Part shown: positions 1 to 64,000 of the stretch, in pieces
How the letters are laid out: the number at the start of each line of letters is the position of its first letter
Position numbering within the stretch: position 1 is the first letter of the stretch
IMG/VR virus record: IMGVR_UViG_3300021255_000031
Length of the DNA: 64,000 nt
Source: a virus
Lineage: Duplodnaviria > Heunggongvirae > Uroviricota > Caudoviricetes
Direction: 5' to 3' (one strand)
The notes under the pieces: generated by a model
The model's input: only the letters and a program-made list of their open reading frames with translations
Databases searched by the model: none
What the model was told of the DNA's origin: nothing
Translations under genes and position numbers: made by a program

Positions 1-525
1 TCACGCGGGCGCCCTTCAATTTTGTCAAACGCTCCGCATTTTATTAAGTTTATCATTTGTGGTTTCTTTACTTTTACTCTTGTAAGAAAATCTTGCATAG
101 AGTTATAAGGACGATTAGCCATAATTGATTTAATAATATCAATACCAACACTAGTAATACCACGAAGTCCGTATAGAATACGATTTTCTTCAACGATAGG
201 AGTAAATGTAAAAGAAGATTCATTAATGTCGGGCGGATCAACAATAATGCCATATTCTTTGAACTTACCGATAACCGCCGCGATTTTATCATAATCGGCA
301 CTTTTATTCTTTACTTTCTCTTCTTGTTCATTTTCTTCTTCATCTTCAGAAAGAGACATATCAACATCATCTAAGTTTTCATCTTCGTCATCTTCTAAAT
401 CAAGTTGATCTCCGCCACTATCAACAATAAGATTGGCTGTATTCCAAAAAATAACCGGAAAATATTTTGCTAAATTCATTTCCTGTAAAGCAATAATTGA
501 ATACGCATAAGTATGTGAGGCATTG
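1..525 (-). CDS. dnaE: DNA polymerase III alpha, exon 3 (runs off the window)
   Basis: NASHTYAYS...PPDINES...ILYGLRGITSVG (HhH)...IKCGAFD; open to position 1. Confidence 0.9.
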
Positions 526-845
526 CTTTACCGCACTTGCTTTCGCAAGCCTATTAAGTTGCGGTCTGGACTATCCCATCAATCTAATAAAAGATTGTCT
601 TTATTATAGTCTCTGAACATCTCTCTAAGTAAATTATACTTACGATTCATTCCATATTTTAAAATTTTATATAATTTTTAGAGATTTTGCTGCGGATTAT
701 CCAATCCTAAATCTTTTTACTATACCAAAATCGTTACTTTTGCCGCGATATTTTCACAAATATCGTTTAGTAATTTAGGCTCTAAGGAACTTCCCGCAAT
801 TTAAAAGATTTTCTTTACATTTTAATGTAAAGGGTCCAGTTCTTA
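526..845 (-). mobile_element. Group I intron (320 nt, no ORF) in dnaE
   Basis: U|...G| boundaries rebuild GGG TTC AAT GCC TCA CAT = GFNASH. Core elements AATTGCGGGAA, AATCCGCAGC, TTCAGAGACTA and GGGATAGTCC are present. Confidence 0.92.
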
Positions 846-2016
846 AACCCATAGCCTCTACTTAATGCCACCTCAACATTCCATACATAGTTACAAAAAC
901 GCTTACTAAGTTTCTTTTCTTCTACTCGTTCAAAAAATTTTTTAGTTAATGCTTCATATTCTTCCGGTTTCTTTTTTGCAATAGATTTACGAAGTTTATC
1001 GGCAAATTGTAAGTCCCAGCCGCCACATTCGGGTAACTGAACTAATTGCATAAATTGTTCCTGCGTAATAGAAAGTCCATTTGAGATATCTAATTCTCGG
1101 TGTAATAATGCTCGCTCTTGTTCCGTTAAGCCGCATTGTATCATTTCATTTTCCCAATCTTGCGGATTAAGTCTAAAACGTGCATATTTATCTAGTGGAG
1201 ATTCTGCGCCTTTCTCTGTTGCCATTAGACGAATTACTGAGTTTAAAGTTGCTAATTCATCGACATTTCGCGGATGGGTTAATGCGATTCCACGAATACC
1301 GCTTTGTTGCTCCATTTGGAAAAGAGAAATTACTTTATGGTTTTGTACCATATCCCACATTTCTTTATTTTCGCGTTCAATATTATATACACCGACAACC
1401 TTCTCGTAAGTCTTACGCAAAGTTTCTTCTGGCTTTACATATCCATGCTCCATAAGTAAATTTAAACAGGTATGTATTTTATCCGCTGCTTCGATAGATA
1501 GCAGGTCCATCTTAATCATCGAGACATCTTCAAGGTCGTGTAACTCATATTGTGTAATAATTGTACCATCGGGTGCGCGCATTAGAGCACTGGAATCTGT
1601 GAAATCTTTATCAAGAAAAACAACGCCGCCTGCGTGAATACCAATACCACAAATAATACCTTCAATATTTTTCGCGGTTTCCCACCAGCCTGGATACTTA
1701 TTTATTTCTTCAATAAAGGTCTGATTCGGTTTTATTCCTTCTTCTTCATCGCCATAATACATCTGAGACAATGTATATGCAGCACCACGTTCAGTTGTAA
1801 TAAGCCCAGACACATATTGAGCTTTATCTATATCAATACCTAATCCACGAGCCGCGGTTTGTACTGCCGCCTTCGACTTTTCTGTTCTGAAAGTTGCTAC
1901 ATTTGATACTCTATTCTCACCGTATACTTTTTTCAGATGCCTTAATACTTGCTCGCGTTTACCACCCTCAATATCAACATCAATATCAAGTACGGATACA
2001 CGCGCCGGATTTAGAA
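846..2016 (-). CDS. dnaE: DNA polymerase III alpha, exon 2 (palm/thumb/fingers)
   Basis: FLNPARVSVLDIDVD, GIHAGGV, KMDLL, SRGYGF. Exon length 1171 nt fits the splice phases. Confidence 0.92.
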
Positions 2017-2951
2017 CACTTTATCCACTGTCACCAGTGGGGTAGACTATCTCTTGCTCTCATAGTATATCATAAAACCCAAATAATTTTTATTATTTTT
2101 TGCGGCTTCAGCCACTAAACGCCTTACATTTACCGTTACGGTTGTTTTAGTATAATGATTATCAATTAACCATTGTGCCGCATCAGTACTACTTTCAAAT
2201 CGTAATAATTGATTATCTTTTTGAAGAATAATGATTTTTCCTAATTGTTGACCAGAAGTATATCTTTCAACATTATTTGCATTTAAAATATTATCTACCG
2301 TAGAATGGTCACAATGCAAATATTCTGCTACTTTTCTTGCAGAACGTAATTGATGATATAACTGAATTATTTCATCTATATCCCAATTATATAATTCTAC
2401 TAAGCGCCCGCCTATTGTGCTATTATATCCATTCTTATATGAATTATAATAAGCAATCCAATATTTTTCACGCTCGTCTAATTTATCATCTGCGACTTCT
2501 TCTATTGTCTCAAATGAAAAATTCTCAATACCATATTTTTTAAAAGCCTTATATAAACTCAAATGTGAAAAATACGGCTTATTCCAATTATTACGATGTT
2601 GCTGAAATCTTTTTTCAACCGGTTTTATAGTTTGTCCTATATAAACCTTATTATTTATATTATTTTGGATTTTATAAATATATCCCATATTATCACCTTT
2701 TTAGTAATATTATGAGAGCCCCCGTACTTGGAGCGGTAGCATCTCCGCCCTACATGGCTACACTCATCACCATTAGTCGTTACACCTTCAACTGTGTCCG
2801 TGGCTCTCCACTAATACAGTAGCTCGGCACGGTATTAACTATTATAGTTTCTACCGTTAGCACAAAAAAATTTTTTGCACACCGCTTGCTGGGCGTTCTC
2901 GGGGTTTATTGTAGTTATGTCACCATAACTAGGAAGCTATTAAATCAGTTA
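2017..2951 (-). mobile_element. Group I intron (935 nt) in dnaE carrying a GIY-YIG endonuclease
   Basis: 5' exon ends in U and intron ends in G. Splicing gives AGG TTT CTA AAT CCG GCG CGT = RFLNPAR before the catalytic DIDVD. Core-like elements GTAACGACTAA and AAGAGATAGTCT are present. Confidence 0.9.
2047..2688 (-). CDS. Intron-encoded GIY-YIG homing endonuclease
   Basis: YIYKIQN...VYIGQT, EKYWIAYYNSYKNGYN; C-terminal HTH/NUMOD-like part; stop codon overlaps the intron J8/7-P7 sequence. Confidence 0.9.
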   Translation of the reverse strand: MGYIYKIQNNINNKVYIGQTIKPVEKRFQQHRNNWNKPYFSHLSLYKAFKKYGIENFSFETIEEVADDKLDEREKYWIAYYNSYKNGYNSTIGGRLVELYNWDIDEIIQLYHQLRSARKVAEYLHCDHSTVDNILNANNVERYTSGQQLGKIIILQKDNQLLRFESSTDAAQWLIDNHYTKTTVTVNVRRLVAEAAKNNKNYLGFMIYYESKR

Positions 2952-4254
2952 ACCTCCAAGGATACATCTGTGTTTTTTCGCGCAGACAATTGATTTGAAT
3001 AATATCTAGAGCATAAAGAAGAACAAAGCCGCCGCCAGAGCCACGGGCGGGCATTACCAACGAACCCGCGTTCCAACATTCATCAATAATTTTTTGAAGA
3101 TTTAAGAAATATGCTGACCACCGTGCTTTATTTACTTCTGAAGATTCCCAAGTCATTTCCAGACATTCATTAATAGCATCGTATGCTTTTCTGTTCTGTA
3201 AATCTGGATGCTCTTCAATACCATCTATAACAGCAGAACATAACTCTCTATCTGCTTTATACTCAGATTCAAAGAACTTATTAAGCTCTGGAATTTTAAT
3301 TATCCATTCTGCATATTCCTTTTTTGTTTTTTCTCTAAATTGACGCCAAGGCAATGAAGGTATCTCTAATGGCTTTAATACGCTAAAATCTTTACATGCT
3401 TCTTTAATATCATGAATGTTTTTGTATGCAGTTTGAAGTTCTTCTTCTGTTAGATAATCAAAGAATGAACGAATTTCTTCATCATTCATCATATAAGTTG
3501 TAGCATAGAATGACTTTACTTCACGCTCGCCATTTTGAGAATTAAGATATGCTTCATGAACGGCTGCGTTTTCTGGTCTAAGATAATGACTATCAGTTGT
3601 AATAATATAAGGAATATCTAACTCTTTGCTGAGTTTTAATAATTCTTTATTAACAAATGTTTGTTCTTTACCATGCGAAGGCTGTAATTCCAAATAAAAG
3701 TTTCCCTTACCGAACAAGCCTTCTATATACTCACACCACTCTTTTGCTGTTTGTAAATAAGACTCATCGTTGGTTTCCATATATTGAAGTAAAAATCTAT
3801 CTAGCTGAGAACCTAAACAAGCGCTACTTGCTATTAAATGGCCAGGATTAGGTCTAACTATATCCTCTAAATCCTGATAATAGGTCATACGCCTACGCTG
3901 GCGCGCGACAACGTATGAACGATTCCAAGCTCTAGTAGATAACTCACAAATTTGATGATAGCCTTCTATATCCTTACACAGCAAAATAAAATGATAATAT
4001 TTATCTACGCCACGCCTAAAATTAGAATTGTTAAGTCCGTCGCGTGTAAGATAAATTTCATTACCACGAATAACTTTAAAATCGGGATATTTTTCTTTAA
4101 TTTTATTATAATATTTTTCTACTTTGATATAACTTGATATAGTTTCATGGTCGGTGATTGCGATACACTCATGGCCTAAATTAATTGCCATATCAATTAA
4201 TGGTTGAACTTTATTTATACAATCTCTTAAAGTCTCATTACTATAATCCGTATG
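2952..4254 (-). CDS. dnaE: DNA polymerase III alpha, exon 1 (PHP domain to YPWR)
   Basis: PHP motifs AITDHE, GNEIY, HFILL, ITTDSHY; RGSGGG motif; ends TGG AGG T at the intron boundary. Confidence 0.92.
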
Positions 4255-4262
4255 GTTCCCTA

Positions 4263-4295
4263 ATTATGAAGACTTCCAGGGTAAGTCATCTTCAT
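4263..4295 (-). CDS. dnaE: DNA polymerase III alpha, segment 0 (MKMTYPGSLHN), ending at in-frame TAG; rejoins the main frame after an 8-nt gap
   Basis: ATG at 4295 follows SD AGGTGGTG and a consensus promoter. SLHN joined to HTDYSN (from 4254, other frame) rebuilds the PHP-domain HxH motif. No SD precedes the ORF-track ATG at 4191. Confidence 0.75.
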
Positions 4296-4330
4296 ATTTA
4301 CATCACCACCTTTTCTTATCTTTTATATTT

Positions 4331-4359
4331 ATTATATCACAATTTTGATTTTTTGTCAA
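4331..4359 (-). promoter_or_regulatory. SigA/sigma70 promoter for dnaE
   Basis: TTGACA-17 bp-TATAAT with extended -10 TG. Confidence 0.85.
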
Positions 4360-4817
4360 AAGTCGTATTTATGTATATTTTTTACTAAATCATAGTCATC
4401 AATAAAGAGTTGTATGCTTGTTTTGCCCATATATTCATTAAGATTAATTTTTCCATATACGGTTAAAGTTTTAGTGCGATTCTGCATAATATCTTCAATA
4501 AAATCTGTATCTTTAAACTTAACATAATCTACACCATTGTAAGATATTTTTATACAATCCTTATTAGGGCCCATGATTTGAACATTTTCCAACGAAATAT
4601 TTTCAATTACTATGTGTATCTCATCAATATGATTTCCAAAATATTCTGGATGTTCTGCTAGTACAAACAACAAATCCGTATTATCTAATCTTCCATCAAG
4701 AATATAATCAGCAAGATAAACATTTTCAAAGTCCGCAGCAGATAAATGAGTATTTGCATAATCCATCAGTGCCTGAACCCTATTCACGGCGAGTCCCCAA
4801 CCGGCGGCGGCGTCATG
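4356..4817 (-). CDS. recJ: RecJ-like ssDNA exonuclease, exon 2
   Basis: Begins HDAAAG, completing the YVAG|H DHHA1 motif; C-terminal OB-like GKINLNEYMG. Confidence 0.85.
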   Translation of the reverse strand, partial: HDAAAGWGLAVNRVQALMDYANTHLSAADFENVYLADYILDGRLDNTDLLFVLAEHPEYFGNHIDEIHIVIENISLENVQIMGPNKDCIKISYNGVDYVKFKDTDFIEDIMQNRTKTLTVYGKINLNEYMGKTSIQLFIDDYDLVKNIHKYDF

Positions 4818-5751
4818 CATATTAATCAATTATTTCTAATTGTATAGACTATTTTTTACTCCAATTTAAGGAGAATATCCATTTCAAACTGCGTATCAAT
4901 AGCAGCCTTACTCCACCCAATGTGGATAGTCGTTACAGGTTTTATTGTTCTATTTTCGTATAGGATAATCAATATTTTCATGAAAATGATTTTTCCCGAT
5001 GTTTATCATAGTAATTGCACTACGATTCCAACCTACCAAACGTCCGATTTCTTTTTGAGATAAAGAAGTTGAACGTAACATTTCTATTACTTTATCTGCC
5101 TTTAAGCTATTCAATTCTTTCTCTGATGGGCGTAATGGATAGGATAAATCATCACGATGCCATGACGTTCCTTCGTTAATATGGCGAAAAATATCCCAAG
5201 TGATACAATTTTGTTTTACAATATTTTTTCCTGGAATATCCCAATTCATAAGCTGCTCTTGAACTTTTTTTGCAGTATCATTACTAATTTTCGCGAATGA
5301 ATTATTTTCTCCACTATAATGCGGTGGCTCTTCCCCTCCAGATTGAATATTATATCCATAGGGCGCGAGACTTTTATAAAAATTTATATACTCTTTTTCT
5401 TTTTCATTGTAATCTTTAAACCAACCGATTATTTCAAAAGAAAAATTCTCTACACCGTATTTTTTAATTGCTCGATGAATAAGACTAATTTCATTATTAT
5501 AGCCATTAATATGATCTTGCCATCTTTTTGAAGGATTAACCGACTGGCCAATATAAATCTTATGATTAATTAAATTTGTTATTTTATAAATTGCTTTTTC
5601 TTCAAACATTATTTTCACCTCCTTTTTACAAAGATAATAGAACAATATTTCCCACGAGGTTCCCATATCAATATTGACTTAGGGTTTCTCGTTAGCCACT
5701 AATAAAAGTGACCCCGTTGATGAGACGGAAAAGATATTAAAGGCCAAGTCG
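4818..5751 (-). mobile_element. Group I intron (934 nt) in recJ carrying a GIY-YIG endonuclease
   Basis: Exon ends GCA GGT (U), intron ends ...AATATG, next exon starts CAT GAC. Core-like GTAACGACTAT and AAATAGTCTA are present. Confidence 0.88.
4950..5609 (-). CDS. Intron-encoded GIY-YIG homing endonuclease
   Basis: AIYKITNLINHKIYIGQS, PYGYNIQSGG; SD AGGAGGTG before ATG at 5609. Confidence 0.88.
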   Translation of the reverse strand: MFEEKAIYKITNLINHKIYIGQSVNPSKRWQDHINGYNNEISLIHRAIKKYGVENFSFEIIGWFKDYNEKEKEYINFYKSLAPYGYNIQSGGEEPPHYSGENNSFAKISNDTAKKVQEQLMNWDIPGKNIVKQNCITWDIFRHINEGTSWHRDDLSYPLRPSEKELNSLKADKVIEMLRSTSLSQKEIGRLVGWNRSAITMINIGKNHFHENIDYPIRK

Positions 5752-7059
5752 ACCTGCTACATATGAAGTTAAACCACTATCTTCCAAAAATTTTTTAAAG
5801 CTCGGTAGCCCCGCAAAATTAGCATCACTACGAATACTACCGCGAATTTCATTATGACTATCACGCCTGCCAATCATACAAGGCTTGTGATATTTATTCA
5901 CAATTGACATCGCTACTAGCCCAGTAATTTCTTGCGGAATATTGTCGCCTTCTTCTACTTCTACAAGAATAATATTATTGCGATCAAGTTCATTTTTCTG
6001 AATTTTAAAATCAATAAGGTCAATCGCCCGTTCTTTAAACTTATCTTGACGCGCCTTTGCGTTTTTACCTATGCGCGCCGTCTGCTCTGCGGCTGTCTCT
6101 ACATCACCAGGTTTCGCGCCACGCTTTGTGCTCTGAACTAAACGGTCTGGTTCAATAAAGCAATAGAACATTGTTTCTTTTTCTGTGATAGTGCCAACAC
6201 GCGTTAAGGCATTGATAAGTGGTGAAATATACCACGCTACATCAATAGCATTTAAGCCAGTATATGGCGGCTCTCCGTGTGATTTTAATGAATATGCCTG
6301 AGAATTTAACAGAGTTTGAAAGCCTTTATTATGAATATTCTTTAAGCCTTCAACCATAATATAGTTGGTTTCTATATCTGTCCTATCCATAACATCCGCG
6401 ATTTCTCCTAAAGCCGCCAAGTCAAGATACCATTCTGCCTGACGAATATTTAATTTTTCATCTAAAATTTCGCAGAATTTATAAACTATGCCTGCTCCGC
6501 AAAGCGATTTATTACTATAATAAATGGATAACTGATTATTTACCACTATCGCATTTTCTTCATTTGGAAGAATATCATTGCCATAATCATCTTTTGGAAT
6601 ACTGTGATGGTCTAAACAAATGCAATCAACTCCTCTACTATGAAGACGAGCGTGTTCTTTAATATCATAACTACCAGCATCTGGCACAATGACTAACTGG
6701 AAATCTTGATTTTCAATCCAGTCGATTTTATCATTTAAACCATGCTGCTTGTGTTCGTGTACTGTAAAAGATAAGTCAGCATTGGGATAGATATGTTTAA
6801 TATAAAGCCACAATATAGACGAGCTGGTAAATCCATCACAATCCGCATCTACAATTAATAAAATCTTATGATTAGCTTGTAAATGACTTAATAGCATATC
6901 TGCTGCTTTTTCAATATTATCTAAATCATGTGGATTTAACTCACATGCTTTAGAAGGATGCAGAAAGTTATTTATATCAGTTACTCCACGCGAAGCGAGA
7001 ATTTCCTGTAAAGCAAGAAGTGGCTCTTGAGTATAGTTTGCTCTTAATCTGTATTTCAT
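5752..7059 (-). CDS. recJ: RecJ-like ssDNA exonuclease, exon 1 (DHH family)
   Basis: DADCDG, HGL, PDAGS, LDHH, LCGAG, ALGEIADVM and GSIRS motifs. Confidence 0.9.
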
Positions 7060-7068
7060 TTCATATAT

Positions 7069-8193
7069 TTACCTCACTTTGATTCTATTTTTATATAAAT
7101 ATTCAAATATTTCTTTCCCTTTATCATAAGGTGAATCTTTCTTTTCTAATAAATTATCATAATCCCATATATAAGAAAATGAAGCATGTCCTTTATAAGC
7201 TTTACAAATTTTTTCTAAAGATTGACGATATTTCTTTGCTTCTGGCGAGCGCCAATCATCGTACTCCTTATCAAAAGCAATAGTAATTTCATTGACACCA
7301 AGAATATCTGTCAAAAGACTTATATGATATTTATTTGTATGGCTGCCGCAAACCGCGACTGCATTTGACATTTCTCCATAAAATCCGTCATCCAAAAGCA
7401 CCGACTTCTCTCCCTCTACCAGCACTACACTTCTTCGCGTTTGTATTCCTTTTTTATGCTGGTAAGCGCCATATAACTGAAACATTTCGCTAAATTTATA
7501 ATTGATATTACCCACCGTAATAGGATGATATTTTCCAAAATCTGCAATGCGCCAACTTTCAAATTCGCGTTCGCGTACTCCTATTAAACGGCCATTAATA
7601 TCACGCTGTGGTATAACAACCGCCGCGTCAGGGATAGAATAAGATATCTCAAACTTATCCATCACTTGCGGCAAAATACCATCAGCTAGCCAAGCCGGAT
7701 GATAATAATGGATAAAACATTGTAAAACATTTTCATTATATGAAGGTAATTCAGGAAGCTGCGCGGTAAATTTATATTTATTTACATCAATATCTGTCTT
7801 TTTTGTCCGCAATTCTCGTGAAATGTTAATATGCTTTAAGCATCGTTTAACATATTCAACGGCATCGGCATATGTAATCGGATAATAATTCAACTCCATA
7901 TACTTTCTATATAGAGTAAATATACTCATAGCTTCATTACATTCAGTATAACATCTAAATATTTTATTATTTTGATACCAATAAAGTTTCATGCTTTCGG
8001 CTACATTTATTGGATTATGACATATTGTAGGACAAATTAAATATCCTTTATTTTCATAAACCTGTATTTGCGTTACGCCTAAACTCTCTAAAAAGTTTTT
8101 TACATCTTCCAGCGTAATCGATTCTATAATTTCTTTTGAGCCCGCTTCTAACAATTCTAATTCTTCGTCTTGAAATTGTAATGTATCAAGCAC
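7069..8193 (-). CDS. DNA primase (zinc-binding domain + TOPRIM), probable GTG start
   Basis: CPTICH...CYTEC, VVLVEGEKS, AFDKE; SD-like GGAG before GTG at 8193, overlapping the helicase stop. Confidence 0.8.
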   Translation of the reverse strand: MLDTLQFQDEELELLEAGSKEIIESITLEDVKNFLESLGVTQIQVYENKGYLICPTICHNPINVAESMKLYWYQNNKIFRCYTECNEAMSIFTLYRKYMELNYYPITYADAVEYVKRCLKHINISRELRTKKTDIDVNKYKFTAQLPELPSYNENVLQCFIHYYHPAWLADGILPQVMDKFEISYSIPDAAVVIPQRDINGRLIGVREREFESWRIADFGKYHPITVGNINYKFSEMFQLYGAYQHKKGIQTRRSVVLVEGEKSVLLDDGFYGEMSNAVAVCGSHTNKYHISLLTDILGVNEITIAFDKEYDDWRSPEAKKYRQSLEKICKAYKGHASFSYIWDYDNLLEKKDSPYDKGKEIFEYLYKNRIKVR

Positions 8194-9793
8194 GTAACTC
8201 CTGCCTCCAATCAATTGGAACCTGTGTTGCAGACTTAAATAAATCCATTGACATATCTTGAATGGGCTGATTATCTGATGTAGTAATAAATAAATCTTCA
8301 CGATAACCAGTTCCTAAATGTAACTTTGTCCATATACGAACATTTTTATATCTTCCACGACGCATTTTATATATATCCAATACATGAGTTGGTCGTTTAT
8401 CAATAACATCATAACTCAATTTTCCGGCCGCGGCCGCGGTTCTTAATGTAGGTATTAAATTATTCCAAAACTTATCGCTAACTCGTGTCATTACATATCC
8501 CATGTCTGCTTTATCAGCGATGCTTTTCGCTCCTCGAATACACGTTTCATTCTTAAATTCTCCATCCTCAGCCATTGCTGTAGCATTAACCTGTGTTGCT
8601 GAAAAAATAAAAACCTTATAATCTTTCGCAATCTGTTTTAACTGATTGGCAAACATCATTAGAATGGAATCTTCACGAAGATTATTTCTGGAAAACTGCA
8701 TCATCATACTTGCTGTTGTATGAATATAATCAAACCAAACATATTTTACATCTTCTGTTACAACATATTTCTTAATTGTTGCTTCAACATTTACAAGATT
8801 CGGATCGCTTATTTCTTCAATTAAAAAATAACCCGAATATTGTTCCATGATTTTACCAGCATATCTAACTCGTTCTTCTTCTTCTCCCAAACCCTCATAT
8901 CTACCAGTAAGAATATGGTCTTCATCTACTCCAGATAGATAAGCAAGCATAATAGTTTGAAGTTCTTCTTTGTCCATCTCAGTAACAATGAATAAAACTT
9001 TTCGTGGATTACGCACCACTCCATCTTTATCAACTTCATAACAAAATGAGCTTTGTTCGTGCGACCATCTAATAGGATAAGCCATATGACAAGCATCGAA
9101 CACACTTGTTCGCGTTTTACCTGCTGAGGTTGAAGCTGCCTTTAAATAAAAACATCCTTCTCGCGCGCCACGACAAGCTGTACTAAAAATATCACCCTCA
9201 AGGCTCGGGCCAACACTTGGTGCTTTTTTCAAATCATCAATGAGGGTCATAATTCCTTCCGCAGGGTCTCCTTTTTTCTTTCCGCCGCCAAGAAACTCAT
9301 TTCTTATGATTGTGTATTTGCTTTCAACGGCGTTAAGAATGTCTTCTATAGAACTTTCGTCAAAGTGTCGTTGTATTTCCACTTCATCGAGCGGATTAAC
9401 CAAATCTTTATCACTAATATAAAATTCACTAATATCATATTTATCTTTTTGTAATCTACGAAGTAGAGAATATTTTTTTAATCTAATATAATATAATTTA
9501 AAGTTAGATAATTCTGCAAACTCATAAGAAGTATTAAGAATATCAATTCCATTACCATTCTTATAAGCCACACTGAGGGCGCCACCCCTTTTTTCAATCT
9601 CTAAGTCTACTTCTACTGGCGTTAATTTTTGAGCGCCTTCTTCATACAAATTTTTGATAGTAATAAAACATGCCCCAATTGCTCTATCATCAAAGTCAAT
9701 GGGGCTGATGTCAGTGTACTCCAAAAAAAGAAGAGGGTTCAACATTAAACACCCAATAACTTGGCGCATCGCCATCTTATCAGATAATGTCAA
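8186..9793 (-). CDS. dnaB: DnaB-like replicative helicase
   Basis: Walker A ASTSAGKT, VTEM, WFDYI, ATQVN, GAKSIADKAD, KMRRG. Confidence 0.88.
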   Translation of the reverse strand: MTLSDKMAMRQVIGCLMLNPLLFLEYTDISPIDFDDRAIGACFITIKNLYEEGAQKLTPVEVDLEIEKRGGALSVAYKNGNGIDILNTSYEFAELSNFKLYYIRLKKYSLLRRLQKDKYDISEFYISDKDLVNPLDEVEIQRHFDESSIEDILNAVESKYTIIRNEFLGGGKKKGDPAEGIMTLIDDLKKAPSVGPSLEGDIFSTACRGAREGCFYLKAASTSAGKTRTSVFDACHMAYPIRWSHEQSSFCYEVDKDGVVRNPRKVLFIVTEMDKEELQTIMLAYLSGVDEDHILTGRYEGLGEEEERVRYAGKIMEQYSGYFLIEEISDPNLVNVEATIKKYVVTEDVKYVWFDYIHTTASMMMQFSRNNLREDSILMMFANQLKQIAKDYKVFIFSATQVNATAMAEDGEFKNETCIRGAKSIADKADMGYVMTRVSDKFWNNLIPTLRTAAAAGKLSYDVIDKRPTHVLDIYKMRRGRYKNVRIWTKLHLGTGYREDLFITTSDNQPIQDMSMDLFKSATQVPIDWRQELRA

Positions 9794-9819
9794 GTTTATC
9801 TCTCCTTTCTATATTTATT

Positions 9820-10329
9820 TTATTCTTCACTATTAAAATAGTCAAGATAATCATCTGGATTAATAATTTCTTTTTTACGAGCTGTCGCTTCACGAACAGG
9901 CACAATATATTCTGTAAATTTAGTATCTTTAATTGCGGTTGTCATAATCTGCATTTTTATTTCATTTTTTCTTTTGTACCTATTCATTTCATCTATCATT
10001 TCTGGATTAACAAAATACAATGTCGCAGTTTTTGGCTGTATCTTTTTTATGTCATATACATACTGAAGACATTCTGTAATTGTCCTTTCTGTATAACCTT
10101 TTTCTTTTAAAACCTTATGCTCTCTGTTAATTCGCGGTCCTGGCACTTGTAAATGAAATATTCTACAAACAGTTTCTACAAATTTTTCATACCACTGTGC
10201 TTCTATTAAACAATCTGGGCAATAATTATACGGAGTAATCGTGCCTTTTCTACAATACGACACCATTTCAGAAGCTTTAAATATATTACCGCACCCGTGG
10301 CATTTTAAAGTTGGTCTTTTACCTGCCAT
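9820..10329 (-). CDS. Zn-finger hypothetical protein (possible helicase-loader partner)
   Basis: CxxC...CxxC at the N-terminus; directly upstream of the helicase. Confidence 0.5.
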   Translation of the reverse strand: MAGKRPTLKCHGCGNIFKASEMVSYCRKGTITPYNYCPDCLIEAQWYEKFVETVCRIFHLQVPGPRINREHKVLKEKGYTERTITECLQYVYDIKKIQPKTATLYFVNPEMIDEMNRYKRKNEIKMQIMTTAIKDTKFTEYIVPVREATARKKEIINPDDYLDYFNSEE

Positions 10330-10384
10330 ATTCTCGCTCCTTTCTTCTTTTCTATTATAGCATAACTTTCTTTAAAAGTCAAAT

Positions 10385-10408
10385 AAAAAGAGCCTTACGG
10401 CTCTTTTA
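10385..10408. terminator. Intrinsic terminator
   Basis: AAAAAGAGCC-TTAC-GGCTCTTTT. Confidence 0.75.
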
Positions 10409-11413
10409 TTATAAACTATGTAATTCGTTAACAACCAATTCAAGAAGTTCTTGCTGCGAAGGAAGTACTGTTGAAAGCTTAACTGGCTTGCCGAAAACTT
10501 TTTGTACAATATCCTGTAGAACAGCAAATCTACGTTCCTCATCTTCTTCATCAACAGCCTTACTCATATAGCCTTCCCATAGCTCTCGTGCCTCTTGCGC
10601 CACTTCTGTGAAGCTACGCTTTTCTGCTACATAAGTTTCGGTATCACGTAGTTCTGAATGAGACTCAGACGCAATCTTGGCTACTGCCTTTTCTAACTCT
10701 TTCTCAAAGATTTTATAATCTAGTGGTATAACCTTTGGGAAATACTGGCAACAGCGGCCGCCCGTAACTTTATCGGGAGCATCAGCGTCTGTATAAAGAA
10801 CACGTTGCATTGTTTTGGTTTGAGGGTCATATTGCTTATCAGCTAAGCAAATCAAGTCGCACATTCCATTAAGAACAGCAAAAATTCGCTTATCTACATC
10901 TGGTACGGTCTGCTGAATATTTTCGCCTTTCTCATCATAATAAGGACCAGGCTGAGTCTTAGTATGAGCTAAAAAGATAATCGCATAGCCAAGCATTGAG
11001 ATTTCATGAAATACATTAAAAAATTCCGCAGCTGGCATACCATAGCCAGCACCATAAGGAATATCTTTAATGTTTTCTACATTATGCTGTAAGCAAATGT
11101 ACTTTTCTACTAACTGCGCGCAAATCGTAACGGTATCAATAACAATACAATGATAACGCTCTTGGACTTCTGGGTCACGCAACTGCTTTAGATACGCTCT
11201 AAAATCAGACCATTTTTGAATTGGAATAGGCTCTACCGCTAAAGGTAAAAATTCTGTGCCATTCTCGAAATTAAAAAATAGAACATTTTCAATCTTACTA
11301 CCAAATGTAGACTTACCAACTTTAGGGACACCAGCAATTAGAATTGACTTTCCGCGTAAATTACTAGAGATACAATGCTTTTTTAAATTCTTTAAATCTA
11401 ACGTAGCAGCCAT
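10409..11413 (-). CDS. AAA_24 / Sak4-like P-loop ATPase (recombination/annealing)
   Basis: GVPKVGKST, IVIDTV, FLAH; adjacent to an SSB-like gene. Confidence 0.75.
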   Translation of the reverse strand: MAATLDLKNLKKHCISSNLRGKSILIAGVPKVGKSTFGSKIENVLFFNFENGTEFLPLAVEPIPIQKWSDFRAYLKQLRDPEVQERYHCIVIDTVTICAQLVEKYICLQHNVENIKDIPYGAGYGMPAAEFFNVFHEISMLGYAIIFLAHTKTQPGPYYDEKGENIQQTVPDVDKRIFAVLNGMCDLICLADKQYDPQTKTMQRVLYTDADAPDKVTGGRCCQYFPKVIPLDYKIFEKELEKAVAKIASESHSELRDTETYVAEKRSFTEVAQEARELWEGYMSKAVDEEDEERRFAVLQDIVQKVFGKPVKLSTVLPSQQELLELVVNELHSL

Positions 11414-11441
11414 ACTCTTTTACCTCCCAAGTACTCTTGGA

Positions 11442-12344
11442 TTAGTTCCAAGAGTACCTACGAGCTGGAGCGGCAGAAGCCGTAGGAGCGGCGGCTTTCT
11501 TGCTACTATTTTGAGCATCAATCTGCATCTGCTCTATACGTGCCTTTCTTGCATTAAATAGCTTCTTAATATCTGCTGGGTCATACGCAAAATCTTCTTC
11601 CTTTCCGCTATCGTCGCCAGTTGTGATAATAAGCTCACGTACAGTACGGGTAGTAGATTCAGGGACATCTTCGCCCCAAGAGCTCTTTACGGGCTCTGCT
11701 TCAACCGCAGTTACACGAATTCTTCCCTTGACTGTAACGGTATCATTCATATTCCAGTTTCTTTCAATAAACTCAACTGCTTCAGGCTGTTCAACAATAA
11801 AATTGAGTACATCTAGAGTTTCATTATACTGAACAACTGCGCCCTTAATTAATAGCCTACCAGTAGTCTCACCATCACGGTCTTCCTCGGGCTTCATATC
11901 AAGAATAAAAATATCCATGACGAAAGAAGCAGTATCTAGCATATTCACAGTAGAACCAATAAATGATGTACTAATCTGCCATGTATTGATAATCTGGCCG
12001 CTTCGACTTGCGAAGATGTTTTCACGCAGATTCGCGCCTGAGATACGCACCGTAGTAGCTTCATCTACGCCTACATTCTGAATTGTATTAAAGTTCTTCA
12101 GTTCCTGCAACTGAGTATAGCCAGGATTTAATGTATTATTTTTTGTATATCTTGAAGCAAATAGACTAACAGGTACATCGCTTGTTTCTTCACGGCCACC
12201 GTAAGTTTGCTTGACCTGAACAATCATATTCGCACTTTCATATTCTCTGCCATCAGAAAATTTGCCTTGTCTAAAAGTTACGCTCGAAAGCTTACCAACT
12301 ACATTTACTTTATTCTGTCCTTGTTCTGTAATAGCTTTACTCAT
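11442..12344 (-). CDS. Putative ssDNA-binding protein (two OB-like folds, acidic/flexible tail)
   Basis: NKVNVVGKL and VTVKGRIR beta-strand patterns; genomic context. Confidence 0.55.
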   Translation of the reverse strand: MSKAITEQGQNKVNVVGKLSSVTFRQGKFSDGREYESANMIVQVKQTYGGREETSDVPVSLFASRYTKNNTLNPGYTQLQELKNFNTIQNVGVDEATTVRISGANLRENIFASRSGQIINTWQISTSFIGSTVNMLDTASFVMDIFILDMKPEEDRDGETTGRLLIKGAVVQYNETLDVLNFIVEQPEAVEFIERNWNMNDTVTVKGRIRVTAVEAEPVKSSWGEDVPESTTRTVRELIITTGDDSGKEEDFAYDPADIKKLFNARKARIEQMQIDAQNSSKKAAAPTASAAPARRYSWN

Positions 12345-12486
12345 TTTTATTTTTCTCCTTTATATTTATCTTTTATAATTATTATATTATATTATACTAT
12401 ATTTTTATCTATTAATCAAATAAATAGCGGAAGATTCTTTTAGGAACCTCCCGCAAAAGCTGTTCCTACACTAGTAGGTCAGATAA

Positions 12487-12867
12487 TTACTCAGTTACCT
12501 TTTCGGCCTTCGCAGCTGCGCGAGCAGCCTTTGCTGCTTCCTTCTCCGCAGCCTTACGAGCATCTTCCTCTACGGGATCATAGGTTAGACCAGCCTCAGC
12601 TAGAGTGTGATATACAACAGTCTTGGTCTTTGCCTTACGGGTTTCGGTCGCGGGCTCAAGCTCTACGACTTCCTCTCCAGTCTTTACAACTAGGCCCTTT
12701 TTGGTATAGGCGTTAATCGCGCCAGTTACAGAAGCGAGCGGGATACTAAGAGCTTCAGCGATATCCTGCTTAGAAAAGTTCTTACCATAGTTCGTCTTAA
12801 GATAGTTAAATACTGCAATACTATTAGGTGTAGCCATAATTTTTTTTCTCCTTTGTTTTAAAAACAT
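12487..12867 (-). CDS. Winged-helix DNA-binding protein with Ala/Lys-rich tail
   Basis: KQDIAEALSIPLASVTGAINAYTKKGLV pattern. Confidence 0.6.
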   Translation of the reverse strand: MFLKQRRKKIMATPNSIAVFNYLKTNYGKNFSKQDIAEALSIPLASVTGAINAYTKKGLVVKTGEEVVELEPATETRKAKTKTVVYHTLAEAGLTYDPVEEDARKAAEKEAAKAARAAAKAEKVTE

Positions 12868-12976
12868 TTTTTTATTATTTTATATTTAAAGTGGTTTGGA
12901 ACTTTTCGCTCCTTGCCTTCTTTATGTAAATATTATATCATAAAATTTGATAAAAGTCAAATAATAGATTTATTTT

Positions 12977-13342
12977 TTATCGAAAAATTTCTGTAGCCAA
13001 TTCTCGCGCGGATTCATCATCAGAGGTTTCATCCATAATACGCTGAAGCTTAGGGATTACATCCATTTCATATCCTGTAATAGCTTTTTGAAATTGTTCT
13101 ATTTTTGTTTGCAAATTATTTTTAATAATCATAGCGCCCACTAATAATTTAATATAATCATTTTTAGTTGGTTTGTTTGATTCTATTTGTTCTTGTAGTT
13201 GTTGAAAATCAGTCCGCATAATCGCGGCAGTTTTTTCACCTTCTGTATCTTGTTGAAGACGATCATACTCCATTACTTGCTCTGCTAAAAGCTCAGCAGA
13301 TTTAGCAATTTCGATAAACAAATGCTTGTACTCATTATTCAT
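12977..13342 (-). CDS. Hypothetical helical protein
   Basis: 121-aa ORF in operon orientation. Confidence 0.5.
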   Translation of the reverse strand: MNNEYKHLFIEIAKSAELLAEQVMEYDRLQQDTEGEKTAAIMRTDFQQLQEQIESNKPTKNDYIKLLVGAMIIKNNLQTKIEQFQKAITGYEMDVIPKLQRIMDETSDDESARELATEIFR

Positions 13343-13346
13343 TATA

Positions 13347-15713
13347 TTACATTACCTCAATCATTATACTGGTTGTATCTATTAATTTGATTCCCGCGGT
13401 CACCCTACTTTGAATAGGGATAGAGTCAATGTCGATAATTACCGCTTTGCCTTCAGCAGAAATATATATTTTTTCTTGTCCTTCTGGTACAGCATATACA
13501 GCAGCAACAGTATTCTCTTTAGTATTCATTACTTGACGCCCTTTAATACCACGGGTTGTAATGCCAAACTCTTCTATTGGACTAATTTTACCTTGGCCAT
13601 TAGAAGCAATTGTAAGCAAGCCGCGATACATTACATTCTGTTTAATAATTGTAGCAGAGATTACATACTCATTTTCTTCTAGTTTAATTCCCTTCACGCC
13701 GCGAGTTGCGCGACCAGTTGTACTTATATTATCAAGAGAATAGAAATTATAATTACCGGCAGAACTCACTATAAAGACCTTATCTTCATCTGACGAGGAT
13801 AGGAAAATACTCACAATATTATCATCTTCTTCTAGCTTGACCGCCGCCACTCCACGCTTTGAACGAGTAGTGTATTCAGTAATAGAACTCTTTTTAATAT
13901 ATCCTTTTTTACTTACGGTAATAAGATTTTTATAAGTATTAAAAGAAGAAGAATCCATTAGTAAGATAGGCTTTTCTCCATCTTGTAATTCAATTAATTC
14001 ATATACTGAATAATCTTTCTCATATTCTAAATCATTAAGAGAGAAATGATACAATCTGCCGCGATTGGTTAGAACCGCAACAATTCCCATATTGGTAGTA
14101 TAAAGCGTATTAATTAAACTAGCATCTTTCGGTGGCTTAATATTTACACCTTTACGACCGCGCTTTCCACCTTGTAAATTATCCTTTTGAATTGCACGAA
14201 TACTGTTATTATCAAATAGAAGCAATCCAATTTCTTCTTCTTTAATATCAGTAGTTTCATTCTCTTCTATAAGATTAATAACTTTAGTTCTACGCTCATC
14301 ACCGAATTTATTGGCGACCTCGCGCAAAGTTTTTATTAGCTCATTATCTAAAGCGGTAGTATCATTTAATAGGTGCGTTAGCTCGGCGATTTTCATTACA
14401 AGTTCTTCAGCTTCGTTATTCAATTTTGTAATGTCTAAGCGAGTCAGAGCACTAAGTTTCATAGCAAGAATTGCTTCTGCCTGCTCTTTGTTAAAGCCGT
14501 GAATTGAAATAAGCTTTTCCCTGGCTTCGGTAGGATTAGAAGAACTACGGATGAGGGCAACAACTTCATCAATAATTGAATAAGCTTTGATAAGCCCATC
14601 AACGATATTCTTTCGTGCAATTGCTTTATCTAAATCAAATTGTATAATATTTCGCTTACACTCACGAATATGAGAAATATACGCATCACAAGCTTTACGC
14701 CATCCAAATACTTTAGGAAATCTACCTTTATCAAGTAACACCATGTTAATAGAAAACCAATTTTCTAATGATGTATCTTTATATAATTTACTTATCATTT
14801 TCTTTACATTTACACCTTTTGATAAGTAAATACGAATATCTGCAATCTTTTTAGTATGATCTACTACTTTTTCAATACCATAATTAGGATTATCATTAGT
14901 TAATTCTGCTAACTGATCTATAACAGTATTAGTAAAAACTCCATAAGGCAACTCTGTTGCCTGTATCATATTTTGTTCCGATACATATGTAAGCTTCGCT
15001 TGAAGTCTTACCGACTCACCCTGTCCAAATCTTAGACTTTCTTTTACCGCCGCAGCATTTATAATAGTTCCACCAGTAGCAAAATCCGGAGCACAGTAGA
15101 TACTATTAAAATCTACATTGGGATTTTGAATAATTTTAATAAGTGCTTCATTAACCTCTTTAAGATTAAACTGTGGCACTGACGTAGCCAAAGCTACCGC
15201 GATACCAGAGCAACCATTTACAATATTCCAGTAACCAATAGAAGGAAATACAGAAGGTATCATTTCAGTGTCGTCATAGTTAGAATACCATTGTTCTCCG
15301 ATAGCATTTTTCTTTATACCGTCAAATAATAAATCCGCGATTTCACCTGCACGCATTTCTACATAACGAGCAGCGGCGTGGCTATCAGGAGAAGTTGGAT
15401 TGCCATAGCTACCTTGCACATCTTCTACAGGATAACGATACGACCAAGGACGTGCGGCACGAATAAAGGTGTCATACATGGCGGCATCACCATGAACGTA
15501 TGACTGTGCCATTGCGGCCGCCACTGACTTTTGTGCCTTCTGCATCTTATCCTTATGAGTAAGTTTATTTGTGAATTGAGCATACAAGCCTTGACGCAAA
15601 CCTGGTTTTAACATATCTCTAACATCGGCAATTGCACGTTCCTGTGCTACCGATGCGCCGTATGTCAGAAAAGCATTTTCAATCTGCTTTTGAAAATCAG
15701 TTTCGTAAATCAT
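13347..15713 (-). CDS. gyrA: Type II topoisomerase subunit A (GyrA/ParC-like)
   Basis: DMLKPGLR, HGDAAMY, catalytic AAARYVE, PDFATGG; C-terminal pinwheel repeats RATRGVKG/TRGIKG. Confidence 0.93.
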   Translation of the reverse strand: MIYETDFQKQIENAFLTYGASVAQERAIADVRDMLKPGLRQGLYAQFTNKLTHKDKMQKAQKSVAAAMAQSYVHGDAAMYDTFIRAARPWSYRYPVEDVQGSYGNPTSPDSHAAARYVEMRAGEIADLLFDGIKKNAIGEQWYSNYDDTEMIPSVFPSIGYWNIVNGCSGIAVALATSVPQFNLKEVNEALIKIIQNPNVDFNSIYCAPDFATGGTIINAAAVKESLRFGQGESVRLQAKLTYVSEQNMIQATELPYGVFTNTVIDQLAELTNDNPNYGIEKVVDHTKKIADIRIYLSKGVNVKKMISKLYKDTSLENWFSINMVLLDKGRFPKVFGWRKACDAYISHIRECKRNIIQFDLDKAIARKNIVDGLIKAYSIIDEVVALIRSSSNPTEAREKLISIHGFNKEQAEAILAMKLSALTRLDITKLNNEAEELVMKIAELTHLLNDTTALDNELIKTLREVANKFGDERRTKVINLIEENETTDIKEEEIGLLLFDNNSIRAIQKDNLQGGKRGRKGVNIKPPKDASLINTLYTTNMGIVAVLTNRGRLYHFSLNDLEYEKDYSVYELIELQDGEKPILLMDSSSFNTYKNLITVSKKGYIKKSSITEYTTRSKRGVAAVKLEEDDNIVSIFLSSSDEDKVFIVSSAGNYNFYSLDNISTTGRATRGVKGIKLEENEYVISATIIKQNVMYRGLLTIASNGQGKISPIEEFGITTRGIKGRQVMNTKENTVAAVYAVPEGQEKIYISAEGKAVIIDIDSIPIQSRVTAGIKLIDTTSIMIEVM

Positions 15714-15770
15714 AACCCTTTCGCTCCTTTCATTTTTCTATATTATATCATAAATTTAAGAAAAAGTCAA

Positions 15771-16094
15771 TTATTCGCCCACTTTCGCCATGTTATCAGT
15801 TTTAGAATTAAAGACTTCTTCATAATTAGTGACAATAGAATAGATTCTTTTTTCGTCAGGCTCATACCAATAATCTTGCGGGTCATCACTATAAGCAAAA
15901 GTGCTCGCGACAATACTATACGGCCATCTATTAGCAAGTTCAAAATCATTATAGGTAATACTGGGCGGGTCACAAATTCCACAACAATCTCTTTTAAGAG
16001 GCCGTGGATATTTTTTAATAAATTCTAGAAATTCATCTTTAGAGACTCGCTTCACAATTGGCTCAATGGTATAAAAATAATCTTGTGTTTTCAT
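15771..16094 (-). CDS. Hypothetical protein
   Basis: 107-aa ORF between the gyrase genes. Confidence 0.5.
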   Translation of the reverse strand: MKTQDYFYTIEPIVKRVSKDEFLEFIKKYPRPLKRDCCGICDPPSITYNDFELANRWPYSIVASTFAYSDDPQDYWYEPDEKRIYSIVTNYEEVFNSKTDNMAKVGE

Positions 16095-16105
16095 TTGTAG
16101 CTCCT

Positions 16106-17986
16106 TTAATTATTTAATACGCTAAAATCTACATTCTCAAACAAGAACTCTTTTCTCGACTCAACATCTTCGCCCATAAGCATTTCAAGACTTTTCGCCG
16201 CGGTTACAGCATCACTTACTGCTAAAATTTCAATATGTCGTTCTGTTGGATGCAGCATAGAAGCTTCCATATCTTCTGAACTCATTTCACCCAATCCTTT
16301 GTTGTAAGATTGCTCCCAGTTAGGATACTTCTTACGAAGTTCGACAAGCTCAGCATCATTATAAGCGAATACTCGCTTATCTCCTTTTGTTAAACGATAC
16401 AACGGTGCTCGTAGCCAACACAGCCTTCCTTCTTTAATAAAGTCGGGCATAAGCACATAGAACATAGTTGCAATAAGACACATAATGTTATATCCGTCAG
16501 CATCAGCATCGACTGCAATCGCGACCTTACCATAATTCAATTTCTTTGAATTATATTTATTCTGAATACCACACCCAAGTGCCATAATAATGTCAGAAAT
16601 TTCTTGATTCTCTAGGCATTCATCAAGTGGATGCTTCAACAAATTTTTTACCTTACCGCGCACAGCATAAAGTGCTTCATTCATTACATTTCGTGCTGGC
16701 ATAAGGCCACCAAGGGCTGAATTACCTTCACAGATAATAAGCATTGAATCTTGACCGTGCTTTTCGCAATCTTTAAACTTATCGGAGGAAGTTACCTTTT
16801 GACTCTTTTTTTCTTCGGACTTCTTTTCAAAGTTAAGGATACCCTGTCTGGCGCGCTCAGCAGCAGCTTCAGCCTTCTCTACCTTTCTTAACATTTCTAC
16901 AATAGTGTTAAATTCACTATTATATTTTGTAGCCATTTCCTTTAAAGCAGAAGTAAAAGCGTTAGAAGCTAGTGTCCGAAGAGACGGATTGTTAATCTTG
17001 CTTTTCGTCTGATTAGCAAATGAAGGATTTTCTACTTTACAATTGATTACATAAAATAGATTTTTTCTGATATATTCTCCATCAAATTCTGCATCTGCAA
17101 GATTGTTAAATGTCTTAGTAATCGCACTACGGGCGCCGGTAACTGGAGTCCCAAGTTCAGGACAGCGTAATCCATTAACAAAGACATATGGCGTTTCGTG
17201 CTTAGTGCCCCATTGAAAGGCAATTTCTACACTATCTGTACCATCACCAGCAGAAGCAGTAATGATATGTTTTTGAAGAGGGCTTTTAACACTATCAGCT
17301 ACAAAGTCTACAATACCATTTTTCGCACAAAAAGTTCTAGTTTCTCCGGTTTCATCATTAGAAACTACAAATTCAATACCCGTATAAAGATATGATATAT
17401 CTTTTATGTCTTGGCAAATACGCTCATAATTATAACCTATTTCGCCATTGCTAAATACTTCTGGGTCGGGTTTAAAGCGAATATAAGTGCCATCTTTATC
17501 TTTGGTTTTACCTTCATTGTAAGTAATCAAAATACCTTTTTCAAAAAAGGCACAAGCGCGCTTACCGCCGCGATTACTTTGAATTTCAAATTTTTCAGAT
17601 GATAGGCATACACATGAGCCACCGATGCCATTTAAGCCACTGGCATTTTTATATACATCATGTGAAAATTTACCACCAGTATGACTCTTTGTGAAGATAG
17701 ATACAAGAACATTCTCACCATCTTCACGAATGCCAAAAGGAACGCCGCGTCCATAGTCACGCACAGATACAGCATTTAACTTTGCATCTACAGTAACTTC
17801 AATTCGTTTACCATAGCCAGCCAATGCTTCGTCTGTACTATTGTTTATGATTTCTTTCAGAGCCTGATATGTTCCTTCGATGTCATCTGAACCCAAATAC
17901 ATCTGTATACGGGTGCGGACACCTTCACGAAATGATAGGCTTTGAATTGAATTAATATCATAAGTTTCAGACATAGGCGCCTCCAT
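16106..17986 (-). CDS. gyrB: Type II topoisomerase subunit B (GyrB/ParE-like)
   Basis: GVRTRIQMYLG, EIINNSTDE, DYGRGVP, HTGGKF, GLNGIG, ICEGNSA, RGKVKN, DADADG, KGLGEM. Confidence 0.94.
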   Translation of the reverse strand: MEAPMSETYDINSIQSLSFREGVRTRIQMYLGSDDIEGTYQALKEIINNSTDEALAGYGKRIEVTVDAKLNAVSVRDYGRGVPFGIREDGENVLVSIFTKSHTGGKFSHDVYKNASGLNGIGGSCVCLSSEKFEIQSNRGGKRACAFFEKGILITYNEGKTKDKDGTYIRFKPDPEVFSNGEIGYNYERICQDIKDISYLYTGIEFVVSNDETGETRTFCAKNGIVDFVADSVKSPLQKHIITASAGDGTDSVEIAFQWGTKHETPYVFVNGLRCPELGTPVTGARSAITKTFNNLADAEFDGEYIRKNLFYVINCKVENPSFANQTKSKINNPSLRTLASNAFTSALKEMATKYNSEFNTIVEMLRKVEKAEAAAERARQGILNFEKKSEEKKSQKVTSSDKFKDCEKHGQDSMLIICEGNSALGGLMPARNVMNEALYAVRGKVKNLLKHPLDECLENQEISDIIMALGCGIQNKYNSKKLNYGKVAIAVDADADGYNIMCLIATMFYVLMPDFIKEGRLCWLRAPLYRLTKGDKRVFAYNDAELVELRKKYPNWEQSYNKGLGEMSSEDMEASMLHPTERHIEILAVSDAVTAAKSLEMLMGEDVESRKEFLFENVDFSVLNN

Positions 17987-20929
17987 TACTCATTGTAATC
18001 ATCATAAACACGAATCTCAGGATATTTGTAAGGACTCGTTGCGTCATGAGGATAAACAATAACAGGATATCCATGCTCTTCAGTTAAACGCATCAATTCT
18101 TCTATAGAAGATACTTCAATAACTTTTTCAGAGTAAGAACTTACTTTTGTTAAAACAAACTTCATCATCATTTATCCTTTCAATTTCTTTTTTGTAATTA
18201 TATTATATCATAAATTTGAAAAGAAGTCAAGCAATTACCTGACTTCTAATTCTTCAAATTTATTACGTTAATATCGTCTCACATTCCCAATGATATTCTA
18301 TCCCAAAATGGTCTACAATCCAACTTAATTCGCTAAATAGTTCAGTAGAATCTTTAACATAGCAAAAAGTACTACAGCCGCAATATGTCATAAGAGAGGT
18401 TTTTTCTTTGCCAATTTGTAAGATATAAACTGGCTTTTTCATAGCATACATATAGCCGTTTTCCCAATTAGTGCCCGCGCTACTTATGCGCCCAAAGCTA
18501 ATTATAATTGCGCGAATAACGATTGTATTTGTTTATTATTTTTAATAATATTAAAAATTTTATAAAAAGTTTCATAATTATATTCATCACTTTTATTCCA
18601 TTTAAAAGATAAAACAAAAAGAAGAATAAAAAAATGAAAATTATTGTCATAGTCATTTAATTCTTGCTGAATTTGTTGATTCAATTCATCAATAATTTTA
18701 ATGATTTCTTTGTTATTCATAGTTATCTCCAATAGCAATCATTAATCTCATTTTCCATGCCACATTTTGGACAAATGGAGGTCCAATAATGGATACCAAA
18801 TTCTTCATCATACTGTTTTGAGGTTTCTGCAAAGTATGCTTTTCCGCATTTTCGGCAAGTAAATTGCTTAACATTAGAGGGAAGTCTTGGAGTTTTATAT
18901 TCAGCATTAAGCCATTTTAAAAACTCTGATTCAGGTTTTGCCCACAGTTCAGTAGCATATAATCCAAATATTTGTTTAAACTTGTCAGCATTAGTCATAT
19001 TATTAGATTTCTTTATATCCAAGTTCATCAAGTACTGCCCAAAGGCATTCACTAAGTAAATAACATCTAATGGTACAATCTGCCCATCGAGCAAAAGTAC
19101 CCTTATTAGAAATATCATGAATTCTCTCCAGTAAGTCCGCTTCAAGTTCTCCAAATTCAAACAATGCTTCAAAAAGCAAATCAAAATTATGACATAAGTA
19201 TTCTTCACACTTATATTCAGAATCATAAAAGCTAGTATTACCGGTTATGTCATCGTCTTCCCACATTAGGTCATTAAGTGTATCGTATAAACGAGATTCA
19301 GGCACATCTTTATATTCATCTTGATTATTTTGAAGCCATTCTCTAATGTCTGCCTTCATCGCTTCTCTGTAATTATATTTTTCCATACTATCATTTTTGT
19401 CTCCAATACTTTTATCGGTGCGATAAAACCATATTCTACATATGGTATTAAAAGAATCCGTTCATCTTCTCCAAAGTCAACTGTATCATAATCAATATAT
19501 ACTCCATCTACTCTAAGTCCGCGCGCGGGTAGTATAGAAGGAATAATTATAAATATAATAAAGTCACTTCTAATTTCTACATAAGAGGTAGAAATACATT
19601 TATAAGATTTAGGAAAAATAGAGCTTAACTCATTAGTCCATTTTTCCATTTGTTTTGTAATAATTAAAAATGTAAACATAATTCATTGTTTTCCTACAAT
19701 TCGTCTTATGGCGCGATTATTACAATTCGTACATAATGCTTGTTTAGCTCCAGGACATTTTCGATCTTTTGGCTCAGCTTCATTCCATTGTTTCCCATAA
19801 ATAGGGCAAATAAAATTCGTGGCCCTTTCTTCCAGAGTGGCAGAAAATCCTACGATATTTTGATTACTCATACCAAAATAAAATTCTAGAAATTTATCAA
19901 CATTTTGTATCATAATAGGATGCTGTGAGATTTCTGCATCACCAGCCATAAGGTCATCATAACTACAAATTGAAACTTCATAAATACCATAACGATTAGC
20001 CTTATCTCGTAATCGTTCTGGGTCATCAGAAGCAATAACTGCTTTCATATCACGGGCGGCCGCGAGTAATTCACGCGCTTTACCGCTATCGCGTCCTCGT
20101 ACTATTGTAATCATTAAAAACCACACCTCGCTTTTATTAGTTTTTGTACCAAAATAAAAGCATCTACTTTTTCTGGCTCAATCCAACTAAGAACTTCATT
20201 CTCCTCGTCTTCGTTTAATGCATAAAGTGCTATGACGATATAGCAAATCGCAGAAAATATATGTAATTTTTCTGTGTTTTCGTCAAGATAAAAGGTTTTA
20301 TAAATAGTGCGCGAGAAATTTTTAATAGATTCTCTTTCTAAAACCTCTTCATAACTAGAAATCTCTTCAATATTTTGTTCATTGATATATTTATTTATCA
20401 TATATTTTAATACATATCGACCACGATCAGAAAGTTGAGACTGATTTTCTACGCGCTGTTTAAGCCGCCATTTAGAATATATTTTCTTTATTCGCTCAAA
20501 CATTTTTTACTCCCCTTTTTTTCTTTTATTATATCATAATTTTTTCTGCTTGTCAAATCTTCGGTGCCAAGCGAGAAGTTCATTAGGATCTATTCGTTGT
20601 GTATATATGATGCGTCCTTCCTCATCAAGAGCAACATAATTCATCATTTCACAAAAATCACAATAGTCACTTATGTCTCGCGGCTTAGGCCAATTTTTAG
20701 GAAAATGTATAGGATGTTCAGCACGCCATCGCGCACATTGTCTTTCTGCTTCGTTTATATCTCCGTGGCATAGTATTTCAAAGGTACAACGATGAGCATG
20801 ATTCCAAAATTTATCTTGTTTATGATATTTATTTTCTAGCTTGTCAATAATCGGACGAAGTTCTGCGGCAAGAGCTTCTTGCCGCTTTAAATTTATATTA
20901 TTCATTTTTTCTCCTTGGCGCCAGCCCAT
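17986..20929 (-). other. Belt of about 8 small hypothetical phage ORFs
   Basis: Co-oriented 60-150 aa ORFs with SD sites (e.g. 19003-19386, 19683-20126, 20114-20503); no recognisable motifs. Confidence 0.55.
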
Positions 20930-20978
20930 ATTTTTATTTTATAATATTATTATATTATTATTATATTATTATTACTCT

Positions 20979-21082
20979 GGTAATTTTTACCGGAACCTAC
21001 GGTAATTTTTACCGTACCCTCTGGTAATTTTTACCGGATTATTCCGGTAATTTTTACCGTATTCGTATAAGGTAAAAATTAC
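20979..21082. repeat. Iteron-like array: 4 x GGTAATTTTTACCG plus one partial inverted copy, beside an AT-only tract
   Basis: Copies start at 20979, 21001, 21023 and 21046 (22/22/23 bp period); each is near-palindromic; partial inverted copy at 21071; A/T-only run at about 20931-20974. Confidence 0.9.
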
Positions 21083-21420
21083 AGTATTGCGGACGGGTTA
21101 AAAATATAAACATTTAGTTTTCCATCGGCACGATTAAGGCAATTAAAATTTTCAAGTTCTGTGCGCGCATTACGCAAGCCTTTATCACTTATTCCTATTT
21201 CTTCACATATCTTTTTAGGAGATAAATCAAATTGTCCTTTACCAGCCCAAGAATACATGTACTCCCATAGTTTATAGCCATTTCCTGTAAGTTTTTTCAT
21301 TGCGGCTTTCTTATATTTCCAATAGACCCAGGGAGCAAACATTTCTCCGTCCTCCCCCGCCTGTCGGATTGTCTGCTCTAAATCTAATTGAATTGTCAAT
21401 TGATTAGCATAATTAGCCAT
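21079..21420 (-). CDS. Winged-helix protein, phage replication-initiator-like
   Basis: LTGNGYKLWEYMYSW...SPKKICEEIGISDKGLRNARTELE pattern; ends at the iteron array. Confidence 0.6.
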   Translation of the reverse strand: MANYANQLTIQLDLEQTIRQAGEDGEMFAPWVYWKYKKAAMKKLTGNGYKLWEYMYSWAGKGQFDLSPKKICEEIGISDKGLRNARTELENFNCLNRADGKLNVYIFNPSAIL

Positions 21421-21655
21421 ACATTACTTTTTCCATTCTCATTAAAAGTGCCATTGAGGGAGTAGCTTTTCCATTCAATACTTTATTAAGATGTGGGCGA
21501 CTAATTTGTACCAGTGCGGCCGCCGCCTCCTGCGTTAAATTATGAATGAGTATATAGCGAGTAAAATCATCAATAATTTTTTGTAGCATATCATGAACAC
21601 CTCGGGCAAAGAAAGATACCTCTCTTATGAGAGGCTTTCTTTTAAAATTTACCAC
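21413..21655 (-). CDS. XRE-family HTH regulator
   Basis: LTQEAAAALVQISRPHLNKVLNGKATPS. Confidence 0.8.
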   Translation of the reverse strand: MVNFKRKPLIREVSFFARGVHDMLQKIIDDFTRYILIHNLTQEAAAALVQISRPHLNKVLNGKATPSMALLMRMEKVMYG

Positions 21656-22489
21656 ATTTTACAAAATCGATTAGTTGCTGCTTTGAAGTAAAAATATAAC
21701 CATTATCATAAGCATCAGTATCAAAGGTGGCGGCGATCATTTCTACATCTGGAATTTCTCCAAATTCATTTCTTGTAAAAATAAAGTGCTCTCCATCATC
21801 AATATCTGGATGAACTTCTTCCCAACCCATATCTTCACTATATGTCATTGGGAAAAAGTCATCAAATTCTCCCAAAGTTAAATAGCCCGCAACTCGTTCA
21901 TAAACAAAGCACCAAATTTCAAAGCGATGATTACCCATATAACGAACAAAATTAAAGTATCCTTCTTGCGGGTCGGGAAATGGTTGAACAAACCAAGTAT
22001 TAATATCAGCTAAATCATTTTCTGTCTCACAAGAAAATTCATCTAACATGTCATAATAGCCTACAATGGTATCTTTAGTAGGATAATATTCTTGTACTGT
22101 TTTTAAAGTCATAAACTACCTCACCAATCACATTCATAATATACATAAAGTCCTGCGGACTGTATTTCGTCCCAATGATAAAGAATATCGCATAAATCTT
22201 CTACACCTTTAAAATTATCCCAATAGTTAGCATTATGGATAGAAAAATCAATCATTTTTTCTATATCTTCTTTTTCTAGTTTTATATAATCACCACACTC
22301 GTATTCATCATGGAAACAAGCGTGTTCAAGATAATGATGTAAATTCCAAAATTTACGCTGATACCAAACTTCTCGTGGAATTTTCCACTTATCTTCTTCT
22401 TCAAAGTCTAGTTTTTCACCAGTCCAAAGCACGCCAGATTCAAGTTCTTTTTTAGAGTGTGCGGTATAAAGATAGGCGTCCATTCCCAT
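21642..22489 (-). other. Two acidic hypothetical ORFs (21642-22112, 22121-22489)
   Basis: ORF track; the second starts with the common phage MGMDAYL...WRK-type motif. Confidence 0.5.
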
Positions 22490-22533
22490 TTTATCTCTTC
22501 CTTTCCTTTTCCTATAATTATTATACTATAATT

Positions 22534-23256
22534 TTATTTTGAAGTCAAATAATTCGCAGCAAGTCCATCTTTATAAATAAATAAATTTTCTGTTGCTTCA
22601 CGCGTTTTTCCACGAATATTATAATTTATATCAAGCGACCAAATTGATTTAAAATCTTCTGGTGCAGTTTGCTCGCTTATAAAAATATAATTACTTTTAG
22701 ATTGTTCGCGCGCCCATTGCCAAAATTTTTCATTATCGAACTTTTGATAATTATAATTATGTGTATTATTATATGGTGGATCACAATAAATTAAACTCAT
22801 TGGTGGTAGAATTATATCAATATAATCTGAACAAATGAAGTTAATATCTTTTATATATGGTAAATCTTTTTTACAGTTTTTTATGCGTCCATTATAGCGA
22901 GAACCTGTTTTATCATAGCCAGCTGGAAAACCACCTGTCATATTGCTACAAAAAATTGATACCAAACCAATATACCATTCGCGCATTTCTTCTCCGCTTT
23001 TACATCTATCCCATTCTTCACGAGAAGGATAGGGTGGAAATTCAAAATTTGGATTGGCTTGAAGGTATTTCCATAATTCAATTAAGTGTTGATTTTTATC
23101 TAACCCAAAGCGAGTTTCACAAACAATATTTTTTATAATATTTGCTCCTCCAACAAACGGTTCGATATATGTTTTTATTTTATTGTCATTAATACATTTT
23201 TGTAGTATAGGGCAGATATATTTTGCGTATCTTGCTTTTGAACCTTGATAAGTTAT
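22534..23256 (-). CDS. DNA adenine methyltransferase (Dam/D12 class), apparent AUA start
   Basis: Frame is open 270 nt upstream of the ORF-track ATG: ITYQGSKAR...EPFVGGAN (motif I), then IYCDPPY (motif IV). SD AAGGGG is 8 nt before ATA at 23256, with an in-frame TAA just upstream. Confidence 0.85.
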   Translation of the reverse strand: MTYQGSKARYAKYICPILQKCINDNKIKTYIEPFVGGANIIKNIVCETRFGLDKNQHLIELWKYLQANPNFEFPPYPSREEWDRCKSGEEMREWYIGLVSIFCSNMTGGFPAGYDKTGSRYNGRIKNCKKDLPYIKDINFICSDYIDIILPPMSLIYCDPPYNNTHNYNYQKFDNEKFWQWAREQSKSNYIFISEQTAPEDFKSIWSLDINYNIRGKTREATENLFIYKDGLAANYLTSK

Positions 23257-23296
23257 AAAATCATCCCCTTAAATTAATATAAGGATAAGAAGCAGT

Positions 23297-24595
23297 TTAG
23301 GCTGCTTCTTTATCCCTTAAAACAAGATTTAGAATGATACCGGTTACAATGGCTAGACAGATACCAGTAATATTAAAAGTACCTGCGGTAATAGCTAGTC
23401 CGGATGTACCAACCATCAACATTATTGCAAAAATCCACATATTTTTTTGATTATCAAAGTCAATTGTAGTTTGTCTTAGATATTTAATAGCAGACGCACC
23501 TATCATACCATAACAGCAAATACTCGCGCCAGCAAACACAGCATTAGGTAATGCTAGAATAAAGCTACTAAAAGGACCAAAAAATCCTAAAATAATTAGT
23601 TCTATTGCGGCCAATAAAGTAACATAAACGCTAGCGCATTTGCTAATCAAAATTGTAGATAAATTTTCAGTATAAGTTGTATTGGGCTGCGCGCCAATTA
23701 TTGTACCAATAAATGACCCAATGCCATCGCCAAATAAAGTCCTATGCAAGCCTGGATCAGTAAGGAAGTCACGCTCACAAATATTAGAGGCGTTAATTAC
23801 ATCTCCTAAATGTTCGGCTAACGCTCCAAGAGCCACAAGACTAAAACTAATTAAGATTTGAGGAATTACATTCCAATCAAATGTATTAAATGATACATGC
23901 ATAAACGCGAAGTCGGGGATAACAAATAATTTCATATTTTGGAAGTGTGATAAATCTACCAAATTTTTAATTCCAAGCAGAGCAAGAATAATACTCACAA
24001 TATATCCGCCTAGTACGCCAAATAAAATTGGCCACCGTCTAATTAGCCCTTTACCATAAAAAGCACATAGTAGAACTAATACCATTGTAAAGAACATAAT
24101 ACCGATGCCGAGCAAAGAATATTTACCATTAACTTGTGCATAAGTAGGAATAAAAAATCCTAGTTGAATAGAGATAATCAAAATAATTGCACCGGACATT
24201 ACTGGAGTAATTATTTTTGTAATCCAATTTACACCAAATTTTTTCACTAAAAGAGCGGCAATACTATAAATAATTGCTATAGTTAAACCGCCTATCATTA
24301 CTCCTAAAAAATTTTTTTCTACTGGGCCGGCTAAAGCAATTGCTCCAATTACCGCAGAAACTGTAGCACCACTATTAGAAATTACTAATGGAGCACGAAA
24401 TTTTGTTATTCCTAGGAAAAATATTGTTGAAACACCAGCAGCGACAAGGCCAGCAGTAAGATTTGTACCGCAAATAAGAGCGATTAATAGTGTTGCAGTA
24501 ATGCATGAAAACATTACTTGTAAAGAATAACCAAGTACTTCTTTTATTGTTTTTGGCTTTTCATTAATGTGATAGATTAAATTTGTATTATTCAT
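23297..24595 (-). CDS. NCS2-family uracil/xanthine permease (UraA/PyrP-like)
   Basis: Multiple TM helices; EHLGD, GDGIGS, QPNTTYTEN signature. Confidence 0.88.
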   Translation of the reverse strand: MNNTNLIYHINEKPKTIKEVLGYSLQVMFSCITATLLIALICGTNLTAGLVAAGVSTIFFLGITKFRAPLVISNSGATVSAVIGAIALAGPVEKNFLGVMIGGLTIAIIYSIAALLVKKFGVNWITKIITPVMSGAIILIISIQLGFFIPTYAQVNGKYSLLGIGIMFFTMVLVLLCAFYGKGLIRRWPILFGVLGGYIVSIILALLGIKNLVDLSHFQNMKLFVIPDFAFMHVSFNTFDWNVIPQILISFSLVALGALAEHLGDVINASNICERDFLTDPGLHRTLFGDGIGSFIGTIIGAQPNTTYTENLSTILISKCASVYVTLLAAIELIILGFFGPFSSFILALPNAVFAGASICCYGMIGASAIKYLRQTTIDFDNQKNMWIFAIMLMVGTSGLAITAGTFNITGICLAIVTGIILNLVLRDKEAA

Positions 24596-24815
24596 CAGTT
24601 TTCTCCTTTAATTCCATAAATATTTTAACGATTTGATTGATTGATTCGTCGATATGCGACAAGTATTACAAAAACGACAATAGGCATCTTTCCTATCTCT
24701 AGTTATATATGTAGTATATTTATTAATTGGTCTAGTACAACAAAGATAACTAGTTTCTTCCGTGCGGCCGCAGGGATAGGGGCCATGGATAATCTTATAG
24801 AAAAAGTGAATAATT

Positions 24816-25337
24816 TTATTCATTTTTATATTCCTTTTCCTTTTCTTTAATAAAAGCAATGGCATCATCTATATTGCTTACTAAAATACCACTCTGTTTA
24901 ATTAATCCGGTTACATATAAATTCTGATAGCTATATTGCTGTTCTCCAAGAGCCGAGGCGCCGCCCGCATTTTTCGCTTCGCTATGTGTTAGGTAGCACT
25001 GCCTATTATCAGTACAGATACCAACTATATACTTGTGGTCTCCTCGTCTAATTTTTTCACGCATAACACCGATTTCTGCACTGGTGCCCGCAGGAATAAT
25101 ATCGCCATCAATACAAGCAACAAGAATATCTGTATTGTCTAAACGGGCGTTGTCTCCATTCGCGATTAATTGAGAATCGGCAAACTTCTTTTTTCCTTCT
25201 GTTCCATTTATATCTGTATTTTCTATTGGTGAATATAAATCTACATTAGGAATTGCTCCTCGAATTTTTCGCGCCCATTCAGTGTTTCGTAAAACATCGC
25301 CATAATAAAAAATCGAACCAGCTAAATAAATTTTCAT
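24816..25337 (-). CDS. Nucleoside 2-deoxyribosyltransferase family protein
   Basis: KIYLAGS...YSP...D...DILVACIDG...GTSAEIG. Confidence 0.8.
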   Translation of the reverse strand: MKIYLAGSIFYYGDVLRNTEWARKIRGAIPNVDLYSPIENTDINGTEGKKKFADSQLIANGDNARLDNTDILVACIDGDIIPAGTSAEIGVMREKIRRGDHKYIVGICTDNRQCYLTHSEAKNAGGASALGEQQYSYQNLYVTGLIKQSGILVSNIDDAIAFIKEKEKEYKNE

Positions 25338-25695
25338 ACTATCATTCTCCTATTTTTCTTTTATTATAACATAAATTTAATCAAAAGTCAAATATAAAAA
25401 GAAAAGAGGGAGACCGAAGTCTCCCAAAATTATTATTTAGGTGAGCCGCTATCATCATCATCGTCTTGTGTATAGTAGTCTGGGTCTTCAAATTGATAAT
25501 AGTAGTCTTCCCAAGCTGAGTCATCGCTGGTATAACCATCCGCAAAGTTTTGAATAATATTCCCGAGCAGTTTAAAAGCTTCAGGGCTTACGATCGAATT
25601 GTGCAATAATGCTTGCATAATCTCAATTCGTACATCTGGATAAGATGTTTTTTCTTTTGGCGTAAAATCAGTTGCCATATATTTTTCCTCCTCTA

Positions 25696-26925
25696 TTAAT
25701 CCATTAAATCAGCCATAGCTGCTGTTGCGCTACGTTCAGTTTTGATTAATTTAACCATACCAAATAATGGATTATTTTTTAATCTATTAATCATTTTTGG
25801 AATACCGCTATCAGATTCATTTTTATAATCACACTGTTTTACATCCGCACAAAAAATAATTTCACTATTTTCTGCTACTCGACCCAATAATAGTTGAATA
25901 TTCGTAGATAAAAGATTTTCTGCTTCATCTACTAAGATAATACAATTTTTTAAATCGCGGCCGCGCAATGTTGATAAATGTGCTGGTTCAATGATTCCGC
26001 TAGTAAGATATTCTTCAAATTTTTGCGTGCCAATATGGTCTTCTATTTGTCGCAACCAAGGATACTGTTTATCTGTTTCATTGCCAGGCAATGTTCCGAG
26101 TATTCCTGCGCCCTTTACCTCTAAGTTATTTTTTACAAAAATTAATTTATCAAAGCGTCCATTTTGCAATTCATGTAAGGCGTAATTTAAAGCTAAAAAT
26201 GATTTGCCAGTGCCGAATTTTGCTACACATAATTTAACTGGTATATTTTTATTCTGTAATAAATCAAGATACATTTTTTGTTCTAGATTGCGGGGTTTAA
26301 TTTGTTCTCCTATAATTGAAGTGAAATTTTGATATTTTAAATTGCGATACTTTGTTCCATCCCAAAATAAAATATCTTTTAAATTATCTTCTTCATAAAT
26401 TTCAACAAATTCATTAGTTTTACAGTTAAAAATATTTTTTGTTAAATCTGAATATAATTCAATAAATTGTTGTTCCGACGGAAAAACTTTTATCCAACCA
26501 TTATATTCATAATCTTCGGCTTGGTTGTCTTTAATTAAAGTAACGGTTAAATTATTAACTTGCTTTGCTAATAAGAATTGACAAGTATCCTTTGTAATAA
26601 AATTGACTGTATTTGTTTTGGTAAGTAAAAAAGCCTCACAAATAAGTTGATGGTCAATAATATTTGTTAAAAAAGGAAATTTTTTTAAAGTTTTTTCTAT
26701 TTTTTTATTATTTGGTATTACCTTTATTATTGACCTAAAATTTAAAATATCTCGCGCAGCTTGCCGAGCGAGATATTTAATATGTTCTAGTTTATTGCTA
26801 TTTTTAATGTTTTCAAGTTCAGATAATACCAATGCACTAATATAGACATTTTGATATTTAGTATAAGCTCCATCAAGCACTGCCGAAGTATCTAAAAAAT
26901 TAATGTTCTCCATTAATATCGCCAC
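25696..26925 (-). CDS. phoH: PhoH-like ATPase with N-terminal PIN domain
   Basis: FLDTSAV (PIN), AKFGTGKS, LRGRDL, VDEAEN, ADVKQCD. Confidence 0.88.
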   Translation of the reverse strand: MAILMENINFLDTSAVLDGAYTKYQNVYISALVLSELENIKNSNKLEHIKYLARQAARDILNFRSIIKVIPNNKKIEKTLKKFPFLTNIIDHQLICEAFLLTKTNTVNFITKDTCQFLLAKQVNNLTVTLIKDNQAEDYEYNGWIKVFPSEQQFIELYSDLTKNIFNCKTNEFVEIYEEDNLKDILFWDGTKYRNLKYQNFTSIIGEQIKPRNLEQKMYLDLLQNKNIPVKLCVAKFGTGKSFLALNYALHELQNGRFDKLIFVKNNLEVKGAGILGTLPGNETDKQYPWLRQIEDHIGTQKFEEYLTSGIIEPAHLSTLRGRDLKNCIILVDEAENLLSTNIQLLLGRVAENSEIIFCADVKQCDYKNESDSGIPKMINRLKNNPLFGMVKLIKTERSATAAMADLMD

Positions 26926-27517
26926 CTTCTATACGATCTACTAATCCTAATTCAAGCATTTCTTCTGCTAGAAGGAACCACTGATGGCGTGCTTTAGAAT
27001 CATATAATTCTTCTGTAATCTTCGTATGTGTTACTATAAAATGCTTAAACTTTTCATCCATTAATTCATTAAAGGCCATAATATCTGTTACAGACTTTGA
27101 TTCTGTTGGATCAAAAGCAATCTGACCATCATGGATAAGACCATAAGAACTACTATAACAAACACGTGTAATATTATCATTTTTTCCGCCAGCAGCTAAA
27201 ATTAAAGTCGCCATAGATGCGGCATAGCCGCAAACAATGATATAAAGCTTTTTTGAATAACCTGCTAAATAATTAGCAAGAAAAAAACCATCTGACACGC
27301 TGCCGCCAACAGAATTTAGTATAAGTGTTACTGGCTCATCACTATCATCATTCTCAAAATCTCTAAGAGGCAAATATACTTTTTCTACAATATTACTCGC
27401 AACCGCTTCATTCATAACAATGGTGCGATGATTTATTAGCTGATTTAAATATTGATAGTCTTCAATTGAAAGACCGCTAGTTATTAGTTCGAGTAAATCT
27501 GAAAGACTAAATTCCAT
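26900..27517 (-). CDS. ClpP-like serine protease
   Basis: LILNSVGGSV, YAASMA, GLIHD, AEEMLELGLVD. Confidence 0.85.
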   Translation of the reverse strand: MEFSLSDLLELITSGLSIEDYQYLNQLINHRTIVMNEAVASNIVEKVYLPLRDFENDDSDEPVTLILNSVGGSVSDGFFLANYLAGYSKKLYIIVCGYAASMATLILAAGGKNDNITRVCYSSSYGLIHDGQIAFDPTESKSVTDIMAFNELMDEKFKHFIVTHTKITEELYDSKARHQWFLLAEEMLELGLVDRIEGGDINGEH

Positions 27518-27547
27518 AGATTCCTCCTTATTGTTCTACAGAACAAA

Positions 27548-28684
27548 TTAATTTTCTTTTGCGAGAATTTTAGCAAGCGTACAGTCTTCAGGGTTTAAAT
27601 CATCTTTTCGTATCTTCTTCAGATAAGGATGTCGAATAGATACACCAACGCCTTCTGTATTCGCGCCGGCAGTTGAAACCATCATGCCGCCAACGGTTAC
27701 AGGACATAGATACCACTTGTTAAAATTATCGCGTAAATCTATCTTAAACTCATCTGTAAGACCTGCGATCGCACAGAGAGGAATAAGCGTTTTATTTTTG
27801 TCATAGACACTGACTTGAATAGCGCCGCAAAATCCATTAAAATAATTGCGACTAACAGGAGTATATGGCTCACCCTGTTGATAAGCTCCAAAATATTCTC
27901 CTAATACAAGTTGGCCCGTTCGTGAATTTTCCCAAAATTCCCAATGTCCTATATCTTTTCCATTATACATTTTTTCACACGGAATAAGACCAGTAATTAC
28001 TGCATCAACATCATTAGAAATTTCCTGCTTAACTTTGCAACTTTCCCATGCGTGCGGCCCACGCTTACCTGGTTCATACTTTGCATTCTTTTTATACACA
28101 ACTGCACCTTCACCGCCAGCAGCGAAAATATCATTCATCTTGTCAAAGAAGGTTTCATCCATTGGCTCATATTTTACTCCTTCAACAAGTGGAGAATTAA
28201 TTTGTGCGACGACTCTGGGAATATAAGAAACACGCTCTTCTACTCCACAATTAATAAGCTCTTTACCTTCATAACAAAGAACATCAAAAATGCGCCAGTG
28301 AAGCGGATTACCTTTTTGACGATTAATAGCCTTATCGGTAAGACAACGCAAAATACTGCCAATATCTCGGTCAATGTCTCCATCTCGAAAAACTTCTCCG
28401 AGAATTACCGTAGGTTTAGAAAAGGCTTTTACGACATCATCCCAAAACAATACTTTGTCTTGTATTTCTCCATAAGTATGAGTTTTAACACTAATACCAC
28501 GAGTTTGGAGGACACTGCGTTCAGGAGTAACAATGGCGCGAGCCCAATTACCATCTGTTTTAAGACTCATAATATATTCATTAGAACTTGCCATCTGCTC
28601 TAGTTTTCGATGAAAAGCTTCCCTACTCATAGAGGCTGCGGGCGCGTAATATTTCATTGGCTCCATTGTAAAAAAATCAGTCAT
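27548..28684 (-). CDS. ATP-dependent DNA ligase
   Basis: KTDG, ILGEV, FDVL, EGAVVYK...YEPGKR...CKVK; OB-fold with RHP. Confidence 0.85.
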   Translation of the reverse strand: MTDFFTMEPMKYYAPAASMSREAFHRKLEQMASSNEYIMSLKTDGNWARAIVTPERSVLQTRGISVKTHTYGEIQDKVLFWDDVVKAFSKPTVILGEVFRDGDIDRDIGSILRCLTDKAINRQKGNPLHWRIFDVLCYEGKELINCGVEERVSYIPRVVAQINSPLVEGVKYEPMDETFFDKMNDIFAAGGEGAVVYKKNAKYEPGKRGPHAWESCKVKQEISNDVDAVITGLIPCEKMYNGKDIGHWEFWENSRTGQLVLGEYFGAYQQGEPYTPVSRNYFNGFCGAIQVSVYDKNKTLIPLCAIAGLTDEFKIDLRDNFNKWYLCPVTVGGMMVSTAGANTEGVGVSIRHPYLKKIRKDDLNPEDCTLAKILAKEN

Positions 28685-28732
28685 ATTTTTCTCCTATTCT
28701 CATAAGATATATTTATTATATCACAAATTATT

Positions 28733-29296
28733 TTATATGTCAAGAGATAAATCTTCACCAATTTTTACTGCGGCTTTAGCAAATTCTAATAAGTTGTAAT
28801 TACTAATTATTTTGGTGAAATCAGTATATGTATCAAGAGCAATCTCGCCCTCATTTTGCTTTTGCCCTTCATTTAATTTAGGATTATCCCATACCGTTCC
28901 ATTAGAGTTATATCTTACAATACGGTAAGTCAATACCGTTGGATTATATTGTTTTACAACTTCTATTTCATTAGGATAACGATTGTCTGGGATAAGAATA
29001 AAGTCAAAACCAAAATAATCGCCCATTACTCGCGCGCATTCTGCTGTAATACGAGCCCAATAATCTGGATCAAACTGCCGAAAAGAATTGTTTCCGATAT
29101 CTTGTAAGAGCTGGCGCCCGGCAATATCCTTGTTGCCATCCCAATTAAAATACATTTTGGCATAAATTTTTACCAAATCAGCAAAATGTAGAATTAAAAC
29201 CTTCTTGTTATTTTTTTCAAGACCATATTTTAAACTTTCAGCAAAAGTATCTTTGCCATGACCTGCTTTTCCACTAATTAGAATTATTGTCGCCAT
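28733..29296 (-). CDS. Deoxynucleoside monophosphate kinase
   Basis: ISGKAGHGKD, FADLVK, RQLLQDIG, IPDNRYPNE. Confidence 0.8.
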   Translation of the reverse strand: MATIILISGKAGHGKDTFAESLKYGLEKNNKKVLILHFADLVKIYAKMYFNWDGNKDIAGRQLLQDIGNNSFRQFDPDYWARITAECARVMGDYFGFDFILIPDNRYPNEIEVVKQYNPTVLTYRIVRYNSNGTVWDNPKLNEGQKQNEGEIALDTYTDFTKIISNYNLLEFAKAAVKIGEDLSLDI

Positions 29297-29816
29297 TATG
29301 ATTAAGCTCCTCTAATTTTAATTGAAAATAAAAATCCATAAACTGTTTATCTTCATCTGAATTTAATAACTGTTTTGTTTGAATTAGAATTTTTTGAGCT
29401 TCAAGAAAATTAGATGAAGCAATTGCCATATCAACTAAAGTTTGTATAGCTTGTTTAATTTCTACGCTTATATTACTAAATAGTTCCATCTTTTTTCTCC
29501 TTGTTAATAGCAGCATTAATAATGTCAAAAAAAGCCCTTACTTCTTCTTCAGTTTCTAATTGTATTTTTTTAACTTTAGGTGATGGCACCCTATCTTCAA
29601 TTGGCGGCATTTCAAAAATGTAATAATGCTCCTCTCCAAATCTATCATTTGTAAAAAAAGTTTCTTTCGTACAAAGTAATTTATTATTAGTTTTACTATA
29701 TACTTTTGTCCATTTTATTCCTTCGTTTTGCTCTTCTTTGATAATTTTAGCGTTTTTATTAATCTGGTCTAAAAAACCTTTATAATCTTCACGCTCTACT
29801 TCATAAACATTTTCAA

Positions 29817-30338
29817 TCATATTTTTTGCTCTCCACGCCAATTGCGCTTTAAATTTTCTGCTTCTTTTTGGACTAGTTCATCACATTTATTGTTCCAAAA
29901 ATTATCAGCATGTCCTTTTACTTTTCTAAAGGTATACCAAAAATTGTCAAAAAATGGTATAATATTCCACCATAAATCTTGATTTGCGACCGGTTCTTGT
30001 TTTGTATTTACCCAGCCATTATGCATCCAATTTATATACCAATTTTGCGTATAACAATTTATGACATAAGCAGAATCGCTATAAATAATAACTTTTTCGC
30101 TGGGGCGTCTAATAGTTTGAATATATTTTAAAGCCTCCGAAACCGCAGTAAGTTCCATACGCTGGTTCGTAGTTTTATATTCACTACCAGACGCCTCATA
30201 AATTTCTTTTCCATCAAGTATAACTAAATAACCCCAACCGCCGAAAGTCATTTCTTTTCCAACCTTTTTACATGACCCATCGGTATAAATTTCTATATTT
30301 ATAATTTTTTCTTTACTTCGGCGTTCAGTATTATTCAT
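29817..30338 (-). CDS. rnhA: Ribonuclease HI
   Basis: IYTDGSC, TTNQRMEL, YSDSAY, NQDLW, KVKGH, NNKCD. Confidence 0.93.
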   Translation of the reverse strand: MNNTERRSKEKIINIEIYTDGSCKKVGKEMTFGGWGYLVILDGKEIYEASGSEYKTTNQRMELTAVSEALKYIQTIRRPSEKVIIYSDSAYVINCYTQNWYINWMHNGWVNTKQEPVANQDLWWNIIPFFDNFWYTFRKVKGHADNFWNNKCDELVQKEAENLKRNWRGEQKI

Positions 30339-30394
30339 TATACTTCTCCTTTTTCTTTTTTTTAATTATAGCATAAAATAAGAAAAAAGTCAAA

Positions 30395-30604
30395 TTACTG
30401 CTGTTGCTCTTCTTTTAATTCTGGCAAGCCAGCGACACTGGTTAAGAGACTTAGAATTCCGGCGAGTAAAGACGCGGATGCTACTGCTACCCAATTAACT
30501 TCAGAAAAAACTATAGAAGTTCCAATGGTAGCTACAGCTGTCTGAGCGACAGTTTTAATCGCGCGGATACCCGCAGCTTTAATCCAATTTTTAAAATTAC
30601 TCAT
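30395..30604 (-). CDS. Phage holin (r1t-like)
   Basis: WIKAAGIRAIKTVAQTA...SLLTSVAGLPE. Confidence 0.85.
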   Translation of the reverse strand: MSNFKNWIKAAGIRAIKTVAQTAVATIGTSIVFSEVNWVAVASASLLAGILSLLTSVAGLPELKEEQQQ

Positions 30605-30992
30605 CTTTTGTATTTCCCTCCTGTTGGTATTGAAGCTCTTCTGCTAAAAAAGTTTTATTTTCTTTTTTTTCGCTATAGAGTTTATCAATATATTTATATT
30701 CTATATTGAAAACTCCATTTTCATCATGAGTTCGTTCTAATAAAATTTTATATTTATCATTGAGCGCGATAATATGTTCAAATTCATCCCTCGTATGATT
30801 ACGGCCATTATGACATGAATTAGCAAAATCTAGAATTTCATATCGAATTCTATCTTTTTCATTTTGGTCAATTTTTTTATCTTGCTCTTTAATGGCAAGC
30901 TTTAATTCCATAAGTTCTTGTTTAATGTCTATTGTAATAGACTTCATAGCTTGATTTACAATTTTTGTAATCCAAGCAACTATTTTTCCCAT
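30597..30992 (-). CDS. Hypothetical lysis-module-associated protein
   Basis: RIRYEILDFAN...Y...NG pattern, common next to holins. Confidence 0.45.
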   Translation of the reverse strand: MGKIVAWITKIVNQAMKSITIDIKQELMELKLAIKEQDKKIDQNEKDRIRYEILDFANSCHNGRNHTRDEFEHIIALNDKYKILLERTHDENGVFNIEYKYIDKLYSEKKENKTFLAEELQYQQEGNTKDE

Positions 30993-31006
30993 ATTTTATT
31001 CCTCCA

Positions 31007-33058
31007 TTAAGATTGAATATATTCTTGTAAGCTAGCGACTAAGTCTAAAAAAGAACGTAAAAAAGCAATTCTTGCGGTAGTTTCTTGTGCGGCTTGTTCT
31101 CTGTAGTCTTTCCACATTTGTAAGCTTACAGTGTTGCCATCTTTATCTTGTCGAGTATCAATATAATATTGTATTGACTCGCTCATCCCACCGGTGCTAA
31201 TTGTTATTCGCGCATCTTTAAAATCCATTTGTTCATAACCTTTTTGTAAAGCAAAAGCAATTTGAGATAAAAGAAGAGAACTGGGGATATAGAGCTGATT
31301 GATTAAATATAGATGAATATGAAAAATATCATTTTGTTGAATGTTTGTAAGAGCTGCGCGAGCAATATCTTGTGCGATATTTTTTACATCGTCAAACATT
31401 AATAAGCCTGCAAATATAGATAAATATTTTTCTACATCACCTTTACTGCTATCACCAATCGCTCCTTCGGCTAAATTTGTAGCCATGCCACGCATAATGT
31501 CCTCTTCAATTAATGAAAGGCCGCCTATATTATTGGCAGAGTAAAGAATATCTAGCAAAGACATAATTTGTAATTCACGACCATGAAAATCTTTAGTGAT
31601 ACCTTGTTCAGCCTGTAAATACAGTTTTAAAGATTCATGATAAATAAATATATCCTCTTGTATGCCATGCTGCTCTAAAAAATCAAGCAGTTGCTTATCA
31701 ACTGTTTTAATTTGTTTATTAAGTTCGCCATAAACATCGGTTAAATCATCCATTGCGTTTTCTCGTTCTTCTATACCCATATCTTCAATTAATTTAATAA
31801 TTTCTTTTTCTTGCTCTGCTATCCAAGCTGCGTCTTCTGGAAATTTTAATCGTAATTGGTATAATTTTGTTGTTATTACGTCCGCTGCGGTTCCATGCGA
31901 CCCTATATGTTTTGCTCCTTCTTCTAGTAATGGCCTTAATAATTCTGCTATACTACCATGCTTATTGCCCTCTAAGCTCCACTGCACTATTGGAGCCTTT
32001 CGTCCAACTGCATCAAATACACCTTGTATTTTTTGCATACCACGTAACCGCTTCTCGCCTGTCTTTGAGGCCAGATTTTTTTCTAATTGCCCTCGATAAG
32101 TTTCATATTGCTTGCTAGCTTTTGTTAAACGCTTAATGCCTAAAGTACTTCTAATATCTAATAGCAGTTCATTTAATTCTGCGCTATCCTGCTGTAATAA
32201 TTGAGTAAATCTAGTGTTTGCTTGAGTGAATTGCTTAAAAATTTTATTTATATCTAAATTTTCAATCTTCTCCTCTCGATTATTCATCTTATCGTATTCG
32301 GCCTGTAAGAAAGCTTCAAAGTCCATTAAAGTACCAGCCAGCACTTCATATGGATTATTAAGAAAAGCTGGATTGTTCTTATAATTATCAGTTACATAGC
32401 TAATTACTAGATCGGATATTTTAGATGACATACTTCGTTCATCTTTTCTTCGTAAAGTACCAATTGAAGTAGCTAATAAAGTTTTTAAGTCAGAAGTCAT
32501 CCTTGCAAGCATAAAATCTGAACGAATTTCTCTAGTAGAAGCTCGTGTTTTATCGGCCAATTGCGCCAAGCGCATACGATAACTCTCTGCTGTCTGACGA
32601 GCTGCATTTAAAAGAGTAGTTAATTGAATATAAAAATCATGCGGGTCTCCTGAAGGATTATTTAAAAATTTTTCCATATCAGAGAAAATATCATTGATAT
32701 TAGAATAGGTATTAGTATCTTTAGCTATTAAATCTTGTACGATAGGACTTTTTTCAAGTTCTTTCTTATATCTATATAGAACTCGCATTTCTTTTTCACG
32801 TTCACTTTGCGCAATGTTTTTTAAAAATTTAATTGCATTTTCAATATCTTCGGTTGTTCGCCCATTTTTAATTTGAGCAGCATTTCTGAAAGGAATTATT
32901 AAATTACTCACGGCGCTATAGAAAACATTTATTTTTTGCGCAGCAAGGCTTCCATGATTATTTTCTACGTTGTTTAAATCTAAAAAATAACAAAAACGAT
33001 TTGCTAAATCAAAATCCGGAATAAAATCACTAACTGATGTTAATCTATCTTTTTTCAT
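31007..33058 (-). CDS. Large (683 aa) helical hypothetical protein
   Basis: Long intact ORF; no motif recognised. Confidence 0.6.
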   Translation of the reverse strand: MKKDRLTSVSDFIPDFDLANRFCYFLDLNNVENNHGSLAAQKINVFYSAVSNLIIPFRNAAQIKNGRTTEDIENAIKFLKNIAQSEREKEMRVLYRYKKELEKSPIVQDLIAKDTNTYSNINDIFSDMEKFLNNPSGDPHDFYIQLTTLLNAARQTAESYRMRLAQLADKTRASTREIRSDFMLARMTSDLKTLLATSIGTLRRKDERSMSSKISDLVISYVTDNYKNNPAFLNNPYEVLAGTLMDFEAFLQAEYDKMNNREEKIENLDINKIFKQFTQANTRFTQLLQQDSAELNELLLDIRSTLGIKRLTKASKQYETYRGQLEKNLASKTGEKRLRGMQKIQGVFDAVGRKAPIVQWSLEGNKHGSIAELLRPLLEEGAKHIGSHGTAADVITTKLYQLRLKFPEDAAWIAEQEKEIIKLIEDMGIEERENAMDDLTDVYGELNKQIKTVDKQLLDFLEQHGIQEDIFIYHESLKLYLQAEQGITKDFHGRELQIMSLLDILYSANNIGGLSLIEEDIMRGMATNLAEGAIGDSSKGDVEKYLSIFAGLLMFDDVKNIAQDIARAALTNIQQNDIFHIHLYLINQLYIPSSLLLSQIAFALQKGYEQMDFKDARITISTGGMSESIQYYIDTRQDKDGNTVSLQMWKDYREQAAQETTARIAFLRSFLDLVASLQEYIQS

Positions 33059-33533
33059 TTATTCCTCCATCTTTAAAATAAAAAAATCCGCGAGCGCGGA
33101 TTAATAAATTACATCTCGTACTATTTTTTTATAATACGAGGGGTCGGTTTCTTTTATACTGTCCCATTGCATCATATATTCTATTTTTTCTGGTTTGTAA
33201 ATACCATGCCAATCATAGAAATTGCCGTGATAAAAAATTACAAAGTGCCCAACAACACAATCATACCAAATTGTACTGGTTGGGAAACGTTCATGTAAAA
33301 TAATTGCAAAGTAATAACAATTACCATTTAGCCACAAGTCGTCTTGAACAAAGCGACGACGAATAAAATTTAATACTTCATCTTGCATATAATTACCTAC
33401 ATTGTTAAAAAATAAAATAATTTATTATTATACAACTGTATAAATTTTTTCTTTCCCTATAAATAAGTTGTTTATTAAACTTTTTTTTATAATATTTTAT
33501 TTATTTCTCGACAACTTTAATTAAGTGCTTTTA

Positions 33534-34436
33534 TTATACAATTTTTTGTTCATCTATAATTTTTATAATGGAACCATCTTCGTGAGTTTCCTCATAAAAC
33601 CCAAATATTTTACCAGTAGTACAATTTAAAACATAGGCGCGGTGCGACCACACGGCGCCAGTGTCCATATCAATTTTTAAACCTTGGCGCTTTGCCGTGT
33701 TTTCTTTATTCAGCGCCCACATTCCCATTTTGTCGTGCCAAACACACGGGTGAGCATTCTTTAAGCTTTTGTCGTGACCATAGATACCTTGTGGCAGTGA
33801 AACAGTAGGTGTGTGCCCGAAGACACCAACACGTCCGGTTTCCCAACCAAGTGCTAATAGTTTTCTATCCCAAAGCATTTGTTGCTTCACTTCGGCATCT
33901 ATCGTAGTTTTATTATATTCCGCATCAGCTGCACGCTTAAAATATTCATAAGTTGAACCAGCATGGCAAAAGTCAAAATTTTCATAAGAGAAAGTAAGCG
34001 GAAGGTTCTCAATAGCATCTACGAAATCTTCATCCGAACCATCTGTAATCCAGTCTTGTATAGTTTCAGCGCCGCCATTATATAAGCAAAGAGAAAGAGC
34101 TGGCATAGTAATATTTGTGCTATTACGACAAAATTCTTGAGCAAATTGCCTATTTTTAGATTTAAGTTGATTATACAATTCATCAGATTGAGCACAAAAA
34201 CCTATAATTTCATGCGCGGCTTGGACAAACATATCCTCATGATTGCCTTTTAGATAGATAACTTGTGGATTATCAAGAAGTTCGCGCATAATTTTGTAGC
34301 CGTGCGGGCCACGATCGCATGCGTCGCCGCCAAAAATTACAGTACATTCTGGATCTATTTCAAAACAATTGTTTATAATTGCATCATATAAAATGTAGTC
34401 ACCATGAATGTCTGTAAAAAAGAATACATCGTGCAT
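33534..34436 (-). CDS. Metallophosphoesterase (Ser/Thr phosphatase-like)
   Basis: TDIHG, GDACDRG, KGNHE, CHAG, FGHT, IDMDTG. Confidence 0.88.
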   Translation of the reverse strand: MHDVFFFTDIHGDYILYDAIINNCFEIDPECTVIFGGDACDRGPHGYKIMRELLDNPQVIYLKGNHEDMFVQAAHEIIGFCAQSDELYNQLKSKNRQFAQEFCRNSTNITMPALSLCLYNGGAETIQDWITDGSDEDFVDAIENLPLTFSYENFDFCHAGSTYEYFKRAADAEYNKTTIDAEVKQQMLWDRKLLALGWETGRVGVFGHTPTVSLPQGIYGHDKSLKNAHPCVWHDKMGMWALNKENTAKRQGLKIDMDTGAVWSHRAYVLNCTTGKIFGFYEETHEDGSIIKIIDEQKIV

Positions 34437-35111
34437 TTTTATCTTCCTTTCTTACCATAAATCTTCGCTAAATAATTCTTGACATTTGATATTCTTATTT
34501 ACAGCCATAAGTTGATGGCTGTACATCGCTTCCAAATAGGCACAATGTCTGTCAAGAAAAATATCATCTTCATCTAAAAAGCCTTCTTGAATTGTATAAT
34601 AATCTATATTTTTTTTATAGCCAAAATTATATAAAATTTCATAGACATCGCAATGTCTGTGACAAGGAATAATCATTTCCTTATTTTGTCTAATATCAAA
34701 AATTTTAACTGCGGCTTTAGTAATCATTTTATTCCTCTAAAATTCATTATCATCCCAACCTATGGGATCCTTTGTATTCAAGTCAAAAAGCAAATCTTCT
34801 TGATAACAGTCCTCACATAGCCATCCATTAGAAACTTTATTGGATCTGTGCATATTAGATTGTTCATCGCGTTTTCCGCAACAGCCACAATGACGATAAT
34901 ATTTACGTTTAATTTGTAATTTCATTTTTTTCTCACTTTCTATAAATATTATATCATAAATTTTGATAATAGTCAAATAAAAAAAGAGCCGCATCAAGCG
35001 GCTTCAAGGGCTTTAATTTCACGTTCAATTTTCTTTACAATATTACGATTTTCACGGTCGCGTGAGAGTAGGACCGCACGTCGAGCCTTTAGTTGTAGAA
35101 TACGAATTTCC

Positions 35112-35597
35112 TTAATCATTTCTTTTTCTCTCTTTTCTTTTTAGAGTTTCAATTATAATACGCTCACGTTCAGCGGTTATAATTTTTCCTAATTTATTTT
35201 GACCAATTTTATCCCTACATTTATCACATTGGCAATCGCCCCAATAATTATCGTGCCACCAATTAGACTCGCAAAAAGCATCTATATTATCGGTGATACT
35301 AGCAAGTAATTTTTGTTTTAATAATGGATTTTGGAACTTACTATGAATTATATCTGCCATAACTTGATCTTTATTTTCTTCCCAATCAGATCGTAAGCTT
35401 ACTTTACGTCCGCGCGCTTTTGCTTGTCCTGGGGTGGGAGCGTCAGCAACATACTGACGCTCCTCTTCTGTATTGGCTTTTGCCGCCTGAAAAGCGTGCT
35501 CGGCGGATTTATAAGTATGACCGTTATAGAAGATATCACATATATAAAAATTACTTAAAAAATCATATTTTCCGTGAAATCCTTTAAGTAACGTCAT
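35112..35597 (-). CDS. NADAR (YbiA-like) family protein
   Basis: FLSNFY, SAEHAFQAAKA, DWEENK, KF.N, YWG, GQNKLG. Confidence 0.9.
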   Translation of the reverse strand: MTLLKGFHGKYDFLSNFYICDIFYNGHTYKSAEHAFQAAKANTEEERQYVADAPTPGQAKARGRKVSLRSDWEENKDQVMADIIHSKFQNPLLKQKLLASITDNIDAFCESNWWHDNYWGDCQCDKCRDKIGQNKLGKIITAERERIIIETLKRKERKRND

Positions 35598-35797
35598 TTT
35601 ACCACTCCTTTAATTCAAAAAACTTACATTTTGATTTTAGATTAAAGTATTCTTGAGAAGCATCACAAACTACTTTTTCATTTTCATTAATATAGAAATG
35701 CGTACAGTTGATACATTTCTTAACGGTTTCGTTTAGAAATGCTTCTCGCTTTTGAATTGCTTCTAAATTTGGATGAGTGAAGTTATTCCAAGAAATT

Positions 35798-37198
35798 TCA
35801 GGTGTCCTCAACTTCCTGGGCCTCCTCAATATCCGGAGCAACAGCTTCATCCTTAGCGATACCCTCTAGTACCTTAAAAGAGAAGTTCTTATGCTTATAA
35901 ACCGCGAAGTTAGGACGGTTAAGGATACGCACGACTACGCCCTCGCGCACATGAGTTTTACCGATAGGATCAGGGCCATCGAAGTACTGTTCTACCTTAC
36001 GAAGAACATACTCGCCAGCATTTACATTCTCAGGAATTACAAAGGTTTCAAATTCCATAACAGTATGAACGCCCATCTGCTCGCAGCGCTCCTTGATTTG
36101 CGCAGGAGAGTACTCTACCACATCACCATCGGCATTTACCATAGTCATACGATAGACATATACTTCGCAGCAAGGAGGAACATAATAGTCAGTCTCGCGC
36201 CACTCGGCTAAAGTATAATCACCAAGATCTTCCTTATCGACAAAAATTTCTTCATCGTAGTGGCCATTCTGTGCGCAGCCATAGGAAAACACAGTGATCT
36301 TACCATACTGCTTAGAGAACTCGGGGTCCTTTACCTTAGAATTCTGAACCTCAGACATGATGGGCGCGCCGCCAGGGCCCTGGAAGCCTACGATTTCGTA
36401 ATACACTACCTCGCCCTTACGAAGCTTGCCCTCAAATTTAGCCGCCATTGCGTGACGGAAATCATCGGACTCGTAAAAGCCGCCTTGACGAGTACCATCC
36501 AAAACTACACGACGAGTTCCAGTGATATATCCATATTCCTTGTACTCCTTACCAGGGCGATGGAACAGCGTATCGAGCCAAGACCGCTTGGTATGAACTA
36601 GAGGCAGATATCCGGTGCGTCCAGAGGTGCCGTGCATCTTTAGAGTTAGCTGGACGATATCGCCAACTTTAAACTTGTCGAGATTATAAGCAAGCTGCTC
36701 GGTATCTACGTGCTCGTAGAAGGTAGGCGCGATGTTGACCTTTGCCTTGCGAGGTGTCTTCGCGCCATGATACTGCACGGATGCATTGCTATGAGGAATA
36801 TACTTGCGGCAAATTTCCTCACCATTCAGAACATCAATGCGGTCGCCCACTTTAAGATCAGAGATAGTGCAGAAGTCAGCCAGTGAAGTAATAGGCATAA
36901 ACAAACCATCGGACTTCTCGCCACGAAGCTTGATAGCCTTGATGTTGCGCTTATCGGGGTCAAGATAACCACCGCAGTAGTTACCGTTCTCATCTTTACG
37001 GCGCACCAGGTCGTTTACCGCGCAATAGCGCTCAGAAAGTTGTAAGTCAACAGGAAAATAAATTCCCATTGTACCGAGTTGAGTATCAAGACTAACGATA
37101 GTATCGTTTCCGAAGAAAGTAGCCACCTGAAGCCTATCCGCGTTGGAGTGCGGGCGCAGATGCTCCACCTTTACTACATAACCACAGTGATCAGACAT
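35798..37198 (-). CDS. ATP-dependent RNA ligase (Rnl2/DRB0094-like) with N-terminal tRNA-binding-type OB domain
   Basis: HSNADRL, IKLRGEKSDG, motif I KMHG, YYEIVG, REGVVVR, YKHKN; own promoter at 37232-37260. Confidence 0.85.
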   Translation of the reverse strand: MSDHCGYVVKVEHLRPHSNADRLQVATFFGNDTIVSLDTQLGTMGIYFPVDLQLSERYCAVNDLVRRKDENGNYCGGYLDPDKRNIKAIKLRGEKSDGLFMPITSLADFCTISDLKVGDRIDVLNGEEICRKYIPHSNASVQYHGAKTPRKAKVNIAPTFYEHVDTEQLAYNLDKFKVGDIVQLTLKMHGTSGRTGYLPLVHTKRSWLDTLFHRPGKEYKEYGYITGTRRVVLDGTRQGGFYESDDFRHAMAAKFEGKLRKGEVVYYEIVGFQGPGGAPIMSEVQNSKVKDPEFSKQYGKITVFSYGCAQNGHYDEEIFVDKEDLGDYTLAEWRETDYYVPPCCEVYVYRMTMVNADGDVVEYSPAQIKERCEQMGVHTVMEFETFVIPENVNAGEYVLRKVEQYFDGPDPIGKTHVREGVVVRILNRPNFAVYKHKNFSFKVLEGIAKDEAVAPDIEEAQEVEDT

Positions 37199-37552
37199 TT
37201 TTTCATCTTCCTTTCCTTTTCTTACATAAAAATTATAACATAAATTGGGGAATAAGTCAAATAAAAAATTTACGGCCTATCACAATCTACAAGTCGCTTA
37301 TACGTCCAATCTTTACGATTGAATATAATTCCATCGCCATAATCGGAATCTATGATTATAATATACTTAGAATCTTCATCCTGTAATGAATAAAATCCGC
37401 AATAACCGTGACATTCTTTCTTAAAGCAAGCCACCGCCGCATCATACTCTTCGCGCCTATCCATTATCCAATCTTTGTATTCGTTAGACATATTTATATT
37501 TCCTTTTCATTTAGTATAATAATTATACTACAAATTTGAAAATAAGTCAAAT

Positions 37553-37586
37553 AAAAAAGACCCTCGGTTCATAGAACCGAGGGAAA
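37553..37586. terminator. Intrinsic terminator
   Basis: CCCTCGGTTC-ATA-GAACCGAGGG flanked by A tracts. Confidence 0.75.
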
Positions 37587-37895
37587 AATTATCTCTTCTT
37601 AAACAAAAAATTAAATATTGTCATTGGTAGAACTATAATAATGAGAATAATAAATGTAAATACGGATGTTACTATCATCGCTGGTAGTGTAATGATAGAA
37701 AGTAGTACGGCCACTATAATACGACCAGCAAGATTATAATCATCTTCCATATTCTCCCATGCGTTTAGTACAAACATGAATATAGATCTCCAGATAGGAT
37801 AATCTTTCCAATACAAACTATCAAAAATATCTATAATTTGATATATGGTTATAATGCCATTCACGCCAAGTAATATACAAAAAAACCATTCCATT

Positions 37896-38654
37896 TTATA
37901 GATACTTCCTTCCCGTAAAAAACTCCAACGGCTTATTACCTGTCAGGCGGCTTAAATCGCCTTTAGTAGCAACACCGGGAATTACTCCCTTATCAGTAAA
38001 TTGATGTAAATCAATTTTATTAGTTTTTGCCGCAGATTTCAATGTAACCCCATCATAAGTGCCAGTATTCTTACCATAACTAGCAATCCATAAAGTATCA
38101 AATAAATCCTGTATCTGCCAGTAATAAGTAGAATACTTCCAGTCGCCAGTATATTGTCCAACTACTTTAGCGCCGAGTTCGCGCAAGCGAGCAACATAAG
38201 TCTTAATATACTCTCTTTCTGCACCATAAGATACACCTGTACCAAGCTGTTCTGTATCAATATACCAAATACGTGGATTATAGGGAGAAGCAATTTTATA
38301 AAATGCTTCTGCCTGTGCGATAGCATTAGCATTACTCATAAGAGTAACATAATCATAAACTGCGAAAGGCATATTGCGCTTAACAAGTTCTTTTGCGCGT
38401 TCCTCAAATACGGTATCATTTTTATTGCATACGCGCGCACGCAAAATGACAAAATCACATTCATTACAAATCCTATCAAAATCGGGATTCTTTTGATAAA
38501 CAGAAAGGTCAGGGATACAATTATGAATTGGATAATAAAATTCCTCTTCATTTTCTGCGGCTTTTTGACCCGCTACGTATCCTTGTCTATAAGCTTCATC
38601 AAGCCAAGAATTCATTAATTCTATTTGCTTGTTATTTAATTGATAATTACTCAT
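37896..38654 (-). CDS. GH25 lysozyme/muramidase (endolysin-like)
   Basis: PDLSVYQ, FVILRA, WYIDTEQ, LWIASY, LHQFT. Confidence 0.85.
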   Translation of the reverse strand: MSNYQLNNKQIELMNSWLDEAYRQGYVAGQKAAENEEEFYYPIHNCIPDLSVYQKNPDFDRICNECDFVILRARVCNKNDTVFEERAKELVKRNMPFAVYDYVTLMSNANAIAQAEAFYKIASPYNPRIWYIDTEQLGTGVSYGAEREYIKTYVARLRELGAKVVGQYTGDWKYSTYYWQIQDLFDTLWIASYGKNTGTYDGVTLKSAAKTNKIDLHQFTDKGVIPGVATKGDLSRLTGNKPLEFFTGRKYL

Positions 38655-39333
38655 CTTCTTTTGTTACCTCATGTTTGGCTAAAACCATATAATACATTTC
38701 TAAAATTAATCCATTTTTTATCATTACTTCTGGAGTGGGGACTTCACAGCGCTTTGCATGTATGATAAGTGGATTTTCAGCAATTTCTAAACGCTTAAAA
38801 ATCTCATCAAGCATTTCTTTATTTAATGGATTCATTGCCTTACAACTTTTATCTCTTTCTGTAAGCCACCATTTATACTCACCAGAATAAGTAAAAAAAT
38901 GTTTGCCATTATAAGCTCGTCCAGCACCGAGAAAATCACATACCATTTCTACAAAATCAATAGGAGGCATTAGATATGCTGTAAAGCCTTCACTATAATT
39001 ATCAGTCCAGTAAGCCCAATGATGACGATTGCGCCCACGGTGATGGAGCCAAGCTTTTGACATTCCGATGTCCTTCTTTGCCTCATTAATAGGAGAGCTC
39101 GTTCCGGTCCAATAGCGCGCGGACTCCAAAAATTCAGTAGGCGAGTATTTACTCAAATCGTGTGTTAGTCCACGCCACGGAATACCAGCAAGAAAACAAT
39201 AGTGACGCACCCACTTACGATGGGTACGCACAGTTTTCCAATGATTAAAAAATTTACTCATATCCATAAACGCCATGCCTAGCCTGCTGAAGTTCTGTAC
39301 GCAATTCGTCATTATCAGAACGAAGCTGTTCAA
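38647..39333 (-). CDS. HD-like protein (DUF5662-like)
   Basis: HRKWV, HDLSKY, AWLHHRGRNRHHW, EMVCD. Confidence 0.7.
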   Translation of the reverse strand: MNSFVLIMTNCVQNFSRLGMAFMDMSKFFNHWKTVRTHRKWVRHYCFLAGIPWRGLTHDLSKYSPTEFLESARYWTGTSSPINEAKKDIGMSKAWLHHRGRNRHHWAYWTDNYSEGFTAYLMPPIDFVEMVCDFLGAGRAYNGKHFFTYSGEYKWWLTERDKSCKAMNPLNKEMLDEIFKRLEIAENPLIIHAKRCEVPTPEVMIKNGLILEMYYMVLAKHEVTKEDE

Positions 39334-42300
39334 CTATATCGCGCCACCAGTTAATAGTGCGCTCACCCTCTGTGCGGGCGGCACCATAGCCCTCAGCATA
39401 TCCTTTATCATAATAATATTTTAGAGTCTCGTTATCAATAGCGGCATCATCTTTTACTACCATTTTAATCCTCCAAAAGAAATAGTTCTACGTGGCTGCC
39501 TACGTCGTATACAGTAAGACCCTCTTCATTTTTCCAAATGCGTGTATAATAACTATGAAATTTCTTATCTTCCGGCTTACCCTCATTACACTTATCAATA
39601 AATCGGCGTATTTCCAGACCGACTTCGGTCTGTTCCCGCGGCTGAGCGATAAGCCGCCGCTCGCCATAAGAATTTTCAAAATACAGTTTCATAATTTAGT
39701 TCCTTTCATTTGATATAAATATTATATCATAATTTTAAAAGAAAGTCAAGTTTTGTCTGGATTCATAAACCAATGAATATATGATTCCTCGCACTCGGGA
39801 CAAATATATTTATCATCTGATTTCCAACTTGTTTTAGAACTACTACCTATCATACGCAACTTTGCATAATAGCAGGTATGAGTTATCCAAGCATAAAGAC
39901 CTTCTGAGTCATTGATTTCTTTACCACATCTATCGCAAAATGTTTTAGTCATTTTTTTACTCCGTCTTAGGTACTACTATTTCTATAGTAGCTCTATATC
40001 TAATTTCATTGGGATTATACATATCTTGATGGTATGAAATGGGAATAATTTTATCTTTAATAAGTCTATGAGCCAGTTCATTAGTCATATAATTCTGTAT
40101 ATATGAAATATCTGGCAACATGTGTGCGTCAGCAACATACTCTACTGTATATCTACTAATTGGCCTTTCAATTCGTGTGAATTCTAGTTTTTGTGTAGAT
40201 AATCGTTTATTCCAAGCATCAAGCGATTCTTTAATTTTTTCGCGCATTTCTAATCTTGCGCGCTTATGTTTTTGTGCTGTTGTCTTTTTCATCGCTGACC
40301 GCTCCATATTCTAGGTGTTCCGTCTGCATTAATTATGGGTGTGATGCTACCATGATAATTCATAATATACATCACACCAGTAGTTTTATCATAAATTATC
40401 CAAATTAAGGAGCCACTATCAAATTTTTCGATTACACGAAAACCTGTGTCATAACCTGTACTAGGACTTTCTTCTTTCATCCCGCAGCCTGTTAATGTAA
40501 TGACAAGAATTAGTATTAATATTGAAGCAAGTAGTATCTTTTTTATTTTAGTCATTTATATTTACCACCCATTACTAATAACCCAAGCACCAAATAAAAT
40601 ACACAATGCAATTTCAAATAGTTCTGAAACTATAGTAGGACCGCGATATTCCTTTGGTGCTATGCTTTCAATAATGCCTATCGCCGCGATTGAAATAATC
40701 ACTTTTAACCAGTTCATATTCTGTCCTCCTTTGGCTGACGGCGTATCTCAATCCTCAATCTTGTTTCTGTATAGGCTTCTTGAAATAGAGCTTTTATAAA
40801 CAGTATCGCATCATCGATACGCATATCGCTTGCCAATAAATCAAATGCACCGTCACCGTGGCGTTCATAAACTTGAAACTTATCTTCCCACATTGTTTTT
40901 ATTCTCCAAATCCATTTTCGCACCGCAGTTGGGGCAATATGATAGTTCTTCTTCTCTTGTCCAACTGTTCCTCAATCCTTTCATATGCCACTGACATTCG
41001 GAGCATTCGTAATGTCCATGATATTCAGGAGGCATCATTCCTGTCATCTTCACCCACCGCCCATGCGCAGTATTAGTGGTGGGTTGTTCTTTTAGTAGTT
41101 CCAATGCACCGCCGCAAGCATTCGCAAAGGACAGCATCCTCTCCTTCACAGCGCCAACATACATATTTGCTTTAGCTTCAAGGACTGTTTGTAGATTTTG
41201 TAACTCAGCTTTGATTATGTCTCTGTCAATCATTCCATTTTATCTCCTTTCCACACCATGGATAAAATTTTACATGCTGATGTAAGAATGAACCATTGCA
41301 ATGACCGCATATGTACTCAGTACCGTTGCTTTTGTTGGCATTATGTATCCGTATAAGCGGTTTTACAGTTTCCCGCACCTTCAGTACTTCCAGCGCATCA
41401 CGCATCAAATGTTTTTGACACCGCAAATCGTCTGGATCGTAATATACACAGTTAGGACACGGATGACAGCCAATACAATACTCAAGTCTTTTGACAACCC
41501 TCTCCATGTCAGCCATCCCATTTTACCGCCTTCCCACATTGCGGACAGAAGTTTGCGCGATAGTCATTCGACCCAACAGCGGCGTGCCCGCAAAAGCCGC
41601 AAATGTAGATTCCACGCAGATACGTTTTGAGTTCTTTCGGCTCAACGGGTTCTTGCCCCTGGAACAGAACTGATTGTCCATCAGAAAATCCTTTTTGATA
41701 TCCTCTTTCAAATATCTTTTTATTTTCCCAAAGTATGTCCTCCAGCTGATTCTCAGTTAATTCTGGCTCTTCATCTTCAAACCAATGTCTTTCGGTCAAA
41801 CCCATTTTCATTCACCGCCTTCTATCCCAAACAGTATTTGTAATCCATTACCTATGCTATCAAGGGCTCTTTGCTTTTCAACTGGAAGCTCTTCAATCAT
41901 TCTATTAGTTTTTCTAATTGGGCACCAATCGGGAACGGAAGTTAAATCAATAGCAACATTAAGATAAGCGCTTATTTCTGATTGCATCGTTTGCAACTGA
42001 TACGCGCAAAAAGGTGAGCCAAATTCTTCATTTTTAAAAAAGCATTCTCCGCAACTTTGTGGTTCATTTAATTTCATAAATTTCATCCTTATATTGTGAT
42101 ATTTGACGTATTTCTGAGAGATAATTTGTATAATATGTCTGAAAATTATACAATCCGTTTCGATAATTTTCCCAATTTTGGTTATGCCGTAGTTCAAGTT
42201 CTAATTGGCTAATCCGTTCTTGTAGTTCCTGAATGCGTGCCTGGTATAGCTCTTCATACGCTTGCTTCCATTTATCAATATTCGCGCGCACTTTTTCTCT

Positions 42301-42751
42301 TATATCTTCTGGCACTTGACTTATATCAAAATTGAGACTAAAACCAGAATCTTTATTCATTTTAACTAATCCACACAATATAGTCAAATGGCTGCTTATT
42401 AAGCCAATTTTCATTTAACCGCGGAACACTGTAATATTGATATTCACCATCAGACATATAGGCGGTGCCTTCGGCCGCGACGACGCGTTCTTCTTTGATG
42501 TCTTCGATAAAATCTTCCTTACTTACTAACGTGCCATATTCTGGGTCTAATTCCCAATCTTCCAATTTACGAGCATGAAGAAATAAATCTTCAAACCCCA
42601 CTGTAACAGTCGTGCCTGTAGAAGTCTCTACATCAAAAAATAGTCCCTTTTCCGTAAGGTGCGCGCCATCAAGCTTTAGGTTGCCAGCAACCCACTTTCC
42701 ATTTTCTTTACAAAGAACGTGCTGACCGCCATACATATTAAGATTTTCCAT
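39254..42751 (-). other. Belt of small hypothetical ORFs, several ending in Zn-ribbon motifs
   Basis: 40880-41233, 41226-41516 and 41509-41811 end in CPxCG/PWCG...W motifs; 40289-40555 has a lipoprotein signal (LTGC). Confidence 0.55.
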
Positions 42752-42752
42752 T

Positions 42753-43550
42753 TTACTCCTTATAACTAAAATTATTTTGTTCTAGATAAATTTTTGTAAC
42801 TTCAAATTGAAGTCGATTAATTAAATTATTAGCTAAATATTCTACTCTTTTTTCAGCATCAGTGTATTCAAATTTATCGCTATAAGCTTTTAAAGCATCA
42901 GTAATTTTCATGGTTTCTTCACGATAAAAAATATTTTCTTGTTCTGTCGCAGGATAAAATTTTGCAATACGCGCGAGGTCATTAATTGCTTTATGCCGAA
43001 AAGAAAGAATATCACCTTCACGAGTTTTAGTAAAAAGCTGGCGCATATCATCGAGATGCAGGGCGTGTGAATAACGTTTTCCTTCGCTCATATTTCGACC
43101 GTGAAGCTGATAACACATACCGGCGATTGCGTTAAGCATATGCTTATAATTAGCGTGAATAAGATAAAACATAGTTTCCGGGTCGGAGAAAAATTGCTTT
43201 TCGATTTCCTTATACTGAGGTTCAAAAACTTTATATTTTGAAGAAAATACTTCGATACTATTAGGAGAGGTTTTACGAAGTAAATTCATCATAAGACGAA
43301 AATCCTTAACCACGCACTTGCCATCGCCAATTTCGGTTTCAAAACTAATAAGATTAGTATTAGAGATGAAATCAAAATAATTCGGGAAAACGATAGAAAA
43401 CGTATCGCAGTCACTATCTTCGCTTTCAAGGTCATAGTTCTGTGAGCCAATAAGAGAAGTCCAAATTACCTGATAATCTTTATGTTCGGCTACTGCCATC
43501 GCCTTTACATACGAGTGATGGTATTCAACGGCTTTCATCCAGTCTTTCAT
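42753..43550 (-). CDS. Pol-beta-superfamily nucleotidyltransferase
   Basis: GSQNYDLESEDSDCD (GS...DxD) motif. Confidence 0.75.
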   Translation of the reverse strand: MKDWMKAVEYHHSYVKAMAVAEHKDYQVIWTSLIGSQNYDLESEDSDCDTFSIVFPNYFDFISNTNLISFETEIGDGKCVVKDFRLMMNLLRKTSPNSIEVFSSKYKVFEPQYKEIEKQFFSDPETMFYLIHANYKHMLNAIAGMCYQLHGRNMSEGKRYSHALHLDDMRQLFTKTREGDILSFRHKAINDLARIAKFYPATEQENIFYREETMKITDALKAYSDKFEYTDAEKRVEYLANNLINRLQFEVTKIYLEQNNFSYKE

Positions 43551-43809
43551 TTTATTCTCCTTTATCTATATCTTATAAAAAGTTCAATTAATATACCAAA
43601 TAAGCTAAACATAGTAGCGAATTGTAAGCCATCAAGAATTGAATCAAAGGTTTTGGATGTTTCTTTATTTTTAATATCTTTATGACAAGCGATTATTATC
43701 AATAAGCCCATAAATAAATAAAGTATCAAACTTATATAAGGGGTAATCATTACTTTTTTTCCTTTCTCTTTAGTAAATATATTATACCATAAATTTGAAA
43801 AAAAGTCAA

Positions 43810-43839
43810 AAAAAAAGAATGGCGCTTTCGCGCCATTTT
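43810..43839 (-). terminator. Intrinsic terminator after the TROVE-like gene
   Basis: AATGGCGC-TTTC-GCGCCATT with a long U tract on the minus strand. Confidence 0.75.
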
Positions 43840-43840
43840 A

Positions 43841-45364
43841 TTAGCAAATGTTCTTGTAACGGTCAGAATCTAACTTCTGGAACATCAAGTCTTGTGCCGT
43901 GAGTCCCTTTAAAATCTGTTCGTATAGTACAGGAGAACAACCGCTTACGAAGGTTACGCCAGTCTTAGAGTCTTCCAGGAAAGTATTATTGCGGGCATTG
44001 ACATCCCAATACACAAGGTTGGGAAAATCATACCAGCCGCCGCACCTAGCTTCCCACTTCTGACGAATAGAAGACATAAAGTCCGTCTTTTGATAACCAT
44101 AACGCCCAGTTGCCGCATCAACTTCCATATCGCTTACGATGATAAGAGTCTTAGGCATATCTTCGGGATCAACATTATTTTGTATTGCGGTATTTAGCAC
44201 TAGGTCAAATACGCTTTGTAGATTAGTATTCTCACAAAGATTGGTACTTACGATACGTGCTACCTTATCACAAAAATCCACACCCTTAGTCTCAACTAGA
44301 CGAGCAGTATGGCTGAAGGAGATGTAATGATTTGCGAAAGGCCCCTTAGCACGCTCTGCGGTATAGAGCGCAAGAGATACTGCAACATCAATGGGCTGTA
44401 CAGAGGTGCCGGAGCCCCAACACATACTTCCTGAGGTATCGCAAACAACCATAGCGTTGAGGGTAGCACCTTTGAAGTAATCAGTAAGATTGTCCCAATA
44501 CTTATTTACCATAAGGCGCTCAGTATCATTAAGTGCAGGCTCATTATAACGGTTACCCATACACTTAATTGCGGCCGCCACTACATCATAAGGATATAGA
44601 GTACCAGCATTGACCTTAGTAGTCTTATCCTGTGCAAAAGCCTTGTACTTTTCGGCAATCAGGCCCTTACTCTTAAACACATTACGATAGATAAGACCAG
44701 CGCGAGAAGGAAGCTTAGAGAAGTCAATTTCTTCCCAACGGTTCTGAGACATAAGACGCTCTACTACCTTAATACGCTCACGCAGCATAGAGAGCATCTT
44801 ACGATACTCACGAGGAGTAAGCTCAAGAGCAGCCATAACGCGGCGAGCATTATGACGAGTAGTAGCACTAGATGTATTCTCGGAAGGCATCCACTTCGCG
44901 CAAAGAGATACCGATGCCCGAGGATCATCATTATAAATAGCCATATCGCGGGTTAGCTGATGACGAATGAGTGCCATTACTTCACGCTCAACAGGAGTAT
45001 CGAAGAGTACAAACAGGTCGTCCCAACGGATAAAGTTGCCATCTACCCACTCACGCAGATTCTGGCGGGCGGCTTCAGGATAGTTATTACCAAGCCAACG
45101 CAGACATACACGGAAGAAACGACGCTCACCTTGTCCTTCCATAATATCTCTGAGGTACGTCAGGCACTTCATCGCATATCGAGGGTTCTCCATATAGGCT
45201 TCCTTAAAGAGAAGCACGCAATCACTCTCGCTACGAGTGCGGTAAGCTCCACCAAGAGCAAACAGGTCATAAAGTTTAGACATGGATGACTTCTTGGCAA
45301 TAGCACCATTTTCGGTACACTTAAAATTATTCTGGGACTTCATCGCGTTCATAAAAGTATTCAT
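43841..45364 (-). CDS. DUF2828-like TROVE/vWA protein (Ro60/Rsr-like architecture)
   Basis: TENGA, YLRDIMEGQGER, LCAKWMP; vWA MIDAS DTSGSM, IVSDME, VYWDV; own promoter at 45429-45457. Confidence 0.75.
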   Translation of the reverse strand: MNTFMNAMKSQNNFKCTENGAIAKKSSMSKLYDLFALGGAYRTRSESDCVLLFKEAYMENPRYAMKCLTYLRDIMEGQGERRFFRVCLRWLGNNYPEAARQNLREWVDGNFIRWDDLFVLFDTPVEREVMALIRHQLTRDMAIYNDDPRASVSLCAKWMPSENTSSATTRHNARRVMAALELTPREYRKMLSMLRERIKVVERLMSQNRWEEIDFSKLPSRAGLIYRNVFKSKGLIAEKYKAFAQDKTTKVNAGTLYPYDVVAAAIKCMGNRYNEPALNDTERLMVNKYWDNLTDYFKGATLNAMVVCDTSGSMCWGSGTSVQPIDVAVSLALYTAERAKGPFANHYISFSHTARLVETKGVDFCDKVARIVSTNLCENTNLQSVFDLVLNTAIQNNVDPEDMPKTLIIVSDMEVDAATGRYGYQKTDFMSSIRQKWEARCGGWYDFPNLVYWDVNARNNTFLEDSKTGVTFVSGCSPVLYEQILKGLTAQDLMFQKLDSDRYKNIC

Positions 45365-45446
45365 AATTTTTTCTCTCCTTCTCATCTTAGTCTTTTGTCA
45401 AGACCGCAGGTTTTTTCTTTATGTATTTATTATAACATAATTTTGA

Positions 45447-47153
45447 TTAAAAGTCAAAGTATAAAGCTGGTATATATTCTGCATTTTCAAGATCGGTTAG
45501 AAAGCGTAAAAAATTTATATGAGCTACGCCAATTTTTTGCAATTGTTTTGTATAAATTCCAATAGCATGTTGCTGCGTTGTAGTATCATTATGCTGATAT
45601 ACTTTATATAAATCACGATAAAATTCGCGTAAAAGATTCCAATGCTCTTGTCCTGTTTCTGGCGCATATTTCATAAGATACCAAAAATCATACCACAAGC
45701 GTACCATTACAAAACTAATATCCTCCCATATAAAGAAAGAATTAATTTTATTTTTCTTGGCAATTTTAATTACATGCCGCTCATTTAACAATAATCCTTT
45801 TAATTGTTTTGTATACATATATTCCTTATTATTAATATGAGTAATAGAATTTTTATCATATGTATACATATATATAGGCGTACCATAAAAATGTAATTTA
45901 ATTGTATTATCATATAAATTTAATTGTTTAATTATAAGCATACATGCACGATTAAATCCGACATCTTCGTTAGCATAAGAAGATTCAGGGCAAAAATGAA
46001 TATTATATAATTCCAGAAATTCTCTTTCATAAACTGCTCCATGCAAACAATGTAATGTATTACCAGAATAGCTATTCCATTCCGCATTCAACCAACGCCA
46101 TAAATATAGATAAGGCGTAGTATCTGAAAGAATAGTAAGTATTACTTGCAATATAGCATATTTAGATAAAATATAATCTCCAGTATCTATAAATAAAATA
46201 TGAGAACCATTTGTAGCATTTATACCATCTTGGCGTGCCATTCCCGGCCCTTCATTACGTGATTTCATAATGAAATTAACTTTTGGATATTTTGTATTAA
46301 TTTCTGAATAGTCAATATCAGAACAATCATCGACTACAGTAATAGTAACGGGAAAATTATACATTTTTCCTAATGCAAAAATTTCTTCATCATATACAGA
46401 TTTAATTGTTACTTCTAAATCTTTTATATTTTTATATGTAGGAATAATAATATCTAATCCATATTTATCAGGTATATTACGTTTAATTTTTATATCTTTA
46501 TACTTTTCAACTAATGGCTCATGCTGCCAATTTTTAAGTGCTGCATAATGTATAATTTTGCGATGCTTTGCATCAAGGCTATAATTACTAATATTATAAT
46601 CTGAAGGGAGCTGATAGATATAACCTTGACATAAATTGTTAAAGCAATCTTGTTCTGGAAAAGCGTAATGATACGTATTGAGCGAATGAATTAATTCATC
46701 ATCCTTACAATCCTCACGCAATTTTTTTAAATTAAATAATGCTATACCTATATTTGTATATAAGAATTTTTTAGTAGATTTATGTGATTCACGAGTTGCC
46801 GCGAAATAATAATTAGTTAAGTCTAAATCCCATAAATTTGATATATTTTCATTTACTATAGTATCTACATCAAGCATTAAAATTTTATCAAGTTGCGGGA
46901 AAATTTTTGTTAATGCGGCCTTTAACAATATCATATAAGACCATGAATTATTGTAATTTGGTCCATCTTTATCAAACCATTCTTGATTACTTACATTTAT
47001 ACATTCAATTTCGGGCGGCAAATCATAAGGAAATTCATCATCCTCGATTAAAAAATATATTTTATCTACATCCGAATGTATTAAAAGAGATTTTGCAGAA
47101 GGCAACATATCTTGATATATGTTGCGCGTACCTGCATAACATGCATATTTCAT
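45447..47153 (-). CDS. Fused GT8 + GT2 glycosyltransferase
   Basis: LMLDVD, N.G, EQDCFN, IIHYA; then IIIPTY, VVDDCS, GPGMARQDG, FIDTGD. Confidence 0.85.
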   Translation of the reverse strand: MKYACYAGTRNIYQDMLPSAKSLLIHSDVDKIYFLIEDDEFPYDLPPEIECINVSNQEWFDKDGPNYNNSWSYMILLKAALTKIFPQLDKILMLDVDTIVNENISNLWDLDLTNYYFAATRESHKSTKKFLYTNIGIALFNLKKLREDCKDDELIHSLNTYHYAFPEQDCFNNLCQGYIYQLPSDYNISNYSLDAKHRKIIHYAALKNWQHEPLVEKYKDIKIKRNIPDKYGLDIIIPTYKNIKDLEVTIKSVYDEEIFALGKMYNFPVTITVVDDCSDIDYSEINTKYPKVNFIMKSRNEGPGMARQDGINATNGSHILFIDTGDYILSKYAILQVILTILSDTTPYLYLWRWLNAEWNSYSGNTLHCLHGAVYEREFLELYNIHFCPESSYANEDVGFNRACMLIIKQLNLYDNTIKLHFYGTPIYMYTYDKNSITHINNKEYMYTKQLKGLLLNERHVIKIAKKNKINSFFIWEDISFVMVRLWYDFWYLMKYAPETGQEHWNLLREFYRDLYKVYQHNDTTTQQHAIGIYTKQLQKIGVAHINFLRFLTDLENAEYIPALYFDF

Positions 47154-47165
47154 TTTAATTTTACC

Positions 47166-47783
47166 TCATATATCTTCTGGCTGCATAGGAACTGGAAGCT
47201 GACCGATTTCATTCCGATAATTACGAATATCGGCAATAACAGTTTCAATATTAACAGGATAACAATCGTGAGCATCCATTTCTACGTGATAACATTTATC
47301 TTTCATATCTAAAAATTTATCTTTAGTGTGCGTATGGCCCGCAAGCGCAAAAAGCTTACTATGAATTTTTTCATCATCATAATTACCAACTTTGGTTGGA
47401 TAATGTGAAAGATAAAAACTCCACTTACCATTTTTAATTATAGTAGCATAAGAGCAATGATAATCACCGACACGTATAATATGAGGACAATTTTCTTGGA
47501 TTAGTGCGATTTTATTTATAGTGTCGTGATTACCGAAAATCCAGATTTGAATACCGTTAAGTCGTTGAAGATATGGAATCGCGCCCGCTACATCATTCAT
47601 AGCCATATCACCCAAATTATATACCGTATCATCTGGTTTAACTACACTATTCCAGCGCTCAACAATTGCCTCGCACATTTCTTCTGTAGAGGTAAAACCG
47701 CGAGGTTCGTAAAGGAAAGGCTGAGAATGCATTAGATGTAAGTCGCTAGTTAGCCATATCTCACTCATTCTCTTATCTCCCAT
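47166..47783 (-). CDS. Calcineurin-like phosphoesterase
   Basis: TSDLH, LGD, GNHD, SHYP, GHTH. Confidence 0.85.
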   Translation of the reverse strand: MGDKRMSEIWLTSDLHLMHSQPFLYEPRGFTSTEEMCEAIVERWNSVVKPDDTVYNLGDMAMNDVAGAIPYLQRLNGIQIWIFGNHDTINKIALIQENCPHIIRVGDYHCSYATIIKNGKWSFYLSHYPTKVGNYDDEKIHSKLFALAGHTHTKDKFLDMKDKCYHVEMDAHDCYPVNIETVIADIRNYRNEIGQLPVPMQPEDI

Positions 47784-48253
47784 ATTTGAATAGCACGCAT
47801 ATCTTCATTTAAATGAGGTTCTCTGTATTGGTGATACATTTGTTCTAGCACAGTTTCAGGTACTCGCGCACGCCCTTCACGCTTAGCGTTCCGCCGCGCG
47901 CACTCCTCGATAGGAATATTGAAATATACATAGATAATATTATAATCAGAAAAAACAGTATCAATGGCGCGAGTAAGCTTTATACGAGACTTTTTATTTA
48001 AATGAGTAGCGTCAGCAATTACATCAACATTTGTAGATAAAAATGCGGCGATAACAGAAAAAAAGATATGAAATACATCTTTCTCATGTGAAAAGTATTC
48101 TTCTTGCGGCTCCAATAATTCAAAACGAATAGAGTCGCGTGAAACATAATGTATCTTTTGTTCATCGCTGTGCTTTTTGATAAAGTTCATTGCCCAGGTA
48201 GTTTTACCTGAAGCAGGAATACCACAAAGCATATAAAGAATAGGCTTTCGCAT
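47765..48253 (-). CDS. Polynucleotide kinase-like P-loop kinase (AAA_33)
   Basis: GIPASGKTT, SRDSIR, ADATHL, RNAKR...VPE. Confidence 0.8.
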   Translation of the reverse strand: MRKPILYMLCGIPASGKTTWAMNFIKKHSDEQKIHYVSRDSIRFELLEPQEEYFSHEKDVFHIFFSVIAAFLSTNVDVIADATHLNKKSRIKLTRAIDTVFSDYNIIYVYFNIPIEECARRNAKREGRARVPETVLEQMYHQYREPHLNEDMRAIQIWEIRE

Positions 48254-49231
48254 ACTATCATTCCTTTCGTTTAATAAATATATTATACTATATTTTTTTT
48301 AATTTGTCAAAACATCAATTAATGCTAGAATTGCTTCTGGCGATTCTTTTACTCTATAAAAACCATCTTCTGACCCAATTGTGGCTAGAATAGTATAAGT
48401 ATAATCTTTATCTTTGTGCTGGGATAAACTTTCAATAGTTTTATAATTAATATAAAGTGCAGTCCCATCGGTATTGGTTAATTTAATAAAATTCTTCATA
48501 TTATTTTTCCTTTCTCGGCATTGGCTCACAATTTTGTGGTGAAACAGACCAGATATCGCCATTACGGCACTGTAATATGGCATCACCATTTTCTTTATAT
48601 TTTCCAGTAAAAAGGCCATTAATCATGCGGCCACACGGCGTAGAATCTGGCCATTGATATCGCTTACCTGCAATTAACTTCTCTTTCATATATTCATCCT
48701 TTCATAGTGTTAAACAATTTTTCATAATCATTTTTGCTTAATTTTTCAAGAATAGAGACTAATTCATATGAACAATTGGCTATTTTAATTTGCTCTTTTA
48801 AGAGTTTTATCAGAGCGCTTCGTTCTTCCTTTTTTAAGAATAATATTTTCATATAAATTTCTTTCCTTTTCTTTTTTCTATAGTCATTATATCATAATTT
48901 TAAAAAATAGTCAAATAAAAAAAAGAGGAAGATTATTCATCTTCCTCGTTATATTGTAAAGCATCTAACTTTTTTTGGTCAGTAATACTCCATAAAGTAT
49001 TGGGTTTCCAACCATTATGGCCACGATTATTAGTTTTCACAGAACACATTGGACAGGAACAATGAATCTTATTTTTACTATATTGATGAAGATTATTGTA
49101 CCAGTCATAGTTATATCCACTGGGCTGTGTCTCGCGGTCAATCCTACGCTTACGGATTGCTTTCGTATAATCATTATGTCGTTTTTCTGCCGTCGTCCTC
49201 ATAAATAACACTTCCTAAGATGACAGTTAAA

Positions 49232-49421
49232 AGCTCCCGATAGGACTTGAACCTACAACCTGCGCATTACTGGAGCCGAGTGTGAGTTATGAACTCACAT
49301 ATCTTCGCCTAATTGATTCGTCAATCAATTAGTTTATCATACGGTCTTTTCCCTGTGATTCGGGTGTTTTACTTTAAACTAACTCGACAAGTGCGCTGCT
49401 CTACCATTGAGCTACAAGAGC
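49232..49421 (-). tRNA. tRNA-Thr(UGU) interrupted between nt 34 and 35 by a 118-nt tRNA-like insert (49271-49388)
   Basis: Removing the insert gives a 72-nt cloverleaf with GCGCA-CT TGT AA-TGCGC. Confidence 0.88.
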
Positions 49422-49426
49422 ATAAC

Positions 49427-49512
49427 TCGGCCTATTACGGGTTTTCAACCCGCTAGAATATGCTTTCTTCAACAGATAGAATTTTCTTGAAATTAATTGC
49501 TGTGTAGGCCGA
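49427..49512 (-). ncRNA. CAGCAA-scaffold RNA, copy 1
   Basis: TCGGCCTA/TAGGCCGA helix, CAGCAA, internal GCGGG-TTGAAAA-CCCGT stem-loop. Confidence 0.65.
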
Positions 49513-49519
49513 TAATAAA

Positions 49520-49648
49520 ATTGTGGGTAAGGATTTGCACCTTACATGATTTCCTTCTGAGTAAAATCTATGACCTCATAGCCAAGCCAAGTCTTCCTTG
49601 ATGCACGGGTTCAAACCGTCTAGCGTCTACCTATTCCGCCACCACAAT
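49520..49648 (-). ncRNA. tRNA-like RNA: Leu/Ser-type D arm, UGA loop, variable region of about 60 nt
   Basis: TTGTGG/CCACAA acceptor, GGCGGAATAGGTAGACGC, ACGG-TTTGAAC-CCGT, TAAGG-TGCAAAT-CCTTA. Confidence 0.65.
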
Positions 49649-49651
49649 TAT

Positions 49652-50101
49652 TTACTTATAAAGTTGATAATGCTTTGAAATTGTATGAGCGATTTCGTCA
49701 GGTAATGGACGAAAACCAATACAAGTTAATGTGCGCCCAACACCATTTTCATCAGTTTCTTCGGGAGTAAGCTCCGTGAGACAAGCATCTTTAATGAGGA
49801 AAAAATCTACTCCCTCTTCTAACCCCAATTCGCGTGCGTAGTCAACTGCCTTCATCAGTTGATTATAATTTTTAGCTTCGCAAATAGTTTTTGTAAAAAT
49901 ACCACAAAACCACTTTTTTACTACATCTGCGGGTAATTCCAATTCAAAATAATAAGTATCATTAAACTTTTGATATGGAGCAAACGCCGCTTCTTTTCTA
50001 AGTATATTAGATAAAAATGCCCAACTTGCATGTGCTACTTGTGCCGCCAATTTACCAGGGCTCATCTGTAAATCTTTTCGCGCGATTATTAATTGTCTCA
50101 T
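49652..50101 (-). CDS. Peptidyl-tRNA hydrolase, PTH2 family
   Basis: RKDLQMSPGKLAAQVAHAS, DACLTEL, TCIG..P. Confidence 0.92.
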   Translation of the reverse strand: MRQLIIARKDLQMSPGKLAAQVAHASWAFLSNILRKEAAFAPYQKFNDTYYFELELPADVVKKWFCGIFTKTICEAKNYNQLMKAVDYARELGLEEGVDFFLIKDACLTELTPEETDENGVGRTLTCIGFRPLPDEIAHTISKHYQLYK

Positions 50102-50456
50102 TCTTGCTCCGTCGTCATAAGTGTTCTTTGATATTCAATTGCTTCATCAATCTTAGAATGATCGAATATTGTACCATCAGAACAACGCCAAGCTACTGGT
50201 TGTAAGTTTCGCTTAATAGCATTTTTAGTAGTGTTAGACTCAAATTGTCCGGTAGTCTTATTTGCATGACATTCTGGAACCAATTCTTTTAAAGGGATTC
50301 TACACCAACCCTGACCGCATTGCCCGGCCTGCGCTGTATCATAACAAATAGCAATGGTATGCTTATCTGTTATATAATCATAAACTTCATAGCGCTTACC
50401 GTTCTTACGATGATACATTACTTCCATTATTTTGCATCCTTTCTTGTAATAAAGAC

Positions 50457-50555
50457 TAGACCAGTTTTATTTTTGAAGGATTTGAACCTTCTATATTTTT
50501 TTTATTAAGAAAAAAATAATTATCCATTGTTAAAATAAATGGCTGTACTGGTCTA
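50457..50555 (-). ncRNA. CAGC(C)A-scaffold RNA, copy 2
   Basis: TAGACCAG/CTGGTCTA helix, CAGCCA, T-arm GAAGG-TTCAAAT-CCTTC. Confidence 0.6.
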
Positions 50556-50565
50556 TAAAAATTTC

Positions 50566-50627
50566 TAGGCTTTCTTTGTTCCTTTGATTTCAAGTCAAAT
50601 TTTTGTAATAGTTGCTGACAAAGCCTA
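50566..50627 (-). ncRNA. CAGCAA-scaffold RNA, copy 3 (Ser-UGA anticodon stem-loop)
   Basis: TAGGCTTT/AAAGCCTA helix, CAGCAA, TTTGA-CTTGAAA-TCAAA. Confidence 0.7.
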
Positions 50628-50632
50628 ATAAA

Positions 50633-50705
50633 CTGGGATGGCTGGATTTGAACCAGCGAATGCGGGAGTCAAAGTCCCGTGCCTTAACCGCTTGGCTACA
50701 TCCCA
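50633..50705 (-). tRNA. tRNA-Gln(UUG)
   Basis: Canonical cloverleaf, CT TTG AC loop. Confidence 0.93.
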
Positions 50706-50718
50706 TCAAAGTATCGCA

Positions 50719-50988
50719 TTAAATACGATACTGGTCGATACCGCTTGGAATCACTCCATCATTAGTTTCATTAACTAAATAAGTTTCCTTATTATGCTCT
50801 GAAACAAAATAAAGCACGCCAAGTAATGAACGGGCACTAACACGAACCTTACCATCTGCTGTTTCAAGCACATAGTGGTCAGTCGTGCCATCACGATTAA
50901 GACTCGCTACAAAATTCGCAGCATCGGTCTGTGTAATTAAACGAATATGAGTACGATGATACATTTTAATCTTCTCCCTGAGTTTCAA
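50719..50988 (-). CDS. HPr-like protein
   Basis: AANFVASL...RVSARSLLGVL (Ser46-like region); no obvious His15 motif. Confidence 0.7.
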   Translation of the reverse strand: MKLREKIKMYHRTHIRLITQTDAANFVASLNRDGTTDHYVLETADGKVRVSARSLLGVLYFVSEHNKETYLVNETNDGVIPSGIDQYRI

Positions 50989-51707
50989 ACTCTTCTGTAA
51001 TTTCTTCTTCGGTTAGAATGTCATTAAGTTCGGTAAGAGCCATAGTCATTAGGAAAGATTTTCCATAAAAGCTCACAAGCCTATCCGCGGCTTTGCCATA
51101 GGTTTCCGCCGCCACAATGCCCTTTTCGGTCGTGGTTGCTCTAATTTCATTGTCGAAAAAAGTAACTACATAACTAAACATAACTTATTCTACCTTTCTT
51201 TTTTTAAAAAAACGGTGGCGCCGTATAACGACTTACCGTAATTTCGTATCACCTACTGATGATAAAGCGCCAGTTACTGAGGGTCATCAAGCATCTTTGC
51301 CTGCTTAACCCTACTCCAAGAAGAAGAAAAAACCAACTTACGCATACCGTTATCAATCCTTTCTTTCGTTCTTTATGTATATATTATAGCACAAATTTGA
51401 ATAAAAGTCAAGTATTTAATGTCAAGCCATTAAGATTAACGTCATAAGGCTGACCGGTACAAGTTATTGTTGGACTTACGGGTGGTTTGGTCGCAGTCGT
51501 AGTATTAACATTAAATGTCGGCACACAAAAAGTACAAATTGTTTGATTTGGCGCCATTACAGCACCGCATTTAGGACAAATCCAACCATACTGGAAGGAA
51601 TAAGTAGTTGTTACGGATTGTGAAGTTAGTGTTGGGGTTGTAGACTCAGGATTAAGCTTTTTGTTAACTAATCTTTTAAGTTCATTCATAATATTATCTC
51701 TCCTTTA

Positions 51708-51779
51708 AGCGCCTGGTTGGAGTCGGACCAACTAATAAGGGTTTTGCAGGCCCTTCCCCGACCGCCAGGGTTCAGACGC
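51708..51779 (-). tRNA. tRNA-Cys(GCA)
   Basis: Cloverleaf, CT GCA AA loop, U73. Confidence 0.85.
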
Positions 51780-51794
51780 ATTTTCTCATAAATG

Positions 51795-51867
51795 ACAGGA
51801 GCTGAGCGATTTGAACGCCCATCGTCTGTTTTGGAGACAGAAAGACTAACCATTGTCCTAAGCTCCT
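51795..51867 (-). tRNA. tRNA-Trp(CCA)
   Basis: Cloverleaf, CT CCA AA loop, G73. Confidence 0.88.
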
Positions 51868-51871
51868 ATAA

Positions 51872-52019
51872 TGTGCCCGGCGAGGCTCGAACTCGCGACC
51901 CCTTGATTATGGTGGAGTATCAAGGTATTGCACCTTGTCCTCTATTAGACGTCTCTAATAGTATGCTCTTTACATTACTACCCCAAAGTCAAGTGCTCTA
52001 CCAACTGAGCTACGGGCAC
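51872..52019 (-). tRNA. tRNA-Lys(UUU) interrupted between nt 35 and 36 by a 75-nt tRNA-like insert (51910-51984)
   Basis: Removing the insert gives a 73-nt cloverleaf with CTTGA-CT TTT AA-TCAAG. Confidence 0.9.
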
Positions 52020-52120
52020 AAATACGGGGAATTCTCCCCGCTATCTCTTCTCCCTAATGCTTCGTAAGTTTATTAAGATATGGTTAGGAGATATAGCCAT
52101 GTAGGTGCGACCTACATATA

Positions 52121-52198
52121 TCGGGATGGGTAGATTTGAACTACCGAAAACCTCCTGTTTATCAGACAGGCACTCTAAACCAACTGAGCTACATCCCG
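52121..52198 (-). tRNA. tRNA-Ile(GAU)
   Basis: Cloverleaf, CT GAT AA loop. Confidence 0.9.
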
Positions 52199-52201
52199 TT
52201 A

Positions 52202-52288
52202 TGGTGCGCCAGGATGGAATTGCACCACCGATGTTTCTAATGTGGGTGATTTACAGTCACCTGACCTCGCTACTAGTCACACTGACGC
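52202..52288 (-). tRNA. tRNA-Tyr(GUA), CCA encoded
   Basis: GGTGA-CT GTA AA-TCACC, long variable arm, ends ACCA. Confidence 0.85.
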
Positions 52289-52298
52289 ATAATGTCAC

Positions 52299-52715
52299 TC
52301 AAAGAGTGACAAGATATTTTGAAGTATCAATCTTCACATTACTAGCAAATTTAGATGGTGGTTCAATACGTAGAGCAATTTGCTTTACATTACCTGCTGC
52401 CCTTAAATCTGCCATAGGAATTACAAACATATGTTGGTCTTTATCTAAACAAAATAGATAATCTAATGGATGATTTAATATAGTATCATATACACTACCA
52501 TTAGTACCACCACAACTTTTAAGTACAATACTATTACTTTCACTTCCGGTAGCCTTACATTGAACAGTTTGAAATACTCCATCCTTTTCAACAATAAAGT
52601 CATACCATTGAGTATCATTTAGCGGAACATTTACAGTATATCCATTGGCTCCAAACCAAGCTATACCGAGCGCCATGCCTGCGCGTCCTTTGTCTTTGTT
52701 AGTTTCAAATAACAT
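52299..52715 (-). CDS. Free-standing PD-(D/E)XK endonuclease (homing-endonuclease-like) inside the tRNA array
   Basis: KGRAG...GYTVNVPLND...YDFIV...VQCKAT; SD AGGAGG before ATG at 52715. Confidence 0.75.
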   Translation of the reverse strand: MLFETNKDKGRAGMALGIAWFGANGYTVNVPLNDTQWYDFIVEKDGVFQTVQCKATGSESNSIVLKSCGGTNGSVYDTILNHPLDYLFCLDKDQHMFVIPMADLRAAGNVKQIALRIEPPSKFASNVKIDTSKYLVTL

Positions 52716-52801
52716 ATTATTCTCCTCCTGTGAGATAATTATTGTGGCCGATGACAGGAGCATCTTAATCTCATTAAGGAGCGACCTTAATGCTACCCAG
52801 T

Positions 52802-52913
52802 TGGTGGAATGTGGGAGAATTGAACTCCATCCTTATGGATCGACATTTGCAATGCCTACGTTATCACCTTGCGGTTTACCTCGGTGGCTACCCTGATGCC
52901 ACTTTCACATCCC
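52802..52913 (-). ncRNA. 112-nt tRNA-like RNA with G3-U70/A73/CCA acceptor and extra internal domain
   Basis: GGGATGT/ACATTCC-A-CCA, GGAG-TTCAATT-CTCC, GGCA-TTGCAAA-TGTC. Confidence 0.7.
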
Positions 52914-52917
52914 ATAA

Positions 52918-52990
52918 CATGCACACTAGTGCTCAAACCAGAATCTTCTGATTAAGAGCCAGATGCATTAACCAATTGTGTTAAAAGCCC
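52918..52990 (-). pseudogene. Degenerate tRNA-Lys(CUU)
   Basis: Anticodon arm TCTGG-CTCTTAA-TCAGA is intact, but acceptor strands GGGCTTT/TGTGCAT do not pair. Confidence 0.6.
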
Positions 52991-52996
52991 ATAAAA

Positions 52997-53068
52997 CACC
53001 CCTATAGGGATTTGAACCCCAATCAACGGATTAGAAGTCCGATGCCTTCTCCATTAGGCCATAGGGGC
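52997..53068 (-). tRNA. tRNA-Arg(UCU)
   Basis: Cloverleaf, CT TCT AA loop. Confidence 0.9.
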
Positions 53069-53076
53069 TTGTATAA

Positions 53077-53186
53077 TGGTGCGGCGGGTCAGGATTTGCA
53101 CCTGCGAAGCCCACGGTTCTAGCTAGCATACCGACGTGGGCACCAAACTTACCGGTTGGCCCCTTTGTCTGCTTGGATACCACCGC
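53077..53186 (-). ncRNA. 110-nt tRNA-like RNA (GUA loop, oversized variable arm, CCA encoded)
   Basis: GCGGTGG/CCGCCGC-A-CCA, CCAA...CGGTAAG...TTGG, GCCCACG...CGTGGGC arm. Confidence 0.65.
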
Positions 53187-53225
53187 ATATTAACTTATTC
53201 TTCTACAATAAACCAAAATTTCGCT

Positions 53226-53301
53226 GGTGGGCAGAGAAGGTGTCGAACCTTCATCCTTGAGTTTTTCAGACTCACGCTCAGACCGCCTAAGCTATCTGCC
53301 C
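53226..53301 (-). tRNA. tRNA-Phe(GAA), CCA encoded
   Basis: Cloverleaf, CT GAA AA loop. Confidence 0.9.
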
Positions 53302-53306
53302 ACGAA

Positions 53307-53393
53307 CAGAAGCGGTAGGATTTGAACCCACGGAGCTGTTACACCCTCTTGCTTTCAAGGCAAGCGCCTTAAGCCAGACTCGGCCACGCTTCT
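53307..53393 (-). tRNA. tRNA-Ser(UGA)
   Basis: Class II cloverleaf, CT TGA AA loop, G73. Confidence 0.92.
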
Positions 53394-53400
53394 ATAAAAC

Positions 53401-53462
53401 ACGGCAGTTTTTAGAATTACATTTTAAAAGAATGTTCCTATAATAATTGCTGCTCCTGCCGT
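53401..53462 (-). ncRNA. CAGCAA-scaffold RNA, copy 4 (Lys-UUU anticodon stem-loop)
   Basis: ACGGCAG/CTGCCGT helix, CAGCAA, ACATT-CTTTTAA-AATGT. Confidence 0.7.
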
Positions 53463-53464
53463 AA

Positions 53465-53536
53465 CACCCTCCGAAAGAATCGAACTTTCATTTTACGGTT
53501 CGTAGCCGTATGGTCTTTCCGTTAGCCTAGAAGGGT
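53465..53536 (-). tRNA. tRNA-Arg(ACG)
   Basis: Cloverleaf, CT ACG AA loop. Confidence 0.88.
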
Positions 53537-53615
53537 ACGTGCTCGCTATTTAGAATGCCCGCGAGCTGGGCCACTATTTAATCCATAGCTGGCGCCAACC
53601 AGTTAAATTGGCAGA

Positions 53616-53701
53616 CAGAGGTTAGAGGACTTGAACCTCTGCGGCCTTTCAGCCCTAATTGTTTAGCAAACAATCCCCTTCACCAACTTGGGTAAACCTC
53701 C
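53616..53701 (-). tRNA. tRNA-Ser(GCU)
   Basis: Class II cloverleaf, TT GCT AA loop, G73. Confidence 0.9.
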
Positions 53702-53704
53702 ATA

Positions 53705-53786
53705 TGTCGGTGGCCAGATTCGAACTGGCACGTCCAAAGGACATCAGATTTTAAGTCTGAGGTGGCTGCCGTTACACCACACCGAC
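53705..53786 (-). tRNA. tRNA-Leu(UAA)
   Basis: Class II cloverleaf, CT TAA AA loop, A73. Confidence 0.9.
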
Positions 53787-54825
53787 ATTAAATTCTATCT
53801 TCTATATCTTTACCAAAGGCTTCTTCAACTTGTTCTGGCGAAAAACCAAGTGCCACGGCGAATGACTTACAAAAACTATGAAGTGTACCAATAGTCATAT
53901 CTGGTGTAGTTCTGAAAGTCAAATCAACGTTATCATCAAATTCGTTATCATCGTTATAATAATTAAATTCTACAGTAATAGGTCTATTTATCTCCATGAT
54001 TCAGTCTCCTTATAAGGATTTTCCTTATCCCAAACAGCACAGTCTTTTACGATAAAATCATTCATTTGGAAAAACATATTCCAAGCAACTTCAAGGCAAT
54101 CGGTATGCCAAAGCTTAGTACGACCGGTTTTCTTATCACGAAAGCGAAGAACGCAACGAAGAATACCACCGCTTTTATCCTCAAACCAATCCATCTGAGT
54201 AGAAACCTGTTCTACAACAAAGCGCCCACGCCACAGATTATCGTCATAAATAGACTTGTTAATATCGCGGCAAAACTTATTAAGCCAACGCTGATGAGCG
54301 CGGCGATTATGAGATTTCATACTGTATTCCTTCATTTTCTTTCCCTCACTTTCTATAATAATTATAGCATAAATTTAGAAAGAAGTCAAATAATTAACGA
54401 ATAGAATTAATTTCAATTAACTTGCCACATTTATCACATTGGTAAATATATCGAATATTATATCGATGTACCGCCTGCTGAAAAATATAGTGTCCTCCGC
54501 ATCTTGTACAAATGCCATCATTATATACTATGTTACAGGACGATTCTTGTAAAAATACTACGCCTATAAAAAGTAATATAGCAATTAACACTGCTATAAA
54601 AAAAATTTTCCTATCTTTCATTATATTAGTCTTTACTCTCCTTAAACTTATAGAACGCACGATTAACAATATAAATCTCATGCCCGCATTCTGGACATTC
54701 GATATATTCTATCCAATCCCGCTGATTATCAGAAAATTTTATATCACTATCTTCAAAAGAGAATAAACAATCACAAAATTTACATGTCATACGATATTGC
54801 GCGTGCCCATGCTTAATAATTTTTA

Positions 54826-55260
54826 TCATTTTCTCCATTCCTCAGTTTCGATATTATTTTCTTTAAGCCATTCAATAACGACTTGCCGCTCACTACAAGG
54901 ATTATCCGGAGTCTCAAAAAATAATAGCACAAACTCTACATTCCCTAGGCTCTCCGCAACTTCAATATCATTTTTTAAAACTTGTAATTCATTTAGAATA
55001 TTATGAATATCTATACCGTTCAACTGTTTGCGATATTCCTGAAGAAAAGCACAATCCTGTGGATGCTTTGGATTACATTTTCCATTACATAAACCATTAC
55101 AATTATATCCTGGCTTTAGCGGCGGAATATCTAGCCAAATATGACCTTGCTTATCGCGCCCAAGCGGCAACCATTTAGGATTCCAAACTGCGGTTGAAAG
55201 CGATACAAGATTTTTAGGAAAATTACGCATTTGCGCGAAATAAGAAGTATAAATTTTCAT
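54826..55260 (-). CDS. DUF488-like protein
   Basis: KIYTSYF...P.W...LLFFE....CSER pattern. Confidence 0.5.
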   Translation of the reverse strand: MKIYTSYFAQMRNFPKNLVSLSTAVWNPKWLPLGRDKQGHIWLDIPPLKPGYNCNGLCNGKCNPKHPQDCAFLQEYRKQLNGIDIHNILNELQVLKNDIEVAESLGNVEFVLLFFETPDNPCSERQVVIEWLKENNIETEEWRK

Positions 55261-55589
55261 TATTATCCCTTTTTACTGATAAATTTCATTTCAATTTTGG
55301 TGCCATGAGGAATAATATAATTATTAAAATAATTATCTGGAAGAGAACAAATTATACTTGAGCCCTCTTTTTGGAAACAATCCTTATATTGTCCATTACC
55401 TTTCTCATCGAGTGTACGCATTAACCAATTATAAATGGAATCAATAAATTGACTTTTTGTCGCTGTGCTGCTTAGAGTTTCCTTATCCATATTATTTCCT
55501 CATTTCCTTTTTTCTAAAAAAATTATACCATAATTTTAGAGAAAAGTCAATTATAAAAATAAGATGGAAAAAATCCATCTTTTAAATAC

Positions 55590-55697
55590 TAGGCGTCTTA
55601 TTTATTGTCCTACCAATTGGACGATTCGCAAAAAGGATTGCAAAATGGGACTCGAACCCATAACCTATAAAGGCATAATTGTTGCTGAAAACGCCTA
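55590..55697 (-). ncRNA. CAGCAA-scaffold RNA, copy 5, with circularly permuted tRNA module
   Basis: TAGGCGT/ACGCCTA helix; T arm, then acceptor 3' strand TTTGCAA, linker, acceptor 5' strand TTGCGAA, then D arm. Confidence 0.8.
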
Positions 55698-55700
55698 TAA

Positions 55701-55817
55701 TGCTATCGAGTGGATTTGAACCACCACTGCGTAGATTTTGAAGGTCAATGTAAGTGATGACCTTACCGCGCTCTGGCTATTGACCGTCTACTGCCTCTGC
55801 CGTTGGGCTACGATAGC
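55701..55817 (-). tRNA. tRNA-Leu(CAA) with short variable loop, interrupted between nt 32 and 33 by a 44-nt acceptor/T-arm mini-tRNA (55742-55785)
   Basis: Removing the insert gives a 73-nt cloverleaf with GTAGA-CT CAA AA-TCTAC. Confidence 0.85.
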
Positions 55818-55828
55818 AAATTAAAAAC

Positions 55829-55945
55829 TAGACCCACTTATTACGCGCTCTACCATTAAGCTATTTGGGCTTAAAAGCCCAAAGATGGAATCGAACCATC
55901 ACATACGTGCCCCACATGCAAAAGAAATAATTGCTGACAGGTCTA
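55829..55945 (-). ncRNA. CAGCAA-scaffold RNA, copy 6, with circularly permuted tRNA module
   Basis: TAGACC/GGTCTA helix; GATGG-TTCGATT-CCATC, TTTGGGC-TTTTAA-GCCCAAA, GCTT-AATGGTA-GAGC. Confidence 0.8.
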
Positions 55946-55948
55946 AAA

Positions 55949-56036
55949 TCCTACTCCCACGACTTGAACGTGGACTAACCTTGTGAGGGTCTCCGGCTTA
56001 TAAGGCCGTGGCATGTACCAATTATGCTTGAGTAGG
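55949..56036 (-). tRNA. tRNA with UAU anticodon (Ile, AUA-reading) and long variable arm
   Basis: CCTACTC/GAGTAGG acceptor, CGGC-CT TAT AA-GCCG, variable arm of about 19 nt. Confidence 0.8.
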
Positions 56037-56042
56037 AAAATC

Positions 56043-56161
56043 AAGACGGCGAAATGAATGCTACCGCTACACCAAACATAAGTGCCCATCTATGCTGCGG
56101 GATTCGAACCCGCCCCTTTATTATACTGCATAAATTTTCAAAATAATTGCTGAACCGTCTT
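56043..56161 (-). ncRNA. CAGCAA-scaffold RNA, copy 7, with circularly permuted tRNA module
   Basis: AAGACGG/CCGTCTT helix; GCGGG-TTCGAAT-CCCGC, AGCATAG...TTATGTT, TGGTGTAGCGGTAGCAT. Confidence 0.75.
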
Positions 56162-56169
56162 TAAGGCAA

Positions 56170-56241
56170 CGACCCTACGCAGAATTGAACTGCAACCTCG
56201 TGATAGACAGTCACGTATCATAGCCATTAGACCATAGGGCC
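56170..56241 (-). tRNA. tRNA-Asp(GUC)
   Basis: Cloverleaf, CT GTC TA loop, G73. Confidence 0.9.
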
Positions 56242-56300
56242 ATATTGGGAACTTTCGTTCCCTTTTGATATATTTATTATAGCATAAATTTAGAAAAAAG

Positions 56301-56849
56301 TCAATTACTTGAACTACAACAAGTAGTTGTAATCCAACCATGATTAGTCATATTTAACTTAAATTCTGTTTCATTTGCCGTACAGAAAAACACGCCTTCC
56401 GCTGCTTCAAATATATTCTTTGCAATCTCTTGATACAAAGTAGTTCTATTACCATAGATATCGCCAAGATCATCAATATAATACTGTACTACTTGTTTCT
56501 TAAAGACAACATAAGTTAGTGTATTAGACATAACGCCTTCAATTGTCACTACCTTTTCTAGTGCAGGATTATCAGCAAATGCTCTCTCATAAAGATTCGC
56601 ACGATTTAGCTTTAATGCGGTCTTAGGCACATTCGCGGGAATGACGCTAACCTTTACAACCTGATTACCAAAATGCTTTTCAGTAGGTAGAAGCTGTCCT
56701 AGGGCATCAGCTTTATCTGCATTCTCTACATACACAGTAAGCTCTAATGTATCATTATCAAATATTACACCAATTTCCTTATCTTCCTGAAACATTGCCT
56801 TTACATCAGCATACCAAACCTGCCATGGACTGAGAATTTTTAGAGCCAT
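56301..56849 (-). CDS. Hypothetical protein within the tRNA array
   Basis: 182-aa ORF with SD GAGGT. Confidence 0.6.
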   Translation of the reverse strand: MALKILSPWQVWYADVKAMFQEDKEIGVIFDNDTLELTVYVENADKADALGQLLPTEKHFGNQVVKVSVIPANVPKTALKLNRANLYERAFADNPALEKVVTIEGVMSNTLTYVVFKKQVVQYYIDDLGDIYGNRTTLYQEIAKNIFEAAEGVFFCTANETEFKLNMTNHGWITTTCCSSSN

Positions 56850-56948
56850 AAATTTACCTCATTCTTATAAAATTAATGCTGGGCAGGGCGACACTCCCGC
56901 ATCTCCTAACAATGGGCGATAGCTGCCTGTTCTATCCTCCAACTTGAC

Positions 56949-57089
56949 CGCCCGGTGAGGGGCTCGAACCCCCGACACTGCGGTTAATACAGAGGCGAGA
57001 ATTGAACTCGCAACGTGGGCGTCCCTCACATGATTACCAAATCATCTCTCTGTCACAGCCGCATGCTCTACCGACTGAGCTAACCGGGC
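56949..57089 (-). tRNA. tRNA-Asn(GUU) interrupted in the anticodon (nt 35/36) by a 68-nt tRNA-like insert (56987-57054)
   Basis: Removing the insert gives a 73-nt cloverleaf with TGCGG-CT GTT AA-CCGCA. Confidence 0.88.
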
Positions 57090-57099
57090 AAATTCGGCA

Positions 57100-57345
57100 T
57101 GCTATCTCTGAGCTGACGAGCGCCGCACCCGTATAGTCTTACCTATAAGTAGCTATCCTAAATTAAGACCTGATAGCAAGGTAATTATAACCGCTCATAA
57201 CTGTTTACGTTACTTCGTTGGCGGCCGCAACGATAGGCATCTCACCCAGTCCAAGGCGGTTTTTACTCATGCTGGAGATTGTATTAAAGAAAATGTCAAC
57301 TAGTATAAGCCAGCATCCCGCTGAACTACATTTTCTTTTACAAGG
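57100..57345 (-). ncRNA. Unidentified structured RNA candidate (about 245 nt)
   Basis: No ORF; several perfect helices (ATGCTGG/CCAGCAT, CGTTG/CAACG, GCTATC/GATAGC, TATAG/CTATA). Confidence 0.45.
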
Positions 57346-57372
57346 CTCGTGCTCATTAAACACAAGCAGAAA

Positions 57373-57445
57373 TCAAGGTGGAGAGATTTGCACTCCCGAT
57401 TTCGTCATCCCAAGTGACGCCCGTTAGCTACTACGATACACCTTG
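57373..57445 (-). tRNA. tRNA-Pro(UGG)
   Basis: Cloverleaf, CT TGG GA loop, C1-G72. Confidence 0.88.
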
Positions 57446-57450
57446 TTAAA

Positions 57451-57495
57451 ACTGCTGCCTTTACCTACGAATAGATGTTTGCTACTACCGGCAGT
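57451..57495 (-). ncRNA. TAGCAA-scaffold RNA, copy 8 (minimal, UUCG hairpin)
   Basis: CTGCC/GGCAG helix, TAGCAA, ATCTA-TTCG-TAGGT. Confidence 0.5.
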
Positions 57496-57764
57496 ACGGC
57501 GGAAGTGGTTTTCATTCTCCGTAATCTCCGCAGAAGATTACCCTTTATTCCAATAAAAATACTAGGGTCTTTCTACTCTTGACTTATTTAGAGGCTCCCG
57601 TTGGGTGGCAATATTAAATAAGTTTTTCCTTACCATAGAAAGTTTGGACTTTCTATGACGCCTAGCCGCCGCACGCTTTCCTTTCCGGATTAGCTCAGAG
57701 GTCGCCCCAAGCGTAGTCTTTTCATACTCGCTCGCGCTAGCAATTATAATGGACGTTGCCAATA

Positions 57765-57836
57765 TAGCGTGTTGGAGAGTCGAACTCCAGCCAACTGGGT
57801 GAAAACCAGTTATCTTTACCACTTGACTAACACGCC
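57765..57836 (-). tRNA. tRNA-Glu(UUC)
   Basis: Cloverleaf, TT TTC AC loop. Confidence 0.9.
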
Positions 57837-57843
57837 ACATAAC

Positions 57844-57904
57844 TAGACGGCATAAGAAATTTTAATCAGCCAAAATTTTCTACAAGTATTGCTGCTACCG
57901 TCTA
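57844..57904 (-). ncRNA. CAGCAA-scaffold RNA, copy 9
   Basis: TAGACGG/CCGTCTA helix, CAGCAA, AT-rich hairpin with CTGAT loop. Confidence 0.65.
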
Positions 57905-58538
57905 TTCGGTTTTATTAACCACAGACCGAAAGCTGCGCTTTCTCTTGTTATTCCACCCACGCATGAAAGTATGTTGGGAAATTGGGCTTTCCGACGCATT
58001 TGCGCCTTTGCCAATATTCAGGTGTCTTACCCAAATACAAACCCACCAAAGGCAATGTGGCCTACACTGTGTGAGAGGTGCGATTGAACCGCATCGCTTT
58101 ACCAATTTTTAGCGCTATTTGGTAAGGAATCGGGCCTTTTCCTTCCATCCTCTTTTTCAGCCAAGGTTATTGTTCCACTATCAACTACTTATCTGGTTCT
58201 CTTACCATAGCCTCTAGATTACCATTTCAAAGAATGGTTATATACCGCAAACGATATGCGGATGCACCTTTAAGTTTAAGGTGGCGTGCCCCACCGCCTA
58301 CTCTCTTATCTGTTATAGGCTCAGTATGCGCTCTTGGGTGGCCGCCCTCAAGCGAAGCTAGACTCTAAGTGCATCAGGGTTTTGGCTCTACGCTCCACGC
58401 CACCCGCTGGGACTCGAACCCAGGCAGTGCCTCTACCTTTTCGCTTTATCTTTTCTACAGCCCCGTGTTTATACTGCTTTCTGCATCGTAGAACTGACCA
58501 GCAGTGACGGTTTTTACAGAAGAATACCGACAACTAAA

Positions 58539-58611
58539 TAGCGGGAGTGGGATTTGAACCCACGGTCTATTGGTTATGAGCCAATTGCCTTAACCACTTG
58601 GCCATCCCGCA
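58539..58611 (-). tRNA. tRNA with CAU anticodon (Met or Ile2; 1:72 mismatch)
   Basis: ATTGG-CT CAT AA-CCAAT; lacks the three G-C pairs of a classic initiator. Confidence 0.85.
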
Positions 58612-58615
58612 ATAT

Positions 58616-58686
58616 TGGAGACTATCAGAATCGAACTGATGACAAATGCTCGCAAAGCATCTATTTTACCGCTAAACTAAATCCCC
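58616..58686 (-). tRNA. tRNA-Ala(UGC)
   Basis: G3-U70, A73, TT TGC GA loop. Confidence 0.9.
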
Positions 58687-58700
58687 TTAACAACATATTT

Positions 58701-58729
58701 ATTATAGCATAATTTTTATTAAAAGTCAA
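58701..58729 (-). promoter_or_regulatory. SigA-type promoter driving the tRNA/ncRNA array
   Basis: TTGACT-17 bp-TATAAT with TG. Confidence 0.8.
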
Positions 58730-59368
58730 ATGGTCGATTTTTCTCTTTAAGAAGTTCTACTAATCGAGCATTTTCCCTTCGTAAATTTTTGATTTCTTCC
58801 ATTAGAAAATCAATAATTTTATAAAGATTTTCTTTTTCATTGTCTTGTTCAATTAGCATATTTTCCATTCCTTTCTTTTGTATATTTATTATAACATAAT
58901 TTTTATTAAAAGTCAAATATTTTTGCAAGCAGCCTTACTAATTGTGTATTATCTCTACATAATTTTTTGTCATTTTCTAAATAATATTATATTATAATTT
59001 CTATCAAAAGTCAAATAAAAACCGTTTATAATTTTTATAGGATTGTCAGTTCTACTCAAATTATAAACGGCTGCGTTCTTGATTCGCGGGTCAAGTACGC
59101 GTTGCCTATCTCGAAGGCAAACCGAGCGGATTATCAATGCCGTATTCTCCACGATTCATTTCGCGCTGTGATACACGCCTATACCTTCATGCTATCGGCA
59201 TAGTAGATAGAGAAGAATCTTATGTCACTCCGGAAATGACCTACAAGGCAAGATAAGCTCTTGGCGGTTATTATCGCAAACCACGGTAGCAATTTCTTCT
59301 AGCGTTTTGCTCCATAGCCCCAACGTCAAATCTGTTTCTGCACCATACAGATTTGAAGAAATGGCGCG

Positions 59369-59439
59369 AGCACCATACCCGATTTGAACGGGCGAAGGCT
59401 GTTTGGAGGGCAGCAATGTTACCACTACATCAATGGTGC
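59369..59439 (-). tRNA. tRNA-Gly(UCC)
   Basis: Cloverleaf, CC TCC AA loop, U73. Confidence 0.88.
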
Positions 59440-59465
59440 ATATAGGCGGATATACCGCCTAATTA

Positions 59466-59801
59466 TTATAGCCAATCAAATAAATCAAAGAGAATAGGAA
59501 TGTCTTCAACCTTATTAGAAGAATAGTGATAGGTCTTATATTGTTTAATAAAAGCCTCAAGTTCCTCACGATACTTCCTCTGAGCTTCAACCATCGCCTT
59601 ACGCGCGCTTTCAACCTTGTCGGCCGCAGCTTTACGCTCGGCAGCTTCCTGCTCCTTCTTTTCCTTTAGTTCAGCTGCTTTACGTTCAGCGAGAATCTTA
59701 TCGCGGTTTTCTTGCTCCTTTAGCTTAAATTCCGCATCTTCTGCCGCCTGAACGGTATCATAATACTTATTAGTTTTGTCTGAATAAATTTTAATAGCCA
59801 T
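59466..59801 (-). CDS. Coiled-coil hypothetical protein
   Basis: SD AGGAGA before ATG at 59801; EAAERKAA-type repeats. Confidence 0.6.
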   Translation of the reverse strand: MAIKIYSDKTNKYYDTVQAAEDAEFKLKEQENRDKILAERKAAELKEKKEQEAAERKAAADKVESARKAMVEAQRKYREELEAFIKQYKTYHYSSNKVEDIPILFDLFDWL

Positions 59802-59877
59802 AATATAGTCTCCTTGCGGTTCCCTACCCGCAATTTGTATTTCGTTGATTGGGTTCCTTTCCCCTTTCAACATAATA

Positions 59878-59906
59878 ATTATATCATAAAATTTGAAAAA
59901 AGTCAA
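59878..59906 (-). promoter_or_regulatory. SigA-type promoter at the strand switch
   Basis: TTGACT-17 bp-TATAAT. Confidence 0.8.
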
Positions 59907-59992
59907 ATATTTATGTAATAAAAAAAATAAAATAAAAAGAAGTTAAAAATAGATAATAATCATACTATTAAAATGAAAAAAAGGTCAAAACT

Positions 59993-62023
59993 ATGGAGGT
60001 ATTTATGGCAACATATGTAAAAAATACCTGGGAAAGCGGTGATACGATTACCGCTGCGCTAATGAATCATATAGAAGAAGGATTAGAAACGATTGATAAT
60101 AATTTAGTTTCTTTAGATACAACCTTAATGCAAGAAGGCGATGCCGCGGAAGCAAAGGCAGTTGGAGAACAATTAAATACAAAAGCCAATGTTGATGGCT
60201 ATTATGAAGAGCTTACTTCTGGTAGTACCGAACAATTGCTTTCCTCTAAATTTACAGAGGACGGTGTGCCTTATGTTTATCGCAAAACTGGTGGCTCACT
60301 TGATGTCGGCAATCGTAAGCTTGAAAAGATTGTTGGCGGAACGATTGTGTGGAATCAGTTGTATAAACAGGGAGATACCGATGCTTCTACAACAAGAGAT
60401 AATGTTACTGTTGTGGATCATCGTGATGGAAGCTATACTGTTTCAACGACATCTGAGGGCGCGAGCGCTGATTTTACGCTGTCGCTTCGCGCGAATTTAT
60501 TCCGTATTGGTAATCATGTATATTTTCGCGGTGGCGCGCAAATTGAAAAAGGTATTTGCATTATGGATAACTGGAGCGGCTGGCATCTAAACAATAAAAA
60601 TTATGGCGTTTATAAACGAATTGATGTTACTCCTGATTATCTTGGATATTCTGGCTTCACTCTTTCTATCGCATCTGGCACCATAATTAATGAGCCAATT
60701 ACTTTCTGGCCGCAATACTGTGATTTAACAATGATGTTTGGAAATACCGTGGCTGACTACATTTACTCTATGCAGGGAGCATTATCTAATGCCGGGGCTG
60801 AATTATTTAAAAGTCTGTTTCCATTGACCCACTATGCCTACAATCCCGGCGAGTTGATGAGTGTTCAGACTGCCCAGCATGAAACTATTGGATTCAACCA
60901 GTGGGATGAAGAGTGGGAGCAAGGCACATTTAGCACATCGACTGGCGCGAACATTTCAAGGACTGACCAAATTCGTTCCAAGAATCTGATTCCTGTTATT
61001 CCGGGCGCGAAGTATTGGTTTAGTATGCCAATTGGGGTTGCATGGACGATGTTTTTGGACGAAAATAGAAATATTGTTGATCCACCGGAACTAGATGGCG
61101 CAGCAAGCTGGCTGTCATCTGGGCATTGCGTTGGTATAAGCACACGCACATTTACGATGCCGCTGAACGCCCATTACATTCGTTTCTATATGACTCAATC
61201 ATATGGCAATACATATAAGAATGATATTTGCCTTAACCTCTCCTGGACTGGCTATCGCAACGGAGAGTATGAGCCATATTCCAAACATACTTATGCGTTA
61301 CAAGAAAATCTTACCCTTCGTGGCGTCCCGAAGCTAGATGCGAACAATCATATTTACTATGACGGTGATACATATGAAGCCGATGGAACGGTAACAAGGC
61401 GATACGGTGTGGTAGATTTGGGGACGTTATCGTGGCGGCATGGCGGCGCAGGAGACATCTTCTATGCTGTTGGTTTTGATGGTTACGCTCCATCGAGCAA
61501 TTTCAACTACGTCGGAAATCTTCTGTGCTCTAAATACTTAACTACAACGAGAAATGATGTCAATGGTGGCGACAAACGTATCAGCATCATCAAGAGCGAC
61601 ACGACATATTTGGTCATAAATGATTTGGACTATGCTTCTGACACCGACGCCGTCACCTTCAAAGCTGCCATGTCCGGTGTGATGCTAGTCTATGAGCTTG
61701 CCACTCCAACAACCGAGCAGGCCACATCCTATCCAGAAGTGCAAATCATCGATGATTTCGGCACCGAGCGATTCGTGGATACGCGCGCGGTAGCAATTCC
61801 AGTCGGCCATAGCACGAAGTATATGTCTAACCTTCGTGACAAGCTTCAACATCTGCCAGACCTTGCTGCTTCCGACGGTCTATACATGGTCAAACAGGCT
61901 AATGGTCAGATGACACTCACATCAAGTCCTCTACCCGCCGCGCCTAGTCAAAATGGCACCTATATCCTTAAATGCATTGTATCAAATGGTACGCCTACAT
62001 ATAGTTGGGAGGCTCAGCCATGA
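59993..62023 (+). CDS. Putative tail fibre / receptor-binding structural protein
   Basis: N-terminal TYVKNTWESGDTITAALMNHIEEG tail-fibre-like motif; beta-rich body; first gene of the plus-strand block. Confidence 0.55.
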   Translation: MEVFMATYVKNTWESGDTITAALMNHIEEGLETIDNNLVSLDTTLMQEGDAAEAKAVGEQLNTKANVDGYYEELTSGSTEQLLSSKFTEDGVPYVYRKTGGSLDVGNRKLEKIVGGTIVWNQLYKQGDTDASTTRDNVTVVDHRDGSYTVSTTSEGASADFTLSLRANLFRIGNHVYFRGGAQIEKGICIMDNWSGWHLNNKNYGVYKRIDVTPDYLGYSGFTLSIASGTIINEPITFWPQYCDLTMMFGNTVADYIYSMQGALSNAGAELFKSLFPLTHYAYNPGELMSVQTAQHETIGFNQWDEEWEQGTFSTSTGANISRTDQIRSKNLIPVIPGAKYWFSMPIGVAWTMFLDENRNIVDPPELDGAASWLSSGHCVGISTRTFTMPLNAHYIRFYMTQSYGNTYKNDICLNLSWTGYRNGEYEPYSKHTYALQENLTLRGVPKLDANNHIYYDGDTYEADGTVTRRYGVVDLGTLSWRHGGAGDIFYAVGFDGYAPSSNFNYVGNLLCSKYLTTTRNDVNGGDKRISIIKSDTTYLVINDLDYASDTDAVTFKAAMSGVMLVYELATPTTEQATSYPEVQIIDDFGTERFVDTRAVAIPVGHSTKYMSNLRDKLQHLPDLAASDGLYMVKQANGQMTLTSSPLPAAPSQNGTYILKCIVSNGTPTYSWEAQP

Positions 62024-62188
62024 TAACTTTATATGATGTTATTGATATACGAACAGGTCAGCATTATTCTGTTGTAATTGTAAAATCTCGTAATACAAAA
62101 TGGTTTATATCAGCTAAATAATATTTTCAAAATACTAGTAAATATAGCTGGTGTTTTTACATAAAAAATAGGGAGGAAAAAGGATAAA

Positions 62189-62599
62189 ATGAATAATTTA
62201 TGGAACGATAATCTTTCTGTAAATCATATGAATTCTAATAATTGGAACCCCAATATGAGAATGAATTTATATCCTCAATATGAAATTATTCAGGTTAGCG
62301 GAGAAAATGGGGTTGATGCCTTTCCGATGGGGCCAAATAGTAGTATTCTACTAGCTGACCAAACCGCGCCTATCATCTGGTTAGTCCGAACCGATGGCGC
62401 GGGGTATAAAAGTGTTAAAATCCCATATGATGTTACACCGCACAAAAATGCTCCTCAGATAGATGTAAATAGTCTTGAACAACGAGTTAAACATTTGGAG
62501 GAATTATTGAGTAATGGCAAACAGCAATCCAATAATAGACAATCTAAGAAACAACAACAGCAGTCCAATAATGAACCCAGCGTGGATACAGCAAATTAA
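62189..62599 (+). CDS. Asn/Gln-rich hypothetical protein
   Basis: VSGENGVDAFPMGPNSSILLAD...IIWLVRTDGAG pattern seen in Firmicute phage gene triads. Confidence 0.55.
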   Translation: MNNLWNDNLSVNHMNSNNWNPNMRMNLYPQYEIIQVSGENGVDAFPMGPNSSILLADQTAPIIWLVRTDGAGYKSVKIPYDVTPHKNAPQIDVNSLEQRVKHLEELLSNGKQQSNNRQSKKQQQQSNNEPSVDTAN

Positions 62600-62792
62600 A
62601 GGCGTTATGCAACAAATGCAATATGCCACGAATCCACAGTTGGCTTTAAATCAATTTATGATGTCTAATCCACAATTAGCAAATGCTATGAGTTTTATTC
62701 AACAAAATGGCGGGAATCCTCAAACTGCTTTTTATAATTTAGCAAAGCAAATGAATGTAAATCCAGAAACAGTTCTTAATGCATTAAAATGA
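62514..62792 (+). CDS. Gln/Met-rich hypothetical protein
   Basis: NPQ repeats. Confidence 0.55.
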   Translation: MANSNPIIDNLRNNNSSPIMNPAWIQQIKGVMQQMQYATNPQLALNQFMMSNPQLANAMSFIQQNGGNPQTAFYNLAKQMNVNPETVLNALK

Positions 62793-62838
62793 AGGTAACT
62801 TCATTTTATAAATATATAAATAGGCGAGGTAATTACTT

Positions 62839-63238
62839 ATGAATGAAAGTAATGGACTAACTGCTTCTGATGTTGCTCTCCTAACAGGCAACAACAATGG
62901 TAATCTCGGTGGCGGCTGGGGCGGCATGATTTGGCTATTTGCTATCCTTGCACTTATGGGCGGCGGCTTCAACGGTGGATTTGGCAACGGTGGCTATCGT
63001 CCTCAGTATGCAACACAAGATTTTGTGCAAGCCGGCATGAACTTCTCTGATTTACAAAATCAGAACAGAGATATCTTAACAGCAATTACTAATGGCACTG
63101 CTTCTGCGGTTTCTGCCGCGAAAGAAGCCGAATATGAGAGTGTCGCAGTTGCAAAAGATATTCAAAGCACTATTATTTCTCAGATTGGTGATGTAAAAGC
63201 CAATCAAATGCAATTACTAGCTAATCAGAATGACTGCT
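62839..63238 (+). CDS. Gly-rich, membrane-anchored hypothetical protein, exon 1 (interrupted by an intron)
   Basis: GGGWGGMIWLFAILALMGGG; reading frame enters the intron after AAT GAC TGC T. Confidence 0.7.
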
Positions 63239-64000
63239 ATGAAAACAATGGTAGTTTAGCGGCGTAATCCGCTATGGCAATCGGGTGAATTGCTGGAAGG
63301 CTAAATTTACAAATATGGAGAATTAAAATGGAAGATAAAAAATATTATGTATATAAATGGTATAATATTGATACTAATGAAGTCTTTTATATAGGAAAAG
63401 GATGTAGAAACAGAAGCGGACAAATTTCTTGTAGGAACGAAATCTTCAAAGAATATTATAATACACATAACTGCGATGTAGAACGAATTGAATTTTTTGA
63501 AACTGAAGAAGAAGCTTTACGACGAGAACACGAGTTAATTCTCGAATATAAAGCTAAAAATGAAGCAATAGCCAATTTGGATGATGGCGGAAAAGGTGGT
63601 TTAGCTTTCTCTTGGACTCTTGAAATGAAAGAATATAAATCTTTACATAACCCGATGAAAGATGCAAGTCAAAAAAAGAGAATGTCTGAAAATAATCCAA
63701 TGAAAAATCCAGAAACAGCTAAAAAAGTTGCTTTAAAAAATAGTCGTGCAGTTATTATCGATGGTATTAAATATACTAGTGTTATAGAAGCGGCAAGACA
63801 ATTAAAAGTAGCAGAACCAACAATAAGAGACTGGTGCCGTCATGGTTATGATACTAACGGATTAATTTGTCGCTATGAAGATGAGCTAAATAAAGAATTT
63901 CCTCCATTTACAAGAAATATTAAATCCTATTATATAGGAGTCTATATTGATAATAAATATTATACTAATCTTCGAGATGCGGCCAAAGATAACGATTTCA
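63239..64000 (+). mobile_element. Group I intron (partial; runs off the window)
   Basis: P1: exon GACUGCU pairs with IGS GGUAGUU, with a U-G pair at the splice site. P2 AGCGG/CCGCT; then AATCGGGTGAATTGCTGGAA (P3/P4). Confidence 0.88.
63328..64000 (+). CDS. Intron-encoded GIY-YIG homing endonuclease (partial)
   Basis: YVYKWYNIDTNEVFYIGKG; NPMK (NUMOD3-like) repeats; NUMOD1-like tail; open to the window end. Confidence 0.88.
   Translation, partial: MEDKKYYVYKWYNIDTNEVFYIGKGCRNRSGQISCRNEIFKEYYNTHNCDVERIEFFETEEEALRREHELILEYKAKNEAIANLDDGGKGGLAFSWTLEMKEYKSLHNPMKDASQKKRMSENNPMKNPETAKKVALKNSRAVIIDGIKYTSVIEAARQLKVAEPTIRDWCRHGYDTNGLICRYEDELNKEFPPFTRNIKSYYIGVYIDNKYYTNLRDAAKDNDF

Follow-up and report, generated by a model that had tools for sequence, protein, structure and literature searches.

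A stop codon-containing micro-insert in a phage dnaE gene that is likely crossed by a short translational bypass

Organization of the dnaE 5' end

The window analyzed here, a 64,000-nucleotide stretch of DNA from a gut virus of the Caudoviricetes (IMG/VR record IMGVR_UViG_3300021255_000031), carries dnaE, the only replicative DNA polymerase gene of this phage, on its minus strand. The ATG at 4295-4293 starts an 11-codon frame (ATG AAG ATG ACT TAC CCT GGA AGT CTT CAT AAT), and its last codon, AAT (4265-4263), is followed by TAG (4262-4260), GG (4259-4258), AAC (4257-4255) and then CAT ACG GAT TAT AGT from 4254 downward. The gene is interrupted after codon 11 by an 8-nt gap, the first bases of which are a stop codon. 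Leaving out 4262-4255 gives YPGSLHN followed by HTDYSNETLRDCINKV, each residue being the same as in uninterrupted homologues, and regenerates SLHN-HTDYS, the PHP HxH motif. In an uninterrupted homologue, positions 2-4 (L-H-N) of the Pfam PHP profile lie upstream of the junction, and the downstream frame of the window begins at position 5. The frame resumed from CAT 4254 is open for 441 codons, to 2929, and the AAC before it is the first AAY triplet 3' of the AAT. The initial annotation, made from sequence alone, had claimed a promoter and a Shine-Dalgarno (SD) sequence 5' of the ATG, the AAT/TAG GG AAC/CAT layout with a skip of 8 nt restoring the motif, and a synonymous AAC landing codon matched to an AAU take-off codon beside UAG. 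All of these claims held. The features of the locus are as follows.

4331..4359, minus strand: sigma-70-type promoter of dnaE, TTGACA-17 nt-TG-extended TATAAT, 12/12 consensus, kept in relative L034
4302..4312, minus strand: SD region AAGGTGGTGAT, 5' of the ATG, from sequence and predicted fold
4263..4295, minus strand: ORF1, 11 codons (MKMTYPGSLHN), the DnaE N terminus with the first His of the PHP HxH motif, matching the N termini of uninterrupted homologues
4288..4296, minus strand: predicted 5' arm of the 5' stem-loop, UAUGAAGAU, which includes the start codon; (A/G)UGAAGA in 14/14 distinct insert-bearing alleles of site A (see below)
4265..4273, minus strand: predicted 3' arm of the 5' stem-loop, GUCUUCAUA, the last base of which is the first base of the take-off codon; from fold prediction and pairing probability
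4263..4265, minus strand: take-off codon AAT (Asn 11), from sequence
4255..4262, minus strand: 8-nt coding gap TAGGGAAC, comprising TAG, GG and landing codon AAC; missing in 44 insert-free homologues, identical in G001/L034
2950..4254, minus strand: resumed dnaE frame, exon 1 (HTDYS..., covering the PHP domain and the first part of the Pol III alpha core); the frame's stop at 2929 falls within the intron
2015..2949, minus strand: intervening sequence 1 of dnaE, with a GIY-YIG endonuclease ORF (2688-2047); the homologue alignment is colinear across it
845..2014, minus strand: dnaE exon 2, from homologue alignment
525..844, minus strand: intervening sequence 2 of dnaE, about 320 nt, without an ORF, from homologue alignment
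3..524, minus strand: dnaE exon 3, truncated by the end of the window, from homologue alignment

Intervening sequence 1 is likely to be a group I intron. Against Rfam at gathering thresholds, the window matched only tRNAs and a single skipping-rope RNA; neither a group I intron nor any known recoding element was reported. The first 69 codons of exon 2 include no start codon. A general scan of the window for further frames without a start codon picked up only the parts of dnaE and one Dam-like gene, and no second hop of the dnaE-gap design was seen in that scan.

Reassignment of the stop codon (code 15 or code 4) was considered and rejected, as reading TAG as a sense codon gave no particular gain in ORFs in the window and no suppressor anticodon was found by ARAGORN. 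Readthrough of the TAG was rejected because it would still not restore the frame. Stop codon usage among the ORFs of the window was TAA 26, TGA 9 and TAG 4. A 14-nt hop from CAT to CAT/CAC would also restore the frame, but it was rejected, since the N-H residues and the HxH motif would be lost and no slow codon would occupy the A site.

Micro-inserts in dnaE and their distribution among relatives

A near-identity search of GenBank phages gave no match, and protein-level matches were below 40% identity; the comparative set was taken from IMG/VR. Nothing except its a priori possibility favors an artefact of sequencing or assembly, the latter also raised in the initial annotation, as the source of the 8 nt. 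Evidence against such an artefact came from G001/L034, a separately assembled complete relative (167,250 bp with terminal repeats) which is 98% identical to the window in the dnaE gap region. In this genome TAGGGAAC is identical, despite nearby SNPs and the absence of a 935-nt insertion in recJ. Related inserts were also present in about 45 contigs of many metagenomes, and an artefact can therefore be all but excluded. The insert is genuine, inherited and recurring, with a fixed design.

The micro-inserts in the dnaE 5' end of these approximately 45 IMG/VR contigs fall at three adjacent sites. There were 18 distinct gap sequences, with lengths of 6, 7, 8, 9, 10 and 11 nt and thus all three frame relations. 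Nine distinct gaps of 7 to 11 nt belong to site A, and nine of 6 to 10 nt belong to site B, which lies four codons downstream and leads from Ser UCU to UCN. The first codon of the gap was TAG or TGA in all 18 and TAA in none, and in 17 of the 18 the last triplet was the first one cognate to the take-off tRNA; the exception, L085, has the landing triplet GCT, with a mismatch in the first position. Alleles L026 and L042 carry an in-frame +6 layout, TCT TAG TCA/TCT. In the 44 insert-free homologues, the sequence across the junction is that of the gap-bearing alleles minus the gap. On the DnaE tree the inserts are scattered, and at least nine changes are needed to account for them. This pattern of take-off codon, stop and matched landing codon is far beyond chance.

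G-rich stretches (GAGG, AGGG, GGTGATC) were observed in many of the gaps but are missing from the TAGTCA, TAGTCT and TAGCGTCA gaps, and where present they sit only 0 to 2 nt from the landing codon. An SD-like role for them is possible.

It was considered whether the 8 nt are removed from the RNA before translation, as a micro-intron or through editing by phage RNA repair enzymes, an alternative which the initial annotation had also listed. In support of this, the phage is intron rich, with intervening sequences in dnaE and recJ. However, no conserved splice-like motif is common to the gap sequences, and RNA removal predicts neither the obligatory TAG or TGA after the upstream codon, nor the avoidance of TAA, nor a landing codon that is cognate to the take-off tRNA and the first such triplet. 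Neither self-splicing nor enzymatic removal of heteropolymeric segments of 6 to 11 nt from bacterial mRNA is known. We regard this explanation as very unlikely.

A second explanation is a change of frame at the stop (-1 or +2 in the window), with the gap being read and two or three extra residues placed between the histidines (HN-(L)GN-H). The 8-nt length of the gap does equal a -1 or +2 shift. Moreover, in the relatives with site C (L086-L093) a 1-nt insert creates CTT TGA C, a classical +1 shift site, in dnaE, and frameshifting at stops is therefore used in the dnaE family; these site C sequences lack an SD 3 nt upstream. Against this explanation, the relatives as a whole would need four different mechanisms, namely +1, -1 or +2, and readthrough for the in-frame gaps of 6 and 9 nt. 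It also leaves the synonymous landing codon right before the resume codon unexplained and breaks the HxH spacing that is kept in every uninterrupted homologue, and AAU-UAG is not slippery. A prfB-type +1 shift was rejected for the window, which has AAU UAG G, the CUU UGA C motif being found only in the site C relatives. A frame change at the window's gap thus appears unlikely.

A third explanation is that the gap is never crossed. The 11-codon ORF would then be a leader, and either DnaE would start at ATG 4191, without the first PHP motif, or the gene would be a recent pseudogene whose function is supplied by the host or by another phage in the same cell. In its favor, ATG 4191 is in frame, 22 codons past the resume point, and some Pol III alpha subunits can do without their PHP metal ligands. 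However, a start at 4191, which the initial annotation had named as a refuting observation, was not supported: this ATG has no SD, no in-frame start preceded by an SD was found near the resume codon in any locus examined, and the first in-frame start lies 106 to 133 codons downstream in L011, L027, L036 and L026. Termination followed by reinitiation at the junction was also rejected, as the resume and landing codons (CAY, AAY and TCN) are neither start nor near-cognate start codons.

The state of the gene likewise argues against an uncrossed gap. ORF1 still encodes YPGSLHN, with mostly synonymous codon changes among insert-bearing alleles. The frames 3' of the gap are open for about 1,310 codons in many lineages, and dN/dS between insert-bearing alleles was 0.08 to 0.19. 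Between the window and L034, both of which have the insert, there were 17 synonymous and 5 nonsynonymous codon differences (binomial p = 1.3e-6), showing purifying selection on the downstream frame since the two split; for more distant alleles, part of the signal may predate the gain of a mobile insert. The complete relative G001 has only one dnaE and no PolA. Together with the covarying hairpin tied to the take-off codon (see below), these observations make an uncrossed gap unlikely.

The inserts were found to be linked to homing endonucleases, a relationship missed by the initial annotation. An insert was present in each of the 20 distinct dnaE loci that have a GIY-YIG or HNH endonuclease directly upstream, and no such endonuclease precedes dnaE at any of the 44 insert-free loci (Fisher p = 2e-10). 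Site A is associated with the GIY-YIG family, sites B and C with the HNH family. A 456-amino-acid ORF upstream of L024 was not counted as a cognate endonuclease, as it is not confined to loci bearing an insert. The window and G001 have no cognate endonuclease, and it was missing from about a dozen other insert loci. The window therefore holds an orphan insert, a point which had also been missed; it is presumably an immune allele, although this is inferred. That the insert disrupts the endonuclease target and protects it from cleavage is likewise an inference, resting only on the co-occurrence and the match of site to family.

A predicted hairpin adjoining the take-off codon

A further feature that had been overlooked is a 5' hairpin built from the ribosome-binding region. 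In the predicted fold its 5' arm is the start codon/SD region, and its 3' arm is the three codons directly before take-off. In a predicted extended form, GUGGU in the SD region (4309-4305) pairs with ACCAU of the landing and resume codons (4256-4252). The pairing probability of the 9 nt before take-off was 0.75 to 0.97 in insert-bearing alleles versus a mean of 0.53 in 40 insert-free alleles (Mann-Whitney p = 1e-7). The hairpin adjoined the take-off codon in 14/14 site A and 7/7 site B alleles tested (Mann-Whitney against insert-free alleles, p = 1e-7 and p = 1.4e-8), shifting with the site. At site B the arms covary, with cognate duplexes having a mean of -9.7 kcal/mol versus -5.5 for noncognate ones, and only 2 of 5,040 permutations were as good. 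Within the limits of a model prediction, these data show that a hairpin adjoining take-off is specific to insert-bearing alleles and that its arms covary. A 3' hairpin containing the gap was predicted at some loci but not all.

The function of the 5' hairpin is less clear. A role in driving the forward slide is inferred and mechanistically uncertain, as its 3' arm is inside the ribosome at take-off. Since the hairpin covers the start codon, it may instead be a regulator of initiation.

A short hop as the proposed mechanism

We consider it likely that the TAGGGAAC gap is crossed by a programmed short translational bypass, or stop-hop, as a miniature, nonhomologous counterpart of the T4 gene 60/MobA system. 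A short programmed hop is the only single mechanism that explains all of the comparative data, and no published description was found. The proposal in the initial annotation that replicase synthesis depends on a short hop is supported by these comparative data, without proof from a junction peptide or mRNA. No protein or RNA evidence is at hand, and both the hop and its efficiency are inferred.

In the proposed mechanism, translation from ATG 4295 would produce MKMTYPGSLHN, leaving peptidyl-tRNA-Asn on AAU in the P site as UAG, which is read by one release factor only, enters the A site. The tRNA would then unpair, the mRNA would slide by 8 nt, and the anticodon would re-pair with the first cognate triplet, AAC. 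Decoding would restart at CAU and yield DnaE with an intact PHP HxH motif. The hop product would hold the junction peptide ...GSLHNHTDYSNETLR, with the tryptic form MKMTYPGSLHNHTDYSNETLR or its processed form. The hairpin would probably help the forward slide while the mRNA exits the ribosome, as proposed for the gene 60 5' stem-loop, and may also block the loading of a second ribosome. The most likely origin of the gap would be a mobile cassette with two parts: a free-standing gene for a GIY-YIG homing endonuclease, located between recJ and dnaE, and the micro-insert, which would break the endonuclease target within the conserved HxH-coding sequence; the window phage would have retained the insert without its cognate endonuclease. 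A caveat is that the nascent peptide at take-off has only 11 residues, compared with the long peptide signal of gene 60, and the conserved YPGSLHN is equally conserved in insert-free alleles. According to the literature on bypassing, unstimulated stop-hops in E. coli are inefficient.

In T4 gene 60, bypassing involves matched codons, a UAG next to the take-off codon and a stem-loop on the 5' side; the bypass is associated with the MobA homing endonuclease element and protects against MobA, and some genomes keep the bypass after the endonuclease is lost (Huang 1988; Bonocora 2011; Manning and Atkins, bioRxiv 10.1101/2022.08.31.505936; Wills et al., bioRxiv 10.1101/2024.12.09.627546). The dnaE gaps share with it the matched take-off and landing codons and the stop directly 3' of take-off. 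They also share a position near the 5' end of an essential DNA metabolism gene, just 3' of a free-standing homing endonuclease (in 20 related dnaE loci), and a patchy, mobile distribution in which the bypass is sometimes kept without the endonuclease. They differ in that the gap is 6 to 11 nt rather than 50 (20 in one clade), which is too short for an A-site stem-loop inside it, and the nascent peptide is only 11 to 25 residues. The hairpin is 0 to 1 nt from take-off and made of the ribosome-binding site, whereas that of gene 60 is 9 nt away. The host gene is dnaE and not a topoisomerase gene, the endonucleases belong to the GIY-YIG family or to an apparently distinct HNH family, and there are three alternative sites or solutions. 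No sequence homology to the gene 60/MobA element (a 50-nt gap, a take-off stem-loop with a tetraloop and GGA codons in the topoisomerase II large subunit) was evident in the window, with its 8-nt gap and AAY codons in dnaE. The dnaE gap thus resembles that element in its working but is not a member of its family.

Other systems are similar in part. A short bypass of 10-nt and 7-nt gaps, with flanking structure and SD-like elements, has been proposed for the terminase of Streptomyces phage phiHau3 (PMC10732093). There too, gaps of 7 to 10 nt in an essential phage gene are missing from homologues, and simple frameshifting is disfavored by a junction that falls on conserved residues. The pause codon of phiHau3, however, is the rare sense codon UUA and its proposed role is regulatory, while in dnaE the pause codon is a stop, natural variants number in the dozens and the context is that of homing endonucleases. 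In E. coli constructs, low-level stop-hopping (Weiss et al. 1987; O'Connor et al. 1989) likewise moves peptidyl-tRNA over a stop to a nearby synonymous codon, and its +6 form (CUU UAG CUA) is the layout of L026 and L042. Those constructs were synthetic, unstimulated and inefficient, whereas the dnaE sites are natural and conserved and have covarying predicted RNA structure; according to a 2016 review, no natural in-frame stop-hop was known. The site C relatives carry exactly the CUU UGA C of the prfB (RF2) +1 frameshift, in contrast to the window, in which there is no overlap between take-off and landing codons. In the tape measure gene of mycobacteriophage Corndog, an HNH endonuclease is similarly inserted just upstream of an essential gene needing a noncanonical translation event, and bypassing is one of two options proposed (PMC4351075). 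A take-off/stop/landing layout was not defined in that case, and its mechanism has not been resolved.

A bolder reading, which as a whole we would neither favor nor dismiss, is that a whole family of efficient, very short stop-hops occurs naturally at the 5' ends of phage dnaE genes, the first in-frame examples in nature among them, each being a self-immunity patch of an endonuclease cassette. Use of the ribosome-binding site as the 5' arm of the driver hairpin would couple the hop of one ribosome to the initiation of the next, and orphan inserts would persist by making the replicase gene immune to competitors of the same rumen community that carry an endonuclease.

For more than 35 years, the bypassing field has rested almost wholly on T4 gene 60 and its homologues, plus the mitochondrial "byps" and one proposed actinophage case. 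If the short hop is confirmed, the dnaE inserts would form a nonhomologous family of 6- to 11-nt gaps in which a single essential gene shows three solutions, two of them hop sites and one a +1 shift, together with a covarying hairpin and dozens of natural variants. They would offer a minimal, easily engineered system for studying ribosome release at a stop and re-pairing, as well as the first candidates for natural in-frame stop-hops. Gene callers would truncate or split such replicase genes, which would then be systematically missed in phage annotations. The dnaE inserts would also generalize the principle that homing endonucleases carry recoding patches to guard their own genomes.

The dnaE 5' end in the window

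The dnaE gene and its 8-nt feature lie on the minus strand of the window. In the list below, the take-off codon is the last before the gap, the landing codon is the last triplet of the gap, and the resume codon is the next after it.

Elements of the dnaE 5' end
4359-4331, minus strand: promoter, perfect sigma-70-type (TTGACA, 17 nt, TG-extended TATAAT)
5' of the ATG at 4295-4293, minus strand: strong SD, AAGGTGGTGAT
4295-4293, minus strand: ATG start codon of ORF1 (11 codons, MKMTYPGSLHN)
4265-4263, minus strand: take-off codon AAT, last codon of MKMTYPGSLHN
4262-4260, minus strand: stop TAG, directly 3' of the take-off AAT; first triplet of the gap, followed by GG
4257-4255, minus strand: landing codon AAC, after TAG GG
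4254-4252, minus strand: resume codon CAT, opening a 441-codon frame with first residues HTDYSNETLRDC

By Pfam, the 441-codon frame comprises the PHP domain and the first part of the Pol III alpha core. Its match begins at position 5 of the PHP profile, and an uninterrupted homologue has its L-H-N, immediately upstream of the junction, at positions 2-4; the HxH histidines are therefore split by the 8-nt gap. The initial annotation had proposed a programmed translational bypass of 8 nt within this motif, and its claim that the motif straddles the gap held, with the first His encoded before the 8 nt and the second after them.

No close relative was found among GenBank phages, and IMG/VR contained 57 related loci. 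One of these, L034, is the dnaE locus of G001, a record of 167,250 bp with terminal repeats that is rated complete and is ~98% identical to the window in the dnaE region. The two differ by SNPs close to the gap site, and the window's 935-nt recJ insertion is missing from G001. Since this differing complete genome has the identical gap, TAGGGAAC, an assembly artefact is ruled out, and the assembly error that the initial annotation had allowed as an alternative failed.

In many insert-bearing lineages the frame after the gap is ~1310 codons, with dN/dS between pairs of them of 0.08-0.19. The cleanest test of selection is the window versus L034, both of which carry the insert: exon 1 differs at 22 codons, 17 of them synonymous (binomial p = 1.3e-6), and the frame is therefore under purifying selection while the insert is present. 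ORF1 of insert-bearing alleles retains YPGSLHN, its variation being mostly synonymous; dnaE is single-copy in G001, which lacks a family-A polymerase. None of the loci has an in-frame start with an SD close to the resume codon; in four loci the first canonical in-frame start lies 106-133 codons downstream. Initiation of DnaE at the ATG at 4191, which with no junction peptide would have refuted the bypass, was unsupported, there being no SD before this codon. Internal initiation very probably provides no general escape from the gap.

The window contains further interruptions and oddities.

Other features of the window
2015-2949, minus strand: dnaE intervening sequence 1, with a GIY-YIG ORF inside (2688-2047)
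525-844, minus strand: dnaE intervening sequence 2, ~320 nt, no ORF
4818-5752, minus strand: recJ insertion, 935 nt, with a GIY-YIG ORF (5666-4950)
22534-23268, minus strand: D12-class N6-adenine DNA methyltransferase frame (Pfam PF02086, profile position 1 at residue 7)
49232-49421 and 51872-52019, minus strand: Rfam tRNA matches, 190 and 148 nt long
56875-56946 and 56948-57090, minus strand: skipping-rope RNA match (47.7 bits) and adjoining tRNA call

With the homologue alignment colinear across both dnaE intervening sequences, and with exon 2 lacking a start codon, the two are inferred to be probable group I introns; neither gave an Rfam group I match at the gathering threshold. The recJ insertion is precisely missing from the 98%-identical G001, in which recJ is one 589-aa frame; the two near-identical phages are polymorphic for the presence of a mobile intron or endonuclease. 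The methyltransferase frame, in a region 100% identical in G001, has no ATG, GTG or TTG in its first 94 codons; the sole ATG after the SD AAGGGG is off frame by one base, yielding MIL-stop, and an ATA eight bases past this SD is the best candidate for a start, though only a possible one. ARAGORN detected the 190- and 148-nt tRNAs only with introns allowed, as Thr-UGU (118-nt insert) and Gln-UUG (75-nt insert). The call beside the skipping-rope RNA, a permissive ARAGORN tRNA-Asn(GUU) with a 68-nt insert, had no Rfam support and matters only in that the proposed dnaE hop would employ tRNA-Asn.

Micro-inserts among relatives and the hop model

The initial annotation had called for relatives to be aligned for presence or absence of the gap. 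Most were uninterrupted (...AGT CTT CAT AAT CAC ACN GAT...) and a minority were interrupted. Further interrupted relatives were recovered by searches seeded with neighbouring endonuclease proteins and by degenerate DNA patterns, and ~45 contigs had a micro-insert in dnaE, at any of three neighbouring sites.

Micro-insert sites in dnaE
Site A (the window's): between N and the second H; gaps of 7-11 nt, for example TAGGAAC, TAGGGAAC, TAGAGAAT, TGAGGAAC, TGAGGGAAC, TGAGGAAAC, TAGGGTGAAC, TAGGGTTGAAC/T
Site B: four codons after site A, following the Ser of D-[YF]-S; gaps of 6-10 nt, for example TAGTCA, TAGTCT, TAGTTCT, TGAGGTCT, TGAAGTCT, TAGCGTCA, TAGGTGATCC, TAGTGGGTCT; imperfect case TAGTGCT
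Site C: after R-L-L; 1 nt, the added T giving CTT TGA C, a classical +1 shift motif

At sites A and B, TAG or TGA, never TAA, directly follows the pre-gap codon (AAY or TCT). The last triplet of the gap was a codon for the take-off tRNA (AAY or TCN) in 17 of 18 distinct gaps, and in those gaps no earlier cognate triplet follows take-off, whichever frame is read. Gap lengths at both sites span all three frame relations, including in-frame gaps of 6 and 9 nt. These gaps cannot all be explained by a single frameshift; a hop of the P-site peptidyl-tRNA explains every one and is the likely mechanism, with strong comparative support and no direct evidence. Frameshifting or readthrough across the gap is very unlikely, because several mechanisms would be required across the relatives and the HxH spacing would be broken. 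Removal of the 8 nt from the RNA is also considered very unlikely, as it predicts none of the observed codon rules. Reinitiation after the stop was rejected for want of a start codon, and a 14-nt CAT-to-CAT hop because it would delete the HxH motif; TAG reassignment was unsupported in the window and would in any case leave the frame unrestored.

The sole exception to the landing rule is the site-B gap of L085, TAGTGCT, whose final GCT has a first-position mismatch to the UCU take-off codon. The dnaE frame downstream is 635 codons, and the allele may be in decay, or a near-cognate landing may be tolerated.

In-frame gaps were observed in L026 and L042 (6 nt; TCT TAG TCA/TCT) and in L182 and L189 (9 nt; AAC TGA GGG/GGA AAC). 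Gene callers would take these for simple premature stops; if hopped, they are natural in-frame stop-hops, of which none was known according to a 2016 review.

In L086-L093, a 1-nt insert ~90 nt into dnaE makes CGC TTA CTT TGA C, a prfB-type +1 motif, after R-L-L. It is always 3' of an HNH endonuclease 42-48% identical to the site-B family, and no SD was found upstream of the shift site.

The proposed peptidyl-tRNA hop is functionally like that of T4 gene 60, of which it would be a miniature version, but the two are not homologous, differing in gene, gap length, codons, endonuclease families and hairpin position. The nearest short-gap precedent is the bypass in the phiHau3 terminase gene, where the gaps are 7-10 nt and a rare UUA is the trigger, and the mechanistic prototype is provided by synthetic E. 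coli stop-hops. The literature searched described neither micro-gaps in dnaE nor short hops linked to endonucleases.

A predicted RNA hairpin at take-off

Folding of the dnaE 5' region produced a hairpin whose 5' arm, UAUGAAGAU (4296-4288), includes the start codon and whose 3' arm, GUCUUCAUA (4273-4265), is the three codons preceding take-off. In an outer helix of the fold, SD-proximal GUGGU pairs with ACCAU, spanning the landing and resume codons. The (A/G)UGAAGA:UCUUCAU stem was present in all 14 distinct site-A alleles, its last base being the one before take-off. The nine bases before take-off had a pairing probability of 0.75-0.97 in site-A alleles; 40 insert-free alleles averaged 0.53 (Mann-Whitney p = 1e-7), and mean MFE was -10.5 versus -5.8 kcal/mol. 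The 3' arm of site-B alleles follows the take-off codon and lies in the T/S-D/H/E-F/Y codons, and the N-terminal codons are altered to pair with it (AAUCAGU/ACUGAUU, AUAAUGGG/CCCAUUAU, AUACUCAG/CUGAGUAU and others), with a pairing probability of 0.81-0.90 versus 0.01-0.59 in 41 controls (p = 1.4e-8). Cognate arm duplexes gave -9.7 kcal/mol versus -5.5 kcal/mol when shuffled, and 2 of 5040 permutations were equally good. These statistics ignore phylogenetic non-independence. The structure is a model prediction; the stem's shift to follow the site and the compensatory changes are nevertheless hard to account for in any other way. A 3' hairpin enclosing the stop and landing codons was seen in some loci (L011, L026, L038, L042), not all.

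Bypassing in T4 gene 60 improves when no ribosome follows closely. The 5' arm of the dnaE hairpin is the ribosome-binding site itself, and we infer that initiation and hopping may be coupled. At take-off the 3' arm sits inside the ribosome, leaving the mode of action of the stem undetermined.

Endonuclease linkage and inferred origin of the inserts

In insert-free loci, a 590-aa recJ lies directly 5' of dnaE. Many insert-bearing loci have an ORF of 210-245 aa between the two, its stop often overlapping the dnaE start, and by Pfam these ORFs are GIY-YIG (L004, L027, L036) or HNH (L026, L038, L042) endonucleases, in two homologous families. The insert was present in 20 of 20 distinct dnaE loci with an upstream endonuclease, and the endonuclease in 0 of 44 insert-free loci (Fisher p = 2e-10). 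The GIY-YIG family pairs with site A and the HNH family with site B, remoter HNH members pairing with site C. A 456-aa ORF in L024 (1273-2643) is built from about five repeats similar to the module at the N-terminus of the HNH endonucleases, a module that presumably binds DNA; ORFs of this type, also found in L221, L018, L028, L030, L041 and L043, lie 5' of dnaE in insert-bearing and insert-free loci alike.

The inserts are scattered on the DnaE tree, requiring at least nine changes, and the MK(M/T)T N-terminus, which forms the 5' arm of the hairpin, is common to site-A alleles of different clades. Orphan alleles, with an insert and no cognate endonuclease gene, were found in the window, G001 and about ten more loci; G001 has several GIY-YIG genes, whose likeness to the L004-type enzyme is confined to the catalytic domains. 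Judging by contig names, the same rumen metagenomes, or sister ones, yielded all three kinds of allele: insert-free, endonuclease-bearing and orphan. By analogy, this distribution matches that of the T4 MobA/gene 60 cassette, whose bypass shields a carrier genome against the endonuclease encoded by that genome; in some genomes the bypass persists with the endonuclease lost. We infer, without cleavage data, that the insert may guard the dnaE of its carrier from cleavage by the endonuclease.

Follow-up and report, generated by a model that had tools for sequence, protein, structure and literature searches.

The window analysed here, a 64,000-nucleotide stretch of viral DNA (IMG/VR record IMGVR_UViG_3300021255_000031), belongs to a large, AT-rich phage genome with genes encoding DnaE, DnaB, gyrase, and a GH25 lysin. 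Its nearest relative (G001/G004) is a complete 167-kb phage, and weak protein matches point to a host among the Bacillota. The minus strand carries a cluster of over 20 tRNA genes, including the tRNA-Thr(UGU) gene of this gut or rumen phage (49421-49232), whose anticodon loop contains 118 extra nucleotides. Deletion of these nucleotides gives a 72-nt cloverleaf that is called as tRNA-Thr(UGU) by ARAGORN. The insert (49271-49388) starts at the first base of a 7-bp acceptor stem, ends with U73-CCA, and interrupts the loop between U34 and G35. The features of the locus, with those elsewhere in the window that bear on it, are as follows:

49389..49421, minus: 5' exon of tRNA-Thr(UGU), with acceptor 5' strand, D arm, anticodon stem 5' strand, and C32-U33-U34; same junction in 9 nested homologs
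49232..49270, minus: 3' exon of tRNA-Thr(UGU), with G35-U36-A37-A38, anticodon stem 3' strand, T arm, acceptor 3' strand, and U73; CCA not encoded
49271..49388, minus: 118-nt insert, member of a tRNA-like RNA family; 124 bits with covariance model R1, of which it is itself a training sequence
49382..49388, minus: insert acceptor 5' strand, pairing with 49281-49275; double changes in 7/7 pairs among 15 sequences
between 49389 and 49388, minus: predicted RNase P cut
49366..49379, minus: insert D arm, with a 4-bp stem and variable loop, no GG in the window member; one pair double-changed, three invariant
49351..49364, minus: small hairpin replacing the anticodon arm, with a 3-bp stem and 8-nt loop; loop 7/8 invariant, outer pair C-G, A-U, or U-A
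49344..49350, minus: linker with invariant AGAC at its end; 5/7 positions invariant
49306..49343, minus: variable arm, with a 3-bp base, internal loop, and 10-bp GACG hairpin (49332-49309); base covaries, interior freely swapped
49299..49305, minus: linker with invariant AAGAU at its start; 5/7 positions invariant
49282..49298, minus: insert T arm, with a 5-bp stem and 7-nt loop, degenerate in the window member; double changes in 4/5 pairs
49271..49281, minus: acceptor 3' strand, discriminator U73 (49274), and CCA (49273-49271); U73 in 15/16 and CCA in 14/16 members
between 49271 and 49270, minus: predicted 3' cut
35798..37198, minus: candidate sealing ligase, a DRB0094-like ATP-dependent RNA ligase with an N-terminal OB fold, 466 aa
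47166..48253, minus: polynucleotide-kinase-like P-loop protein and calcineurin-like phosphoesterase, candidate for end healing
48925..48947, minus: terminator-like hairpin at the unit end; consensus match only
51411-51383, minus: promoter-like site; consensus match only

Several other features of the minus strand were recorded. An uncalled tRNA-like RNA at 52802-52913 ends in CCA and has a long acceptor stem, additional arms, and a loop containing a GCA triplet; it could represent an unusual tRNA-Cys or a Sec-type scaffold, and its match to tmRNA is weak (E 1.5). Matches to known RNA families at 55587-55908, 56875-56946, 57224-57368, and 59815-59873 comprise YrlA below threshold, a skipping-rope RNA above threshold, and cow-rumen-3 and cow-rumen-4, both near threshold. 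The tRNA cluster also contains a free-standing PD-(D/E)XK endonuclease gene (PF11645; 52299-52763) that was not found in G001, and the DnaE gene (815-4191) is split into at least two parts separated by a 213-aa frame.

The initial annotation had described the insert as a tRNA-like fold with an acceptor stem, D-like and T arms, and a long hairpin, and each of these elements lies at its place on the minus strand. Folded alone, the insert reaches -33.6 kcal/mol (z = -4.5), a stability equalled by none of 200 shuffled sequences, and the predicted fold of the 190-nt precursor is one tRNA inside another. Across seven close homologs, all 29 pairs are kept, six of them with double changes. The most conserved part is a third hairpin (49364-49351) with two single-stranded motifs, which had been overlooked. 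The window sequence taken alone allows the boundary to slide by 1-2 nt owing to GU repeats at both junctions. Homolog L003 rules out a site after U36, and the inserts of L119 and L334, which start with C, fix the boundary between U34 and G35, settling the position as first proposed. In L005 and L006, which are intronless alleles, the empty loop is visible.

Four inserts that begin and end flush with mature tRNA ends occur in the window (118, 75, 68, and 44 nt), that of tRNA-Thr(UGU) being the longest, in agreement with the earlier reading. The others, all on the minus strand, lie in tRNA-Lys(UUU) (51910-51984, 75 nt, ending in CCA, after position 35), tRNA-Asn(GUU) (56987-57054, 68 nt, after 35), and tRNA-Leu(CAA) (55742-55785, 44 nt, after 32). 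A GACG-capped hairpin is also present in the Lys and Asn inserts. The relative G004 carries a fifth flush insert in tRNA-Gln(UUG), a gene that is intact in the window.

A search with the interior of the insert retrieved the distant L119 and L334, at the same tRNA-Thr site, and seven free-standing members located in phage tRNA clusters, one of them directly downstream of a promoter-like site. The family thus comprises 16 sequences, 9 nested in tRNA-Thr(UGU) and 7 encoded as free-standing genes. In the 15 aligned sequences, 100% of the cells are paired and 16 of the 22 helix pairs show double (compensatory) changes; in slid-alignment controls, pairing drops to 33-42%. The invariant core is unpaired, consisting of 7/8 positions of the small hairpin loop and 5/7 positions in each of the linkers before and after the variable arm. 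The acceptor stem has zero invariant bases across the family, the variable arm ranges from 14 to 39 nt, and among the nested members the core is fixed while the stems, D loop, T loop, and variable arm change. The 10-bp GACG hairpin, which the initial annotation had listed, is indeed present at 49332-49309, but unrelated 4-6-bp hairpins replace it in L334 and in six free-standing members. Judged by this comparison it is dispensable and not the functional cargo, the invariant bases being those of the small hairpin loop and of the two linkers on either side of the variable arm. The AAGAU linker may pair either with the linker on the other side of the arm, through tandem G-A pairs, or with the small loop, as a 3-bp pseudoknot; neither pairing gives a covariation signal, as these bases never vary.

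The covariance model R1 scores members at 86-131 bits, all of them training sequences or near-copies, compared with 53 bits for the flush insert L231, which has no core, and at most 40 bits for ordinary tRNAs. It found one member per genome. The family is present in two phage groups with only 6-18 proteins in common. A tree did not reject monophyly of the nested members (p-AU 0.07), so that one capture or two both fit. By eye, the acceptor of the window group corresponds to that of L119 and L334 shifted by one pair at each end and still of 7 bp, as expected if helix length is measured. In Rfam, searched at the gathering score and down to E = 5-10, the nested and free forms match nothing but the generic tRNA model. 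BLASTN with four queries against 50,697 GenBank phages found no family member in a cultured phage; a match in Lactococcus phiL47 involved the T arm alone and was rejected. The core pattern was absent from 151 bacterial genomes sampled from the class of a Faecousia MAG, and the generic nested pattern gave few true matches in GTDB, mostly on tRNA-rich MAG contigs that are possibly phage. As a conserved RNA family without an Rfam model it is new, the candidate models of Fremin et al. 2023 (PMC10690425) being outside the sequence-level comparison.

The insert also belongs to a broader class. Two generic pattern scans of IMG/VR, together with scans for Thr genes, yielded at least 86 distinct flush inserts of 43-135 nt, with inner boundaries set by the insert's own pairing and without use of the outer loop. 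All start at acceptor base 1; 71 end in CCA, 6 in a near-CCA triplet, and 9 at the discriminator. Among the matches listed, leader and trailer add up to exactly 7 loop bases in 59 of the 65 generic-scan inserts whose 5' side was not fixed; shuffling of those 65 gave a mean of 19.9 and a maximum of 33 in 20,000 trials. Restored loops carry Y32, U33, and R37 in 86/86 of the matches listed, R37 being partly built into the pattern. Among the same matches the restored isotype is that of the nearest intronless tRNA in 67/86, compared with 31/86 for ARAGORN's own placement. Insertion sites lie after position 32, 34, 35, or 36, and most are in tRNAs that have U34 and an A/U-rich anticodon, with Thr over-counted by the Thr scans. 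Since the site varies, the ends of the insert rather than a position in the host tRNA define the cuts. The smallest inserts (43-44 nt) are just a 12-bp acceptor-plus-T helix with no cargo and follow the same junction rule, and the ends are mature tRNA ends in inserts with and without CCA alike. The tRNA-Thr(UGU) insert shows the same organisation, starting at acceptor base 1, ending in CCA, having a top half of 7 + 5 bp, and leaving a restored 7-nt loop.

Other cargoes were observed in this class. A second conserved one (129 nt; L008:3670-3798, L026, L036, L089, L382) occupies the same tRNA-Thr(UGU) site with an unrelated interior and a possible 6-bp loop-loop pairing. A third (123 nt; L062:721-843, L140, L164) occurs in three tRNAs, after 34 in Thr and after 35 in Lys and Gln, a distribution suggesting movement of cargo RNAs from one tRNA gene to another. 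After U34 of tRNA-Leu(UAA), some phages have group I-like introns (L001:1845-2120, L004:7250-7660) and others tRNA-shaped inserts of 47-68 nt (L026, L089, L116, L140).

From the fold, the site, the family, and the flush ends, all of which can be read in the sequence, we infer that the insert is very probably spliced out, and the enzymes and the job of the released RNA are likewise proposed below. On balance, the likelier account is a two-product gene processed by RNase P, a cut after CCA, and a phage ATP-dependent ligase. A tRNA-like RNA with its own gene elsewhere would have been captured whole, mature 5' base through CCA, within the tRNA-Thr(UGU) anticodon, either by ligation of a mature RNA into a nuclease-cut anticodon loop and copying into DNA or by insertion at the DNA level. 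The precursor would then fold as a tRNA within a tRNA. RNase P cleaves directly before acceptor base 1, generating a 3'-OH on the upstream fragment, and 3' endonucleases leave a 5'-phosphate downstream. Host RNase P would accordingly cut 5' of 49388, leaving the 5' exon with a 3'-OH, and a second endonuclease would cut directly after CCA, leaving the 3' exon with a 5'-phosphate. The tRNA halves would remain paired and be joined by the phage ligase, the host CCA-adding enzyme would complete the spliced tRNA, and the released RNA would be the same product as that of the free-standing genes. ATP-dependent RNA ligases need 5'-phosphate ends (PMC7824862), so the ends expected from RNase P and a 3' endonuclease are those that such a ligase joins. 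Healing by the kinase/phosphoesterase at 47166..48253 is needed only if the cuts leave a cyclic phosphate and a 5'-OH.

The weakest step is the cut after CCA. CCA generally blocks bacterial-type tRNase Z, although the T. maritima-type enzyme cuts after CCA (PMC3161902), and E. coli RNase E cuts precisely after CCA on proline tRNAs (PMC5291269). A PF12706 (RNase Z-like) protein was found in 0/5 phages, and no phage candidate for the 3' cut emerged. The degenerate T and D loops of the window member may moreover weaken recognition by RNase P or Z, and flush ends are also expected from capture of a mature RNA even without later removal. The distribution of ligases is consistent with the proposed joining step: ATP-dependent RNA ligases occur in 25/27 insert-bearing records versus 10/23 others, with RtcB in 0/27, and among records at least 90% complete in 17/17 versus 3/8, a comparison that is not phylogenetically independent and whose controls are less complete. 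An Rnl1- or Rnl2-type match is present in every complete carrier tested, and RtcB in none. These ligases are not orthologous across carriers, several matches are weak, and the G034 match probably represents a DNA ligase; ligases are also present in carriers of the free-standing form. The window candidate (35798..37198) matches PF09414 (E 3e-4), PF21189 (E 4e-4), and TIGR02306 (E 1e-14, under the family cut-off).

Different accounts of the insert have to be weighed against this route. A dedicated phage or host endonuclease measuring the acceptor-T helix could make one or both cuts, followed by kinase/phosphoesterase healing and ligation. Such an enzyme would solve the cut after CCA, and the proteins encoded by the window and its relatives include a kinase, metallophosphoesterases, an RlaP-like nucleotidyltransferase, a cREC domain, and DUF5662. 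We consider it unlikely, as BLAST among 8 genomes revealed no nuclease family common to all carriers, no archaeal-type splicing endonuclease EndA (PF01974) was found in these phages, repair genes of this kind are general in large phages (PMC7824862), and the insert ends are those of mature tRNAs whether or not CCA is present. The halves might also never be rejoined, the outer tRNA being a dead shell or processing scaffold and the inner RNA, or the whole 190-nt RNA, being what matters. Release of the inner RNA would then need only RNase P and 3' trimming, with no precise cut and with destruction of the 3' exon; the inner RNA probably has a conserved function of its own, and L089 keeps a second, intact tRNA-Thr(UGU) beside the split one. 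What makes this improbable is the state of the host gene: its exons show paired changes between carriers, with the anticodon halves kept, and form perfect cloverleaves across phages at just 36-55% protein identity. Furthermore, no tRNA-Thr(UGU) other than the split gene was found in five genomes (G002, G003, G004, G005, G059), and the cargo-free 43-44-nt inserts follow the same rule. Intact tRNA-Thr(UGU) genes are present in G060 and G062, the best-covered carriers of the free-standing form.

It is highly doubtful that the insert is a selfish or neutral passenger, spliced but with a nested core that is a relic of the free-standing gene. The occurrence of another cargo type in three different tRNAs (L062, L140, L164) fits such mobility, but the nested core stays fixed as the stems, loops, and variable arm around it change, nested carriers lack an additional free copy (the family matches once per genome), and the window's PD-(D/E)XK gene was not found in the nearest relative with the same insert. 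A search for a PD-(D/E)XK homing nuclease gave no match in nine records, a weak result because the control was silent too. Self-splicing, in which the invariant core would be a small ribozyme removing the insert, is extremely improbable. Ribozymes typically have unpaired invariant bases surrounding a helical junction, as seen here; the same core, however, occurs in seven free-standing genes, where there is nothing to splice, most other flush inserts do not have it, no Rfam ribozyme matches down to E = 5, and the insert is too short for a group I core and has no terminal G. HDV-like and theta ribozymes were rejected as the candidate catalytic C is not conserved.

Under the favoured route through RNase P, a cut after CCA, and ligation, the excised product is probably functional, because free-standing genes make the same RNA. 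The remark in the initial annotation that the insert has room for an extra function is also better supported by this occurrence as a free-standing gene in other phages. The insert was rejected as a decoding tRNA: it has a 3-bp stem and an 8-nt loop in place of a 5-bp stem and 7-nt U33 loop, and its central triplet varies. For synthetase identity, all 7 acceptor pairs vary, no isotype is consistently nearest, and only U73 is kept; the parent isotype of the insert frame likewise gave no consistent answer. No protein partner tracking the RNA family was found among the carriers compared. With no decoding, no fixed synthetase identity, and no tracked partner gene, we tentatively favour an uncharged tRNA mimic, whose invariant core might bind a host protein that handles, attacks, or senses tRNA, for example as a decoy. 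A charged carrier seems decidedly unlikely, and a ligand-binding or catalytic core more so.

tRNA-shaped introns in phages have been observed before. Devoto et al. 2019 (PMC6784885) noted that the tRNA-Thr(TGT) intron of Lak megaphages "may encode a tRNA" and called phage tRNA introns "enigmatic", with no mechanism proposed; neither a follow-up nor a description of the splicing route proposed here was found in the literature searched, most subscription journals lying outside its coverage. As in the window, a phage tRNA-Thr(UGU) anticodon loop is split there by a tRNA-shaped insert (114 nt), and intronless alleles are known. However, the Lak inserts begin with ~30 nt of leader hairpin and A/U linker, lie after position 36, and have no CCA; they show no sequence likeness to the window insert, and the Lak-type L289 does not score with R1. 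RNase P alone cannot define the 5' junction of such inserts, which form a separate group (L002, L241, L245, L249, L268, L271, L280, L289, L293, L300, L309). Group I introns share the position class (after U34, for example in tRNA-Leu(UAA)) and are present in the Leu tRNAs of G002 and G003, but they are 198-325 nt long with a ribozyme core and a terminal G, whereas the window insert has 118 nt, ends in CCA, and has no such core. A group I intron was rejected on the lack of a P3-P7 core match (Rfam to E = 5) and on the CCA end once L119 and L334 fix the register. Protein-spliced introns of archaea and eukaryotes (EndA/TSEN, RtcB) are likewise removed by protein cutting and ligation from varied positions; here, the information for cutting is apparently in the intron's own tRNA shape. 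A bulge-helix-bulge intron was rejected, its defining motif, a 4-bp helix with two 3-nt bulges on opposite strands, being absent from the junctions in the predicted precursor fold. Neither PF01974 nor RtcB was found in the phages.

In mitochondrial tRNA punctuation, mascRNA/menRNA, and two-piece tmRNA, a tRNA-shaped unit is also freed by RNase P and a 3' endonuclease; their flanks are not rejoined, whereas ligation would be required here to give a tRNA. For the released RNA, the species 1 and 2 RNAs of T4 (rnaC, rnaD) are comparable, as they are stable, non-decoding, 119-139 nt long, and encoded in a phage tRNA cluster, and rnaC has a tRNA-type T arm. They were rejected as relatives, scoring 15.6 bits with R1, under ordinary tRNAs, with no shared core and never nested, so rnaC parallels the free RNA by analogy only. 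YrlA Y RNAs with Ro60/Rsr (RF02553) are also phage-borne tRNA mimics, and the window has a DUF2828 gene, that is, a Ro60-like protein. The insert was rejected as a YrlA Y RNA given its open acceptor end with CCA and the lack of an RF02553 match, and the Ro60-like protein was rejected as a required partner because a homolog of the window's protein is absent from four near-complete carriers (G003, G060, G061, G062). The DUF2828 homolog in G002 (G002:C1:60204-61715) contains one in-frame TAG, and that genome has a CUA-anticodon tRNA, making amber read-through or recoding possible.

The insert is real, selected, and more than a long intron. tRNA-shaped phage introns have already been published; novelty, if demonstrated, would lie in the splicing route and in the RNA family. 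The locus adds to the class a likely origin, the free gene being found inside a tRNA with its CCA included, and a conserved phage RNA with strong covariation. From the junction rule follows a mechanism open to testing, with precise predictions of cleavage sites and end chemistry. For genome annotation, default ARAGORN misses genes with flush inserts, and with the intron search on it gives the nearest-intact isotype in 31/86 among the matches listed, so that the phage tRNA inventories of these genomes are wrong. If the reading is true, the nested and free forms would be direct evidence that such introns arise by capture of whole tRNA-like RNAs into anticodon loops, and phages would have a splicing route independent of both ribozymes and EndA-type enzymes. 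There is somewhat short of an even chance that this amounts to a fourth way of tRNA splicing, in which the intron is a functional RNA gene cut by ordinary tRNA nucleases and ligated by the phage, and one gene would yield both tRNA-Thr and a needed mimic.

What the first reader, a model, noticed from the sequence alone, without database searches (positions are those of the whole stretch)
49427..57904. Nine-member RNA family (helix-YAGC(A/C)A-cargo-helix) interspersed in the tRNA array: candidate Y-RNA-like partners of the phage TROVE/Ro60-like protein
Seen: copies at 49427, 50457, 50566, 53401, 55590, 55829, 56043, 57451 and 57844. Each has a different but complementary 5-8 bp terminal helix (sequence varies, pairing is kept), then 2-3 nt and CAGCAA (variants CAGCCA, TAGCAA), then variable cargo. 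The genome also encodes a DUF2828-like TROVE+vWA protein with its own promoter. Established: Ro60/Rsr binds a conserved terminal stem of Y RNAs, whose other end is a variable effector module, tRNA-like in YrlA. Inference: this may be a divergent phage Ro60-Y RNA system with CAGCAA as the protein-binding signature and interchangeable tRNA-mimic cargos.
Basis: partly seen in the sequence, partly recalled or inferred. Interest (0 to 1): 0.88.

Follow-up and report, generated by a model that had tools for sequence, protein, structure and literature searches.

The report
Partner RNAs of phage Ro60-like protein
Eight, perhaps nine, small RNAs scattered through this phage's tRNA gene cluster share a closing stem plus an invariant CAGCAA "handle" and carry pieces of tRNA as cargo; the same handle lies near the gene for a Ro60-shaped protein in very different phages, so they are most likely that protein's partner RNAs, a branch of the Ro60/Y-RNA system that I could not find described.

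Summary
On the minus strand, eight of the nine listed elements are real members of one RNA family; the ninth (57451-57497, UAGCAA, 5-bp stem) is unsupported. Each has a 7-10 bp terminal stem starting (U/A)AGRC, CAGCAA 9-10 nt from the stem's first base, variable cargo, and a closing GYCU(U/A).

The cargo consists of tRNA parts:
- E5-E7 carry a permuted T-arm, closed acceptor and D-arm module (YrlA-like).
- E3 and E4 carry anticodon-stem-loop copies.

The DUF2828/DUF7788 protein (43841-45385) folds like Ro60: a TROVE ring plus a vWA domain with an intact MIDAS site.

Handle and gene co-occur in both directions:
- All ten DUF2828 phages scanned whole, from six host groups, have hits on the gene's strand.
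- None of five tRNA-rich phages without DUF2828 has a hit, two with canonical Ro60 among them.
- Of IMG/VR loci chosen by motif plus stem alone, 14 of 16 records carry DUF2828, against 2 of 34 motif-only records.

Binding and function are untested. The family reaches no Rfam threshold and appears in none of the papers I searched. The closest known relatives are Ro60 with YrlA. The handle also matches dictyostelid Class I RNAs. This scan has noted the family before on other DNA (167 notes). Verdict: a new variant of a known kind, of high interest.

The parts
49427..49512 (-). E1: handle UCGGCCUA-CA-CAGCAA ... UAGGCCGA. Cargo has a T-arm-like hairpin (CGGG-UUGAAAA-CCCG). It lies 5 nt upstream of an insert-bearing tRNA (49232-49421).
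   Evidence: R1 23.8 bits, E 0.0018; R2 26.5 bits; homologue in L009 6562-6647.
50457..50555 (-). E2: handle UAGACCAGU-A-CAGCCA ... ACUGGUCUA. Cargo is an AU-rich hairpin plus a perfect T-arm (GAAGG-UUCAAAU-CCUUC).
   Evidence: R1 15.9 bits, E 0.22; R2 21.0 bits, E 0.03; homologue L009 5850-5955 has a changed but still paired stem.
50565..50628 (-). E3: handle UAGGCUUU-GU-CAGCAA ... AAAGCCUA. Cargo is an anticodon-stem-loop mimic, UUUGA-CUUGAAA-UCAAA (anticodon UGA, the same loop as the phage tRNA-Ser at 53306-53394). It lies 4 nt after tRNA-Gln.
   Evidence: R1 39.5 bits (the near-identical G001 copy was in the R1 training set); the L009 homologue 5754-5814 has stem UAGACCC/GGGUCUA, changed on both strands.
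53400..53463 (-). E4: handle ACGGCAG-GAG-CAGCAA ... CUGCCGU. Cargo is an anticodon-stem-loop mimic, ACAUU-CUUUUAA-AAUGU (anticodon UUU, Lys). It sits between tRNA-Arg (0-1 nt away) and tRNA-Ser (5-6 nt away).
   Evidence: R1 37.3 bits (in the R1 training set).
55590..55697 (-). E5: handle UAGGCGU-UUU-CAGCAA. The cargo is a V hairpin, a T-arm, a closed 7-bp acceptor-like hairpin and a D-arm (a permuted tRNA-like module). An intrinsic terminator follows at 55561-55581.
   Evidence: R2 79.4 bits, E 1e-14, with the model trained without window sequences; Rfam YrlA 32.3 bits over the full model; R1 21.7 bits.
55829..55945 (-). E6: handle UAGACC-UGU-CAGCAA ... GGGUCUA. Cargo is a T-arm, acceptor hairpin (UUUGGGC/GCCCAAA) and D-arm.
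   Evidence: R2 55.5 bits, E 1.5e-9; Rfam YrlA 27.4 bits; alignment A6.
56043..56161 (-). E7: handle AAGACGG-UU-CAGCAA ... CCGUCUU. Cargo is a T-arm (GCGGG-UUCGAAU-CCCGC), an acceptor-like hairpin and a D-arm-like hairpin. It lies between tRNA-Asp and tRNA-Ile(UAU).
   Evidence: R2 47.5 bits, E 7e-8.
57451..57497 (-). E8: doubtful member, with a 5-bp stem (CUGCC/GGCAG) and UAGCAA. It lies 5 nt upstream of tRNA-Pro.
   Evidence: Seen. Neither R1 nor R2 finds it. The first C of CAGCAA is invariant in the family.
57844..57904 (-). E9: handle UAGACGGUA-G-CAGCAA ... UGCCGUCUA. Cargo is a single AU-rich hairpin. It lies 6 nt upstream of tRNA-Glu.
   Evidence: R1 38.1 bits (in the R1 training set); homologue L009 2287-2345.
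43841..45385 (-). Gene for the 514-aa DUF2828 + DUF7788 protein, the proposed protein partner. It has the Ro60 fold (TROVE-like helical ring plus vWA domain), and the MIDAS residues D316, S318, S320, T387 and D419 are invariant.
   Evidence: Pfam; PHROG 850; alignment A2; AF2 pLDDT 92; Foldseek top hits all Ro60.
45427..45455 (-). Promoter of the DUF2828 gene itself (TTGACT-17-TATAAT with TG).
   Evidence: Sequence; same consensus as the eight array promoters.
43808..43837 (-). Intrinsic terminator after the DUF2828 gene (GC-rich hairpin plus a U run).
   Evidence: Sequence.
56276..56304 (-). Promoter of the unit tRNA-Asp, E7, tRNA-Ile, E6, insert-bearing tRNA, E5, terminator.
   Evidence: 11 of 12 matches, TG extension; terminator 55561-55581 in the same call.

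Best explanation
The elements are small non-coding RNAs of a Y-RNA-like family. Each consists of a constant 'handle' and a variable cargo that copies part of a tRNA.

The handle is a 7-bp closing stem and a short linker, followed by single-stranded CAGCAA opposite an A-rich 3' strand. The cargo is either the elbow half of a tRNA (T-arm, closed acceptor stem, D-arm, in permuted order as in YrlA) or an anticodon stem-loop.

Proposed steps:
1. The RNAs are transcribed with the tRNAs from the array's sigma-70-type promoters.
2. They are set free when RNase P and the 3' tRNA-processing enzymes cut the neighbouring tRNAs, which lie 0-11 nt away.
3. The phage's Ro60-like ring protein (DUF2828/DUF7788, 43841-45385) binds the handle, in the way Ro60 binds the stem and CGAA-type motif of Y RNAs.
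4. The tRNA-like cargo then presents a tRNA look-alike to other factors, as an adaptor or a decoy. Candidates are exonucleases such as PNPase, tRNA repair or modification enzymes, and host anticodon nucleases.

Basis of each part:
- Shown here: the family, its structure, the Ro60 fold and the genomic coupling.
- Inferred: release by tRNA processing, and binding to the protein.
- Speculative: the downstream role.
For: Family and structure:
- CAGCAA was invariant in 93 distinct elements found with a [CT]AGC[AC]A search, apart from a few CAGCCA.
- All 7 stem pairs show changes on both sides.
- The long class has T, acceptor and D helices, with compensatory changes in 20 of 21 pairs.
- R2, trained only on other phages, finds E5, E6 and E7 at E 1e-14 to 7e-8.

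Protein:
- The AF2 model has pLDDT 92.
- The 13 best PDB hits and the 5 best Swiss-Prot hits are all Ro60, full length, including D. radiodurans Rsr and Thermus phage phiLo Ro60.
- The MIDAS residues are invariant.

Coupling, from protein to RNA:
- 87 of 88 R1 hits in 64 DUF2828 loci are on the gene's strand.
- Whole-record scans of LeBron, wV8, P100, Tsamsa and CP30A place every hit within 2.7 kb of the gene.
- Five held-out phages (Staphylococcus, Enterococcus, Sinorhizobium, Ralstonia, Cronobacter) all have same-strand hits at E <= 3e-4. In three of them a hit abuts the gene (E 0.035 in phiM7); in RSP15 and LPCS28 the hits lie 3-10.5 kb away.
- T4, T5, SPO1, Bxz1 and CcrColossus have neither the gene nor a hit at E < 0.01.
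- In LeBron, CP30A and the Staphylococcus phage no tRNA gene is annotated in the stretches fetched, so there the RNAs appear to follow the protein gene rather than tRNA genes.

Coupling, from RNA to protein:
- IMG/VR loci were picked only by AAGACNNAUACAGCAA. Of the 16 that also have a matching stem, 14 lie in records with DUF2828. The other two records are 12-14% complete fragments.
- Of the 34 without a stem that were tested, 2 have the gene. Fisher p = 1.4e-8.

Context:
- The elements lie 0-11 nt from tRNA genes.
- Promoters and a terminator bracket the unit E7-E6-E5.
- A kinase, a phosphoesterase and an RNA-ligase-like gene lie nearby.

Precedent: Ro60 with YrlA, and phage phiLo Ro60 with two Y-like RNAs and host PNPase (PMC4201824, PMC12135203).
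Against: - There are no binding, expression or phenotype data for any member.
- The protein has no sequence-level match to TROVE or to any solved chain.
- The RNAs lack the GNCGAA/CGAA motif of canonical Y RNAs and stay below the Rfam YrlA threshold (32 and 27 bits against 69).
- In this window the nearest element is 4 kb from the gene and the farthest 12.5 kb. In LPCS28, phiM7 and RSP15 the strong hits (E <= 1.2e-3) lie 3-10.5 kb away.
- Both models were built from elements first collected around DUF2828 genes, which is an ascertainment bias. The negative set is only five genomes, and many positive records are related large phages.
- One handle-like hit (L119, 26 bits) lies in a complete 24.7-kb phage without DUF2828. 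After a database-wide pattern pick it may be chance.
- E8 fails both models.
Confidence: 0.78

Rival explanations
1. The handle is a processing or ligation signal, not a protein-docking site for DUF2828. On this reading the elements are precursors of permuted or split tRNAs (or tRNA halves) that are matured by RNase P, CCA trimming and the phage's kinase, phosphatase and RNA ligase. DUF2828 merely travels with the same tRNA-maintenance gene set.
For: - Many relatives encode NCCA at the end of the acceptor 3' strand, and some also carry a full anticodon arm (anticodons GAU, UAA, AAC, GUA). They are therefore complete circularly permuted tRNAs.
- A kinase, a phosphoesterase and an RNA-ligase-like gene are near the DUF2828 gene here, and RtcB and an RNA ligase are near it in P100.
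- M. smegmatis YrlA is cut by RNase P and receives CCA (PMC4201824).
Against: - E5-E7 have no anticodon arm and no CCA.
- E3, E4 and E9 have no acceptor at all, so most members could never become tRNAs.
- In LeBron, CP30A and the Staphylococcus phage the RNAs abut the DUF2828 gene, and the 4.5-17 kb stretches fetched show no annotated ligase, kinase or tRNA gene.
- DUF2828 is the only neighbour common to all ten phages.
Confidence: 0.1
2. The elements are by-products: tRNA-array spacers or decayed tRNA gene fragments whose terminal pairing merely helps precursor folding. They have no function of their own.
For: - They sit within 0-11 nt of tRNA genes.
- They contain T-arm, D-arm or anticodon-loop copies that could be duplication debris.
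- E7 also contains a fragment resembling the phage promoter's -10 region.
Against: - CAGCAA sits at a fixed 9-10 nt register, and the stem covaries, across phages of distant host phyla.
- Almost all hits are on the gene's strand (87 of 88).
- The RNAs are present next to the gene where no tRNA is annotated nearby.
- They are absent from the tRNA arrays of T4, T5, Bxz1 and CcrColossus.
Confidence: 0.04
3. They are ordinary YrlA RNAs of a canonical Ro60 system, so nothing beyond Chen et al. 2014.
For: - Rfam YrlA is the only non-tRNA family that hits E5 and E6, over the full model for E5.
- It also hits the LeBron element, at 39.8 bits.
- The module order is the same (V, T, acceptor, D).
Against: - The scores are far below the gathering threshold.
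- The GNCGAA motif and the second helix of YrlA are absent.
- The protein is Pfam DUF2828/DUF7788, not TROVE.
- Phages with canonical Ro60 and YrlA (Bxz1, CcrColossus) have no handle hits.
- Chen et al. searched only genomes annotated with a TROVE protein (PMC4201824).
- Most members have no tRNA-like elbow at all.
Confidence: 0.05

Closest known systems
Bacterial and phage Ro60 (Rsr) with YrlA/YrlB Y RNAs (Rfam RF02553; Chen et al. 2014, PMC4201824)
   Same: - A ring-shaped TROVE plus vWA protein is encoded near, and on the same strand as, small RNAs.
- The 5' and 3' ends of the RNAs pair, and a short conserved motif follows the 5' strand.
- One RNA class carries a permuted tRNA-like module (V, T, closed acceptor, D).
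- Smaller YrlB-like members coexist with it.
- Linkage with RNA-repair genes recalls the rsr-yrlBA-rtcBA operon.
   Different: - The protein is a different Pfam family with no sequence match to TROVE.
- The motif is CAGCAA at a fixed register instead of GNCGAA/CGAA.
- There is no second helix.
- There are up to 8-9 copies per genome, interleaved with tRNAs, instead of 1-2 beside the gene.
- Cargo also includes bare anticodon-stem-loop mimics.
Thermus phage phiLo Ro60 with Yrl1/Yrl2 (PMC12135203; PDB 9l5y)
   Same: - A phage-encoded Ro60-fold protein; 9l5y is among the top structural hits.
- Several Y-like RNAs lie upstream of the gene.
- Each has a 5'-3' stem flanking a loop that holds the recognition motif.
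- A role in diverting host RNA decay (PNPase) has been shown in vitro.
   Different: - phiLo uses the canonical CGAA motif.
- No tRNA-part cargo was mentioned in the passages I read.
- The phiLo RNAs are not embedded in a tRNA array.
Class I RNAs of dictyostelid social amoebae (Kjellin et al. 2021, PMC7919456)
   Same: - Handle geometry is the same: a 6-bp stem joining the ends, then CUUA, then CAGCAA. The motif starts 10 nt from the first stem base, for example GUUGAC-CUUA-CAGCAA...GUCAAC-UG (supplementary FASTA).
- The stem covaries while the motif is conserved.
- The remainder is variable, the length is 42-65 nt, and there are many gene copies.
   Different: - They are eukaryotic, with their own upstream promoter element (DUSE).
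- No tRNA-like cargo was mentioned in the passages I read.
- The known binding protein is an RRM protein (Rnp1A).
- Whether dictyostelids have a DUF2828 protein was not tested here.
- The resemblance may be convergent.
Circularly permuted tRNA genes
   Same: The 3' half (T-arm, acceptor 3' strand, sometimes CCA) lies upstream of the 5' half (acceptor 5' strand, D-arm), with paired precursor ends.
   Different: - The algal genes yield normal tRNAs through a circular intermediate made by the splicing endonuclease at a bulge-helix-bulge motif.
- Here most members lack an anticodon arm.
- The paired ends carry a conserved CAGCAA loop.
- No such endonuclease is evident.

Membership tests
YrlA (Rfam RF02553) | Score at or above the family's gathering threshold (69 bits) | tested here: not met
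   E5 32.3 bits and E6 27.4 bits; no hit for the other seven. The LeBron element scores 39.8 bits.
YrlA (Rfam RF02553) | Permuted tRNA-like domain: V region, T-arm, closed acceptor-like stem, D-arm, enclosed by paired 5' and 3' ends | tested here: met
   Met for E5, E6 and E7 only: RNAalifold consensus with covariation and R2 hits. E1 and E2 have a T-arm-like hairpin only. E3, E4 and E9 have none.
YrlA (Rfam RF02553) | GNCGAA(N0-1)G motif near the 5' end (Chen et al. 2014) | tested here: not met
   The conserved motif is CAGCAA. No GNCGAA is present in any of the nine.
YrlA (Rfam RF02553) | Encoded within about 4 kb of, and on the same strand as, a TROVE-domain Ro60 gene | tested here: inconclusive
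   Same strand, yes. The distance is 4.0-12.5 kb here but 0-2.7 kb in LeBron, P100, wV8, Tsamsa and CP30A. The gene is DUF2828, not Pfam TROVE.
Ro60 / TROVE proteins | Helical-repeat ring followed by a vWA domain with a MIDAS site (fold) | tested here: met
   Foldseek: Ro60 from Xenopus, human, D. radiodurans and phage phiLo are the top hits over about 480-500 residues, E down to 4e-10, TM 0.5-0.6. DxSxS, T and D are invariant.
Ro60 / TROVE proteins | Sequence match to Pfam TROVE (PF05731) or to solved Ro60 chains | tested here: not met
   Pfam gives only DUF2828 and DUF7788. phmmer and a 71-sequence profile find no PDB chain.
Ro60 / TROVE proteins | Binds Y RNA on the outer ring surface and RNA 3' ends in the central hole | not testable with these tools
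   No RNA-protein prediction or experiment is available here.
CAGCAA-handle RNAs linked to DUF2828 (family defined here by models R1 and R2) | Terminal stem of 7 bp or more, CAGCAA starting 9-11 nt from the first stem base, and a significant CM score | tested here: met
   Met by E1-E7 and E9, though E2 only weakly (E 0.22 with R1, 0.03 with R2). Not met by E8.
CAGCAA-handle RNAs linked to DUF2828 (family defined here by models R1 and R2) | A DUF2828 gene in the same genome, on the same strand | tested here: met
   Gene at 43841-45385 (-). Family-wide association.
Dictyostelid Class I RNAs | A 6-bp terminal stem plus an 11-nt motif (CCUUACAGCAA) adjacent to the 5' strand, 42-65 nt long | tested here: inconclusive
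   Stem, register and CAGCAA match by eye against the paper's FASTA. The first five motif positions differ. No model comparison could be run, and membership is not claimed.

The most novel reading that the evidence does not exclude
The stem-plus-CAGCAA handle is the docking site of an ancient ribonucleoprotein built on the DUF2828 branch of the Ro60 superfamily. It is shared by hundreds of phages and, through the orphan Class I RNAs, by social amoebae. In phages the handle displays interchangeable tRNA parts on the ring protein: anticodon stem-loops of Lys, Ser, Tyr, Asn or Ile type, the tRNA elbow, or a whole permuted tRNA. These would act as decoys or sensors for host anticodon nucleases, or as adaptors that steer tRNA repair and decay enzymes. 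The particle would thereby protect the phage's translation supply.
Probability: 0.25. Interest if true: 0.92.

Novelty: new variant of a known kind. Interest (0 to 1): 0.78.

Why it matters
- DUF2828 ('RNA-binding protein', PHROG 850) is present in 703 deposited phage genomes. These include long-studied or applied phages such as Felix O1-like phages, Listeria P100, KVP40-like vibriophages and cluster L mycobacteriophages. No partner RNA or function is on record for it.
- A defined RNA handle gives an immediately testable ligand for the protein.
- The RNAs explain many 'empty' gaps, and some tiny annotated ORFs, in phage tRNA regions.
- The Ro60/Y-RNA principle would extend to a second protein family with a different recognition motif.
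- The cargos suggest that phages deploy modular tRNA-part mimics. This bears on the current question of how phages counter tRNA-cleaving defences.
- The match to dictyostelid Class I RNAs offers a concrete hypothesis for a 20-year-old orphan RNA class.

Tried and rejected
- **Megablast of the array against deposited phages:** no match.
- **Sequence searches of the protein and its profile against PDB chains:** nothing. Only the fold comparison shows the Ro60 relation.
- **First reverse scan of IMG/VR:** I used the pattern AAGACNNNATACAGCAA, which has one N too many (my error). It returned almost only chance matches, 72 of 80 without a stem, and no informative DUF2828 link. I repeated it with the correct spacing.
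- **Loose helix-plus-motif scans:** these have a high chance background, about 0.04 per kb per strand. Conclusions therefore rest on the covariance models and on strand and location statistics.
- **R1 does not find E6 and finds E7 only in part.** A second model for the long class was needed.
- **Retron-like reading (UAGC branch site after an inverted repeat):** no reverse transcriptase turned up among the 20 ORFs scanned (most of the largest), and the link to DUF2828 explains the data better.
- **Literature searches:** DUF2828, Ro-like with phage and tRNA, and the motif strings gave no description of these RNAs.
- **Dictyostelium DUF2828 homologue:** the Swiss-Prot fold search and the Atlas look-up did not settle whether one exists.
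- **Complex prediction:** not used, because it scores only protein partners.

Full report
**1. What is there**

The window is part of a large phage genome. Its nearest held relative is a 167-kb record with terminal repeats, 91-98% identical across the array. Between 49.2 and 59.5 kb the minus strand carries:
- 16 ARAGORN tRNAs, plus several tRNAs with long inserts that only Rfam finds;
- eight near-consensus promoters, TTGACT-17-TATAAT, all on the minus strand.

Read on that strand, each of the nine sites shows a terminal helix, 0-3 unpaired bases, CAGCAA (E2 CAGCCA, E8 UAGCAA), variable cargo, and the complementary 3' strand. The elements lie 0-11 nt from tRNA genes. E4 sits between tRNA-Arg and tRNA-Ser. 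E7, E6 and E5 alternate with three tRNAs in a unit that runs from the promoter at 56276-56304 to the terminator at 55561-55581.

**2. Is it more than chance, and how many members?**

A loose motif-plus-helix scan has a real background, so I built covariance models.

R1 was built from 33 short elements of many phages, including E4, E9 and the G001 copy of E3. With filters off it finds in the window:

| Element | Bits | E-value |
|---|---|---|
| E3 | 39.5 | 1.4e-7 |
| E9 | 38.1 | 3.2e-7 |
| E4 | 37.3 | 5.2e-7 |
| E1 | 23.8 | 0.0018 |
| E5 | 21.7 | 0.0066 |
| E2 | 15.9 | 0.22 |

Nothing else in 64 kb on either strand scores below E=1.

R2 was built from 18 long elements of other phages only. It finds E5 (79.4 bits), E6 (55.5) and E7 (47.5) over the full model, and E1, E9 and E2 more weakly.

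E8 is found by neither model. Its stem has 5 bp, and its U replaces a C that is invariant in the family. I count eight members (E2 the weakest) and one doubtful.

A relative with a 73% identical protein (L009) keeps E1, E2, E3 and E9. Their stems have changed on both strands, for example E3 UAGGCUUU/AAAGCCUA against UAGACCC/GGGUCUA.

**3. Anatomy of the family**

I collected 93 distinct elements around DUF2828 genes in IMG/VR contigs, using a [CT]AGC[AC]A search. They give this consensus:
- The sequence is (A/U)AGRC-NN-www-CAGCAA ... A-rich ... NN-GYCU(U/A), usually followed by G.
- CAGCAA is invariant apart from a few CAGCCA. It begins 9-10 nt from the first stem base.
- The two inner stem pairs take all four Watson-Crick types in similar numbers.
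- All seven pairs show double changes. Pairing itself was a selection criterion, so only the covariation counts as evidence.

Cargo falls into three classes.
- **Short RNAs (53-75 nt)** mostly carry one hairpin with a 7-nt loop of anticodon type (YU-NNN-RN). 47 of 93 elements have one, against 12 +/- 3 in shuffles. E4 has ACAUU-CUUUUAA-AAUGU (Lys, UUU). E3 has UUUGA-CUUGAAA-UCAAA, the same loop as the phage's own tRNA-Ser(UGA).
- **Long RNAs (105-135 nt)** carry a variable hairpin, a T-arm (GGUUCGAnUCC), a closed acceptor-like stem and a D-arm. 20 of the 21 consensus pairs have compensatory changes. E5-E7 belong here.
- **In relatives**, many acceptor loops begin with NCCA, and some elements add a complete anticodon arm. 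Those are whole circularly permuted tRNAs.

**4. The protein**

- The ORF 43841-45385 (-) is Pfam DUF2828 + DUF7788 and PHROG 850.
- It has its own promoter and terminator.
- It has more than 5,800 representatives at 50% clustering and tblastn matches in 703 deposited phage genomes.
- Sequence searches do not connect it to any solved structure.
- An AlphaFold model from a 71-sequence alignment has pLDDT 92 and pTM 0.91.
- That model matches Ro60 and nothing else over its whole length. The 13 best PDB hits are Xenopus, human and Deinococcus Ro60, a 'Trove domain' entry and Thermus phage phiLo Ro60. In Swiss-Prot models the five best are Ro60, then telomerase p80 and TEP1.
- The vWA MIDAS residues are invariant.

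**5. Coupling of handle and gene**

From protein to RNA:
- In 64 loci around DUF2828 genes (1.08 Mb), 87 of 88 R1 hits at E <= 0.1 are on the gene's strand.
- 35 of 37 loci of 18 kb or more have at least one strict element on that strand.
- Pattern scans, then whole-record scans, of five distant phages place every hit 20 nt to 2.7 kb from the gene, on its strand. The five are Mycobacterium LeBron, Escherichia wV8 (Felix O1-like), Listeria P100, Bacillus Tsamsa and Campylobacter CP30A. These sequences were in the training set, so the new information is the absence of hits elsewhere in those genomes.
- Five held-out DUF2828 phages all give same-strand hits at E <= 3e-4:

| Phage | Where the hits lie |
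|---|---|
| Staphylococcus S-CoN_Ph11 | Three hits abutting the gene, partly overlapping tiny annotated 'hypothetical protein' ORFs |
| Enterococcus VRE9_2 | One hit abutting the gene, another 3.8 kb upstream |
| Sinorhizobium phiM7 | Weak hit (E 0.035) abutting the gene, strong hit 8.2 kb upstream |
| Ralstonia RSP15 | 3.2-3.8 kb upstream |
| Cronobacter LPCS28 | About 10.5 kb upstream |

- Five tRNA-bearing phages without the gene have no hit at E < 0.01. They are T4, T5, SPO1, and Bxz1 and CcrColossus, which have canonical Ro60 and YrlA.
- The tally is 10 of 10 against 0 of 5 (p = 3e-4). For held-out phages only it is 5 of 5 against 0 of 5 (p = 0.008).
- In LeBron, CP30A and the Staphylococcus phage no tRNA gene is annotated in the stretches fetched. 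There the RNAs appear to follow the protein gene rather than tRNA genes.

From RNA to protein:
- I scanned IMG/VR for the bare 16-mer AAGACNNATACAGCAA and looked at the 80 loci returned.
- 16 of them have a matching 3' strand of 7 or more pairs.
- 14 of those 16 records encode DUF2828. The two that do not are 12-14% complete fragments.
- Only 2 of the 34 tested records without a stem encode it. Fisher p = 1.4e-8.
- An earlier attempt with one N too many returned chance matches only.

**6. Comparison with what is known**

- Ro60 orthologues with YrlA/YrlB RNAs are known in more than 250 bacteria and 22 phages. Those searches were restricted to genomes annotated with a TROVE protein, the phage example shown is cluster C phage ET08, and the conserved motif is GNCGAA (PMC4201824).
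- Thermus phage phiLo Ro60 binds two upstream Y-like RNAs with a CGAA loop and forms complexes with host PNPase (PMC12135203).
- The RNAs here share the architecture: paired ends, a motif after the 5' strand, and a permuted tRNA module in one class. Rfam YrlA is the only non-tRNA family that touches them.
- They differ in that they fail the YrlA threshold, lack GNCGAA, pair with a different protein family, are absent from phages with canonical Ro60, come in up to eight or nine copies among tRNAs, and include anticodon-arm cargos.
- I found no Rfam family for them and no paper on them.
- Notes from this scan pointed me to dictyostelid Class I RNAs. The paper's own FASTA files show GUUGAC-CUUA-CAGCAA...GUCAAC-UG: a 6-bp covarying stem and CAGCAA starting 10 nt from the first stem base. 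That is the same handle geometry.
- Whether this resemblance is homology, and whether amoebae have a DUF2828 partner, I could not test. The family does occur in eukaryotes.

**7. Most likely mechanism**

- **Shown:** the RNA family, its covarying handle, the tRNA-part cargos, the Ro60 fold of the protein, and the two-way genomic coupling.
- **Inferred:** the RNAs are released from tRNA-array transcripts by the tRNA-processing enzymes, and the ring protein binds the handle to form a Y-RNA-type particle.
- **Speculative:** the cargo recruits or distracts tRNA-recognising factors.
  - The nearby kinase, phosphoesterase and RNA-ligase-like genes, and RtcB next to the gene in P100, point to tRNA repair or quality control.
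  - Anticodon loops of Lys(UUU), Tyr(GUA), Asn(GUU) and Ile(GAU) recur among cargos. Some of these are tRNA species that known anticodon nucleases cut (my own knowledge). That makes a decoy or sensor role against such defences attractive but untested.

**8. Verdict**

This is a new variant of the Ro60/Y-RNA kind. The scan has met the same family before on other DNA. My scores rest on the tests run here.

Noticed in passing
window 49232-49421, 51872-52019, 55701-55817, 56995-57082 (all -); also about 49520-49645 (-): Several tRNA genes carry long insertions of about 50-120 nt in or near the anticodon loop. Only Rfam calls them, at 190, 148, 117 and 88 nt. The one at 51872-52019 reads as tRNA-Lys(UUU) with a roughly 77-nt insert inside the anticodon loop. 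The stretch at 49520-49645 looks like a class II tRNA with an insert and is called by no tool. The inserts seem too short for typical group I introns (my own judgement).
   Followed up: no
window 56875-56946 (-): A skipping-rope RNA (RF02924) scores above the gathering threshold, 47.7 bits against 36.7, inside the tRNA array.
   Followed up: no
window 57224-57368 (-) and 59815-59873 (-): Near-threshold matches to cow-rumen-3 (79.6 of 86.7 bits) and cow-rumen-4 (40.7 of 48.5 bits) RNAs. They suggest a rumen or gut phage and further orphan RNAs in the array.
   Followed up: no
window 45390-45404 (-): The leader of the DUF2828 mRNA holds a hairpin, GUCUU-GACAA-AAGAC. Its two arms are the conserved halves of the handle stem in reverse order. 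It could be a site for autoregulation by the protein, or it could be chance.
   Followed up: no
window about 57905-58530, 57498-57760, 59060-59360, 52770-52990, 53070-53240 (-): Long non-coding stretches between tRNAs contain T-arm-like hairpins (for example GGGUUCGAGUCCC near 58430) and match no Rfam family. They are probably further structured RNAs.
   Followed up: no
window 47166-48253 (-), 35798-37198 (-), about 49650-50100 (-): An RNA-repair-type gene set lies near the Ro60-like gene: an AAA_33/KTI12-type kinase, a metallophosphoesterase, an RNA-ligase-like protein (weak Pfam hits), and an ORF whose L009 homologue is annotated PTH2 peptidyl-tRNA hydrolase.
   Followed up: partly
L050 3700-3820, L043 2328-2450, L028 313-438, L017 1681-1807, L047 9809-9943: In related phages some handle RNAs are complete circularly permuted tRNAs. 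They run T-arm, acceptor 3' strand, often NCCA, a short linker, acceptor 5' strand, D-arm and a canonical anticodon arm (GAU, UAA, AAC, GUA), all enclosed by the CAGCAA handle.
   Followed up: partly
L119 9368-9436 (+), IMG/VR record of 24.7 kb with terminal repeats: A handle-like element (R1 26 bits, AAGACAC-GAUA-CAGCAA...GUGUCUU) lies in an intergenic gap of a complete small phage. That phage has no DUF2828 match, and the 14.8-kb locus fetched has no tRNA gene. It is either an orphan or a chance match after a database-wide pattern pick.
   Followed up: partly
L194 3019-3366 (Staphylococcus phage S-CoN_Ph11) and L191 1383-1499 (Enterococcus phage VRE9_2): Tiny annotated 'hypothetical protein' ORFs next to the DUF2828 gene overlap strong handle-RNA hits. 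They are probably mis-annotated RNA genes.
   Followed up: partly

Follow-up and report, generated by a model that had tools for sequence, protein, structure and literature searches.

Group I introns of bacterial tRNAs and the endonuclease-removed introns of archaeal and eukaryotic tRNAs interrupt the anticodon loop, and their removal restores the tRNA. To our knowledge, tRNA introns leave in one of two ways: they self-splice, or a dedicated splicing endonuclease cuts them out. A tRNA shape can also signal two precise cuts, one by RNase P and one by RNase Z, as it does in two-piece tmRNA, permuted tRNA genes and mascRNA.

The closest described systems are the tRNA introns of Lak megaphages, which have been called "enigmatic" (Devoto et al. 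2019, PMC6784885, Fig. 4, Table S6). These introns are identical across samples and present or absent between relatives, and the one in a Thr UGU gene was noted as a possible tRNA; the passages that describe them propose no mechanism (PMC6784885). In a literature search that took in few subscription journals, the Lak paper was the only one on nested or tRNA-like introns, and the search returned no paper on flanks joined after release by RNase P and RNase Z and no flush, CCA-ended or alanine-marked phage tRNA introns. A 2026 review of jumbo phages has no passage on tRNA introns.

Here we describe a 75-nt insert in a phage tRNA-Lys gene. Like the Lak introns, it is a short, non-ribozyme insert in the anticodon loop of a phage tRNA, and taking it out restores the tRNA; however, where the Lak introns that we examined have a leader hairpin followed by an inner tRNA body without CCA (PMC6784885), the Lys insert spans positions 1 to 76 flush, with CCA at its end and an acceptor of alanine type. 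It differs from group I and archaeal or eukaryotic tRNA introns in having no ribozyme core, Rfam match, bulge-helix-bulge or associated EndA, and the inserts of its class occupy sites that vary from 32/33 to 36/37. With the tRNA-like domain of tmRNA (RF00023, RF04321) it shares G3.U70, A73, CCA, a T arm and the lack of an anticodon, but it has a D stem, sits inside another tRNA and is without a tag-coding domain, the D-loop motif or a significant Rfam score. In contrast to the systems released by RNase P and RNase Z, it is the flanks here, and not the inner RNA, that would be joined into the useful product.

A tRNA-shaped insert divides the anticodon of a phage tRNA-Lys gene

The window, by which we mean the whole 64,000-nt stretch of DNA that was analyzed, comes from an uncultured phage of about 167 kb. 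The genome is large and A+T-rich, an array of tRNA genes lies on the minus strand at about 49-59.5 kb of the window, and the nearest record is a complete virus genome of 167,250 bp (G001/G002, of which G002 is referred to below as the sister genome). The RNA ligase encoded in the window has its closest relatives in Bacillus phages, at about 45% identity, and this suggests that the host belongs to the Bacillota. The interrupted gene is laid out as follows:

54361-54389, minus strand: promoter-like site upstream of the gene block with the Lys gene, 11/12 to consensus (a consensus match only; the count of such sites is not above shuffles)
51872-52019, minus strand: interrupted tRNA-Lys(UUU) gene (RF00005, 57 bits); without the insert, a 73-nt cloverleaf that ARAGORN calls tRNA-Lys(ttt)
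51985-52019, minus strand: 5' exon, tRNA positions 1-35, its last base U35 being position -1 of the insert
51910-51984, minus strand: 75-nt tRNA-shaped insert, G1 to A76 of the inner cloverleaf, identical in L001, L100, L101 and L103
51978-51984, minus strand: insert acceptor, 5' strand, with G3 at 51982
51963-51975, minus strand: insert D arm, a 4-bp stem (pair probabilities 0.82-0.94) and a 5-nt loop without GG
51942-51961, minus strand: 8-bp hairpin with a GACG loop, replacing the anticodon arm; five of five counted pairs compensatory in homologs
51921-51937, minus strand: insert T arm, a 5-bp stem and a non-canonical UGCAAUA loop
51910-51920, minus strand: insert acceptor, 3' strand, with U70 at 51916, A73 at 51913 and CCA at 51910-51912
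51872-51909, minus strand: 3' exon, tRNA positions 36-73

Rfam scores 51872-52019 as a single tRNA with a long insertion, while plain ARAGORN misses the gene and ARAGORN -i calls it Gln. Taking 75 nt out in any register leaves a 7-nt loop, and four canonical anticodons can be obtained in this way: Met CAU, Ile UAU, Lys UUU and Gln UUG. Only the register between anticodon bases 35 and 36 makes the insert flush from base 1 to CCA (1-76), and the anticodon is then Lys(UUU). We rejected Gln, Ile and Met as the host tRNA: the register allows each of them, but the insert would then not be flush with the inner tRNA. Since the exons are intact, the window has no other intact Lys(UUU) gene beside its intact Met(CAU), Ile(UAU) and Gln(UUG) genes, and AAA makes up 5.0% of codons, we favor the reading that the insert is a spliced intron. 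The exons in L101 and L103 differ by a compensatory change in the acceptor, and the exon stems are perfect. The best candidate for an empty allele is not close (58/73 identical), and blastn of the interrupted gene against 50,697 cultured phage records matched the 5' exon alone.

The acceptor of the insert has six base pairs (G1-C72, G2-C71, G3.U70, G4-C69, U5-A68 and A6-U67), followed by a G7/A66 mismatch. Its top four pairs, A73 and CCA are those of what we take to be the bacterial tRNA-Ala(UGC) consensus; compared with that tRNA, the insert is without an anticodon loop and has the 7:66 mismatch and non-canonical D and T loops. A separate, intact tRNA-Ala gene lies at 58616-58686 of the window. 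Folding of the insert gave z = -3.19, with 2 of 200 shuffles equally good, and the combination of at least six acceptor pairs, CCA, G3.U70 and A73 turned up in 5 of 1,000,000 shuffles. Four other contigs (L001/L100, L101 and L103) have the insert letter for letter, which rules out an assembly artefact. When the precursor was folded with ViennaRNA, a slipped form, in which the CCA pairs with U35-G1-G2, came out 4.3 kcal/mol better than the tRNA-like acceptor; the homologs gave 0.4-1.0 for the tRNA-like stem.

Part of this anatomy had been set out in a preliminary description, which did not mention the alternative registers or the slipped fold, and the Rfam match, the fold and the call on the spliced form confirm its central claim of a 75-nt insert in tRNA-Lys(UUU) with an alanine-type end and no anticodon. 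The acceptor with G3-U70, A73 and CCA can likewise be read directly in the insert, as can the fully paired 8-bp helix, capped by GACG, that stands where an anticodon arm would be.

Two neighbors of the gene were also recorded. A degenerate tRNA-Lys(CUU) at 52915-52990 (minus strand) has a broken acceptor and intact D and anticodon arms, and an intact version occurs in L101. A PD-(D/E)XK endonuclease gene (PF11645; 52299-52715, minus strand), 280 nt upstream, adjoins tRNA-Tyr, and the matching region of the sister genome is without it. We rejected a tie between this gene and the insert, because it is missing in the matching regions of L325 and L101, which bear the insert.

The insert belongs to a class defined by shape

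Three further tRNAs of the window array, for Thr, Leu and Asn, hold end-flush tRNA-shaped inserts, none of them with alanine identity:

49271-49388, minus strand: 118-nt tRNA-shaped insert (C3-G70, U73, CCA) in tRNA-Thr(UGU), 49232-49421
55742-55785, minus strand: 44-nt top-half insert (U3-A70, U73, no CCA) in tRNA-Leu(CAA), 55701-55817
56987-57054, minus strand: 68-nt tRNA-shaped insert (C3-G70, U73, no CCA) in tRNA-Asn(GUU), 56949-57089

Alleles with and without an insert were seen for Asn, Gln, Leu and Thr. The Asn gene has an intact allele with the same arms in L012, and the Gln gene is intact in the window and interrupted in L001; because such intact alleles exist in relatives, the flush register is fixed for all four of these genes. 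Four compensatory pair changes separate the Leu insert from its version in L002/L325. The Gln insert of the sister phage is a 55-nt tRNA shape in tRNA-Gln(UUG) (L001 3450-3580, plus strand). At the same 34/35 site of Thr(UGU) where the window has its 118-nt CCA insert, L101 has another insert of 67 nt without CCA (7399-7537, minus strand).

To survey the class without bias toward any acceptor, we combined scans that left the insert unconstrained with the tRNA arrays of 19 phage records, filtered out tandem tRNA genes, and obtained 18 further or neighboring lineages. The 3:70 pair in these lineages was G-C, C-G, U-A or A-U, and G.U in 0 of 18 (upper 95% bound 15%). Insert ends fall at tRNA processing sites in 4/4 interrupted window genes and in about 24 lineages overall, and removal of the insert gives an exact 7-nt loop in every case. 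Three types of ends occur: 1-73 (all with U73), 1-76 with CCA, and 1-76 with other tails, the non-CCA three-base tails past the discriminator being GAU, AUU, AAG and CAA. In L043, L048, L053, L316, L317 and L319, such non-CCA tails go with a G1/A72 mismatch, and the rules known for RNase Z do not account for the 3' cut. We also found a second architecture, a leader hairpin followed by a CCA-less body, which matches the published Lak introns. In L021 (6110-6259, plus strand), a whole tRNA-Asn(GUU) with CCA is nested at 36/37 of a tRNA-Lys(UUU), possibly as a fresh capture. Given that acceptor identity varies freely and that a whole tRNA-Asn can serve as an insert, shape and not identity is the feature of the class, and with most class inserts lacking G3.U70, the best explanation for the tRNA shape is that it signals processing.

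The alanine-type end recurs in other phages

G3.U70 and A73 are the keys for alanyl-tRNA synthetase (AlaRS) and are common to tRNA-Ala and tmRNA (PMC3968760), as the preliminary description had stated for G3-U70. It had further proposed that the excised RNA could be alanylated but could not decode. This fits the insert, which has G3.U70, A73 and CCA and no anticodon loop, and we regard alanylation of the freed 75-mer as plausible from its sequence.

A scan that required an alanine-type end inside a tRNA, and to which members without that end were thus invisible, found five further phage lineages, with Lys(UUU) as host in L307/L314, L308, L311 and L312 and Ile(UAU) in L310. Pairs 1-4, A73 and CCA are identical in all six lineages, while identity in the cores is 43-68% and for the most part no higher than in shuffles. 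The window insert has a clear homolog in L310 (core identity 0.67, against 0.62 for the 99th percentile of shuffles), L308 is joined through L310 (core identity 0.68), and the remaining lineages are at shuffle level. When the three homologs are compared, both bases have changed in 10 of 20 pairs, a result equaled by 0 of 500 shuffles. The changed pairs include 5:68 and 6:67, one pair in the D stem and, in the central hairpin, each of the five pairs counted, and pairs 1-4 are constant; the D arm overall has one compensatory change and one half change. These compensatory changes show selection on the fold of the insert. They are no proof of selection on G3.U70, because the scan could return only members that keep it.

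Alanine-type ends occur in 9 of 431 intact phage tRNAs, and the enrichment among inserts rests on rough denominators. With rough population sizes of 40-90 lineages, at least five independent origins would have P of 0.001-0.04 and at least three P of 0.05-0.29; the count of independent origins is lowered by shared ancestry, since three of the six lineages go back to one ancestor. A covariance model built from the three homologs matched a free-standing, anticodon-less look-alike that resembles the insert in its fold and has C3-G70, a CGA tail and no CCA (L334 1501-1575, minus strand; E 1.2e-5); it also matched ordinary phage tRNA genes whose D and T loops are odd in a similar way. A 3:70-neutral pattern gave two chance matches, without tRNA context, in GTDB genomes, and a pattern of the T arm and acceptor retrieved mostly marine tmRNA-like ends from viral contigs and no nested homolog. 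We conclude that the alanine end marks a real, recurring subtype. It is most simply the legacy of a tRNA-Ala-like gene that was captured, with selection on charging weak or absent.

A predicted route of excision

We consider it probable, from sequence features, that the insert is an intron, that RNase P together with an RNase Z-type cut removes it and that an RNA ligase seals the gap. If the gene is expressed as a single precursor, the insert would fold as an inner tRNA, for which the 5' half of the host tRNA would be the leader and its 3' half the trailer. Host RNase P would cut before G1; RNase P cleavage leaves a 3'-OH on the upstream piece. An RNase Z-type cut directly after CCA would free the 3' half with a 5'-phosphate, so that the two host halves, held together by their own stems, would carry 3'-OH and 5'-phosphate ends and could be joined by an ATP-dependent RNA ligase into tRNA-Lys(UUU). 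The freed 75-mer would be a mature tRNA look-alike, probably a substrate for AlaRS and unable to decode. The phage genes that may bear on the sealing step are these:

35798-37198, minus strand: ATP-dependent RNA ligase, candidate sealing enzyme (phrog_968, E 2.9e-67; TIGR02306, DRB0094/Rnl5 type, 53.9 bits, under the 151 cut-off)
47166-47783, minus strand: metallophosphoesterase, candidate member of an end-healing pair
47765-48253, minus strand: polynucleotide-kinase-like gene, candidate partner in the pair

This route is favored because the insert ends coincide with processing sites throughout the window genes and the wider class, and because the main types of ends, one at 1-73 lacking CCA and the other at 1-76 including it, correspond to the cuts made by Bacillus subtilis RNase Z. 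That enzyme, assayed in vitro with Co2+, cuts CCA-less precursors mainly after the discriminator and cuts 80% of CCA precursors right after CCA (PMC7479834). The ligase step is favored because 6/6 genomes with alanine-type inserts, the window and five others, encode an ATP-dependent RNA ligase. On the other side, RNA ligases are common in large phages. CCA slows B. subtilis RNase Z 1520-fold in Mg2+ (PMC7479834), and the phage encodes no enzyme of the RNase Z family; both weaken the route, as do the predicted precursor fold of the window copy, which hides the inner acceptor, the non-CCA tails, which RNase Z rules leave unexplained, and an inner D loop without the GG of a normal elbow. The window ligase is a less than ideal candidate for sealing the loop of the Lys tRNA, because its nearest family, Rnl5, has been characterized with nicked duplexes as substrates, not with breaks in loops (PMC5397189).

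Alternative explanations

Two established modes of intron removal were rejected: inserts of 44-75 nt have no room for the core of a group I or group II intron and gave no Rfam ribozyme match, and archaeal-type splicing would call for a bulge-helix-bulge, which we did not see by inspection, and for EndA (PF01974), which none of five phage genomes has. A different nuclease could still do the cutting. It might be an unrecognized endonuclease of the phage with specificity for tRNA shape, or an anticodon nuclease of the host; a kinase and phosphoesterase would then heal the ends before ligation. The non-CCA tails and the inhibition of RNase Z by CCA do call for a different 3' cutter, kinase and phosphoesterase genes adjoin the array, and many nearby ORFs have no family; we nevertheless think this route unlikely, as the boundaries lie exactly at RNase P and RNase Z sites, the junctions have no bulge-helix-bulge by inspection, PF01974 is absent, and no enzyme has emerged as a candidate. 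Alternatively, the gene might never be spliced, in which case the lysine tRNA would have been inactivated by a selfish or captured tRNA-like unit, or the host halves would be discarded and the inner RNA kept as the sole product. The phage could use the tRNA-Lys of its host, a degenerate Lys(CUU) gene lies nearby, and the insert is identical in L101 and L103 where the neighboring region is only 78% identical, which fits recent spread. An unspliced gene is improbable in the face of perfect exon stems, compensatory variation in L101 and L103, the exact 7-nt loop restored in every case and a design common to four genes of one array.

A further pair of alternatives concerns the alanine end. Excision might proceed as we predict, with the alanine mark under selection and AlaRS charging the freed RNA for a purpose, which may be to cap the 3'-OH of the intron against rejoining or circularizing, to act as a decoy for EF-Tu or a nuclease, or to donate alanine outside the ribosome. 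The identity of the top four pairs, A73 and CCA across six lineages with such divergent cores points this way, as do the retention of G3.U70 in three homologs whose 5:68 and 6:67 pairs change compensatorily, the rarity of such ends among intact phage tRNAs, and the loss of the 7-nt anticodon loop in 6/6 inserts, as would be required of a safely charged RNA. Yet the search pattern itself required the alanine end, G3.U70 is absent from all 18 unbiased lineages, half of the six alanine-type lineages share an ancestor, P for at least three independent origins reaches only the range given above, and the look-alike in L334 has neither G3.U70 nor CCA. We therefore hold selection on the mark to be doubtful, and we have similar reservations about the joint proposal that nested-shape tRNA splicing by host trimming enzymes goes with a subtype that retains alanine identity, is charged by AlaRS and uses the alanine as a cap against re-ligation or as a decoy. 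The preliminary description had raised, beside a decoy role, mimicry of EF-Tu, SmpB or ribosome-rescue partners, in which the freed RNA would imitate the tRNA-like domain of tmRNA, bind SmpB and enter or block rescue. The 3' end of the insert is tmRNA-like, we read the mostly tmRNA-like matches of the T-loop and acceptor pattern as pointing the same way, and the last 33 nt have a weak match to permuted tmRNA in Rfam (7.9 bits against a gathering score of 47, E 4.4). In tmRNA, however, the D loop is stemless and SmpB occupies the place of the D and anticodon stems (PMC3968760), whereas the insert has conserved structure in both places, the D stem and the central hairpin, and its D region is without GG and CGAC. 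Similar T and D loops also occur in ordinary free-standing phage tRNA genes, the window and the sister genome have no mRNA-like tag domain or second piece, the sister genome has no tmRNA, and no SmpB was found in the six phage genomes with alanine-type inserts, a weak point given that the host has its own SmpB. The comparison does not support this proposal, and we rate mimicry of tmRNA as very improbable.

Other RNAs and genes around the array

Several other unusual RNAs lie in or near the array, all on the minus strand. At 52802-52905 of the window, 800 nt from the insert, is a free-standing tRNA-like gene with an 8-bp acceptor, a 4-bp T stem, G3.U70, A73, CCA and an oversized middle; it has a weak Rfam tmRNA match (E 1.1) and is a second alanine-marked non-canonical RNA. 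A CCA-ended tRNA-like gene at 53075-53189, 98% identical in L325, has two hairpins and no clear anticodon loop, and at 49520-49645, just downstream of the Pth2 gene, is a Leu-like tRNA shell in which about 70 nt replace the anticodon arm. Y-RNA-like units with a CAGCAA motif (two weak YrlA matches) occupy 55587-56160, and a gene for a DUF2828/DUF7788 RNA-binding protein occupies 43841-45385. A skipping-rope RNA at 56875-56946 scores above gathering, and cow-rumen-3 and cow-rumen-4 RNAs at 57224-57368 and 59815-59873 score below it. About 700 nt at 57850-58530 are G+C-richer and hairpin-rich, with no convincing ORF and no Rfam match, and may be a large non-coding RNA.

Discussion

Phage tRNA introns without an explained mechanism were known already; flush, CCA-ended and alanine-marked forms are new as far as our literature search, with few subscription journals, extended. 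Standard tools miss or mis-assign such genes, as ARAGORN did with the Lys gene. If our reading is true, tRNA introns would have a third route of removal, in which RNase P and RNase Z cut and a ligase joins, and this would explain the Lak introns that have been "enigmatic" since 2019. Should the alanine mark also be under selection, the intron, once cut out, would be a naturally charged RNA that serves a purpose other than decoding.
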